Under the pieces are notes generated by a model. The model saw only the letters and a program-made list of their open reading frames with translations, was not told where the DNA came from and did no database searches. A stretch of 64,000 bases of DNA, from assembly GCA_012295275.1 (NCBI GenBank), contig CM022665.1, positions 682,001 through 746,000 of the forward strand. Reading direction: 5' to 3'. Of this stretch, positions 1 through 64,000 are shown in pieces (within the stretch, counting starts at the first letter, position 1; the number at the start of each line of letters is the position of its first letter). Source of the stretch: Chrysomallon squamiferum (taxonomy: Eukaryota > Animalia > Mollusca). The translations under genes were made by a program, and so were the position numbers.

Positions 1-285
1 ATAACAGTAGTTCTAGTAGGAAATAGTAATAGTAGTAGTTGTTGTATTACTAGAAGCAATAGTAATATATGTAGTATCGTAACATCACTATTGTAATGTA
101 CCCTTGATGTATTAATAGATGTATAAATAGAGAGTGATGTATCAGATAGTATTTATTAATAACTGCAGTACCAGAAGCGATAGTAATAGTAGTGGTACTA
201 GTTGCACTTGGTAACAATAGTCCTAATAGCACTAGTAGTAAGTATTACTTCTAGCCGTTGTAAAACTAGTAGTGCTAATAACTAA
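1..285. repeat. Degenerate (TAG/TAA)n low-complexity tract
   Basis: Recurrent agtagt/aatagt/actagt triplet motifs. Confidence 0.6.
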
Positions 286-2672
286 ATACAAGCGATGAGT
301 TATTTCTTTAGGCGTGTGTGTGTGGTTGTGTCACAGACATCACAGGACATATCAGTGTGTGATGGGTTGAGAGAAATGTTTGAGAGAGAAAAAAACATTT
401 AAAAAAGAAAATCTTTCTTTATGTAATGTTTTCTATAATGTTGAAAATCACTACAAACACAAGGGTATTGTTTCAACGAATTGTTAGTTTCAATACTCAC
501 CAGTTCTTGTTTGAGAGTTTCAAGTGAGGCACCGATTCTTTCTACCGCTGCTACGTATTCTGAACATACTATGTGCACACTAGACAACGACATTACGTAT
601 TTAATTTCTTCTCTTTTGTTTTTATGTTTTTGTAAGCAACAAAAATCACTTGGTCAGAGTCACGAATCCATTTCATCTGGATCTAATGAATCAAATTTTT
701 GTCATGATTCACAATGTACTTACTCACATATATCTCAGACCACCCGGTTAGTTCAACGAATGATGTTAACGTGTTTATTTCTCTCTGAGGTGAACCTGTA
801 TTTTCAGATATATACGTACTACTTTGTGACAAGCAGTACGAACACTTTTATACGTGTGCACACATTAGCGATGCATTAAGAACAGATACCGGGCGCTTTT
901 TGTCGCTGCTATTCATTAAGTACTCAACAACACTCAGTGATTCACAGAGCCCGGCGAAAACAAATAAGCTCTTTCCGTAATATGACAGTTGACCCAGAAT
1001 TCAAGTCCTCAATTTTACCCACGGAGGTGTTTGTTGTTCTGATATTTGTTGTGTGACACATGAAGTGAACACAGATGCTGTGTCAAGTTGTAGAAAGAAA
1101 CGTCTCATTTCTCAATACTCTTTACATACTTTTAGAAAAAGGATAAAGAAAAAAAGAAGAAAAAAAAAAAAAAAAAAAAAAGCGTGCAGTATAAATAAGC
1201 TATAATAATTATAGGTGTGTCCTTAATAAAATCACAGTGACACGAACAGTAACGTTTGCAGTAAATACGTTTGGCTAAAGCACATTTAAGTTAATGCAAT
1301 AGTTATAACCTGAGAGATAAAAGAAGAGAAATAATAAAAAAGTAGTTAAACACTGAGGGTGAAAAAGAGAGAGCAAACGGACCGATGGATTTTAAAGAAA
1401 AGAAAAAAGAACATTTTTTAAAGAAATTAAAGTTCATATTATAAGCTTTTCATTACAAATAAATTAAGCATCATTATATGAAGATATATGGGTTTGGTTA
1501 TAGGTCAGACTACAAAGATTAAATTTTCTGAAAGAGAATATACAGAAGATTGGTGTGAATAAAATAAGATATATGTTAAGTAAACAAAGATTACTGTTAG
1601 CACGATCAGTTCTAATAATATTTATTGTTACTGTACGATTAATCTGACAGAAAGAAAATGCGAGATCACAAAGGCCGTTAACGATCTTCTAACCAATAGA
1701 AAATAGATACACCCATACACATACTCACACACACACACACAAAAGAATTCCAATTTTACAGAGCTAAATAGATTGTTAACGTTTTAGAATGTATTAAAAA
1801 AAAATATTAATCCCGAAGAATAAACTAATTTGGAAATTCAGTCTATATCTGTCTTTGTTGTATGTCATATTGCATAGGTTGTATCCATTACTGTCGATAT
1901 TATACTTCTTTTTTCTTGATAGCCTTCATACTCCTCTGAAATCTGTCTTTATTTCTCCTATTGTTTTGTTTTTATTTGTTATGTTGAGCTTTGTTTGAAT
2001 ATGACAGTAGTTTACATATATTATCCTAACCAAAATTTCTTTAAAATATTTAGAAAATAATTATCGTTTACTAAAATTGTGCCTAAAAATCCTAATTGTG
2101 ACACACACACACACACACACACGTTTCTTGTCTGTTGAAATATATGACTCAGACAATGGAATGAAAATGCAGAAAACTTCTTAATTAAATTAAGTAAAAA
2201 AACAATAATTAGTCAGATTATGTTTATACTTTGGTTACAACTTCAGACAATTTGTTTTTAGGCTTACGTTCGGCAATTATTGAATAAAATGCTATACACT
2301 TTCAGAAAGAATAATAATTTAAAAATATAAAAATAAATAAAAAATAGTTACGTTAATGTTGTATCTTTAGACTAGCATCTATATATGTTAAAGTAATTAG
2401 TATTGTAAAATCTATAAAACGGCTAATTCATGAATGAACACTTTGTCAACAATAAATCATTTTATAGATTTTTGACTAAATACGCTAGTGTGAGCAGGGA
2501 AAATGCAGTTGTCAGAGATATCTTGGGACAGACTTGTACAGCAGTAGCAAGAGTAGCATGACCGACCAGGTGGCAAAGTTTTCATTTTATAAAAAGAATT
2601 GATCAACATTCTATATATCGATATAATTAATAAAAAAATATATGTTAAGAGATATATACCACTTTTTCAAGG

Positions 2673-2674
2673 AT

Positions 2675-2764
<90 letters not shown>

Positions 2765-2788
2765 TTTTTTTTTTTTTTTTTTTTTTTC
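2673..2788. repeat. Compound microsatellite (ATTT)n-(ATT)n-(T)n
   Basis: Directly visible; explains the spurious 69-aa ORF at 2599-2808. Confidence 0.95.
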
Positions 2789-5094
2789 TTTTAATAAGCA
2801 TCTTTTAAACACCTTATAGACAAAGTTTCATTCTTTTTTACAGAAGCGAACACTTCATTGTCACTGAACTACACCTCTTTAATAATAATATGATATACGC
2901 ATCCTATCAAATAAATATGAGGGACTGAAGAAAAAACACCAAGCATAATCTAAAGATACATAAATACCATTAACGTGTGAGGTTTATTTATCCTTGTTTA
3001 CACGTAAAATACTTGGGAAATACCTCCAAGTAACTTGGGACATTAATATAGGGTAAACACTGTCACTGGTGCTGTCTTAAGGAACCCATGTCAATAATGG
3101 TCTGCCAGTATTGGTCAAGGGTGTGAGATGCTATCTCTGCGAAAGCTTGTTCAAGAGGGAAGAGAGACGTTTGGGCCGATTCTCTGCAGTATAACAACGA
3201 TATTATCATTTATAATGTTATACTATTGTCTATCATGTTGTAAAATCAGGCAGAGAAATTAAAGATATAATCAAGATCGAACTTATGTAGTTTTTGTGTG
3301 AGGGTTCTGTATGCACTCGCCACATAAGCATGAACTTTTAAAACTATTATTTAATACAACAAAAATTATTCTTGATATATATAACGTCATATTTAGCAAG
3401 TTGACTGTATAAAAGAAGTCAGCTAGTGTAAAAAGACGATAATTGATAATCATAATATTATTGATGTTGTATTAGTCCTCAAAAGTGAAGAAGATCTAGT
3501 TCATTGGTCATTAGAGTGAAATTCGGCCTTTGGTGCACTTTAGTTTTTAATCCTTTTCCAGTCTCGAAAACCAGCTCCCCCAACATAAAATGATCAGAGT
3601 CGCCTTATCGAGACATACCGTGTTCATCAGTTTGCAAGCATTTAGTGCGAAAATTAGGAGTATGTTGTATACATTATTTCCCCGCCATATTATTATCATT
3701 ATTATTGAAATACATCATAAACTTTAAGACCTTATAACTGTGTCAAGCTGTTTAATTTTGTTAGGAATGTTTTCTTGTCAGTATTTGAAAGATGCTTAAT
3801 AATTTAATGGTGGAAACAACAAAGGAATGTTATTGTCGATGATAAACTCGGTTATACGATCTAGACGACGTACGTAAACAATTTTTTTCATTTCCAGCTG
3901 ATTTACAGAGGCATAATTATCCTGATATAATTTAAGTTTCAAAGATCAGCAAGTTACCGCTGACCGTTAACAATATAATTATCTTTGTACAGTGACAGTA
4001 GCCAGCTCGGATTGCATTGGTTCATGGTTTGATATATATAATTATATAATGATATTATAACCTGCTCCATTAAAATGCTTAACATAATCAGACAAGTTTA
4101 ACAAAAAATATCATAAGTTTCAATCATTCAAGCAAGAATAAGTAATTTATACATATTCACTGATGCCATCATTAAAAAGTTAAATAATGTTCTTAAAATC
4201 CAGAATAAATGAATTAAGTTAATGATAAAGATACTAACCATTAAATCTGTTTCTTGACCGTCTGGGATTAAGACAAAATTGTAAAAAAAAAAAAACCCAA
4301 AAAAAAAACACAACAACAACAATAATAATAATAATAAAAAACACACGCACACACACACAAACAAAATACTGTAAAACACTGTCAAAGCAAATTATTAACA
4401 CAGAACACAAAAATTAAATAATTTAACAATGAAGAACAAAATGTCTTCAAGAAATTATGAAAATGAATTAATTTTTTTTATAAATGTTGCTAGCCTTATA
4501 GGAACAGTAGTCTCTAATGTATGTAAGTAATATATATATATATGTCTATATATATAAATAATTATTTATAAGCTGTTTAATTATGCTGTATGTGTTTATG
4601 TATCTTAGTTATACAATGCAATATAGATTTCACACTATTTCACAACGTTCTGCATAATAATTATATTTTAATTGTATATAACAATACAAAATTTTATATA
4701 TTTACATATTAATCACAGATGACACAACGTGATTGATGATAGCGTGTGTGTGTGTGTGTGTGTGTGATGTTTGTATTATCTCCTGTTTACTCATGTTGTT
4801 ACTGTAAGATAATCTTATTGCATATTAACCACAATTATGATATTGTGTGATTGCTTGAATTGTAACAAAGTTCTGTTTTTTGTCTTTATTAAATGATTTT
4901 AATTACGTTTGTTTAGTGCCAACCACTTATTATTAAACTGACTGCTAACACAAATACCTTTCATCAGTTGCAGTAGCAATTCATTGTAGAACCGTATTGG
5001 AATTGATGAGTATTTTAAGATTAAATGCACTTAAATGATGTTACTTTATTAATTATCATTTTTGCATTTAAAGATATTACAAATTAACACCTGA

Positions 5095-5211
5095 ATGACA
5101 CATTTGCTGGAAAATGTACATGAAGGATTGGTACCACCTGGAGAGGAGACATCAACAGTGCTGGGAACTTACCAGTATTTTCATTATGGCTGCGATGGTC
5201 AAGATGACAGG
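5095..5211 (+). CDS. UFSP1: UFSP1-like coding exon 1
   Basis: ATG at 5095 immediately after an in-frame TGA; encodes [39 protein letters not shown]; donor GT at 5212; likely acceptor AG at 5072-5073. Confidence 0.88.
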
Positions 5212-7682
5212 GTTAATTTTTTGTATTAATAATTACACACACACACACACCAACAATTAGTATAGTAAACTGAAAGTTGATTGAATAATGATGATATTAA
5301 TAATTTAAGATTAAATATCATTTTTCACTCTGTCACATAATTATGAACAGTAAAGTATGTATGCCAGAGTTTGATCATTTTGTTTTAGCTTACACTTTTT
5401 GTTTTACATACACACAAAAGGTGGTGATAGAAGGAATAGAGTTATAAGCTTGTATTTTTTGGTTATGTAATTAAATTATGCATTATATTAAAATATTAAA
5501 ACAGTTTTAATTTTTGTTTATAATTTTATGTAATTTACTCCTGAATGTATGTGCTATTGCTATTAGAACTTTCTAATAAAATTGAGTAAAAGATAAAAAT
5601 TGGAATTTGTATACATCCTGCCATATGTCATTAATTTTAATTGAATAGAACCATTAATAAGGTTGTTCTATTTTAGGACATATCTTTTCTATCTATATTT
5701 TTATAGTTTTAAAATATGCTTAGAAATGTTTTTGTAGGGTTGGGGTTGTGGATACAGGTCATTGCAAACCATCTGTTCTTGGGTGAAACATCAACAACTT
5801 CAAAATGAGAATACAGCCTTGTCTCCTGAAGTTCCCTCAGTACCAGATATACAAGCAGCTCTTGTGGCTATGCAGGACAAACCAGAACATTTTCTTAGAT
5901 CAAAACAATGGATTGGAAGTTTTGAAGTCAGCATTTGTGTTGATTATTTTTATAATGTGAGTTTAGCTTAGTTCAGTAAGGTTTAAATTCATAAACATTT
6001 GTAGAGACTGATAATATATACTAAACATCTTATCCATAGCTAATAATATTTCAGACAACTAGATACATTCTGCACATTTTTAAGTGATTTAAAGAAAGAT
6101 AAAAAATAACAAATAAACATTAAGAAAAACCGATTTACTTTTGCAATGCTGAGTTTCTTTATTAAATTTGATTCTTTGGACAATTAGAATACTCTTGGTT
6201 ATTGTATGCATGAAATTATATGTAAACTACCCAGTTTATTTATGGTTCAAGACCCTGCAATGTTAATATCAATACAACTCATAACTTTAGAAAAATCAAG
6301 AAGGAAGCTTCAAGTTTTATCACACATGCACACCTAACAACACATACTCAACTTAATTCTGCTGATTATATTATTATACTTTTGGTTAGAAAGATCAGTT
6401 TTATCACACAAAAGAGGTCAGTTTTTAAAATGTTTAGTAGTTTTACTTATATTAAACTAGCCATTGACTTGACAGCTGATATTAAATGACAAATACACAG
6501 TACAGGCTGATAAATTCACTAAAACATAAGTTGACCAACCTGTTACCACTGTTGAAATGTGCTTTGAAAGAACCCCCATATTTGATTGGTGCAATCTCAG
6601 TTTCTTCTTGCAACAAACAAATACAGGTATTCCATCATAGCAGTAAACATTTTTTTCATTTTACCTTTGGCTTTCTAGTTTGCACAAAAATACCTGTACA
6701 GGTAATATATTCCTGTTGCCACACTCTAAGGTATTTCAATGAAGAGCTTGTTCTTGAATTTGGTCTCAGAAGTTAATCAATCACAATATATAGCTCCTGG
6801 TCGGCAAGGCTTTTCTTACCGTGGAAACTGGGCATTTGGTTATAACATAATCAGCAAGAGTCTATTGTTGCCATTTGTCCCAGCCACCTAATGAAGGTTA
6901 CTGAGGCTTGATCAGATCAGCAGCTTGCTGAATACAAGCTTGAATAACAAGCTGATTGTGTACCTGCAGGTTCCCTGATTACTTGGTCAACTATTAGGTA
7001 ACTCAGATATACTGTGGAATGTTGGTTTGTTTGGCTGTAAACCTGGCTGATATGACATCAGTACTTACAGGCTGCCTGGGGACTGTTACTTAGTGACATG
7101 GTTTTCAGCAAGTACTGATTGTTTAGTAGGTCTGTTGTGAAGCTAGGAATATACTGTAAATTTAATATTTTAGCCCATTATCTAGATGTTGATTGTGATA
7201 CTAAACACTTATAAACATGGGTAAACACTATAAACACTAACATTATACATACACACATATATATCATTAACAGAAATATATAAAAAAAATATTTAGTTAA
7301 ATAGTTTGATGAATTCAAATAATTGTGGTTTGATATTTTGCTAATAAAATGTTTAGTTTTTTATTGTTGGCCATTGCCTTGGGTACATAACTGGATGATA
7401 ATAATTTTGATAAAATTGTTTTTGTGATTTTAAACAGACCTTTCACATTATTATGGATTAATTAATAAGTGTTTGCTAATTAGGTCAACCCTGGGTCACT
7501 TCATAGTCACAGTTTTTAGTATAGTAAACTGAAAGTTAATTGAATAATGATGATATTAATAATTTAAGATTAAATATCATTTTTCACTCTGTCACATAAT
7601 TATGAACAGTAAAGTATGTATGCCAGAGTTTGATCATTTTGTTTTAGCTTACACTTTTTGTTTTGTCATGTTAAAAAGTATT

Positions 7683-7715
<33 letters not shown>

Positions 7716-9112
7716 TTGTAAATTTGTTACACAAATGTCATGTTTAAAAAATAACAAAAAACCTTATTACACTGCAGATTGAAAAAAGAAATGTCAAGAA
7801 TTCATTATATCATTGTACAATTTTAATAAAATATGGAAACAGCACACGTAATATGTTAGGAAAATATACTTTATAATGTTTTTTCAGTTTTATAGTAACA
7901 ATCTTTGTATCAATTATTGCATTTTGTTGTGTTAGTTAATGTATTATAATTTCAAAAGGATAAATATCCATAGTGATTCAGTCTAATTTATATGTTAATT
8001 AATACTGATAATTAGTATATACATGTATGTATTAATTTTAGGTTCCTTGCAAGATTATCCATATTCAGTATGGATCAGAACTTGGATCTCATATGGATGA
8101 ATTGTACAAACATTTCATACACTTTGGTTCACCTGTTATGATGGGTTTGATTTTAAATATTTGCTTTGCTGTAACATTAAAATAATATAATAAAGTTTAT
8201 GAAATACATTTAAATGATAATGTGAATAATGATAATAAAGAAAAATAAAATAAATATATATATATATATTTTTTTTTTTCACTTTAGAGCTTTAATTACT
8301 TTGTCCCTTGTGGTCTTCCATGCAAATATTAAAATATTTATTTTACTGGATAAATATATGCATAAACAATACTATATTTGTGCTTTAAAATGTTTGCTTG
8401 AAAATTTTAAATTTTTTTGGTCAATGGGCTCAAACTGACTGAAAACTGGCAGATCTTTCAAATCATTCTGCTTACTACTTTCCACAGTGACATTTCAATT
8501 TACTAATTCCAAATTAATTTTTTCATCCTTTTGAAATATTTTTAAGTTGCCATTCTGAACCATGAATATTAGTATTACATGTTTTATTTTAAAATTTTAT
8601 GAAATTATTTTAAAACAAATTATTTTAATCTAATCTTTGGACATAATACAGGTGGTGAAACTGATAATTCGTCAAAGGGAATTCTGGGAGTTTCCTTGGT
8701 GCCTTCTGCTTTATTAGTACTTGTGAGAATATTTTCATTTACAGATTTGTTAATGTTCATACTACAGATATTAAATTGAGAAAGTTAATTTTTTGTAGAG
8801 CTACCTTTAGATATACAGTTTGTGATAAAACTATAGGGATTATTAGTTCAGTACAACAAACCCTTGTGGTTTTGATTACATTTGAAAAATTGGATTATAC
8901 CACTTTCTGCCTTAGTTTGAACTTACTAAAGATTTGATATTTTTACAAGTATTATTTGTTTTCTTATTTTGTTTCAGGATCCTCATTACTTTGGTAATAT
9001 CAAATGTAAGGAAGATCTGCAGAAATCAGGATATGTTAAATGGCTACCTATACACACATTTCATCAAGATTCTTTTTACAATTTATGTTTACCAATGCTA
9101 AAAGGATCTTAA
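5095..9112 (+). CDS. UFSP1: Ufm1-specific protease 1-like (peptidase C78), 5 coding exons, 214 aa: join(5095..5211,5738..5956,8042..8144,8652..8722,8978..9112)
   Basis: Manual splicing at GT-AG sites gives 645 nt in frame: [12 protein letters not shown]...[14 protein letters not shown]|[15 protein letters not shown]...WIGSFEV...|VPCKIIH...GSPVMMG|[13 protein letters not shown]...LLVL|DPHYFG...SFYNLCLP...*. The catalytic Cys box ([10 protein letters not shown]) and the DPHY Asp-His motif are intact. The lack of a long N-terminal domain and the YHYGCDG-type motif match UFSP1 rather than UFSP2. Confidence 0.92.
5257..5405 (+). repeat. 149-bp direct repeat, copy 1 (UFSP1 intron after coding exon 1)
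   Basis: Nearly identical to 7516-7664 (one mismatch seen). Confidence 0.9.
5738..5956 (+). CDS. UFSP1: UFSP1-like coding exon 2 (catalytic Cys)
   Basis: tttgtag|GGTTGGGGTTGT ... TATAAT|gtgagt; 219 nt; [15 protein letters not shown]...DYFYN. Confidence 0.93.
7516..7664 (+). repeat. 149-bp direct repeat, copy 2 (UFSP1 intron after coding exon 2)
   Basis: Nearly identical to 5257-5405. Confidence 0.9.
8042..8144 (+). CDS. UFSP1: UFSP1-like coding exon 3
   Basis: ttttag|GTTCCTTGC ... ATGATGG|gtttga; [34 protein letters not shown](G). Confidence 0.9.
8652..8722 (+). CDS. UFSP1: UFSP1-like coding exon 4
   Basis: atacag|GTGGTGAA ... GTACTT|gtgaga; (G)[23 protein letters not shown]; phase-compatible with both neighbours. 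Confidence 0.88.
8978..9112 (+). CDS. UFSP1: UFSP1-like coding exon 5 (DPHY motif, stop)
   Basis: tttcag|GATCCTCATTAC ... TCTTAA; [44 protein letters not shown]. Confidence 0.92.
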   Translation, partial: DPHYFGNIKCKEDLQKSGYVKWLPIHTFHQDSFYNLCLPMLKGS

Positions 9113-10104
9113 ATAAACATATCAAATCATATTTCATTTCTGGTTTTACTTTTACACAATTAAACAGTTTGTTTTTTATATTTTAGTTTTATTCTCTACT
9201 TGAAGCAGTTGCTTTTCACAAGCTGGAACGGAATTAAGTAATTATGAACTGATAAAAGTCTGGTTCATGACTATAGAGTGTCTCCAAATAAGTACATGTC
9301 TGTCTGATTATTCATCCAATGTTCTATAATTTCTCTCACAATTTAACACCAGCTAATTTAAAATCACCAAGTCAGATACTTCCAAGTAAAAAAAGAATTG
9401 AAGGGATATGGTGGAGCAAACCTTTAAACAGTTGATGATAAACCTCTATTAATGCTAGCATAATTCCAAGCAATCCTTTAATATGCATGCAGACACCAGT
9501 GCTGGATTTATTGTGCTAGTTGCCCGTAGGTTATAGAAATTTTACCATCCCCTCTTGAAGCCCACTTGACCCTTCCCACTTTGTTATATAATATGAAATA
9601 TATGATTTTTTATAACTTATGGTCTCCTAAAGAATCGCCCAATTGTGCGCAAAAGGCACACAGTTGGCAACACTGTCCAGTAACAATTTTCATAAACTGC
9701 CATCCCTATCATCCTGCCATCCTACTCTCTAGCCTAGAAAGCCTATGTGGGAAATCCAGCCCTGTCAGACCTATTATTGGTCAATAAAATGTAATAAAAA
9801 CCAAAGAAACTAGAAAGATTAGTGTGACTTTGTCAGAACAATGGTTTCACAGCACATTAATAACTACTGTTGCTACTGTTTTAGCATTACTCATCAGTAC
9901 TTGATCACTGGTATTTGCTTACTTTTCAATTATTCCATTAAATAAATAAATGTAGAATTTAAGTATTAACAATAACATTTTATTTCAAAGAAAAAACAAG
10001 TTAATTAATACTATTTGAACAGTACTATGTTCAGGGGGCAAAATCTTAAATACATGTAAACTTGAAAAATTTAACTGATTTATTTTTTATTATTAATATT
10101 TTTG

Positions 10105-10252
<148 letters not shown>

Positions 10253-11099
10253 GTTGATTTCAGTACATATTAAAAGTACACAAAAGTTATAATCACTTTT
10301 ATATACCAGTTAACTGAATTTTTTAGTTTTTTGTTTGTTTGTTCTTAAAATATAAATAAATGAAATCAAATCAAATAAAATAAAATTTATCCATTCTTTC
10401 AAATTCTTCAACAAAATTTGAAACCAAACCATCACAGTCCTAGATTGCTAGGCATCTCCATCTTTTATTTATTTATTTATAGTTTTTCTTTCTTTCAGTT
10501 TCTTCATAAATATTTCAAATGAAACCAACACCACCCATATTGATATTGATCATAATCCGTCTATTTATTTATTTATATTTGTTATTTTTGTTGTTGCTAT
10601 TAACATTATTTTTTATTTTAAAATAAATAAATCTAGCAAAACACAGTGTTACTTGGTACTCTTTCAAATTCTAAACAGCTTGTATGACGCAAGCTTCTAT
10701 CGAGCTGAAAACTGGTTTGCAGTTAAGAAAAATGTACGCCATCATAAATTCCCCTCATTTTATGCACACACATTACTTTCTACAAGTACAAAAATAAACC
10801 AAGAACTAGGTATGTTACACAAAATATTAAACTGATAAAATTTCCATTATAAAGAGCACTAAACTAAGATTTATTAAAATGTTAATAAAAAAAGAAGTAT
10901 TTAATTCACATAATCACTGTGATCGAGCAATGACAAAAGGGGAGAATAATAATAATAATAATAATACAAAATATTATTTCAAATGAAAATTTCAGGGATA
11001 TATACAGAGCACTATCAACTCTTTAAAATAATCAAATAAATATCGTTTACAAGAAGCAGCAATAAAAACCAGTTGTTTCGTAATTATCGCGCATCGACT

Positions 11100-11111
11100 A
11101 ATGACGTCATT
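11100..11111. promoter_or_regulatory. CRE/ATF-type palindrome AATGACGTCATT
   Basis: Perfect 12-bp palindrome containing TGACGTCA in a small CpG-rich patch, upstream of splice-like signals; function is not demonstrated. Confidence 0.35.
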
Positions 11112-13220
11112 TTAGGTGACCTAGATTTAAGACTGACAACGTGGATCAGCAAATAACTGTCTGGTTGGAAATTGTCTATCAAAGGCAACCATGATGATAG
11201 TGAGTGACTACTAAACAAACAACATATGTTTTCTAAAATGTATTTGAATCTTATTATGCTAGAACTGTAGGATTTGATGGAAATATGATTGTTTATTGGA
11301 TCCGGAAAGAAGATTCATTTTCAATGAATTTCATTTGCCTTGACGTAGGTATGTGACCAATTTTTTAAAAAAAATATCATTTTCCTATAAAATTAAATCT
11401 TAGAGAGACAAAAAAAGAGAAAAAAGTTAAAAGTTAAAAGAAAAAGAAAAAAGCAAAGAAAAAAGCAAGAAAAAAAAGCAGTTTAAAATGACATCACGAT
11501 ATCTTTGATAGCATTGATATAACAAAATTGAATAAAATTGAATAAAATTTGCTGGTATTTTTCCTTCATAATCTATTAGGAATCTGATTAATTTTAGTCA
11601 TTTACCAACATAAACATTGAATATCACATAGTTTCATACCAATATACATCTACTGTTTATCAAAATGAAGCTTTTGATGAGTTCAAGAGCTATACAGTAT
11701 TTTTAAGCATGTTGCTAACATTCATGAATGTTAATTAATTAATTAACTGCATTAATTAGCTCAAATGTACCTTACGTGTTAATTATGTAATTCTCAAAAA
11801 CTCCATAGAAATTAAACCAGTATACAAAAAGATCATTTTTCAAAGCTGATGAATTCTAGAGGTCTTTACATTTTCAATCATTTTGCTGACATTTTTTTTT
11901 TTTCTTTTCTTATGACTTCATTATATCGATTAGAAAAACAAAAAAATCATAAAAATCTAACTTGCTAAGAATTGTCTTCATAATTAACATCTTTACAAGA
12001 AAGAAAATTTTATCTAAAACTGAAATATTATGCCAAATAATTACTGAATCAAACAACATAAACGAAAAATCGAACATTACAGATATCAGCAGCAATGGTG
12101 ACCGCTATGGCCACTGCATTCTTTCATAACATAACAGATTTTGGTATTCAGAATTAAGTACCACCTACCCTAAAAATATGTATTAAATTTGGCAGATTAG
12201 GTTAAAAATATTTTCTAACGTATATGATTCAAAGTACCGAATAAGCTAATCTCAGTCACATGTCCATCATTTTGAAACAGTTAATTTTTCTGTTGAATAT
12301 CCTTTATTTATTAAAGATCATATGTCAAGAAACGAACACAAAGCTGAAGCTCGAATACGTATGATATATTTTGTTCTTCAAAATACGTAAAAATAATATC
12401 GAAAAAGAACAGAATGAGGGAACCCACATACGAACTTGACGTTCCACCCATTTCTGACACCGTTGCTGTTCCAGGCATCACTGAGTCAGATTATATTGTA
12501 TGACAATCTTCAAATTGTGTTTTCGTCAATAGAAATTGTAAAAAAGAATTGCCGGATCATGTTGTATAAAGCATTCTCCAAATAGAACACAATACCACAA
12601 TAAATTCATTCCGTAACCACATCAACAAAAGTCAAATTTATTTACGACCACTATATCCCTAGCATTTCTCTGTGCTACGGTTTCATGTCCTGTTAGCACT
12701 ACAAAATGTAAGGATACTATCGGACGAGCTTTTCTTTAAATTAACCTAGCACTAACAAATGCTAGGAGGTAATGCATCAGTGATTCCTCACGGTTCTGGG
12801 ACATCTGACGAGTTCTTCGAAGCATTTCTTTGTTAAAACTAGCAGTATTCAAGAGCTAAATAACTGATTCCGCTAGCATATCAACAGCTGTCAAAATTAC
12901 CTAGAACGAATAAATCCTTAGCACTCGGCTAGCATATTTTTATTTATAAATTTGTTTTAAATATATTTCAGGTACTGTAACATACAACTGGCACTAGCAG
13001 ATTTATCGAATAAACAGCTCCGCTTCCGAAATTACACCGACTCATGTAGATGACGAAATGATAAAGAGTTACGCACAACCTACAATAAAATAAAAGACAT
13101 CATAAGTATTTCGTTTATATTTGGTTGTGCAGCCGTTTCACGTTCTGCTAGCTAGTGCTGGGAGAGTATCGGATGAGCTTTACTTCACAACTCTTCTACG
13201 TCCATCTATCGAACCGTAAT

Positions 13221-13305
13221 CGCAAGCATGTTTTTTCTCAGTATTCGCCACGTGCTAGTGTGTAAATTAAGCTAGCACTAGCAAATACTGAGAAGTAATC
13301 CTGCG
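13221..13305 (+). ncRNA. Candidate pre-miRNA hairpin, diverged H3-type variant (3' arm UAGCACUAGCAAAUACUGAGAAG from 13273)
   Basis: 5' arm ttctcagtatt pairs Watson-Crick with aatactgagaa; gtgctag pairs with ctagcac; UGUG at the loop entry. Confidence 0.6.
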
Positions 13306-13726
13306 CTGATTCCTCACGGTTTCGGGACATCTGATCGTGTTGTTTAATGAATTTAAAGAGAAATAAACTGATTCGCAAGATCAACAGTCAGGTTTATTTA
13401 CGACCATCATATCGTCATTACTTTCCCATTTCTTCGTGTTGGTGTGTCAAACCCTTGTAGGAGGAGGAAATGCTGGGGCAGTATGGCATGAGCCATAGGT
13501 CAAAACACGACTACAGTTTCCTTCGTAATTAGTTTCTTTTTCGAAAGAGATTGGCATTTTGAATTTTATCCAAATTTCTAATTAGTCCAATTAACAAAAC
13601 AGTAGTTGTCATTACAAATAAGTGATAACTTCCGGTTCTCAATGGGGCAATTCAAAATTCATTAACTCTCACAGTCAGCTCATTTACTATATATAAACAA
13701 TGTTGCCAATCTATCGAAAGGTAATA

Positions 13727-13809
13727 GCAGGCATATTTTTTCTCAGTATTCGCTACGTGCTAGTGTGTAAATTAAGCTAGCACTAGCAAATACTGAGAGG
13801 TAATCCTGC
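13727..13809 (+). ncRNA. Candidate pre-miRNA hairpin, diverged H3-type variant (3' arm from 13778)
   Basis: tctcagtatt-c-gcta-c-gtgctag pairs with ctagcac-tagc-a-aatactgaga; basal gcagg/cctgc stem. Confidence 0.6.
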
Positions 13810-14940
13810 GATGATTCCTCACAGTATCGGGACATCCGACAATGTGGTTTAAAGCATATCAAGCGAAATAAACTGATTCCGCCACCGCATCTACAACAGA
13901 CAGATTTACTTAGAACCATCACATCGTCAGAACTATCATAATCCTTCTTACCACTGGCGTTTCACAACATCCTAACAGTAGCAAAAACTGGGACAGTATC
14001 ATACAACTTTTACATCCTAACACGTCTTGAAATTCTTTCGTAATCAGTTTCTTTTCTCCAAAGCGGGTGATAACTCCAGTGTCGTAGGCCAACATTTGTA
14101 ATTAAGCTAAAAAAATAAACATTGCTTCAAGTTTCTACTAATAAAATGACTCTCACTATCACCTCATTCACTCATTTACCAAGTATAAATAATTTCAGCT
14201 ACTTCTAATATCGATGCAGAAGCAGGCGTCGTCTCCAGTCGTTCTAGTATTTCTTTCGTGCCAGTGACGTAAAACACAACTAGCACTAGCATCATCAGTA
14301 CTTTGCTTGTATTTGGTTCTGCTGGCGTTTCACGTTCTGCTAGCACTAGCAAATGCTGGGAGAGTATCGGATGAGCTTTACTTCACAACTCTTCTACGCG
14401 CATCTTTCGAAACGTAATCGCAGGCATATTTTTTCTCAGTATTCGCCACGTGCTTGTGTGTAAACTGAGCTAGCACTAGCAAATGCTGGGAGGTAATCCT
14501 GCGGTGATTCTTCGCGTTTTTGGGACATCCGACCATCTGGTTGAAAGCCTTTCCTTTTTAGCTAAATTATGCTCAAACCGCTACCAGATCACAGAAGACA
14601 CCACTCAAATTTATTTACGACCATCACGTCCTTAATACTTTGCTAGTATTTCTTGGTGCTGGCGTTTCACGTCTTGTTAGCACTAGCAAATGCTGGGAGA
14701 GTATAGTACGAAATGCACTTCAACAACGATACGTAAACTGCACGGCCATCATTTCGTTCGTAATCCGTTTTTTTTTTTTAAAAGCGCTTGGTAATTTGAA
14801 TTTTCGACGTCGAAATTTCTAATTAGTCCAATTAAGTAAACAATGCTTGATGTTTCAACCAAGTGATAACTAGCGGTTGTCAATGAGTCAATTCAAAATT
14901 CATTCACTCTCACTGTCAGCTCACTGCCTCATTTACGAAG

Positions 14941-14947
14941 TATAAGT
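14941..14947 (+). promoter_or_regulatory. TATA-like element (TATAAGT) in the unit spacer, repeated once per unit
   Basis: About 140 bp upstream of hairpin H1. Homologous positions in the degenerate copies read TATAAAT (14184) and TATATATAAA (13688). A CCAAT lies ~110 bp upstream. Confidence 0.4.
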
Positions 14948-15080
14948 AATTTCAGATACTTCTAATATCGTTGCAGATGCAGGCGTCGTCTCCAGTCACA
15001 TCAGCTTTCAGGTATTATTTGCTTTTCTTCACATTTAGTTTTCTTCAACAGAAACTGTACGAGACAATTTCCTGATATGT

Positions 15081-15164
15081 TATTTCTAAACGTTCTGGTA
15101 TTTGTTTCGTGCTCGTGACGTAAAACAAAACTAGCACTAGCAAATGCTGGAGGTTTATCGAATA
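15081..15164 (+). ncRNA. Hairpin H1 of the representative unit (predicted mature 3p 15132-15153)
   Basis: ttctggtatttgtttcgtgctcgt / loop / actagcactagcaaatgctggag; basal taaac/gttta; CTAC at +17. Confidence 0.7.
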
Positions 15165-15248
15165 GACAGCTACGCTTCCGAAACATCGCCGTCGCAAGTA
15201 GACGACGAAATGACGAAAACTTACGCATTACGTACATTAAGAGAAAGA

Positions 15249-15332
15249 CATCATCAGTACTTTGCTTGTATTTGGTTGTGCTGGCGTTTCACGTTCTGCT
15301 AGCACTAGCAAATGCTGGGAGAGTATCGGATG
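15249..15332 (+). ncRNA. Hairpin H2 (predicted mature 3p 15300-15321)
   Basis: tactttgcttgtatttggttgtgctggc pairs with gctagcactagcaaatgctgggagagta at 24 of 28 positions including G:U; basal catc/gatg; CTTC at +19. Confidence 0.75.
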
Positions 15333-15377
15333 AGCTTTACTTCACAACTCTTCTACGCGCATCTTTCGAAACGTAAT

Positions 15378-15462
15378 CGCAGGCATATTTTTTCTCAGTA
15401 TTCGCCACGTGCTTGTGTGTAAACTGAGCTAGCACTAGCAAATGCTGGGAGGTAATCCTGCG
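15378..15462 (+). ncRNA. Hairpin H3 (predicted mature 3p 15430-15451)
   Basis: ttctcagtatt/aatgctgggag, gtgct/agcac and basal cgcagg/cctgcg pairings; UGUG at the loop entry; CTTC at +18. Confidence 0.75.
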
Positions 15463-15593
15463 GTGATTCTTCGCGTTTTTGGGACATCCGACCATCTGGT
15501 TGAAAGCCTTTCCTTTTTAGCTAAATTATGCTCAAACCGCTACCAGATCACAGAAGACACCACTCAAATTTATTTACGACCATCACGTCCTTA

Positions 15594-15663
15594 ATACTTT
15601 GCTAGTATTTCTTGGTGCTGGCGTTTCACGTCTTGTTAGCACTAGCAAATGCTGGGAGAGTAT
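15594..15663 (+). ncRNA. Hairpin H4 (predicted mature 3p 15637-15658)
   Basis: atactttgctagtatttcttggtgctggc pairs with gttagcactagcaaatgctgggagagtat; 22-nt 5p + 14-nt loop + 22-nt 3p with 2-nt 3' overhang geometry. Confidence 0.78.
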
Positions 15664-15770
15664 AGTACGAAATGCACTTCAACAACGATACCTTTTGAGC
15701 GAAGTAATGCTGTTTCCGCAAACAGATCACAAAATCAGTCAGATTTATTTAGGACGACTACATCGTTAGC

Positions 15771-15836
15771 ACTCTGCTAGCATTTCTTTGTGCTGGTGTG
15801 TCACAAAGTACTAGCACTAGCAAATGCTGGGAGAGT
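15771..15836 (+). ncRNA. Hairpin H5 (predicted mature 3p 15812-15833)
   Basis: actctgctagcatttctttgtgctggt pairs with actagcactagcaaatgctgggagagt; UGUG at the loop entry. Confidence 0.78.
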
Positions 15837-18800
15837 ATAGTACGAAATGCACTTCAACAACGATACGTAAACTGCACGGCCATCATTTCGTTCGTAATCC
15901 GTTTTTTTTTTTTTTAAAAGCGCTTGGTAATTTGAATTTTCGACGTCGAAATTTCTAATTAGTCCAATTAAGTAAACAATGCTTGATGTTTCAACCAAGT
16001 GATAACTAGCGGTTGTCAATGAGTCAATTCAAAATTCATTCATTCACTCACTGTCAGCTCACTGCCTCATTTACGAAGTATAAGTAATTTCAGATACTTC
16101 TAATATCGTTGCAGATGCAGGCGTCGTCTCCAGTCACATCAGCTTTCAGGTATTATTTGCTTTTCTTCACATTTAGTTTTCTTCAACAGAAACTGTACGA
16201 GACAATTTCCTGATATGTTATTTCTAAACGTTCTGGTATTTGTTTCGTGCTCGTGACGTAAAACACAACTAGCACTAGCAAATGCTGGAGGTTTATCGAA
16301 TAGACAGCTACGCTTCCGAAACATCGCCGTCGCAAGTAGACGACGAAATGACGAAAACTTACGCATTACGTACATTAAGAGAAAGACATCATCAGTACTT
16401 TGCTTGTATTTGGTTGTGCTGGCGTTTCACGTTCTGCTAGCACTAGCAAATGCTGGGAGAGTATCGGATGAGCTTTACTTCACAACTCTTCTACGCGCAT
16501 CTTTCGAAACGTAATCGCAGGCATATTTTTTCTCAGTATTCGCCACGTGCTTGTGTGTAAACTGAGCTAGCACTAGCAAATGCTGGGAGGTAATCCTGCG
16601 GTGATTCTTCGCGTTTTTTGGGACATCCGACCATCTGGTTGAAAGCCTTTCCTTTTTAGCTAAATTATGCTCAAACCGCTACCAGATCACAGAAGACACC
16701 ACTCAAATTTATTTACGACCATCACGTTCTTAATACTTTGCTAGTATTTCTTGGTGCTGGCGTTTCACGTCTTGTTAGCACTAGCAAATGCTGGGAGAGT
16801 ATAGTACGAAATGCACTTCAACAACGATACGTTTTGAGCGAAGTAATGCTGTTTCCGCAAACAGATCACAAAATCAGTCAGATTTATTTAGGACGACTAC
16901 ATCGTTAGCACTCTGCTAGCATTTCTTTGTGCTGGTGTGTCACAAAGTACTAGCACTAGCAAATGCTGGGAGAGTATAGTACGAAATGCACTTCAACAAC
17001 GATACGTAAACTGCACGGCCATCATTTCGTTCGTAATCCGTTTTTTTTCTTTAAAGCGCTTGGTAATTTGAATTTTCGACGTCGAAATTTCTAATTAGTC
17101 CAATTAAGTAAACAATGCTTGATGTTTCAACCAAGTGATAACTAGCGGTTGTCAATGAGTCAATTCAAAATTCATTCACTCTCACTGTCAGCTCACTGCC
17201 TCATTTACGAAGTATAAGTAATTTCAGATACTTCTAATATCGTTGCAGATGCAGGCGTCGTCTCCAGTCACATCAGCTTTCAGGTATTATTTGCTTTTCT
17301 TCACATTTAGTTTTCTTCAACAGAAACTGTACGAGACAATTTCCTGATATGTTATTTCTAAACGTTCTGGTATTTGTTTCGTGCTCGTGACGTAAAACAC
17401 AACTAGCACTAGCAAATGCTGGAGGTTTATCGAATAGACAGCTACGCTTCCGAAACATCGCCGTCGCAAGTAGACGACGAAATGACGAAAACTTACGCAT
17501 TACGTACATTAAGAGAAAGACATCATCAGTACTTTGCTTGTATTTGGTTGTGCTGGCGTTTCACGTTCTGCTAGCACTAGCAAATGCTGGGAGAGTATCG
17601 GATGAGCTTTACTTCACAACTCTTCTACGCGCATCTTTCGAAACGTAATCGCAGGCATATTTTTTCTCAGTATTCGCCACGTGCTTGTGTGTAAACTGAG
17701 CTAGCACTAGCAAATGCTGGGAGGTAATCCTGCGGTGATTCTTCGCGTTTTTGGGACATCCGACCATCTGGTTGAAAGCCTTTCCTTTTTAGCTAAATTA
17801 TGCTCAAACCGCTACCAGATCACAGAAGACACCACTCAAATTTATTTACGACCATCACGTTCTTAATACTTTGCTAGTATTTCTTGGTGCTGGCGTTTCA
17901 CGTCTTGTTAGCACTAGCAAATGCTGGGAGAGTATAGTACGAAATGCACTTCAACAACGATACGTTTTGAGCGAAGTAATGCTGTTTCCGCAAACAGATC
18001 ACAAAATCAGTCAGATTTATTTAGGACGACTACATCGTTAGCACTCTGCTAGCATTTCTTTGTGCTGGTGTGTCACAAAGTACTAGCACTAGCAAATGCT
18101 GGGAGAGTATAGTACGAAATGCACTTCAACAACGATACGTAAACTGCACGGCCATCATTTCGTTCGTAATCCGTTTTTTTTTTTTAAAAGCGCTTGGTAA
18201 TTTGAATTTTCGACGTCGAAATTTCTAATTAGTCCAATTAAGTAAACAATGCTTGATGTTTCAACCAAGTGATAACTAGCGGTTGTCAATGAGTCAATTC
18301 AAAATTCATTCACTCTCACTGTCAGCTCACTGCCTCATTTACGAAGTATAAGTAATTTCAGATACTTCTAATATCGTTGCAGATGCAGGCGTCGTCTCCA
18401 GTCACATCAGCTTTCAGGTATTATTTGCTTTTCTTCACATTTAGTTTTCTTCAACAGAAACTGTACGAGACAATTTCCTGATATGTTATTTCTAAACGTT
18501 CTGGTATTTGTTTCGTGCTCGTGACGTAAAACACAACTAGCACTAGCAAATGCTGGAGGTTTATCGAATAGACAGCTACGCTTCCGAAACATCGCCGTCG
18601 CAAGTAGACGACGAAATGACGAAAACTTACGCATTACGTACATTAAGAGAAAGACATCATCAGTACTTTGCTTGTATTTGGTTGTGCTGGCGTTTCACGT
18701 TCTGCTAGCACTAGCAAATGCTGGGAGAGTATCGGATGAGCTTTACTTCACAACTCTTCTACGCGCATCTTTCGAAACGTAATCGCAGGCATATTTTTTC

Positions 18801-21800
18801 TCAGTATTCGCCACGTGCTTGTGTGTAAACTGAGCTAGCACTAGCAAATGCTGGGAGGTAATCCTGCGGTGATTCTTCGCGTTTTTGGGACATCCGACCA
18901 TCTGGTTGAAAGCCTTTCCTTTTTAGCTAAATTATGCTCAAACCGCTACCAGATCACAGAAGACACCACTCAAATTTATTTACGACCATCACGTCCTTAA
19001 TACTTTGCTAGTATTTCTTGGTGCTGGCGTTTCACGTCTTGTTAGCACTAGCAAATGCTGGGAGAGTATAGTACGAAATGCACTTCAACAACGATACCTT
19101 TTGAGCGAAGTAATGCTGTTTCCGCAAACAGATCACAAAATCAGTCAGATTTATTTAGGACGACTACATCGTTAGCACTCTGCTAGCATTTCTTTGTGCT
19201 GGTGTGTCACAAAGTACTAGCACTAGCAAATGCTGGGAGAGTATAGTACGAAATGCACTTCAACAACGATACGTAAACTGCACGGCCATCATTTCGTTCG
19301 TAATCCGTTTTTTTTTCTTTAAAAGCGCTTGGTAATTTGAATTTTCGACGTCGAAATTTCTAATTAGTCCAATTAAGTAAACAATGCTTGATGTTTCAAC
19401 CAAGTGATAACTAGCGGTTGTCAATGAGTCAATTCAAAATTCATTCACTCTCACTGTCAGCTCACTGCCTCATTTACGAAGTATAAGTAATTTCAGATAC
19501 TTCTAATATCGTTGCAGATGCAGGCGTCGTCTCCAGTCACATCAGCTTTCAGGTATTATTTGCTTTTCTTCACATTTAGTTTTCTTCAACAGAAACTGTA
19601 CGAGACAATTTCCTGATATGTTATTTCTAAACGTTCTGGTATTTGTTTCGTGCTCGTGACGTAAAACACAACTAGCACTAGCAAATGCTGGAGGTTTATC
19701 GAATAGACAGCTACGCTTCCGAAACATCGCCGTCGCAAGTAGACGACGAAATGACGAAAACTTACGCATTACGTACATTAAGAGAAAGACATCATCAGTA
19801 CTTTGCTTGTATTTGGTTGTGCTGGCGTTTCACGTTCTGCTAGCACTAGCAAATGCTGGGAGAGTATCGGATGAGCTTTACTTCACAACTCTTCTACGCG
19901 CATCTTTCGAAACGTAATCGCAGGCATATTTTTTTTCTCAGTATTCGCCACGTGCTTGTGTGTAAACTGAGCTAGCACTAGCAAATGCTGGGAGGTAATC
20001 CTGCGGTGATTCTTCGCGTTTTTTGGGACATCCGACCATCTGGTTGAAAGCCTTTCCTTTTTAGCTAAATTATGCTCAAACCGCTACCAGATCACAGAAG
20101 ACACCACTCAAATTTATTTACGACCATCACGTCCTTAATACTTTGCTAGTATTTCTTGGTGCTGGCGTTTCACGTCTTGTTAGCACTAGCAAATGCTGGG
20201 AGAGTATAGTACGAAATGCACTTCAACAACGATACCTTTTGAGCGAAGTAATGCTGTTTCCGCAAACAGATCACAAAAGCAGTCAGATTTATTTAGGACG
20301 ACTACATCGTTAGCACTCTGCTAGCATTTCTTTGTGCTGGTGTGTCACAAAGTACTAGCACTAGCAAATGCTGGGAGAGTATAGTACGAAATGCACTTCA
20401 ACAACGATACGTAAACTGCACGGCCATCATTTCGTTCGTAATCCGTTTTTTTTTTTTTTTTTTTTAAAAGCGCTTGGTAATTTGAATTTTCGACGTCGAA
20501 ATTTCTAATTAGTCCAATTAAGTAAACAAACATGCTTGATGTTTCAACCAAGTGATAACTAGCGGTTGTCAATGAGTCAATTCAAAATTCATTCACTCTC
20601 ACTGTCAGCTCACTGCCTCATTTACGAAGTATAAGTAATTTCAGATACTTCTAATATCGTTGCAGATGCAGGCGTCGTCTCCAGTCACATCAGCTTTCAG
20701 GTATTATTTGCTTTTCTTCACATTTAGTTTTCTTCAACAGAAACTGTACGAGACAATTTCCTGATATGTTATTTCTAAACGTTCTGGTATTTGTTTCGTG
20801 CTCGTGACGTAAAAAAAACAACTAGCACTAGCAAATGCTGGAGGTTTATCGAATAGACAGCTACGCTTCCGAAACATCGCCGTCGCAAGTAGACGACGAA
20901 ATGACGAAAACTTACGCATTACGTACATTAAGAGAAAGACATCATCAGTACTTTGCTTGTATTTGGTTGTGCTGGCGTTTCACGTTCTGCTAGCACTAGC
21001 AAATGCTGGGAGAGTATCGGATGAGCTGTACTTCACACAACTCTTCTACGCGCATCTTTCGAAACGTAATCGCAGGCATATTTTTTTTCTCAGTATTCGC
21101 CACGTGCTTGTGTGTAAACTGAGCTAGCACTAGCAAATGCTGGGAGGTAATCCTGCGGTGATTCTTCGCGTTTTTGGGACATCCGACCATCTGGTTGAAA
21201 GCCTTTCCTTTTTAGCTAAATTATGCTCAAACCGCTACCAGATCACAGAAGACACCACTCAAATTTATTTACGACCATCACGTCCTTAATACTTTGCTAG
21301 TATTTCTTGGTGCTGGCGTTTCACGTCTTGTTAGCACTAGCAAATGCTGGGAGAGTATAGTACGAAATGCACTTCAACAACGATACCTTTTGAGCGAAGT
21401 AATGCTGTTTCCGCAAACAGATCACAAAAAGCAGTCAGATTTATTTAGGACGACTACATCGTTAGCACTCTGCTAGCATTTCTTTGTGCTGGTGTGTCAC
21501 AAAGTACTAGCACTAGCAAATGCTGGGAGGAGTATATACGAAATGCACTTCAACAACGATACGTAAACTGCACGGCCATCATTTCGTTCGTAATCCGTTT
21601 TTTTTCTTCTTTAAAAGCGCTTGGTAATTTGAATTTTCGACGTCGAAATTTCTAATTAGTCCAATTAAGTAAACAATGCTTGATGTTTCAACCAAGTGAT
21701 AACTAGCGGTTGTCAATGAGTCAATTCAAAATTCATTCACTCTCACTGTCAGCTCACTGCCTCATTTACGAAGTATAAGTAATTTCAGATACTTCTAATA

Positions 21801-24800
21801 TCGTTGCAGATGCAGGCGTCGTCTCCAGTCACATCAGCTTTCAGGTATTATTTGCTTTTCTTCACATTTAGTTTTCTTCAACAGAAACTGTACGAGACAA
21901 TTTCCTGATATGTTATTTCTAAACGTTCTGGTATTTGTTTCGTGCTCGTGACGTAAAAAACACAACTAGCACTAGCAAATGCTGGAGGTTTATCGAATAG
22001 ACAGCTACGCTTCCGAAACATCGCCGTCGCAAGTAGACGACGAAATGACGAAAACTTACGCATTACGTACATTAAGAGAAAGACATCATCAGTACTTTGC
22101 TTGTATTTGGTTGTGCTGGCGTTTCACGTTCTGCTAGCACTAGCAAATGCTGGGAGAGTATCGGATGAGCTTTACTTCACAACTCTTCTACGCGCATCTT
22201 TCGAAACGTAATCGCAGGCATATTTTTTCTCAGTATTCGCCACGTGCTTGTGTGTAAACTGAGCTAGCACTAGCAAATGCTGGGAGGTAATCCTGCGGTG
22301 ATTCTTCGCGTTTTTGGGACATCCGACCATCTGGTTGAAAGCCTTTCCTTTTTAGCTAAATTATGCTCAAACCGCTACCAGATCACAGAAGACACCACTC
22401 AAATTTATTTACGACCATCACGTCCTTAATACTTTGCTAGTATTTCTTGGTGCTGGCGTTTCACGTCTTGTTAGCACTAGCAAATGCTGGGAGAGTATAG
22501 TACGAAATGCACTTCAACAACGATACGTTTTTGAGCGAAGTAATGCTGTTTCCGCAAACAGATCACAAAAGCAGTCAGATTTATTTAGGACGACTACATC
22601 GTTAGCACTCTGCTAGCATTTCTTTGTGCTGGTGTGTCACAAAGTACTAGCACTAGCAAATGCTGGGAGAGTATAGTACGAAATGCACTTCAACAACGAT
22701 ACGTAAACTGCACGGCCATCATTTCGTTCGTAATCCGTTTTTTTTCTTCTTTAAAAGCGCTTGGTAATTTGAATTTTCGACGTCGAAATTTCTAATTAGT
22801 CCAATTAAGTAAACAATGCTTGATGTTTCAACCAAGTGATAACTAGCGGTTGTCAATGAGTCAATTCAAAATTCATTCACTCTCACTGTCAGCTCACTGC
22901 CTCATTTACGAAGTATAAGTAATTTCAGATACTTCTAATATCGTTGCAGATGCAGGCGTCGTCTCCAGTCACATCAGCTTTCAGGTATTATTTGCTTTTC
23001 TTCACATTTAGTTTTCTTCAACAGAAACTGTACGAGACAATTTCCTGATATGTTATTTCTAAACGTTCTGGTATTTGTTTCGTGCTCGTGACGTAAAACA
23101 CAACTAGCACTAGCAAATGCTGGAGGTTTATCGAATAGACAGCTACGCTTCCGAAACATCGCCGTCGCAAGTAGACGACGAAATGACGAAAACTTACGCA
23201 TTACGTACATTAAAGAAAAGACATCATCAGTACTTTGCTTGTATTTGGTTGTGCTGGCGTTTCACGTTCTGCTAGCACTAGCAAATGCTGGGAGAGTATC
23301 GGATGAGCTTTACTTCACAACTCTTCTACGCGCATCTTTCGAAACGTAATCGCAGGCATATTTTTTTTCTCAGTATTCGCCACGTGCTTGTGTGTAAACT
23401 GAGCTAGCACTAGCAAATGCTGGGAGGTAATCCTGCGGTGATTCTTCGCGTTTTGGGACATCCGACCATCTGGTTGAAAGCCTTTCCTTTTTAGCTAAAT
23501 TATGCTCAAACCGCTACCAGATCACAGAAGACACCACTCAAATTTATTTACGACCATCACGTCCTTAATACTTTGCTAGTATTTCTTGGTGCTGGCGTTT
23601 CACGTCTTGTTAGCACTAGCAAATGCTGGGAGAGTATAGTACGAAATGCACTTCAACAACGATACCTTTTGAGCGAAGTAATGCTGTTTCCGCAAACAGA
23701 TCACAAAAAAGCAGTCAGATTTATTTAGGACGACTACATCGTTAGCACTCTGCTAGCATTTCTTTGTGCTGGTGTGTCACAAAGTACTAGCACTAGCAAA
23801 TGCTGGGAGAGTATAGTACGAAATGCACTTCAACAACGATACGTAAACTGCACGGCCATCATTTCGTTCGTAATCCGTTTTTTTTTTTTCTTTAAAAGCG
23901 CTTGGTAATTTGAATTTTCGACGTCGAAATTTCTAATTAGTCCAATTAAGTAAACAATGCTTGATGTTTCAACCAAGTGATAACTAGCGGTTGTCAATGA
24001 GTCAATTCAAAATTCATTCACTCTCACTGTCAGCTCACTGCCTCATTTACGAAGTATAAGTAATTTCAGATACTTCTAATATCGTTGCAGATGCAGGCGT
24101 CGTCTCCAGTCACATCAGCTTTCAGGTATTATTTGCTTTTCTTCACATTTAGTTTTCTTCAACAGAAACTGTACGAGACAATTTCCTGATATGTTATTTC
24201 TAAACGTTCTGGTATTTGTTTCGTGCTCGTGACGTAAAAACACAACTAGCACTAGCAAATGCTGGAGGTTTATCGAATAGACAGCTACGCTTCCGAAACA
24301 TCGCCGTCGCAAGTAGACGACGAAATGACGAAAACTTACGCATTACGTACATTAAGAGAAAGACATCATCAGTACTTTGCTTGTATTTGGTTGTGCTGGC
24401 GTTTCACGTTCTGCTAGCACTAGCAAATGCTGGGAGAGTATCGGATGAGCTTTACTTCACAACTCTTCTACGCGCATCTTTCGAAACGTAATCGCAGGCA
24501 TATTTTTTTCTCAGTATTCGCCACGTGCTTGTGTGTAAACTGAGCTAGCACTAGCAAATGCTGGGAGGTAATCCTGCGGTGATTCTTCGCGTTTTTTGGG
24601 ACATCCGACCATCTGGTTGAAAGCCTTTCCTTTTTAGCTAAATTATGCTCAAACCGCTACCAGATCACAGAAGACACCACTCAAATTTATTTACGACCAT
24701 CACGTCCTTAATACTTTGCTAGTATTTCTTGGTGCTGGCGTTTCACGTCTTGTTAGCACTAGCAAATGCTGGGAGAGTATAGTACGAAATGCACTTCAAC

Positions 24801-27800
24801 AACGATACCTTTTGAGCGAAGTAATGCTGTTTCCGCAAACAGATCACAAAAAGCAGTCAGATTTATTTAGGACGACTACATCGTTAGCACTCTGCTAGCA
24901 TTTCTTTGTGCTGGTGTGTCACAAAGTACTAGCACTAGCAAATGCTGGGAGAGTATAGTACGAAATGCACTTCAACAACGATACGTAAACTGCACGGCCA
25001 TCATTTCGTTCGTAATCCGTTTTTTTTTTTTTTTTAAAGCGCTTGGTAATTTGAATTTTCGACGTCGAAATTTCTAATTAGTCCAATTAAGTAAACAATG
25101 CTTGATGTTTCAACCAAGTGATAACTAGCGGTTGTCAATGAGTCAATTCAAAATTCATTCACTCTCACTGTCAGCTCACTGCCTCATTTACGAAGTATAA
25201 GTAATTTCAGATACTTCTAATATCGTTGCAGATGCAGGCGTCGTCTCCAGTCACATCAGCTTTCAGGTATTATTTGCTTTTCTTCACATTTAGTTTTCTT
25301 CAACAGAAACTGTACGAGACAATTTCCTGATATGTTATTTCTAAACGTTCTGGTATTTGTTTCGTGCTCGTGACGTAAAACACAACTAGCACTAGCAAAT
25401 GCTGGAGGTTTATCGAATAGACAGCTACGCTTCCGAAACATCGCCGTCGCAAGTAGACGACGAAATGACGAAAACTTACGCATTACGTACATTAAGAGAA
25501 AGACATCATCAGTACTTTGCTTGTATTTGGTTGTGCTGGCGTTTCACGTTCTGCTAGCACTAGCAAATGCTGGGAGAGTATCGGATGAGCTTTACTTCAC
25601 AACTCTTCTACGCGCATCTTTCGAAACGTAATCGCAGGCATATTTTTTCTCAGTATTCGCCACGTGCTTGTGTGTAAACTGAGCTAGCACTAGCAAATGC
25701 TGGGAGGTAATCCTGCGGTGATTCTTCGCGTTTTTGGGACATCCGACCATCTGGTTGAAAGCCTTTCCTTTTTAGCTAAATTATGCTCAAACCGCTACCA
25801 GATCACAGAAGACACCACTCAAATTTATTTACGACCATCACGTCCTTAATACTTTGCTAGTATTTCTTGGTGCTGGCGTTTCACGTCTTGTTAGCACTAG
25901 CAAATGCTGGGAGAGTATAGTACGAAATGCACTTCAACAACGATACCTTTTGAGCGAAGTAATGCTGTTTCCGCAAACAGATCACAAAAGCAGTCAGATT
26001 TATTTAGGACGACTACATCGTTAGCACTCTGCTAGCATTTCTTTGTGCTGGTGTGTCACAAAGTACTAGCACTAGCAAATGCTGGGAGAGTATAGTACGA
26101 AATGCACTTCAACAACGATACGTAAACTGCACGGCCATCATTTCGTTCGTAATCCGTTTTTTTTTTTTTTAAAAGCGCTTGGTAATTTGAATTTTCGACG
26201 TCGAAATTTCTAATTAGTCAATTAAGTAAACAATGCTTGATGTTTCAACCAAGTGATAACTAGCGGTTGTCAATGAGTCAATTCAAAATTCATTCACTCT
26301 CACTGTCAGCTCACTGCCTCATTTACGAAGTATAAGTAATTTCAGATACTTCTAATATCGTTGCAGATGCAGGCGTCGTCTCCAGTCACATCAGCTTTCA
26401 GGTATTATTTGCTTTTCTTCACATTTAGTTTTCTTCAACAGAAACTGTACGAGACAATTTCCTGATATGTTATTTCTAAACGTTCTGGTATTTGTTTCGT
26501 GCTCGTGACGTAAAACACAACTAGCACTAGCAAATGCTGGAGGTTTATCGAATAGACAGCTACGCTTCCGAAACATCGCCGTCGCAAGTAGACGACGAAA
26601 TGACGAAAACTTACGCATTACGTACATTAAGAGAAAGACATCATCAGTAATTTGCTTGTATTTGGTTGTGCTGGCGTTTCACGTTCTGCTAGCACTAGCA
26701 AATGCTGGGAGAGTATCGGATGAGCTTTACTTCACAACTCTTCTACGCGCATCTTTCGAAACGTAATCGCAGGCATATTTTTTCTCAGTATTCGCCACGT
26801 GCTTGTGTGTAAACTGAGCTAGCACTAGCAAATGCTGGGAGGTAATCCTGCGGTGATTCTTCGCGTTTTTTGGGACATCCGACCATCTGGTTGAAAGCCT
26901 TTCCTTTTTAGCTAAATTATGCTCAAACCGCTACCAGATCACAGAAGACACCACTCAAATTTATTTACGACCATCACGTCCTTAATACTTTGCTAGTATT
27001 TCTTGGTGCTGGCGTTTCACGTCTTGTTAGCACTAGCAAATGCTGGGAGAGTATAGTACGAAATGCACTTCAACAACGATACCTTTTGAGCGAAGTAATG
27101 CTGTTTCCGCAAACAGATCACAAAAGCAGTCAGATTTATTTAGGACGACTACATCGTTAGCACTCTGCTAGCATTTCTTTGTGCTGGTGTGTCACAAAGT
27201 ACTAGCACTAGCAAATGCTGGGAGAGTATAGTACGAAATGCACTTCAACAACGATACGTAAACTGCACGGCCATCATTTCGTTCGTAATCCGTTTTTTTT
27301 TTTTTTTTAAAAGCGCTTGGTAATTTGAATTTTCGACGTCGAAATTTCTAATTAGTCCAATTAAGTAAACAATGCTTGATGTTTCAACCAAGTGATAACT
27401 AGCGGTTGTCAATGAGTCAATTCAAAATTCATTCACTCTCACTGTCAGCTCACTGCCTCATTTACGAAGTATAAGTAATTTCAGATACTTCTAATATCGT
27501 TGCAGATGCAGGCGTCGTCTCCAGTCACATCAGCTTTCAGGTATTATTTGCTTTTCTTCACATTTAGTTTTCTTCAACAGAAACTGTACGAGACAATTTC
27601 CTGATATGTTATTTCTAAACGTTCTGGTATTTGTTTCGTGCTCGTGACGTAAAACACAACTAGCACTAGCAAATGCTGGAGGTTTATCGAATAGACAGCT
27701 ACGCTTCCGAAACATCGCCGTCGCAAGTAGACGACGAAATGACGAAAACTTACGCATTACGTACATTAAGAGAAAGACATCATCAGTACTTTGCTTGTAT

Positions 27801-30800
27801 TTGGTTGTGCTGGCGTTTCACGTTCTGCTAGCACTAGCAAATGCTGGGAGAGTATCGGATGAGCTTTACTTCACAACTCTTCTACGCGCATCTTTCGAAA
27901 CGTAATCGCAGGCATATTTTTTTTCTCAGTATTCGCCACGTGCTTGTGTGTAAACTGAGCTAGCACTAGCAAATGCTGGGAGGTAATCCTGCGGTGATTC
28001 TTCGCGTTTTTTGGGACATCCGACCATCTGGTTGAAAGCCTTTCCTTTTTAGCTAAATTATGCTCAAACCGCTACCAGATCACAGAAGACACCACTCAAA
28101 TTTATTTACGACCATCACGTCCTTAATACTTTGCTAGTATTTCTTGGTGCTGGCGTTTCACGTCTTGTTAGCACTAGCAAATGCTGGGAGAGTATAGTAC
28201 GAAATGCACTTCAACAACGATACCTTTTGAGCGAAGTAATGCTGTTTCCGCAAACAGATCACAAAAGCAGTCAGATTTATTTAGGACGACTACATCGTTA
28301 GCACTCTGCTAGCATTTCTTTGTGCTGGTGTGTCACAAAGTACTAGCACTAGCAAATGCTGGGAGAGTATAGTACGAAATGCACTTCAACAACGATACGT
28401 AAACTGCACGGCCATCATTTCGTTCGTAATCCGTTTTTTTTTTTTTTTTTTAAAAGCGCTTGGTAATTTGAATTTTCGACGTCGAAATTTCTAATTAGTC
28501 CAATTAAGTAAACAATGCTTGATGTTTCAACCAAGTGATAACTAGCGGTTGTCAATGAGTCAATTCAAAATTCATTCACTCTCACTGTCAGCTCACTGCC
28601 TCATTTACGAAGTATAAGTAATTTCAGATACTTCTAATATCGTTGCAGATGCAGGCGTCGTCTCCAGTCACATCAGCTTTCAGGTATTATTTGCTTTTCT
28701 TCACATTTAGTTTTCTTCAACAGAAACTGTACGAGACAATTTCCTGATATGTTATTTCTAAACGTTCTGGTATTTGTTTCGTGCTCGTGACGTAAAACAC
28801 AACTAGCACTAGCAAATGCTGGAGGTTTATCGAATAGACAGCTACGCTTCCGAAACATCGCCGTCGCAAGTAGACGACGAAATGACGAAAACTTACGCAT
28901 TACGTACATTAAAGAAAGACATCATCAGTACTTTGCTTGTATTTGGTTGTGCTGGCGTTTCACGTTCTGCTAGCACTAGCAAATGCTGGGAGAAATATCG
29001 GATGAGCTTTACTTCACAACTCTTCTACGCGCATCTTTCGAAACGTAATCGCAGGCATATTTTTTCTCAGTATTCGCCACGTGCTTGTGTGTAAACTGAG
29101 CTAGCACTAGCAAATGCTGGGAGGTAATCCTGCGGTGATTCTTCGCGTTTTGGGACATCCGACCATCTGGTTGAAAGCCTTTCCTTTTTAGCTAAATTAT
29201 GCTCAAACCGCTACCAGATCACAGAAGACACCACTCAAATTTATTTACGACCATCACGTCCTTAATACTTTGCTAGTATTTCTTGGTGCTGGCGTTTCAC
29301 GTCTTGTTAGCACTAGCAAATGCTGGGAGAGTATAGTACGAAATGCACTTCAACAACGATACCTTTTGAGCGAAGTAATGCTGTTTCCGCAAACAGATCA
29401 CAAAAGCAGTCAGATTTATTTAGGACGACTACATCGTTAGCACTCTGCTAGCATTTCTTTGTGCTGGTGTGTCACAAAGTACTAGCACTAGCAAATGCTG
29501 GGAGAGTATAGTACGAAATGCACTTCAACAACGATACGTAAACTGCACGGCCATCATTTCGTTCGTAATCCGTTTTTTTTTTTTTTTTCTTTAAAAGCGC
29601 TTGGTAATTTGAATTTTCGACGTCGAAATTTCTAATTAGTCCAATTAAGTAAACAATGCTTGATGTTTCAACCAAGTGATAACTAGCGGTTGTCAATGAG
29701 TCAATTCAAAATTCATTCACTCTCACTGTCAGCTCACTGCCTCATTTACGAAGTATAAGTAATTTCAGATACTTCTAATATCGTTGCAGATGCAGGCGTC
29801 GTCTCCAGTCACATCAGCTTTCAGGTATTATTTGCTTTTCTTCACATTTAGTTTTCTTCAACAGAAACTGTACGAGACAATTTCCTGATATGTTATTTCT
29901 AAACGTTCTGGTATTTGTTTCGTGCTCGTGACGTAAAACACAACTAGCACTAGCAAATGCTGGAGGTTTATCGAATAGACAGCTACGCTTCCGAAACATC
30001 GCCGTCGCAAGTAGACGACGAAATGACGAAAACTTTACGCATTACGTACATTAAAGAAAGACATCATCAGTACTTTGCTTGTATTTGGTTGTGCTGGCGT
30101 TTCACGTTCTGCTAGCACTAGCAAATGCTGGGAGAAATATCGGATGAGCTTTACTTCACAACTCTTCTACGCGCATCTTTCGAAACGTAATCGCAGGCAT
30201 ATTTTTTTCAGTATTCGCCACGTGCTTGTGTGTAAACTGAGCTAGCACTAGCAAATGCTGGGAGGTAATCCTGCGGTGATTCTTCGCGTTTTTTTTGGGA
30301 CATCCGACCATCTGGTTGAAAGCCTTTCCTTTTTAGCTAAATTATGCTCAAACCGCTACCAGATCACAGAAGACACCACTCAAATTTATTTACGACCATC
30401 ACGTCCTTAATACTTTGCTAGTATTTCTTGGTGCTGGCGTTTCACGTCTTGTTAGCACTAGCAAATGCTGGGAGAGTATAGTACGAAATGCACTTCAACA
30501 ACGATACCTTTTGAGCGAAGTAATGCTGTTTCCGCAAACAGATCACAAAAGCAGTCAGATTTATTTAGGACGACTACATCGTTAGCACTCTGCTAGCATT
30601 TCTTTGTGCTGGTGTGTCACAAAGTACTAGCACTAGCAAATGCTGGGAGAGTATAGTACGAAATGCACTTCAACAACGATACGTAAACTGCACGGCCATC
30701 ATTTCGTTCGTAATCCGTTTTTTTTTTTTTCTTTAAAAGCGCTTGGTAATTTGAATTTTCGACGTCGAAATTTCTAATTAGTCCAATTAAGTAAACAATG

Positions 30801-33800
30801 CTTGATGTTTCAACCAAGTGATAACTAGCGGTTGTCAATGAGTCAATTCAAAATTCATTCACTCTCACTGTCAGCTCACTGCCTCATTTACGAAGTATAA
30901 GTAATTTCAGATACTTCTAATATCGTTGCAGATGCAGGCGTCGTCTCCAGTCACATCAGCTTTCAGGTATTATTTGCTTTTCTTCACATTTAGTTTTCTT
31001 CAACAGAAACTGTACGAGACAATTTCCTGATATGTTATTTCTAAACGTTCTGGTATTTGTTTCGTGCTCGTGACGTAAAACAAAACTAGCACTAGCAAAA
31101 GCTGGAGGTTTATCGAATAGACAGCTACGCTTCCGAAACATCGCCGTCGCAAGTAGACGACGAAATGACGAAAAGTTACGCATTACGTACATTAAGAGAA
31201 AGACATCATCAATTACTTTGCTTGTATTTGGTTGTGCTGGCGTTTCACGTTCTGCTAGCACTAGCAAATGCTGGGAGAAATATCGGATGAGCTTTACTTC
31301 ACAACTCTTCTACGCGCATCTTTCGAAACGTAATCGCAGGCATATTTTTTCTCAGTATTCGCCACGTGCTTGTGTGTAAACTGAGCTAGCACTAGCAAAT
31401 GCTGGGAGGTAATCCTGCGGTGATTCTTCGCGTTTTTGGGACATCCGACCATCTGGTTGAAAGCCTTTCCTTTTTAGCTAAATTATGCTCAAACCGCTAC
31501 CAGATCACAGAAGACACCACTCAAATTTATTTACGACCATCACGTCCTTAATACTTTGCTAGTATTTCTTGGTGCTGGCGTTTCACGTCTTGTTAGCACT
31601 AGCAAATGCTGGGAGAGTATAGTACGAAATGCACTTCAACAACGATACCTTTTGAGCGAAGTAATGCTGTTTCCGCAAACAGATCACAAAAGCAGTCAGA
31701 TTTATTTAGGACGACTACATCGTTAGCACTCTGCTAGCATTTCTTTGTGCTGGTGTGTCACAAAGTACTAGCACTAGCAAATGCTGGGAGAGTATAGTAC
31801 GAAATGCACTTCAACAACGATACGTAAACTGCACGGCCATCATTTCGTTCGTAATCCGTTTTTTTTTTCTTTAAAAGCGCTTGGTAATTTGAATTTTCGA
31901 CGTCGAAATTTCTAATTAGTCCAATTAAGTAAACAATGCTTGATGTTTCAACCAAGTGATAACTAGCGGTTGTCAATGAGTCAATTCAAAATTCATTCAC
32001 TCTCACTGTCAGCTCACTGCCTCATTTACGAAGTATAAGTAATTTCAGATACTTCTAATATCGTTGCAGATGCAGGCGTCGTCTCCAGTCACATCAGCTT
32101 TCAGGTATTATTTGCTTTTCTTCACATTTAGTTTTCTTCAACAGAAACTGTACGAGACAATTTCCTGATATGTTATTTCTAAACGTTCTGGTATTTGTTT
32201 CGTGCTCGTGACGTAAAACACAACTAGCACTAGCAAATGCTGGAGGTTTATCGAATAGACAGCTACGCTTCCGAAACATCGCCGTCGCAAGTAGACGACG
32301 AAATGACGAAAACTTACGCATTACGTACATTAAGAAAAGACATCATCAGTACTTTGCTTGTATTTGGTTGTGCTGGCGTTTCACGTTCTGCTAGCACTAG
32401 CAAATGCTGGGAGAGTATCGGATGAGCTTTACTTCACAACTCTTCTACGCGCATCTTTCGAAACGTAATCGCAGGCATATTTTTTCTCAGTATTCGCCAC
32501 GTGCTTGTGTGTAAACTGAGCTAGCACTAGCAAATGCTGGGAGGTAATCCTGCGGTGATTCTTCGCGTTTTTGGGACATCCGACCATCTGGTTGAAAGCC
32601 TTTCCTTTTTAGCTAAATTATGCTCAAACCGCTACCAGATCACAGAAGACACCACTCAAATTTATTTACGACCATCACGTCCTTAATACTTTGCTAGTAT
32701 TTCTTGGTGCTGGCGTTTCACGTCTTGTTAGCACTAGCAAATGCTGGGAGAGTATAGTACGAAATGCACTTCAACAACGATACCTTTTGAGCGAAGTAAT
32801 GCTGTTTCCGCAAACAGATCACAAAAAAGCAGTCAGATTTATTTAGGACGACTACATCGTTAGCACTCTGCTAGCATTTCTTTGTGCTGGTGTGTCACAA
32901 AGTACTAGCACTAGCAAATGCTGGGAGAGTATAGTACGAAATGCACTTCAACAACGATACGTAAACTGCACGGCCATCATTTCGTTCGTAATCCGTTTTT
33001 TTTTTTTTTCTTTAAAAGCGCTTGGTAATTTGAATTTTCGACGTCGAAATTTCTAATTAGTCAATTAAGTAAACAATGCTTGATGTTTCAACCAAGTGAT
33101 AACTAGCGGTTGTCAATGAGTCAATTCAAAATTCATTCACTCTCACTGTCAGCTCACTGCCTCATTTACGAAGTATAAGTAATTTCAGATACTTCTAATA
33201 TCGTTGCAGATGCAGGCGTCGTCTCCAGTCACATCAGCTTTCAGGTATTATTTGCTTTTCTTCACATTTAGTTTTCTTCAACAGAAACTGTACGAGACAA
33301 TTTCCTGATATGTTATTTCTAAACGTTCTGGTATTTGTTTCGTGCTCGTGACGTAAAAAACACAACTAGCACTAGCAAATGCTGGAGGTTTATCGAATAG
33401 ACAGCTACGCTTCCGAAACATCGCCGTCGCAAGTAGACGACGAAATGACGAAAACTTACGCATTACGTACATTAAGAGAAAACACATCATCAATTACTTT
33501 GCTTGTATTTGGTTGTGCTGGCGTTTCACGTTCTGCTAGCACTAGCAAATGCTGGGAGAAATATCGGATGAGCTTTACTTCACAACTCTTCTACGCGCAT
33601 CTTTCGAAACGTAATCGCAGGCATATTTTTTCTCAGTATTCGCCACGTGCTTGTGTGTAAACTGAGCTAGCACTAGCAAATGCTGGGAGGTAATCCTGCG
33701 GTGATTCTTCGCGTTTTTTGGGACATCCGACCATCTGGTTGAAAGCCTTTCCTTTTTAGCTAAATTATGCTCAAACCGCTACCAGATCACAGAAGACACC

Positions 33801-35863
33801 ACTCAAATTTATTTACGACCATCACGTCCTTAATACTTTGCTAGTATTTCTTGGTGCTGGCGTTTCACGTCTTGTTAGCACTAGCAAATGCTGGGAGAGT
33901 ATAGTACGAAATGCACTTCAACAACGATACCTTTTGAGCGAAGTAATGCTGTTTCCGCAAACAGATCACAAAAGCAGTCAGATTTATTTAGGACGACTAC
34001 ATCGTTAGCACTCTGCTAGCATTTCTTTGTGCTGGTGTGTCACAAAGTACTAGCACTAGCAAATGCTGGGAGAGTATAGTACGAAATGCACTTCAACAAC
34101 GATACGTAAACTGCACGGCCATCATTTCGTTCGTAATCCGTTTTTTTTTTTCTTTAAAAGCGCTTGGTAATTTGAATTTTCGACGTCGAAATTTCTAATT
34201 AGTCCAATTAAGTAAACAATGCTTGATGTTTCAACCAAGTGATAACTAGCGGTTGTCAATGAGTCAATTCAAAATTCATTCACTCTCACTGTCAGCTCAC
34301 TGCCTCATTTACGAAGTATAAGTAATTTCAGATACTTCTAATATCGTTGCAGATGCAGGCGTCGTCTCCAGTCACATCAGCTTTCAGGTATTATTTGCTT
34401 TTCTTCACATTTAGTTTTCTTCAACAGAAACTGTACGAGACAATTTCCTGATATGTTATTTCTAAACGTTCTGGTATTTGTTTCGTGCTCGTGACGTAAA
34501 ACACAACTAGCACTAGCAAATGCTGGAGGTTTATCGAATAGACAGCTACGCTTCCGAAACATCGCCGTCGCAAGTAGACGACGAAATGACGAAAACTTAC
34601 GCATTACGTACATTAAGAGAAAGACATCATCAGTACTTTGCTTGTATTTGGTTGTGCTGGCGTTTCACGTTCTGCTAGCACTAGCAAATGCTGGGAGAGT
34701 ATCGGATGAGCTTTACTTCACAACTCTTCTACGCGCATCTTTCGAAACGTAATCGCAGGCATATTTTTTCTCAGTATTCGCCACGTGCTTGTGTGTAAAC
34801 TGAGCTAGCACTAGCAAATGCTGGGAGGTAATCCTGCGGTGATTCTTCGCGTTTTTGGGACATCCGACCATCTGGTTGAAAGCCTTTCCTTTTTAGCTAA
34901 ATTATGCTCAAACCGCTACCAGATCACAGAAGACACCACTCAAATTTATTTACGACCATCACGTCCTTAATACTTTGCTAGTATTTCTTGGTGCTGGCGT
35001 TTCACGTCTTGTTAGCACTAGCAAATGCTGGGAGAGTATAGTACGAAATGCACTTCAACAACGATACCTTTTGAGCGAAGTAATGCTGTTTCCGCAAACA
35101 GATCACAAAAGCAGTCAGATTTATTTAGGACGACTACATCGTTAGCACTCTGCTAGCATTTCTTTGTGCTGGTGTGTCACAAAGTACTAGCACTAGCAAA
35201 TGCTGGGAGAGTATAGTACGAAATGCACTTCAACAACGATACGTAAACTGCACGGCCATCATTTCGTTCGTAATCCGTTTTTTTTTCTTTAAAAGCGCTT
35301 GGTAATTTGAATTTTCGACGTCGAAATTTCTAATTAGTCCAATTAAGTAAACAATGCTTGATGTTTCAACCAAGTGATAACTAGCGGTTGTCAATGAGTC
35401 AATTCAAAATTCATTCACTCTCACTGTCAGCTCACTGCCTCATTTACGAAGTATAAGTAATTTCAGATACTTCTAATATCGTTGCAGATGCAGGCGTCGT
35501 CTCCAGTCACATCAGCTTTCAGGTATTATTTGCTTTTCTTCACATTTAGTTTTCTTCAACAGAAACTGTACGAGACAATTTCCTGATATGTTATTTCTAA
35601 ACGTTCTGGTATTTGTTTCGTGCTCGTGACGTAAAACACAACTAGCACTAGCAAATGCTGGAGGTTTATCGAATAGACAGCTACGCTTCCGAAACATCGC
35701 CGTCGCAAGTAGACGACGAAATGACGAAAACTTACGCATTACGTACATTAAGAGAAAGACATCATCAGTACTTTGCTTGTATTTGGTTGTGCTGGCGTTT
35801 CACGTTCTGCTAGCACTAGCAAATGCTGGGAGAGTATCGGATGAGCTTTACTTCACAACTCTT

Positions 35864-36063
35864 NNNNNNNNNNNNNNNNNNNNNNNNNNNNNNNNNNNNN
35901 NNNNNNNNNNNNNNNNNNNNNNNNNNNNNNNNNNNNNNNNNNNNNNNNNNNNNNNNNNNNNNNNNNNNNNNNNNNNNNNNNNNNNNNNNNNNNNNNNNNN
36001 NNNNNNNNNNNNNNNNNNNNNNNNNNNNNNNNNNNNNNNNNNNNNNNNNNNNNNNNNNNNNNN
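35864..36063. other. Assembly gap (200 N)
   Basis: Run of exactly 200 Ns, probably a placeholder size; it interrupts an array unit just after H2. Confidence 0.99.
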
Positions 36064-36406
36064 AAATTAGGCAAACATTTTGACAGTCAACATTCCGAGC
36101 TATGGTGAGTCAACTTAGCTGGGAGGAAAACGCAAAGGAAAGCAAGAACTGCCATTATCTGTACATGCCAGCTGTTAAATGTAGATCAACAAGGTATAGT
36201 GCAGAGCCAAACATATAACAGTGTTAAAGAAAAGAGTTGGTTATTTTATGAGAAAACAAACAGAAGTGTTAATGACACTTTGAAGAAAGTTAAACAATAG
36301 ATATGTTAAAACTCTTGTTGTATGGCTCAAGTAAACACTTCGAGAGGATTTTTTTGATTTTTTAAATGCAGATATATCTTAAAACACTGTAAGTTACCCA
36401 GTGTAA

Positions 36407-36420
36407 TGTGTGTGTGTGTG

Positions 36421-36466
<46 letters not shown>
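36407..36466. repeat. (TG)n-(CA)n inverted microsatellite pair
   Basis: tgtgtgtgtgtgtg-tt-cacacaca... Confidence 0.9.
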
Positions 36467-36470
<4 letters not shown>

Positions 36471-36658
36471 ACTTGATGATCAGGTTTCTTATGGTAACAG
36501 AAATTTAATTTTATGTGTTTGTGAATTTTTTTTTATATTTAACAAAAACAAGATTAAAATAAAATAAAAATAGTAATTATAGTTTAGTGCACCATTCAGT
36601 ATGGATAAACACAAACAAAAACATAGAGACATATATATAAAATTACACAATCATGTGT

Positions 36659-36697
<39 letters not shown>

Positions 36698-36722
36698 AAA
36701 AATAAAGTATAAAAGAAGTAAT

Positions 36723-37081
36723 AAATACCTTGATTTACTCAAATAAGAAACACCCTGATTTATTAAACCATATAAACACCCTGATTTACTAAAAACATAA
36801 AACACCCTAATTTCTTAGAAACTGACTGATATACTAAAAACAAGAAACACCCCTTTGTACTAAAAACAGGAAACACCCTGATGTACTCAAAACAACAAAC
36901 ACCATGATATATTAAAACCAGGAACACCCTGATCTACTAAAAACAAGAAACATTGTGATTTACTAAAAGCAGAAACATCCTGATAAACTAAAAACTAGAA
37001 ACACCCTGATGTACTAAAAACAGGAAACACCATGATGTGCTAAAAAGTAGAAACTCTGATATACTAAAACTAGAAACACCC
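36723..37081. repeat. ~26-bp minisatellite, ~14 degenerate copies (AAACACCCTGATGTACTAAAAACAGG)
   Basis: Periodic aaacaccctgat...actaaaaac motifs. Confidence 0.9.
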
Positions 37082-39202
37082 ATAAAGAGGAATGGATGAA
37101 AAGGTGGGTTTTTTTAAATTTTTCACCCCCTTTTGTAGCAGCACATTGTTAATAAAAAAGAAATAATGGAACAAAAAAAAATATATGAATATTAAAAATA
37201 AAATGTAAAAGTATTGTTTTATATATTAACAAAGTGATATTTTTTCATATTTTTTTTTTTAAAGAACAAAATTTGTTTCTCTGTATTGTTTAAAATAATA
37301 AAATATGAACTGTATACTATAAAAATGGAAACTATAAAAAATAATTTTTGTTATCATAAACTGTCAGTATCCTACATGCACTGTATCTAAATAATAAAAT
37401 AAATAATATATAAAATAAAAACCAAGCTTCAAATCAAGCTTATAAAAGAGGAAAAAATGAAAATAAAAGGAACAAAAATGATTAAAACTAAAAGAAGAAA
37501 ATGAAAGAAAAGAAAATGAAATTTTTAATTTCATATAAAATTTGCTCAAAGGCAGCAATTAAAATAAAAAAGAAAGAAACAAATAAAAATTTTAAAAAAA
37601 ATATAAAAAAGAAGCAAAAAAGAAACACAAGAATGAAATCATTAATGAAATAAATTTACAGGTTCTGACAAGAAAACCTAGTAGGGATGTCATAAAGAAT
37701 AGAAAAAAAAAAAGTAAAGTTAATACAAGAACAAAATAATTAATTAAATAAACTTACAGACCATAATCAGAAAACCCAGGCAAGGGATTTCATACACGTT
37801 AATTACTTAACAGTCACAGATAAACTGATTGCGAGCAAGATGTCTGTAACAATTTTTTTTTTAAAATGCCACCTTCAGTAACATCATAATACACTTTTAT
37901 AGTATCTGCTAGTAGGGAAGGGATGTTATAAAGATTTTTTTTTTAAATGTGTAGAGGAATGATTTAATATTATACATTTTTATAGTCACAGATAAACAGA
38001 TTGCGAGCATGAAATCTGTGAAAAAAAAACATGTCACTTTAAATGATGTCTTAATACACATCTTTAGTATCTATGTGTAGTAAAGTAGTAATTTAATATA
38101 CTATTACTGGTAATGATTAAATATTATATGATTGTGTGGTACTAACAATAACACAAATAAACAATAAAACATTTGTAAATTCCCATTAAAAAGTATCAAC
38201 ACATTTACCTCAAAAACAATAAATTATTAATAATAATAATAAGAAGAAGAAATAATTAACTAAATAAATAAACAAATAAAATAAATAATAATATTTTTTT
38301 AAAGGTGTCTGACAAAAAAATACCATACAATACTTCATAAAAAACATATTTCAAAACCTCAAATAAATAGATTTTATATACACATAAATTATAGATACAG
38401 ATATAGATCTAGATATAGACAGATAGCTACATAGATTACAAATGTACTTATTAATATGAAGATTACTCTCCATGTGTGTTAATTAAACATGACTGAGTGA
38501 TCTCGGGGAAAATCAGACTTCTAGAATCTTCATTATAAGTGATCAGTGAATGAAGAGATGATTCACAAGTGGAAGTTCTGTCTTCAAACTACAACTTTTA
38601 CCTGTTTTGTACATGGATAATGTGTGCCTGTGTGTGTCTGTGTGTGTGCACACAAAGACAGACAGACAAATATAGATATGTATTAGAAATCAGATGACTA
38701 TTATCATCATCATTATTGTTTCAAAATATTAACAATACTTACAGTGTCAAGATGTTAGTAAATTAGCCATTAACCAATGACTAGATCTTGTTATCATGCA
38801 GAGAACTGAAATAATTAAAATAGAGATGTTTACACATTTATCTATATATATATGTTTAACAAAATCAGAATATTTTGATTGTGTATCTTTTATATAAAAA
38901 ACAATGATGACTGAAGAAATACACATCCAGTAAAAACTATTTTGAATTCTAAACTCAGGACATTTTTATTTCTTTCTTTCTTTTTTTTTTTTTGTTTATA
39001 ATAAATTATGGAATTCAATTAATATTAATTTAATATCCAAGTATTTCTAATTTTTATTGCAATAATTAGCAAAAATTAGAAAAAAAGAAAGAAAGAAAAA
39101 TAGAAATATGTATCAAATTTTCTTTGTTTTTGTCTGTTTCTGTTTGTGTGTACATCTGTGTATGTGAGGCTATGTGTATATTTTTGCATGTGTATATATA
39201 TA

Positions 39203-39243
<41 letters not shown>

Positions 39244-39697
39244 CATGCTTTGGAAGGACATAACATTTCTCTATGTACTTCCAAATCAGTGTACATGTCA
39301 ACACAGACATATGATGACCTAATAAATCTACAGCATCTCATTTTTCACAACTTGAAATTATTATTATTATTATATAGTATTTTAATGAATGTAAACTCTA
39401 TTAGCTGACATTGTAACACAAACATCACTGTATGTCTACTTACAACAAGTTTAAGTTATGCAGATCTTTGAAAGCATTGACATGAACACATGCAATTTTA
39501 ATTGCATTGAGTAGGCTGAAATAAAAAACATTTTATTTGAACAATAAGTTATGCATAAATGACAATGTGCTTCCATTATGAATTAATCATTGCTAAAATT
39601 GTTACTTTAATTCACCCTCTTTTCTGTAACACCTGTAGAGAAAGATATTTTTGTAAATAAGAAATAAAATGTAAACAAAATTACTCCAAAATTGCTA

Positions 39698-39865
39698 ATT
39701 TCAATATCAATAATAATTATTATATTGACATAGTTCAATATTAATAATAATTATTATATTGACTTATTTCAATATTAATTATTATTACATGTATAATCAT
39801 GTTCACTTATTTATATCTTAATAATTATTAAGTACTACCATATTGACTTATTTCATTATTAATAA
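39698..39865. repeat. ~30-bp AT-rich degenerate tandem repeat
   Basis: ttcaatattaataataattattatattgac repeated about 4-5 times. Confidence 0.65.
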
Positions 39866-40423
39866 ATATTAGGTTACAATCATATCAACAACTTGTATAA
39901 AAACATGAAAACAAAAAAATCAAAACCTGAAAAGAAACTTGCTGATTAAAAGCTGCAAGAGTTGTTTTTTTTTAAATCAGTCACCACAAACAGAAAGTCA
40001 ACAAAACTTTTAATTAAAAAAATCTATTTAAAAATAAAATAGCAAAGGACATGACAGTGTTTAGAAAACAAAAAAAGAAAGGATAAATTCAGTATGTAGT
40101 TGTGTATGCTGCACAACAACGATGCTTACAGCAGTTGTAAAGATGTGAGTTGAGAAGACCTGGTAGAAGGTTGGAAAACTTGTTATCATAGAGAACTCTA
40201 AAAATAAACACAGGTAGGTCAGTAAATACATGTTAGATAAGTAATAAATAATTAAAGATATTAAGTGATAAACTAAATAATAAATAATTAAAGGCATGAA
40301 AAGATAATGTAAATAACAGAATAGATATTTAGATAACTAAGTGCATTTTACATTAATAATAATAATTAAAAGCTTTAATAAAATAAGTATTTCAGGGCCA
40401 ATCATTTTATTTAATACATTTTT

Positions 40424-40710
40424 AGAATTCTGTAGACAAACATTTTAATATCTGTATTTTATTTATATTATTTGAAAATTCTGTAAACAAATATTTTAAT
40501 ATCTGGATTTTATTTATTAAACTTTCAGAATTTTGCATACATTTTAATATCTATATTTTATTATTAAACTTTGAGAATTCTGCAAAAATACATTTCATTA
40601 TCTGTATTTTATTTATTAAACTTTCAGAATTTTGCAAACATTTTTATATGTGTATTTTATTATTAAACTTTGAGAAGTCTGGAAACAAACATTTTAGTAT
40701 CTGTATTTAA
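40424..40710. repeat. ~48-bp minisatellite, ~6 copies (in a Slit pseudogene intron)
   Basis: agaattctg...acattttaatatctgtattttatttattaaacttt periodicity. Confidence 0.8.
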
Positions 40711-42558
40711 TCAGGTTTTCAAGTAAATGACACTCTTAAATGTATGCATACATTTCCTGTAACACTAGCTTTTACTAAATAAGAAGGGAAGTTTAAATAA
40801 ATAAATAGGTTATCACTTACAAAGTCCTCAATGAATGCAGACCTGAGAAGGCATCCGATGCAATAATCAGTATCCGATTGTTACTCAGGTTAATGTGAAA
40901 TGCACAAAAATAAATAAATAAATAAAAAATTACAGTATGAGAAATCTAAACACCCTGTCTTTATAATCAAACAACAAAATGCATTTCATTTATCAAAATT
41001 AAATCAGTGCAGAATGTACTCATTCAAAAGAGAGAGGTACAATCAGTTACTGTAAAATGATAACGAAACTTGAGAAAATACATTAAAGGTCGTATTTAGT
41101 AGATATAAATGTTAAAAGCAAATTGATCACGTGTTATTTGAATGATTGCATTGATACCTACATTATAATGCTTGATACCACTTTTAGAACAGAAAACTAA
41201 AAACAAAATTAGTTAAAAATTAATGTTTCGCTCTTTTTCCTTAAAAAAAAATAAAAAATGAAAAAAGCATTCATTTTCTAAAACCTGTACTATTATGCAT
41301 GCAAACAATGATTTTCCTATTTTTATTTTAAAAAGTTCATTGGTTCATACTGCTTTTAACAACCATTCTTGAAAAGGAACGACTGGAATCTGATACGCTG
41401 AATGTATTATTTTATTTTATTTTTATTTTTATTTTTTTTTTTTTGTTTATTAAATTTTCAGAATAGAATAAACAGATATTATAAATTTGATTTTCCTGAA
41501 AGGCATCTACTGAGCTACCGAACAATATGTCCGATGCGGAATAATATATAACAAACATCATATTTATTAAATAAATTGCATTATATATCTGAAATTTTAT
41601 TTTTGCTATAGTTCTGAAACCCATATACTTTATTTTATAATAAAAATGAATATATTTTATACCTTAGAAGTATAAACAATTATTGAAATTGCGAACTATT
41701 TGTTTGAAAGAACTGACGTGCGATAAACTGTTCGCTGGAGTTTCTGTTCGCGGATTTCACAGCGGCTGGAATTGTTCGCTGCCTTTATTTCAGATGTTGG
41801 CAAATTAAGGTAAGCAAACTTATCGAGCTATAAGCAAACCTTTTACATGAAATAAATATTTGCGATAAAATTATTAATAGTGGCTACTGTGTTATAACTT
41901 GTAGAAAAAGAGGTCACCCAAATAATATTTTTGGGGCGATTAACCCATAATTATTTTTAACATCCCAGTCGCCTTAAACGGAAATTTGGAAACCTGGCGA
42001 CTGGCTATTTCAAATCCTGCATATTATCTGTTAAGAAATCTGTTTTGTAATATAAATTGTTATTTTATAACTGTTTAAATATTTCAGTCAGAACATGTAA
42101 CTAATTACATCTTTTGATAACTTTTAATATTTTATGACATTAGCTGTTACATATTTCTTCATAATGCTGAGATGATACAATTTTAAATTTGTAATTTTCA
42201 TATTTCATTTTAACTGTAGCAAGTTTTTAAATGTAACTCTATGTTACACGGTATACTGGTATTCAACTGAGTCGTTTCCATGTTTTATTTTTCAGGTTTA
42301 ATCATTAATATTTCACAGCTGTTAAATGTTTCCTTTTAATGTTCATCTACATTATGTTTCATATTTTATACTATGTGTTTGTGTTTTTTATTTATATATA
42401 TATATATATCTCAGTTTAAACATCTCAGTTTTTTCTGTGTTCAGTATTTCAGAAACTGACTGTTGTTGCTGAAAGTGGAAATCTTTCTTCAACAGTTTTA
42501 TTTTTATTTGCTGCTGGTGATATGATGTCACCTGTATTTAAACTGAACCATCATTCAT

Positions 42559-45204
42559 GGCCATCCTGCTGATAATGGTTTTCCAGGAACTCCTGGTGTT
42601 CCAGGTAGAAAATCATTTCCAGGTGAAAAATATAACCATGTTTCCCTGGACAGTGAGGTAAGTGTGTCATATATATAAATAAACAAGAAATCAGAACTGA
42701 CAGAAATTGTATACCATAATCAGTTTTCTAATGATACTACTAATACTATTAGTTTGCAGCATTTACCAAACTGTAACATGTTTTATATACAAAAGTAGCA
42801 ATATCCTTTAAAATATTAAACAAAATTTCTATTTATTTTTTCACTTTTAAACAAAATGTTATTTTATTGTTTCAGTTTTAAACAGGAGAACCAGATATGT
42901 ATTAAACGGTTATTGCTTTTGATGTTTTATTATTTTAATTTTTTAATGGTAATCTTGAAATAAACCCTACAAAAATTTTATTTAAAAAGAATAAGGAATG
43001 TTACATTGAAAGGGATAAAAATAAAAGTTTTTGATTATTTAAATATGTGTTTCGAACATTTCTATATCCCAAGAAGTGACACTGGAACTTTATTAATAGT
43101 TCTAATCTTGATCACTATTTGATGATGTGTTACTTGGTAACAGTGAAAAGAAAATACATTTAAACCATTTTTATTTATAAACTTTCAGGTTCTAAATTAT
43201 ATTTCATGGTCTGTGTTTTCAGAATAAAGCTGAACAACATATTTGTTTTTAAAATGTTTGTAATAATTACAATCGCCTAGGTTTATTTATACTTTTTGCC
43301 ATGAAGCATTGTTTTGAAAGTAAACAAAAATGTAGGAAAGAAGTATATGTATGAATTGAATGTGAATATTAGAATCAGTTGTGTACCATCTGCAGTTGTG
43401 TGTCAAGGTTTGAAAACTGACATTATTATTATTTATTTTTTAAACTGTAAAAAAACCTAACAGTTACTGAATACAAGTCTGGTTTAAGAGACAACTTTAA
43501 CATCTTTTAATCTAGACAAGCAGCATGTCTTGTACAAGTAATTAATATTATAAAAATACCCAGTTAATTAATACCTGAATAATAAAATTGTATTTCTGTC
43601 TGTTACAGATTATGACAGTTTTTCAGGTAAAAAAGGTGAAGCTGGTTACCCCGGAGAACTTGGTATCCATGGACAGGATGTTTGTGTCATGGGCAGGATT
43701 TGGGTAATTGAGCTATCTTAATTTATTAAACTTATGACTTAGTTTCATGTTCTAATGTTATCAAAACTGAAGGTTGAAATAGAAGCATTTATTATTTTTT
43801 TTTTAGTATCTGATATAAAAAAATTAAATAAAATAAAAAAATGTTTTCTTTAAACTCATTTAAAGCACAAGATTATAAGTATGTTACAAAAAAAATTGGT
43901 TCCAATATACCAGAAAATGTTCTGTTTCATTGGTTAGAGCCTTAAGAATCTAAAAACATGAGACCCAAAATTGACATTTTTTTAAATATCTTGGAAAATT
44001 GAAGGAGTTATGGCAATTTCAGATGCTGAAAAATGTACCAATTTGCTTATATTTTTATTAAAAAAATCATTCACCTGCTAAGCCTACTTGGATGACTTTG
44101 TAAGGCAAATTTTAAACTTTTTTCACAAGAATATTGGAGATGCTTATGGTTAATTACTTAATAGAAATTAAATTTTCAAAAGCAAGGATACATAGAAATG
44201 TTTACAGAACATCATCAAAAAAGATTTATGCTCAGAAATCTATTTATAGGCTGTCAGCAGGCCATTTTCTGATGGTCCTGTCCCCATCTGCTGCTACTAT
44301 AGAACAGTATTAGCAGTGATATTGGAATAGCTGAGATAGCAGAAAGTGTGTAATTGTAACATTGCATCAGTATATTTTAAAATTTTTAGTTTTTCTCAGG
44401 ATACACATTTATTGAATGAGAAAATGGTTTAGGTATTACAAACAAACAGAAAGACTATTCTAACTAACAGTAAAAAAATAAACATTACACTGCAGGTAGT
44501 GCTGTGAGCTGTTTGAGAAGATTTACAAACATGTTTTTATGTTCTGCAACATCAACAATGTGTGCATCACAGAATGATTAAAGTTACAGACAGTGTTGAT
44601 GATGATGATGATGATGAATCCAGTGAAAGGTGAACAGATAGGCAGCCATTAGCAGTTTGTGAATCTCCAGACCCTGTAAGTCCTCCCTTGTACTCCCTTT
44701 TTATAACTGATTAATATTTAATAATGAATATTCATATTTGATTTCCATTGTTTTAGATAGGCAACTGTGACTACGATATGATATTTTTAACATTTAGAAG
44801 TATTCAGTATATAATCATTATTTATTTGTGAATACATTTTCAGTGTAAGATTTCTTATTACAATCATAAATTTGAATTTTTGGTAATGTTTATTAATTTA
44901 ATACTTACTGATAGGAATTAATTTTTAATTTTTAGTTAACATTCAGTATTTATTGATATGATTTAAATATTTATATTTGCACATTATGCAATATGTTTTT
45001 AAATATGGTATTTAAAATTAAAATACGGATTTTTTTTTTTTTTTTTTTTTTTACAAATATTAGTATTGTAAAGTTGTAATTATTACTTCCCTTACTTTGA
45101 GATTTTTTCTCTCGCAGGTTTTAGCTGTACACAGTCAGACATTGCTGAATCCAGAGTGTTCACTGGTCTGGTGCAGATTATGGACTGGCAACAGTTTTGC
45201 CATG
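42559..45204 (+). pseudogene. Type IV collagen pseudogene fragment: two Gly-X-Y exons (~42559-42657, 43609-43703) and two NC1 exons (44496-44675, 45118-45204)
   Basis: Collagenous: GHPADNGFPGTPGVPGRKSFPGEK and GKKGEAGYPGELGIHGQD. NC1: [30 protein letters not shown]...MNPVKGEQI/AVCESPDP | VLAVHSQTLLNPECSLVWCRLWTGNSFAM, matching collagen IV NC1 as recalled ([34 protein letters not shown]...CAVCEAP..VMAVHSQT...LWIGYSFVM). Splice sites are retained; frameshifts, a stop and lost glycines show decay. Confidence 0.88.
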
Positions 45205-46875
45205 GTAAGTTTGAAATAAGTTGGTTTACTGCTAAAAAGGTTTAAGTTTGTAACTTCAACTTTGAAATTCATTCCAGTTTTGATTTTATTGAAAACCGAG
45301 AACTAATATGTTTGTTACAATTTGTATTTATTTAATGTAACCGATGGTTTATTCAGGGTCATTAGTGTTGTTGCCATAAACCTGGGTCAGTTTGTCCTCT
45401 TTGGAAATGCCAGTCTTACAATACTTTTTATATTTAATCTTTCTGTGTCAATGGCTATCTTTTTTTAAGTTCTTTGATTCCTTGGATTAAAGTATTTATA
45501 AAACTGGAGAGGTTTTTAGGTTGTGTTGTCTTTTGTTGTTTTTTTTTCCTTTGTAACTTTATGATTATATATCTGCAATTTACTCCTCAATTTTAATTTC
45601 AAGTCAGGCTATTAATTATCACTCAATATTAAATAAAAAATAAATAAAAAATAATGTAGCTTTCGTTATAAAACAAGAACTCACACGCATACTAAAACAC
45701 ACACTCACTCAAGGCCAACTATTTAACTTTCAGTTATCTTTTAAATGTAAGAAAAAGTAAGTGTAAATTAATATATTCAAATAATAAACAAACAAACAAA
45801 CTAATAAATAAATATTAAAAATAATAATATTTTAACAGACTACAAAATTCAATAATCTGATAATTATTTAAAAATTTGTTTTTAATATTTATAGAAGCTG
45901 AATTAATATATTTCAATAATATTATATATTGGGGGATAGGGAGGGTAGAGAGGGGTTAGAAATAAAATAATAATCATGACTGAGGAACAAGCAAACAAGA
46001 CAGGGTTTCAAATGGTTTAAATTAATTTCATGTTGGAGAAGCTAATCTGTTTCCCCATTAAAATATTTCCATGTTATTACTGAATTTGTTATTATTCTTA
46101 ATATTTTAATTCTTTTTTTCATCTGTAGGAACTTAGAAGTTAGGCAAATGAATTTCTTCATTTTTAAAAAAAAATTTGGATGTCCCTGGAAACCCTCTTT
46201 AGTCTTTTCAAAGATGTCACAGAAAGATCTCTGGCCTCATTAATGGAAATGTTGGTGGATTTCCTAGAAATGTTGTCATGGTGTTTGTAATTCTGCAGCA
46301 AAATTAATTATAGTTCCCTGCATTACCTCTCTTTGAGGGAATGATATATCATTTAATCAGGAATTAAAGTTTTAATGTTTTAATTAAAAATAATTTAAAA
46401 TTTTTTATTTTACTATAATTTTGAACAATGTAAATAAAATGATATAAAAGCTTATGACTTAAAATCATGATTAAAAATTACCTTGTAAAATTACTGAATG
46501 CTTTCATTATGTTGTTTTAATAACCATACAAATGCAAACTTGTCTTCAGTGAATGAACTGTTTTATACTGATGCAGTATTTCGCTCTAGAAGCAAAATCA
46601 AAGAACCTATCATGTATTAATATTGTTATCAATATAATATTTTTTCTTTTTTCTTTTCTTTAATCTTTAATTTATAATTTTTTTTTTTTTTTTTTTATGA
46701 ATTGATAAATTGTAAATTATTTCAAGATTATGAATATCTTGTGCAGGTAGTTGTTCCATATCTGACAGGTACAATCTCCATGGTGACCAGACAGGTGAAC
46801 TAAGAAAAAAGGGAGGTAATTCATCAGGTCACACTGTGGCATGTGTGAAGAGTCAGTGAAATGAAACATTGGTTT

Positions 46876-47026
46876 TACACTCTTCATGCAGAAGTCCATG
46901 GCATCATGTACACTTGTTTACATGCTGCTTCCAAACAAAACTCTAGGCACATATGTCTCAGTCTTTCAACTGTTGAAGATTGAAGCAGAAAGAAACTTCA
47001 ACCTGAAACCACAGATTATCCACACT
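46876..47026 (+). mobile_element. Short MULE transposase relic
   Basis: YTLHAEVHGIMY/LVYMLLPNKTLGTYVSVFQLLK...NLKPQIIHT resembles the MULE segment between the first two catalytic Asp residues; one frameshift. Confidence 0.65.
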
Positions 47027-47199
47027 TAATACATTTTTTATTTTTGTTTTTGTTAATTTCTTTTTTAATTTAATAATATAAATATTTACACAAAATATAT
47101 AATAAATAAACAGGGCATTATTTATGTATTTTTTTAAGTATTATTTTAATTTTTGGCTACATTTTAATAAAACTCCTTTTTTGGTTTAAGTTGTAGAGT

Positions 47200-48210
47200 T
47201 CATAACAGAGATGCTACTGTGCACAGTCATTGTACCAAAGGTATGGAAACTGAAGTGAAGCAGTGTCTATCTACAATTCAGCAGAGATCTGCAACTTCTC
47301 AAGATACACCGTGACTTTTGATTCAGCAACAGCAAGCTGTTGCTCAACTTCCAAAATATACATCCATTGAAAGAATGATTGAGAGGAAAAGGAAGTTGGA
47401 TGGTGAACCTGTGCCGATTCCAAGAACTGTCAGTGAAATTAACATTCCAGAAATGCTGAAAAAAAAAAAAAAACTATGAGAGGAGACAAATTTCTGCTAC
47501 ATGACTCTGGTGCACATGACCCTGAAAGATTCTTCATCTTTGGAACACAAAAAAAATCTAGGAATACTTGGCTACTAATGGTGACTGGTTTGCTGATGGA
47601 ACTTTCAAAATTGCATCTTGTTGCTTCTGTCAGTTAACAACAATTTGTACAAAGAAAAGTGGGACTGTGTTACCAGTGCTGTACATCTTCCTCCAAGGAA
47701 AACACAGGCCGTGTATAGAAGAGCTTTTGAAGCTATTTATGCAATGAAAGAAAATATGCAACCAACTTCTGTCACGTGTGATTTTGAGAAGGCTTTTCAC
47801 AACGCAGTGCAAGAGGTGTTTTGTCTACAAGTTCATCTTGCTGGGTTCTTATTTCTTTTGGGCCAGTGTATTTGGAGAAAAATTCAGAGAGAGAATCTGC
47901 TTGAAGCCTATCGTGATAATGAGCAGGTACGTCTTAAGTGTAAGAAGCTGAGGCCTTAGCCTTTTGTACCTGCTGAAAACATTATTCAAGTCTTTGAAAC
48001 CATTCAGGATGACATTCCGGATAACATGACCGGTCTGTTCAACTATTTTGAAGACACTTTGATTGGTCAACCAGGCAGACGAGGACAGAGAAGTGATCTG
48101 GTGTTTGTTTTCACTCTTTGGTTCATCCATGACAGAGTTGTACAAGGACTACCTAGTACAAACTACTTGATGGAGGGCTGGCATAGAGCACTTCAGGGTA
48201 CTGTTGGTAT
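47200..48210 (+). mobile_element. Decayed MULE (Mutator-like) DDE transposase
   Basis: Across frameshifts: RGDKFLLHDSG..DPERFFIFGT, WFADGTFK (D1, ~47586), VTCDFEKAFHNAV (D2, ~47777), GFLFLLGQCIWRKIQ (degenerate CxxH), ALAFVP, YFEDTLIG, PSTNYLMEGWHRAL (E, ~48173). No terminal inverted repeats were recognised. Confidence 0.88.
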
Positions 48211-48229
48211 ATACATCCTGTCTGTCTGT

Positions 48230-51200
48230 TTACAGGATATTATACAGAATCAGTTGCTGTTATTGTGCAACCATTGGTTTTAAGGACAATGTACAGGAAA
48301 GTCCAAAGATTACAAATTAACCGCTGTTTAATAGCAAGAGTATTCGAAGAAAATACCTGTAACAAAAATAAAGTTCAATTTAATTTTACTGTAATAAAAA
48401 TAATACTGTTTAACATATTTTATACGTGGCATATTAGTCTATTGAATATAACATAGTTGAATCTATTACAAATATTAATATTTGTGTATCAGAAAATCTC
48501 TGTAGATTTATGAAGAATGAGTTAAAAGTAATAAAACTGTTTATTCAAATCTGAGTTGGTCTCAGTAAGTCACAAGACGTAGGAAGTTACTATACGAGAA
48601 AGTATTGTGTAAACAATGTACCTAGATAACTTTTACTAGAATAAAATATAGTGTGTTCAAGAAAATTAATTATAATTAAAACAGCAGAAACAACAACGCA
48701 ACAAAGAAACACGCAAGCAAACAAACAAACTAATAAATAAATAAAATAAAAAATGGTTATAGCCTATGAGATTATTTCTTGAAGGTTACAAGTTTATAGA
48801 ACTTTGTAAACGCAGTTTGAGTCACGTGATCGTTACGACACAGAGACAACTCGTACATTTTGTTGTCTATTTCTAATGTAACAAAGGATCAGAGCTGTTC
48901 ATTACAGAAATAATGTTACTAGGAATTTAGTTAAGTTCATAAAAAATTTAATGTTTAAACAATGTACCTAGTTGCAAAGTTAATAATATTTAGTTAACAT
49001 TACTAGAATAAAATATAATCTATTGAACAAATTATAAATAAATAAATAAATAACCCGATTTGTGTCAACACCCTTCCTCAGTACTGTTTTTAATGATAGA
49101 AATGTATCGAGTAAGTTTTAAGACAAATATCAAATATTTTTAGATCTATGCCGCTAATATAGAATATTTGTGTGTGGTTTCTTTCTTTTGCAAACGAAAC
49201 TTCTATTTTTAAAACGGACTAAAATGTTACCTGTAATGTTTGAGAAAAGAGTACATAATGTTATGAGAAAATCAAACGAAATATCGATGTGTTTGAACTG
49301 TTCTTTACAGAAATAATGTGATTAGGAATTTAGATAATATTACAGACATTTTAGTAACAGTTGTTCATCTAGTAATCATATATTTTGTCACGGAATATTC
49401 TGATATATTTATCAAACATATTAAACCGATTTTAACTTTACTTACTTGTTTAAATTTGTGTAAGTTTCATAGCAACTAGCAAAGCTTTTCTGTTATTTTT
49501 TCTAAGTGCAGGTAACACAACGTAAACAGTTCAGAGTCTAATCAAGTGGACGCTGTGTATTGAGAATATTATGCAGAATCAGTTATTGTGCTACCATTTA
49601 GATCAGTTTTATTCGTGTCAGAGTTGGTTTTATGGACAATGTTCAAGAAAATCCAAAAATTCCATGTTGACCGCCGTTTAAAACGAAGAGTATTCAAAGA
49701 AAATGAAATAGAAAGCTGTAATAGAAATAAAGTTCAATGTAATCTTACTCTGATGAAAATATATGTTATATTTTTACATCGCTATTTTTTATACGTGGCA
49801 AATTAATCCATTGAGTATAATGTACATGAAAATATTAAAAATATTTATGTTTCTCTATCAGAAAATCTTTCTAGATTTATCAAGAGTGAGTTAAAAGTAA
49901 TCAAAAAATGGAATTATATTATAATAACAACATTTAGAAACTCAGCAAAATATAAATAAATAAATAAATAAGATAATATTTGCTCCTAGATTGAGGTTTT
50001 CCTTAGCAAAGGTTCAATGGAAAGTCGCCATGTTTATGTTTCTTTGTACGCGTAAGTTGAGTCACGTGATCGTTACGAGCTAATGACGACCCGGATACGT
50101 TTTGTTGTCTGTTGTTAATATATCTATGAGTTCGAGCTGTTCTTTACAGAAATAATGTAATTAAGAATTTAGGTAAGTTGATAAACATTTTAATAACAGT
50201 TTTCTATATCTAGTAATTTATGTCCGTAAATAAATATTTATGTCTGTAGTTATATCTGTACTTTTTAAATGTATGAAACTGATTTTCACATTACTTACTT
50301 GTTTACATTGTGTAAGTGTTCACAGCTAATAGAAAATTTTTCTCGTCGACTTTTATTCGTCTCAAACATTGACGTAACAAACACGTAGACTTTGAATTTA
50401 GCTAAAGAGTTTAATAACATGATCAGTCTTTGAAATAATAATTACGTTTTAACACATTTTATTATATTCAGATAGTAGAGAAAACTATCTTGTATTCTCT
50501 TTGTTACAAACGACAACCAGACGGTCGCAAACAAAGAACCATTTCTGTCCCTAGACTATTTGAATATTGTTTTTGATAATAGTTAGGAGTTTATAGACTA
50601 AGTGCTAAAATTAATATTTAAAATTATTAGATTTATGTTGCTAACATTATAAAATATTTCCGTGTTATTTTTTCTTTTCTGAAACCGAAACTTGTAAATT
50701 GCCTAACACAGCTAATAAGGAAGCTTTTTCTAGGCGAGACAGTCGTTATCGATTACGTTGAAAGACACTTCGGAAACGTAAGTTTTGTTGTCTTTTTTAA
50801 ATATGTCAATGTGTCTGAGTTGTTCTTTATAGAAATAATGTTATTAGGAATTTAGATAAGTTTAGAGACGTTTAAATAACAGTTTTTCTATTCAGATATT
50901 CATGACTTTATATATAATATTTTTTAAAACATATGAAACCGATTTTAACTTTACTTCCTTGTTTTACGTTGTGTAAATTTTCAACTAATAATAATATAAA
51001 AAAAAGTTTAAAACAAGACCAGTATTTTAACACATTAAATTTTAACTATCTTCAGATAATACAGAAAACGGAATTTTTTTGTATTTGTTAGGAGCGACAA
51101 CGAAAAGGTCATAAATATTGACCTGTTTGTGTCGCCCACTTTTTGAGCATCGTTTTTAATAATAGTTAGGAGTGTATAGAGTAAGTGTTAAGACAAATAT

Positions 51201-53872
51201 TTAAAATTATTACCTTTTTGTTACTAATATTATAAAATATTTATTTATTTTTTGTAATACAGAAACCTCTGATATACCTGACAAGATTTAAATTAAAAAT
51301 GTAGAAAACGTTTGGTAATTTTTACTTTCATCTTATTTTTTATTTTATTTTTTATTAAGAATATATATATATATATAAAATACATGTCTTATTTGATTTT
51401 TTAATTAAATTTTATTTAATTAGTTATTTTATTTAGTTTTGTTTATTTATATGAATTATATTTTTTATACTAAAACATGCATTTTTTTAAATTTAAATAA
51501 CAACTAAGTACTTCATGTACATGACAAACGTTCTTTTATATTATTTTCCTATATGCGTGAATAAAATGTACCCAGATTTGAATAAACATTTCTAAGTCAT
51601 TTTATTATGATATTTTTTCTGCTTGGCGGTGTGAAAAGTTGCTGTTAGACACAGTATGAACACTTAACAGTTTCGCAGTTGGACTCTGTATATTCAGAAT
51701 ATTATGTAGAATCTGTCGTTGTTGTTGTGATAACATTTAGATCATGATGCATTCGAGAAAATCGTCAAATTCTTCTGGCATCTTACAATTTAAATATGTC
51801 TTTTCTTTTATTTATTTATCAGAGGGTATCGTTGAAACTTTACACCAGTTTTCATAGTGCGGTAACAAAAGGTGCTGTTACACACAATATAAACAGTTTA
51901 CTGTTTTGGAAGTCGGCTCTGTGTATTATAATATTATACAGAGTCAGTTATTGTCAGTGTGCTACCAGTTAGATCAGTTCTATTTATGTCAGAGTTGGTT
52001 TTGTGGACAATGTACAGGAAGATCCAAACATTCCAAATTGACCGCTGTTTAATAGCAAAAGTATTCAAAGAAAATAAACTGAGTTGGTCTTAATAAGGCA
52101 TAAGACAAAGGAAGTTACTATAAGAGAAAGTTTGTGTAAACAATATACCTAGTTGTAATATGAATAATATTTAGTTAACTTTTACTAGAATAAAATATAA
52201 TGTCTTCAACAGATTATAAATAAATCAATAAACATGGAAACAAATTAATCAAAAACTAAATAAATAAATAAATAAGTGAAGATATGTTAAGTTAAATTAA
52301 ATTAAATTAAATTAAATTAAACTAAATTAAATTATGTTTGTTGCCTAGATTATGATATTTTCTTACTAGCGGTTCAAAGTCGCCAAGTTTGTTTATATCA
52401 CTTTGTACACGTAATTTCAGTCACGTGATCGCTACGACATAGAAACGACCCACACACATAGAAACGACCCATCTAATGAATCGAGGTGTCTGAGCTGTTC
52501 TTTACGGAAATAATTTGATTCGGAATTTAGGTAAGTTTACAAAAACTTTAATAACAGTTTTATGTATCTAGTAAGTTATGATATTATTCTCAATAGCAGT
52601 TAGATTTCTGGAATGTTAACAAGTTTATTTATATCACTTTTGTACACGTAGTTTGAAAACGTGATCGTTACGAGGTCGAGAAAACCCGTATACATTGTGT
52701 TATCTATTTTTAATATATCGAAGAGTTTGAGCTGTTCTTTATAGAAACAATGTTACTAGGAATTTAAGTAAGTTTACAAAACTTTTAATAACAGTTTTCT
52801 GTATCTAGTAATTTATGCCTGTAAATATATATTTATTTCGGTAGATAGATTTATGTTTTTTGGTGATGTATGAAATTGATTTTTTATGTTGTGTACATGT
52901 TCACAGCTAATAACGAAGCTTTTCTCGTCGATTTTATTCGATTCAATGAGTGACGTAAAACATTCGATTGTATAGGTAATAGGCACGTAGAACTTGGATT
53001 TAGTTAAGAGTTTAATAACATGACCTGTGTTTGAAATAATAATTGGGTTTTAACATATATTATATATTCAGATAATTTGTTACAAACGGCACCAGAAGGT
53101 CATAAATGTTGACCCGTTTCTGTCCCTACACTTTTGAATATCATTTGTTTATAGCGTAAATGCTAAAACAAATATTTAATATTATTAGATTTATGTTGCT
53201 AACTTTTTAAAATATTTCCGTGTTATTTCTTTCGTTTCTGAAACAGAAACTTATATTTATGACGAAAATATTTCCTGTAACGTTCGAGAACATAGTACAT
53301 ACTTATACGAGAAATTTAAATTATTAGAATTATATATGTAATGGTTTATTATAATTTATAGACATGTACATTTTATGTATATTTTATTTATGGGACACAA
53401 TACAAACAGTTTAATGCTTTGCAACTGGGCTCTATATATTCAGACTATCATACATAATCTGTTCTTGTTATTGTTCTACCATTTAGATCAGTTTTATTCC
53501 TGTCGCGGTTGGTATTATGTATAATATATAAGAAAATCCGAAGATTTAATCGCTGTTGAATAGCAAGTGTATTTAAAGAAAAGAAACTGCAATTCTGTAA
53601 TATAAATATAGATAAGTGTATTTACTGTAATGAAAGTAACATATTATTATATTTTATACGTTTCAAATTAGTCCACTGAGTATAAAATACATGAAAATAT
53701 CACAAATATTTATATTTGTCTGTCAAAAAACCTTTCTACATTTATGAAGAGAAAGTTAAAGTAATACAAATATAAGTAATATTATAATAAGAACTTTCAT
53801 TAAGGCAAAAAAAAGTTCACCATTTAAACAATAAAGCTGGTTGTAGTACAATTAATATTTAGTTAAGTAGAA

Positions 53873-53911
<39 letters not shown>

Positions 53912-55224
53912 GTAAGTTAATAAATAAAATTCCTTAAATAAATAATGAAATGAAATATAGAAACAAAGAAATAAATTAAAATAAATGTTTGTTGTCTAGA
54001 GTATCAAATTTTTCTGATGAATAATATTTAGTTAACTTTTACTAGAACAAAATAGAATGTTTTCAAAAAAAATAAAATAAATAAATAAATAAAAAAGTAA
54101 TAAAATGAAAAATGGTTGTAGCCTAAGTTATGAGATTATTCTAAACAGCAGTTAGATTTCTGGAATGTTACCAAGTTGATTTTGTACACGTAAATTGAGA
54201 CACGTAATCATTACGAGGTCGAGACAACCCGTACACGTTTTATTTTCTGTTTTTAATATATCGAAGAGTTTGAGCTGTTCTTTATAGAAATAATGTTACT
54301 AGGAATTTAAGTAAGTTTACAAAAAAAAAAATATTAACAGTTTTCTCTATCTAGTTATTTATGTCTATAAATATACATTTATCTCTGCAGAGATATTTAA
54401 ACTTTTTAAATGTATGACACTAATTTAACATTACTTCCTTGTTTACGTTGTATAAAATTTCTCAGCTATTAACGAAATTTTTCTCGTCCATTTTGCTGGA
54501 TTCAGTGAGTCATGTAAAACATACTTAGACATTGGATTTAGTTACAGAGTTTAATAACATGACCAGTATTTGAAATAATAATTACGTTTTAACATATTAA
54601 ACTTCTATGACAGAGATACTGATCTTAATGAAAATAGAAGATGTCACGGTATGTTATTAGAAAAGTGTAGGTTTACCAAAAAAACATTAGACACATCGCA
54701 TAGCCCAAAATCGGAATATCACAAAAAAATTTGAAGATAGAAATATTGAAGAATTTTACGTCCCAGAAAATGATATTTTAAATGAGTTCGTGTCAACAGA
54801 ATTAAAATTTACAAAAATCTTATTTCATTTTATTCACAAATCTGAAGGACTGAGTTGCGTTCTAAGTGAAACAACAAGAAACACAGAACGTGCAACTGTA
54901 GGTATATTGTAGATTTATTTCATTGTACTTGATTTATTTATCTCGTTAGTTAGTTTTCTTTTCTTCGTCTTCTTCTTTTTTCTTATGCTGTATTTTTCTT
55001 TACTATTGTTTTCGTTATTATTATTATTATTATTGTGTTGTTGTTACTGTTATATTATTGATGCTGTCATTTCCTAGTATTATTATTGTTATTATTACTG
55101 TTATTGTTGTTGATGTTATTGCAGTTATTATTGTTAGATTCATAAAAGGATGTAAAGAGTCAAGTTATTTTTATGAAAGTCTACAAACCATTTGTTTCAA
55201 AAGTTAGGTGAAGCAAAGTATGCA

Positions 55225-55260
<36 letters not shown>

Positions 55261-55670
55261 ATTACACAGACACACACACACTCACACACACACACACACA
55301 CACAATCAAAAATACGTCTAAACTTATTAGTTTTACGTTGTTAACTTTATAAAATATTTCCGTGTACGTCTTTTCTTTTGTGAAACTGAAACCTCTGTTA
55401 TTTGTGACAAGGTTAAAAATGCAGTAAAAGGCACACCTACAAAAACACGCCGATAAAAGCGGGCCAACATAATAGCTGTGTCAGTGCGCCGTTAGTACGT
55501 ACAGGTCAAACTTTTGATCAAACTTTAATCCTGACACAAAAGGAATCTGTGATAGGTTTTGACAGTATAGTGAACCACTGTCAAAACTGTTATTTGTGAT
55601 CATGAAGTTTAAAATAAAAGCACGCCTTCATAAGAATCTCGACATGACTGCACAGCCTTTTTTTGTATAC

Positions 55671-55709
<39 letters not shown>

Positions 55710-58700
55710 GCAGTTTATAACTTTACTTTTTTGTTTAACATTGTTAACATTTTCACAGCTAATAATGAAGCTTTTCTCGTCGATTTTATTAAATTCATTG
55801 GCTCATGTGAAACATGCATAGACCTTGGATTTAGTTTTAAGAAAGGTTTAATATTAAAACTAGTATTTTAAATAATGATTACGTTTTATCCTGTTTTACT
55901 ATATTCATGTAATAGAGAAAAATGATTTTCTTTTTTTGTATTTGTTACGAGCGACAACGAGAAGGTCACAAAGATTTGTGTCTATTCTTTAATATGGTTC
56001 TAAATAACTGTTAGACGTGTACAGAGTAAGTAAGTGTTAAGACAAATATTTAAAATTATTAGATTTATGTTGCTAACATTATAAAGTATTTGTTTGTTCT
56101 TTCTCTCCTTCCTTTGGGAAACTGTTAAAAAGCAATAACTGTTTTTAGAATTGAAGACCTACTATTCCTGATTATTTTCAGTTAAAAATGTCAATGGACA
56201 TTTTTTTTAAATAATTTTTACTACTACTACTATTATTATTTACTTATTTATTTATTTATTTTATTATTATTATTATTATTTATAAAAACAGGATATCTTC
56301 ATCAGTTTGTTACACAAACTCAAAACTTAGATGCCTAGGTCATGGACTATACTGATTTTAATGAAGTTACCAAATATCCAAGTGAAAGAAAAATGATTTC
56401 ATAAATTCTCTGAAAATGATAGGGATTTCAGAAAACTCCTTGTTTCTGAATTTTACAGTAAAATATACAAGACAAATCAGTTAGCTAAGAATAAAATGTA
56501 AAAACAAACTAATAAACAAACAAACAAACAAACAAAAAGAAAAGACAAGAAAATATACCTACGAATATGTCGAAATTCTACTGGTATCTTATAATTTAGA
56601 AATAATTTTTATTTATTTATTTATGAGAGCGTATCAGTAAACTTTTGCACCAGTTTTCACAGGGCGATAACAAAAGTTACTGTTAGACACAAAATGAAAA
56701 GTTTACAGTTTTGCAAGTCGACTCTGTATATTCAGAATATTATACAGAATCAGTTTTTGTTATGTGCCACCATTTAGATCAGTTTTATTCCTGTCAGAGT
56801 TGGTTTTATGTATAATATATAGGAAAAATCCAAAGATTCCAAATTGACCGCTGTTTAATAACAAGAATATTCAAAAAAAATAAAATATAGAATACTCTAA
56901 TATTAATAAATATTAGTGTATTTGTACTGTAATGAAAGAAATATATTTTAATATTATTATTTTAGTCTACTGAGTACATGAAAATATTATAAATGTTTGT
57001 ATCTGTCTATCAGAAAATATTTCTAGATTTATGAAGAGTAAGTTAAAGTAATAAAAATGGAACTAATATAAAAATAACAACATTTAGAAATTGTTTATTC
57101 AAATCTTAGTTGGTCTTATTAAGGCATAAGGCATAGGAAGTTGTTATATGGGAAAGTTTGTCGTGTAAACAATGTACCTAGTAATATTTTGTTTACTTTT
57201 ACTATAAGAAAAAAATGCATTTTATTCAACAAACTGTAAATAAATAAAATAAAATAAAACACATCAATAAATAAATGAAATGAAATATATAAACAAAGAA
57301 ACAAATAAAAAATGAAAAGATTTGTGGCTAAGATTATGAGCAGTTCAATGGTTTGCTAAGTTTATTTATATCGTTACGACGTAGTGACCATCCATAAATA
57401 TTTTGTTGTCAGTTTTTAATTCACCGATGAACTTGAGCTGTTCTTTACAGAAATAATTTCATCTGGAATTTTTAGAAGTTTATGAACATTTTAGTAACAG
57501 TTTTCTATATTTGGTAATTTATGTCTGTAAATATACATTTATGTCTGTAGATATATTTATATTTTTTAAATGTATGAAACTGGTTTCAACATTACTTCCT
57601 TGTTTACACTGTGTACATTTTCACAGCTAATAACGATTTAATTTAGACCTTCGATTTAATTTAGTGAAAAGAGTTTAATAACATGACCAGTGTTTGAAAT
57701 ATTTATTAACATATTTCATTATATTCAGATAAAAGAGAAAACAACCGTTTTTTTTGTATTTATTATAAACGACAACCAAAAGGTCGCAAATACTGAAGTA
57801 TCTCATTATCACCCTTCTTCAGTATCGTGTATAGAGTGAGTGTTCAGACAAACATTTAAAATTGTCAGCTTTATTTTGATATCATTGGGAAATATTTCCG
57901 TGTTCTTTTTTTCTTTTTTTTCTGAAACCGAAACCTCTATTTTTACGACTAAAATATTTCCGGTCACGTTCGAGAAAAATCAAAGGGAAAAATCGATGTG
58001 TTTATCAGTGTGTTTGAGCTGTCATTTACATAAGTCATCTGATTAGGAATTTAGGTAAGTTAATAAACATTTTAATGTTTTCTTCATCCAGTAAAGAGAT
58101 ATTAATGAAACTAATTTTAATTTTTCTTCCAAGTTTCATAGCACATATCGAAGCTTTTCTAGTCGATTTCATTCAGTACAAACACGTATGTAAAAAGCAC
58201 ATTGGATTTACTTGAAGGAGATGAATAACAGGACCAATATATGAAATAAAAATTACACATTTGACTACCTTCAAATCGACATTCTTTTGTATTTGTTAGG
58301 AGCGACAACGAAAAGGTCACAAATATTGACCCGTTTGTGTCGCCCACTTCTTGAATATTTTTCTCGGTAACTTAGGAGTGTATAGAGTAAGTACTAAGAC
58401 AAATATTTAAAATATTTAGCTTTTTGTTACTAACATTATAAAATATTTCCGTGTTACTCTTTTCTTTTGTGAAACTGAAACCTGTATTATGCCTAACAAG
58501 ATTTAAGTTAACAGTGTAGAAAGCATTTGATAATTTTTTTAAATTAAATTTTATTTAATTAATTATTTTATCTAGTTTTGTTTATATGTATCTTTCTAAA
58601 TAAATTATATTTTATTCTACAAAAAAATGCTCATATTTTATTTAAATTAGTAAGTTATGAGATTATTCTCAATAGCAGTTAGATTTCTGGAATGTTAACA

Positions 58701-59435
58701 AGTTTATTTATATCACTTTTGTACACGTAATTTGAAAACGTGATCGTTACGAGGTCGAGACAACCCGTATACATTGCGTTGTGTATGTTTTAATATATCG
58801 AAGAGTTTGAGCTGGCCTTTACAGAAACAATGTTACTAGGAATTTAAGTAAGTTTACACAAATTTTAACAACAGTTTTCTGTATCTAGTCATTTATGTGT
58901 ATAAATATATATTTAATTGTGCAGAGATATTTATTCTTTTTAAATGTATGAAACTGATTTTAATATTACTTCCTTGTTTACGTTGTGTAAATTTCCACCG
59001 CTAATAACGAAAATTTTCTCGTCCATTTTGTTCGATCCAGTGAGTCACGTAAAAGATGCGTAGACACTGGATTTAATTTTAAAAGGTTCAATAATAAGCC
59101 AGTATTTTTACACATTAAATTGTTGCTATCGTCAGATAAGAGAGAAAACGAACTTCTTTTCTAATAGAATAAGTCTAACACAAATATATAAAATGATTAG
59201 CTTTGTGTTTCTTTGTTTTTTTGTGGGTTTTTTTGTGAAACTCAAACGTTTGCGGACGAAAATATTTTCTGGAACGTTTGAGAACAGTGCATATAATTAT
59301 TTACTACTCAGTGTAATGTTAACTTTGCACTGCAGCATAATGTTTGCAAATAATTAAATCCGACTTATTAAAAATGTATTCTAATTTAGGATTATGACTG
59401 CACATTGACAATAGAATATATTGTACTCTGCAAAA

Positions 59436-59472
<37 letters not shown>

Positions 59473-61209
59473 ATATATAATAAATAAAAGTGCACAAAAA
59501 ATAAATGAAATAAAACACATAAAGGAAAAAATACATAAACATATAAACAAAATATACACATAAAGCAACAACGAAACAAATAAAAGAAAAGAAAAGAAAA
59601 TGAAATAAAACATAAAAGAACAAACAAATAAATAAATAATATAAAATAAAACAAAATAAAATAAAATAAAAAATGGTGATAGCCTAAGTTATGATATTAT
59701 TCTCAATAGTAGTTAGATTGTTACCAAGTTTATTTGAGTCCCGTGATCATTATAATGTAGAGATAACCAGTAAATGTTGTGTTGTCTGTTTCTAATATAT
59801 CAAAGGGTTTCAGCTGTTCTTTTCAGAAATAATTCGATTAAGAATTAAGTAAGTTTATATTAAAAAAATAATAACAGTTTTCTGTATCTAGCAATTTATG
59901 TGTGTAAATATATATTTATATATGTAGAAATATGTATATCTTTTAAATGTAGGAAACTGATTTTATCTTTATTTCCTTGTTTACATTGTGTACATTTTCA
60001 CAGCTAATAACGAAATTTTTCTTGTCGAATTTGTTCGATTCAATGAATTACGTAAAGCATGCGTAGACACTGGATTTAGTTACAAAATAATAATAATAAA
60101 AGTTTAAAACAAGACGAGTATTTTAACACAATAAATTTATATTATACTCAGATAATATAAAGAAAACAACTTATATGATTAACTGATAATTTATTCTAGG
60201 TAAAACTGCTTATATTTTACTTAAATTACAACTAAGTACATAATTTTCATGGGAAACTTTCTTGTAGATAATTTTTCTATATGTTTCAATAAAACGTATC
60301 CAGATTTGAACACAAATTTTCTAAGTATTTTTATTTGATATTTTTCTACTGGGCGGTAACAAAAGTTGCTGTTAGACACAAAATGAACAGATTGCGGTTT
60401 TGCAATCAGCTCAGTGTATTCAGAATATCAGATAAAATAAATTATTATAAAATAACTTCTATTTTTGCAACGGACTAAACTATTTCCTGTAATCTTTGAT
60501 AACAGAGAACATAATTTCTCGTGAAAATCAAACGAAATATCGATGTGTTTGAGGTGTTCTTTACAGAAATAATGTGATTAGGAATCTATACAGACATTTC
60601 AATAACAGTTTCCTTCATCCAGTAATCATATATTTATGTCTGTAAATATTCTGATACTTTTGCAAATATATTAAACCGATTTTAACTTTATACCCTTTCA
60701 CCATTGTTTAACTTTGTGTACGTTTCATATTAACTAGAGAATCTTTTATTCAATACCAAAACTCACGTAAAAAGCATACTGGATTTAGTTGAAATAGATG
60801 AAAAACAGGATCAGTGTGTGAAATAAGAATGACATTTTATCACATTTTACTATCTTCAGACAGTAAAGAAACTGACCTTCTTTCGTAGTTTTTACGAGCG
60901 ACGACGAAAAGGTCACAAATATTGATCCGTTTTTGTCACCACTCTTCTTCAGCATCGTTTAGAATAATAGTTAGAAGTGTACAGAGTAAGTGTTAAGATA
61001 AATATTTAAAAATATTAGCTTTTAGTTGCTAACATTAACATTTCCGTGTACTTCTTTTCTTTTGTGAAACTGAAACTTCGATTATAACCTAAAAGATTTA
61101 AGTTAAAAATGTAAAAAACATTTGGTCATTTATTTTATCAACAACAGATAAAAAAACAACCAAAAAAAACCCCTAAATAAATAAAGAAATATATAAAGAA
61201 ATAAATAAT

Positions 61210-61248
<39 letters not shown>

Positions 61249-62230
61249 TAATAATAATAATAATAATAAATGTATACGTCTTATTTTATTTTAACTTTTT
61301 TTTTATTTCGTTATTTTTATTGTTTTTATTATTTCTTTTTCCCCTCAAATTGAATGCTGTTTGATTGCAAGAGTATTAAAAGAAAAAAACCATAATAGTT
61401 GTAATATAAATAAAGATTTGTGTATTTGTCTGGTAAGAAAACTAATATATTTTAATATTATTATATTTTACACATTAATCCACTGAGTATAACGTACATG
61501 AAAATGTTACAAATATTTATGTTTCAGAAAAGATTTCTAGATTTATGAAGAGTGAGTTAAAGTAATAAACATAAAATTAATATTATAATAACAACATGTA
61601 AATGTGTATTCAAATCCGAGTTGATCTTATTAAGGCAGAAAATATAACAAGATACTATACGAAAAAGGTTTGCCGTGTAAATAACTTTTACTAGAATAAA
61701 ATACAATGTATTCAACAGATTATAAATAAATAAATAAATAAATAAATAAATTAAAAAATAAAATGATATATAATGAATTAAAACATATAAATAAACAAAT
61801 AAAATAATAATAAAAAGACGATGTGGCCTGACTTATGAGATTATTCACAATAGCAGTTCATTTTCTAGAAGGTTGCCAAGTTTATTTATAGAACTTTGTA
61901 CACGCACTTTGAGTCACGTGATCGCTGCGACGTAGATACGACCCATTACGTTTTGTTGTCTATTTGTAAAGTGTCTGTGCTGTTCTTTACAGAAATAATT
62001 TCATTACGAATATAGGTAAGTGTATAAACAATTTAATAACAGTTTCCTGTTTTACCATATCCAGATAACAGAAGAATAAGAAAAAAAAAAAACATTCTTT
62101 TATATTTGTTACGAGACACAAAGAAAAGGTTACAAATACTGACCCGTTTATGTCGCCCACTTTTTGAATATTTTTCTAAATAATTGCTAGGAGGGCACAG
62201 AGTAAGTGTGAAGAGAAATATAGTAAAAGT
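48230..62230 (+). repeat. Old degenerate modular repeat block (several 100-400 bp modules re-used in the same orientation)
   Basis: gagctgttctttacagaaataatg-like motif ~13 times (~48893, 49296, 50135, 50817, 52492, 52729, 54272, 57435, 58017, 58810, 59812, 60551, 61979); gtcacgtgatcgttacga-like ~8 times; gcgacaacgaaaaggtcacaaatattgaccc-like ~8 times; taccatttagatcagtttt-like ~5 times. Confidence 0.88.
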
Positions 62231-64000
62231 ATGTCTTACAGTTTTATTAATTCAGCAGTCACATGTGGATGTAGCTGCTTAATGTCAGCACTGAATATCG
62301 CCTTTGAATAGTTTATATTTATGACAAACTTCATTTACATCAATAATAATATACAAACTTTCAATACAGCTTTGTAGTTTAAAATTTAGGAGAACACACA
62401 GTCAGACTACACTAGAATTAAGTTTAATTTATTTTACGACATTGCAACCAGAGATGTCATGATGACATACAGTAAACACACTGATAATTCTTACCTGCAT
62501 GATTTACGACCAATATATTTATCCAAGTATGTAATAATTAACATATATAAATTGCTGTTACTTTACTTTCACGACTGAAAGTATGAGTTGATTTTTCTGT
62601 TTTGATTTTACTTATTAAAATACGACTACGTATGAGTAGTTACAAAATAGGTTATGGACAAAGTTCTGAAAAACGCTTAGAAGTATATTATTCTTATAAA
62701 ATTGTTTTCTCACCTTTTCTTTCAAACATTTAGTTATCTGTCACTAACAACACGAAGACTTTTAAAAACAGCAGTTTTAACAGTCTCTTATACGGTTGTA
62801 TTCATTGTCTTCTCAACAAATGTTTATCAGTTTGTCAAAGTGAAAACTTGAAGTAAACAAAGAAAATCGACCAAAATATATTTGAGCATTCGTATTAGTT
62901 TTAGTGATTTATATTACTGAAAAGTAGTAAATAAATTTTACTGGCATATAAAGGCATTGGTAATACTTGACAATACTAGAAATGTTTATCTTTACTTATG
63001 TGATTGAAACTACATCTCTAGGACTTCAATCTGCAGTGAAATTTCTCAAGGACAGCAAAGCAGGTGGGCTTCAGATTCGTAATTATTTCCTAAATTTCTT
63101 TTACAGTTGTCAAGAATCAACGTAGTTTCTGGTAAACGGGAGTTACTTTGATATTTTAAGCTAAACCTTCAATTTTTACTTGCATCGGCATTCAAAGAGT
63201 ATTTAATTAATTACTAATACCAGTAATACATATTTTTAGTATTAGTCTTTGGTTTATACTTTCTGTGTTTGACTAACCGAAACTTCTACTTCAAACAAGC
63301 GACTAAAATATTTCCTCGAAAGCAAGATAACAGTGTATTTAATTATTTTGCACAGGATTAATTCATATGAAAGGACTCCGTTGTCTCCTTGAGGAATTAA
63401 GTAACCTTGTCAGTGACTTTCTCCGGTAAAGAAAGAAAGACAAGTCATATACATTTGTATTAATATATTTTATATTTTATCAAATTTAAGATATCAAACA
63501 GAACATTTGTGAAAAATACTTACAGCTATAAAATGTCAGTTGTATAATGTTACAGTGGTAAAGAGTCTTCCTGGACATAGGGTTACCCACAATCGACTGA
63601 TGTCAAGTATAAAATGTTTTTATCAATTTCGTATTACAGAACAAAAAGATCAACTGAGTGAAATGGCAGTATCAAACTATGTCATCAACCTGTACAACAC
63701 TGCAGCACCACTACAATTTACAGACTTCATTTTTTCAGGTAAATTTGTTAGTTTAAAGATTTCTCAGCTGTAATGAAAAACACAACATTTTGCTACGTAA
63801 GTCCTGATTCATAAACTGAATGATATCAGATCAAACTGATAGTTCAGTAAATTCAGCAGTAATTAACATTTTAGCAAGAACATAACTGCATAATTCGTGC
63901 TTTGGAACGATGTCTCACTTCAGAATTTTTAATTCTCTATTTGGTTTACAAGTGATCTCTGCTACTTTAAATGTTTCTTAACTATACACACATAATATTA

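Follow-up and report, generated by a model that had tools for sequence, protein, structure and literature searches.

A tandem array of likely microRNA hairpins with one constant 3' arm in a gastropod genome

Background

Does a 1.14-kb tandem repeat in a gastropod genome encode a microRNA, and at which stage of life would so many copies be of use? The window analysed here, a 64-kb stretch of DNA from Chrysomallon squamiferum, contains such a repeat. A sequence-only reading had proposed it as an independently amplified, high-dosage miRNA cluster comparable to zebrafish miR-430. The mechanism by which spiralian embryos clear maternal mRNA is an open question, and the locus offers a candidate miRNA together with the site it would target, AGUGCU or AGUGCUA. 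The array is also one genomic site at which imaging and knock-down could be aimed. In a quick tree, the UFSP1 gene next to it clusters with those of gastropods.

Here we describe the structure of the array, compare it with a diverged counterpart and weigh the alternatives. The counterpart, L001, is a metagenome contig from a second DNA sample.

Results

Organization of the array

The 19-nt arm has 95 matches between positions 14341 and 35829, all on the + strand (94 exact and one, at 31087, with one mismatch). Shuffling the sequence 100 times gave no chance match. The matches lie in 18 full and two partial near-identical units of about 1.14 kb, arranged head-to-tail (at least 19 copies) with a period of 1134-1148 bp. 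The earlier tally of 18x5+3+2=95 holds under 19-mer matching, and the five arm positions quoted for the first full unit are correct. The full units (n=18) differ by a mean of 4.5 substitutions, so the figure of about 95 hairpins stands as a count and not as 95 independent hairpins; there are five types repeated, and these fall into three subfamilies. The copy number is a minimum, as had been noted, because a 200-N gap cuts the array. The proposed start at 14291 has to be moved, since the locus reaches upstream to about 12630 with decayed copies and two intact variant hairpins. This upstream region holds three more arm copies with two mismatches each (12747, 13273 and 13778) as well as two more spacers with a TATAA, at 13692 and 14184. 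The features are as follows.

12630..14290, + strand: older diverged units, 66-78% identical over longer blocks, with decayed hairpins
13237..13294, + strand: type C variant lying beyond the homogeneous array; seed unchanged, altered 3' half, pairing retained, z -6.5
13742..13799, + strand: second variant type C hairpin, z -7.8
14290..35863, + strand: homogeneous tandem array of 18 full units, with an incomplete unit at either end (first: H2, H3, H4; last: H1, H2), interrupted by the N gap
35864..36063, unstranded: assembly gap of 200 N that terminates the array

Hairpin structure and folding

The hairpins of the first full unit and their counterparts by position in L001 are listed below.

15094..15153, + strand: H1, predicted pre-miRNA, type A, placed by offsets taken from measurements on the next unit; counterparts at 496, 894 and 1287
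15131..15153, + strand: constant 3' arm, predicted mature miRNA, with its 5' end at 15132 (seed AGCACUA) or 15131 (seed UAGCACU)
15264..15321, + strand: H2, predicted pre-miRNA, type B; counterparts at 625, 1017 and 1410
15394..15451, + strand: H3, predicted pre-miRNA, type C, with the weakest fold; nearest counterparts at 756, 1149 and 1542
15601..15658, + strand: H4, predicted pre-miRNA, duplicate of type B
15776..15833, + strand: H5, predicted pre-miRNA, duplicate of type B, with the same 3' flank as H4

H4 and H5 have about 55 nt in common, including the 3' flank, which points to local conversion or duplication.

Canonical animal microRNA hairpins are imperfect and contain at least 16 base pairs. 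All 17 hairpins (window and L001) pair 16-19 of 20 arm bases with the upstream sequence, with 3-8 G:U pairs per stem. Assuming a 22-nt arm, the precursors measure 58-60 nt; their loops are 13-15 nt long. The dimensions of hairpin, arm and loop are those of canonical animal microRNAs (precursor about 60 nt, arms about 22 nt). They also fit the MirGeneDB norms, among them a loop of at least 8 nt, as given in the available part of PMC11701709.

Chance matches to the arm pattern in viral (39 loci) and prokaryotic (3 loci) contigs were rejected on their low folding scores and reused as a control; 38 of the 39 viral loci have one match only. One locus, L029, has three pattern copies within an apparently protein-coding repeat and was also rejected as chance. 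Of the 43 control matches, all preselected by the partner motif TGCT, eight attain 14 paired bases, and a single one has a z below -3.

Folding was compared with 200 shuffles in 64-nt windows on both strands. For H1 to H5 the z scores are -3.7, -4.8, -2.3, -5.4 and -4.8 on the + strand and -0.8, -0.8, -2.8, -0.9 and -2.6 on the - strand. Four of the five types therefore fold far better than shuffled controls, as predicted, while H3 is weaker. The claim of a fold specific to the + strand is borne out for H1, H2 and H4, less sharply for H5, and fails for H3, whose + fold is no better than its - fold. In the alignment 95.4% of the cells are paired, as against 29-57% when the arms are slid. The partner arms do pair with the constant arm, as had been described, but they do not diverge freely, their GxATT and TGCT ends being fixed. 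Among the 17 related rows there are three two-sided pair changes, at the stem base, and these are no excess over shuffles (279/500).

With an arm of 22 nt, a CNNC motif begins 17-19 nt beyond it in all five window types and in 8 of the 10 hairpins of L001, against background values of 0.16 and 0.07. The Drosha-positioning motifs CmR and CNNC favour different cut registers: CNNC at 16-18 in 15 of 17 hairpins places the 3' end at arm nt 23, and a purine at +5 in 16 of 17 places it at nt 21. The basal UG is absent from its usual place in the hairpins examined. The predicted mature 5' end may sit one base upstream of 15132, which would change the seed.

A diverged counterpart

The L001 contig carries ten hairpins in a collapsed unit of 1.6 kb, laid out as a spacer, one hairpin and three A-B-C triplets. 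All ten fold better on the + than on the - strand (z -1.9 to -6.2). Between the window and L001 (11 of 17 rows used), identity is 100% over arm nt 1-8, 98% over nt 9-17 and 70% over the 5' arm, and falls to 49% in the loop, 38% in the 5' flank and 34% in the 3' flank. The mature arm, and above all the seed, is thus conserved over star, loop and flanks, which is the canonical pattern for a microRNA. The recurrence of the predicted hairpin-array design in L001, with the arm conserved over loops and flanks, is new. The phrase "independently amplified" needs to be qualified accordingly, since a related array exists in L001 and the core motif is common to an embryonic cluster of Capitella.

Spacer and transcription

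The hairpins of each unit are preceded by a spacer with promoter-like motifs.

14820..14975, + strand: putative promoter-like spacer of the first full unit, recurring in every unit
Motifs within it, + strand: TAATTAGTCCAAT at 14820, AAGTGAT at 14861, TGAGT(C/A)AATTCA at 14884, TATAA at 14941 and TAATATC(G/A)TTG at 14963
15009..15016, + strand: splice-donor-like CAG/GTA(T/A)T, kept in L001 and crossed by RNA contigs without splicing

The spacer of L001 has the motifs of the window spacer in unchanged order (CCAAT-, TATA- and splice-donor-like). The two spacers are 68% identical, with matches in 127 of the 186 columns of the alignment, and score 131 where shuffles reach no more than 69. Because identity at this level is accompanied by retention of these motifs, each unit is likely a promoter and hairpin cassette, and one promoter per unit is probable from the motif content.

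Contigs from RNA libraries cover most of the unit in 3 of 3 RNA runs aligned, all from one study labelled metatranscriptomic. They lie over the supposed promoter (X1 14703-14967, X2 from 14871, X3 from 14785). Carry-over of DNA from a multicopy repeat may explain them, as may read-through. Because these contigs span the spacer and cross the donor unspliced, they lend no support to a separate start site in each unit, and an origin in genuine adult RNA would speak against a role restricted to the embryo. In runs X4, X5 and X6, 0.25, 0.80 and 0.70 of the unit words are present. Run X7, from another organism (organism B), was rejected as evidence of conservation. Its match spans 295 nt with one difference at depth 4, besides short pieces attributable to chance, and is most likely cross-contamination. 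Transcription by Pol III was likewise rejected, as a run of 6-8 T precedes H3 within the unit.

Family identity

Rfam gave no match at the gathering score in the 64-kb window, to snRNA, SL RNA or any other family. At E 10 there is a lone 24-nt mir-1490 fragment (E 1.9, minus strand, one unit), which is at chance level. Membership in MIR-430/427/302 was rejected by covariance model, with no Rfam family match in the window, and by seed, as AAGUGCU is required (PMC10417697, in the part available) and the arm begins (C/U)UAGCACUAG. MIR-29 resembles the arm in having a 3p mature sequence that starts UAGCAC (Capitella Mir-29-P2), but its seed is AGCACCA where the seed here is AGCACUA, and Rfam mir-29 has no match even at E 10.

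A literature search by title and abstract returned no mollusc or annelid paper for the arm sequence, unrelated matches only for the seeds, and no description of this locus as a mollusc miR-430-like cluster. The motif has no match in the supplement of a mollusc small-RNA survey. It is likewise absent from an abalone gonad miRNA supplement, whose sequence listing may be partial and whose species may lack the family. The MirGeneDB 3.0 supplement gave no match in rows that carry family names only. Platynereis supplements (24-144 h samples) have five incidental motif matches, and none of the four listed is a mature 5' end. The array is likely, on sequence grounds, an undescribed microRNA gene cluster.

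Discussion

The array very probably consists of miRNA genes. Folding, arm-over-loop conservation in L001, CNNC placement and precursor size give strong support to the miRNA-paralogue reading first proposed. The TATA-like element of each unit would direct its transcription by Pol II, the 58-60-nt hairpins would be cut by Drosha and Dicer, and the constant 3' arm would be loaded on Argonaute and repress mRNAs with AGUGCU(A) sites. By analogy, the many promoters and hairpins could yield one miRNA in bulk over the few cleavage cycles in which the zygotic genome is activated. This burst could then clear maternal mRNA, the analogues being zebrafish miR-430 and the Tribolium and Capitella clusters. 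Provided that the product is a miRNA, analogy makes an early-embryo role fairly probable. The combined reading, of a cluster giving one miRNA at very high dose in the early gastropod embryo, is one that we favour slightly.

The dose might instead serve the germline, stem cells or adult tissue, a reading that is possible but that we would not expect. The structural evidence is blind to stage, and the RNA runs with the unit are only labelled metatranscriptomic, which presumably means adult tissue more often. The clustered young miRNAs of Drosophila testis are a second precedent for such clusters and fit a role of this kind (PMC8915122, in the part available). Against this, the nearest match in architecture, zebrafish miR-430, and the nearest in sequence, the Capitella cluster, are both early-embryo loci, and the motif is absent from the abalone gonad supplement, partial as that listing may be.

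It is quite improbable that the array is a source of another small or structured RNA (siRNA, piRNA or a protein-binding hairpin RNA), or that the constant 17-mer serves as a DNA-binding site in many copies. Drosha and Dicer processing is a prediction here, and the RNA contigs span the whole unit, spacer included, as such a source might. However, conservation is limited to about 17-22 nt of one arm and is strongest at the 5' end, and the partner arm stays paired on a single strand, by means of G:U pairs. A single 22-mer is not usually conserved in siRNA or piRNA sources, and a DNA-binding site needs no pairing partner. Rfam places the sequence in none of its families, snRNA and SL RNA included. 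A non-functional satellite from an old foldback element, its arm kept constant by gene conversion, would suit the homogenised units (4.5 substitutions per 1.14 kb) and the stretch common to H4 and H5, but is also very unlikely and largely refuted, because conversion within the array cannot keep the 17-mer in L001, where loops and flanks are 34-49% identical, and because foldback elements pair on both strands while each stem here carries 3-8 G:U pairs.

For the miRNA cluster that we prefer, the family may be widespread and overlooked, since such arrays collapse or break in assemblies and are masked as satellite. A bolder and doubtful extension is that an ancient, unannotated AGCAC-core embryonic miRNA family exists in snails and annelids, and that in gastropods it was amplified into a promoter-dense tandem array. 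This array would have arrived at the miR-430 design by convergence, and in the spiral-cleaving embryo it would act both in maternal mRNA clearance and in nucleating the first transcription body. Such a family would have been missed because mollusc embryos are hardly sampled for small RNA; the available part of PMC8915122 describes embryonic small RNAs as unsampled in other annelids or molluscs.

Comparison with known clusters

In the available part of its description, the zebrafish miR-430 locus has a TATA promoter and 2-3 triplets every 1.8 kb (10.1101/2021.08.09.455629). On that account the likeness is closer than the sequence-only reading claimed, given the conserved promoter-like spacer in each unit and the triplets of L001. 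Both loci have tandem units of about 1-2 kb with a TATA-bearing promoter region (promoter-like here) followed by paralogous hairpins, three hairpin subtypes, triplet repeats within the unit (here in L001) and an array broken in assembly. The seed differs, being AGCACUA or UAGCACU here and not AAGUGCU. The host here is a gastropod, and its promoters and expression are predictions. If each unit does have a promoter, the miR-430 design of many TATA promoters, each with hairpin triplets, arose twice. It would then be tied to a fast RNA burst in short cell cycles and not to vertebrate ancestry.

Capitella teleta scaffold_488 is a tandem cluster of about 19 loci in 6.6 kb with sequenced miRNAs expressed in the embryo (PMC8915122, in the part available). 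Like the present array it is lophotrochozoan and has paralogous tandem hairpins on one strand with a 3'-arm mature sequence (predicted here). By eye in the part of the supplement available, AGCAC is at nt 3-7 of the 3' arm in 14 of 19 loci and AGCACUA in 4. AGCAC is preceded by A in Capitella but by U here, which makes the 7-mer seeds different. The mature sequences have AGCACUA and a U(A/G)CUGG block in common, about 13 of 22 positions with one gap, in an unscored post hoc comparison by eye. Stars of the Capitella AGCACUA subtype start with CUGGUA and end with UGCUUGUG, and those of H1, H3 and L001 are partly alike. In contrast to the 95 or more hairpins with one arm here, the 3' halves in Capitella are diverse, and the account available describes no promoter-per-unit array.

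The multicopy mir-3851 and mir-3836 clusters of Tribolium are expressed briefly at zygotic activation and are linked to maternal mRNA clearance (PMC4691753, in the part available). They are likewise lineage-specific, multicopy 3p miRNAs of an invertebrate. Their seeds, among those shown, are AGUACG, AGUACA and CACUGG, and the clusters are scattered and heterogeneous, whereas the gastropod locus is one homogenised array.

The tandem array

A 19-mer from the constant 3' arm, the predicted mature side of the hairpins (15131/15132-15153 in the first full unit), has 95 copies in the stretch from 14341 to 35829. All copies lie on the + strand, 94 are exact and one (31087) carries a mismatch, and none was found in 100 shuffles. 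This search of the window confirms the count and coordinates of the sequence-only reading. Its figure of about 95 hairpins holds as a number, but these are five hairpin types (H1-H5) repeated in near-identical units. With spacer sequence as the anchor there are 19 unit starts, spaced 1134-1148 bp apart. Compared in pairs, the 18 full units show a mean of 4.5 substitutions, and the remaining differences are mostly of homopolymer length. The array is real and homogenised. Three further copies of the 19-mer, each with 2 mismatches, lie upstream.

Features at the edges of the array
12630-14290: older diverged units upstream of the array, 66-78% identity over longer blocks
13273 and 13778: two intact variant hairpins inside the older units
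35864-36063: assembly gap of 200 N at the array end

About 90 nt of the homogeneous unit (15000-15090) are missing from the older copy at 14230; this stretch contains a donor-like site and its ends are weakly complementary.

Hairpin folding and processing signals

The array hairpins are very probably microRNA genes, as predicted, and likely represent a new family. In 64-nt windows, H1-H5 fold with z of -3.7, -4.8, -2.3, -5.4 and -4.8 on the + strand and -0.8, -0.8, -2.8, -0.9 and -2.6 on the - strand. The proposed + strand specificity of the fold therefore stands for H1, H2, H4 and H5 but fails for H3 (-2.3 vs -2.8). Taking the 3' arm as 22 nt gives precursors of 58-60 nt with loops of 13-15 nt, in line with the metazoan norms of 60 nt and 16 nt in PMC11701709. 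The window search returned no Rfam match to the array hairpins.

A CNNC motif starts 17-19 nt beyond a 22-nt arm in all five window types and in 8 of 10 hairpins of L001, a metagenome contig with a diverged counterpart of the array (background 0.16 and 0.07); because the hairpin copies are related, this placement is supportive rather than independent. The basal UG was not found at its usual place in the hairpins. A purine at +5 (16/17 hairpins) and C at -5 (6/17) point to arm nt 21 as the 3' end, and CNNC at 16-18, the expected window for this motif, points to nt 23 (15/17). The predicted mature RNA may begin at the U originally proposed (seed AGCACUA) or one base upstream (seed UAGCACU); AGCACU is inside the predicted seed with either start.

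A diverged counterpart

When metagenome contigs were scanned for exact matches, one contig, L001 (1767 bp), was returned. A 155-bp overlap between its two ends, at 98.7% identity, suggests a collapsed tandem unit of ~1614 bp. L001 carries 10 hairpins with the window's arm, all of which fold better on the + strand (z -1.9 to -6.2). Identity between the window and L001, computed from 11 of 17 aligned rows, is 100% at arm nt 1-8, 98% at nt 9-17 and 67% at nt 18-22; outside the arm it is 70% in the 5' arm, 49% in the loop and 34-38% in the flanks. In the 17-row alignment 95.4% of cells are paired, vs 29-57% with partners slid. The two-sided changes exceed 498 of 500 shuffles as cells (9) and do not as pairs (3), in rows that are kin.

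With the arm excluded, H1 matches the L001 hairpins at 496/894/1287, H2, H4 and H5 match those at 625/1017/1410, and H3, more weakly, those at 756/1149/1542. These matches imply an order of spacer, one extra hairpin and three A-B-C triplets of hairpin subfamilies in L001, and of spacer, A-B-C, B, B in the window unit. L001 may come from another species or a long-diverged locus.

As a control, 43 chance hits to the pattern were taken from viral and prokaryotic contigs: at least 14 of 20 arm bases were paired in 8 of them and z fell below -3 in 1; the array hairpins pair 16-19 of 20 in 17/17. Three 14-mer copies in one viral contig (L029, 706-1502) lie in a repeat that looks Ala/Gly-rich and are unrelated to the hairpins.

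The promoter-like spacer

The stretch preceding the hairpins in each unit (14820-14975 in the first full unit) is identical to that of L001 in 127/186 columns, with a score of 131 vs a maximum of 69 in 300 shuffles. Both contain, in the same order, TAATTAGTCCAAT, AAGTGAT, TGAGT(C/A)AATTCA and TATAA, the last of which is also present in two older spacers of the window. Some 25-35 nt after TATAA come TAATATC(G/A)TTG and then CAG|GTA(T/A)T, both kept in L001. By sequence comparison, the counterpart keeps both the arm and the promoter-like spacer, and we infer that the spacer holds a putative Pol II promoter and a short first exon.

A second spacer variant (14844-14967) occurs in the public sequencing run X1, and its 7 differences in 124 nt show that the same organism has further, more diverged units.

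Representation in public runs

The unit is present in seven public runs, four of them recorded as RNA and from one study. Contigs of three RNA runs cover 25/30, 21/30 and 20/30 bins with few differences, showing neither strand nor level. They may be DNA carry-over from a multicopy repeat, since they also extend over the spacer and run through the donor-like site without splicing. In one contig the sequence returns from H5 to the H4 flank, 175 bp earlier, as would be expected of unit variants carrying an additional hairpin or of an assembly artefact; the window's first partial unit lacks H5, at a stretch shared by the H4 and H5 flanks.

Other features of the window

5095-9112, + strand: intact UFSP1 gene, five exons, 214 aa (Peptidase_C78, E 7e-25)
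36723-37081 and 40404-40708: minisatellites, periods 26/51/77 bp and 51/99 bp
42547-42640 and 43610-43680, + strand: short Gly-X-Y collagen-like exon fragments
47200-48300, + strand: degraded pieces of a MULE/Mutator-like transposase (Pfam MULE at E 0.00056, sub-threshold)
48270-62050: dispersed repeats, old and densely packed, 400-750 bp per block, 65-85% identity

UFSP1 is closest to the row of Gigantopelta aegis (67%), and a quick tree of 43 rows, from which matches over 300 aa were omitted but for one, places them in one clade with Aplysia (SH-aLRT 94). A gastropod is the most likely source of the window. The gene offers a synteny marker for locating the array in other gastropods. The collagen-like fragments apparently belong to a spliced + strand gene, which may start near 41770.

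Comparison with known microRNA systems

The mostly open-access literature searched gave no account of the arm or of a mollusc miR-430-type array; a prior annotation of the arm, for instance in MirGeneDB or miRBase, is possible. Further miRNA supplements (abalone gonad, mollusc small-RNA survey, and the listed rows of the MirGeneDB 3.0 supplement, which give family names) held no match to the arm. Its seed differs from that of MIR-29.

The nearest sequence lead is the Capitella teleta scaffold_488 cluster. It is likened to miR-430 by its authors and is abundant from post-zygotic to larval stages and absent from the gravid female body (PMC8915122). Places 1-61 of 94 in the supplement hold at least 19 loci in 6.6 kb on one strand, at least 14 of the 19 with AGCAC at 3'-arm nt 3-7 by eye. 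At least 4 of the 19 have AGCACUA and later UACUGG, and the stars of the AGCACUA loci have CUGGUA at the start and UGCUUGUG at the end, again by eye. These arm and star features recur in part in the window and L001 (a post hoc comparison by eye), and the Capitella mature register matches the one-base-upstream start. Convergence of seeds is thought common, and Tribolium provides a second invertebrate precedent, with multicopy clusters active at genome activation (both from PMC4691753). Platynereis supplements, from 24 h onward, contain no such mature RNA among the matches listed.

By analogy, an early-embryo role for the predicted miRNA is mildly favoured. The joint reading, an ancient snail-annelid embryonic family with an AGCAC core whose promoter-dense gastropod array would clear maternal mRNA and nucleate a transcription body, is unlikely.

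Six bases of the miR-430 seed are the reverse complement of the arm's AGCACU (e.g. 15132-15138), probably by coincidence. That seed, AAGUGCU in PMC10417697, differs from the arm's predicted seed, and the array is outside the miR-430 family. In design, however, the array resembles zebrafish miR-430, which has over 300 units, one per 1.8 kb, each combining a promoter region that bears a TATA box with two or three precursor triplets (10.1101/2021.08.09.455629): the window and L001 likewise join a promoter-like spacer to a hairpin cassette, arranged in triplets in L001.
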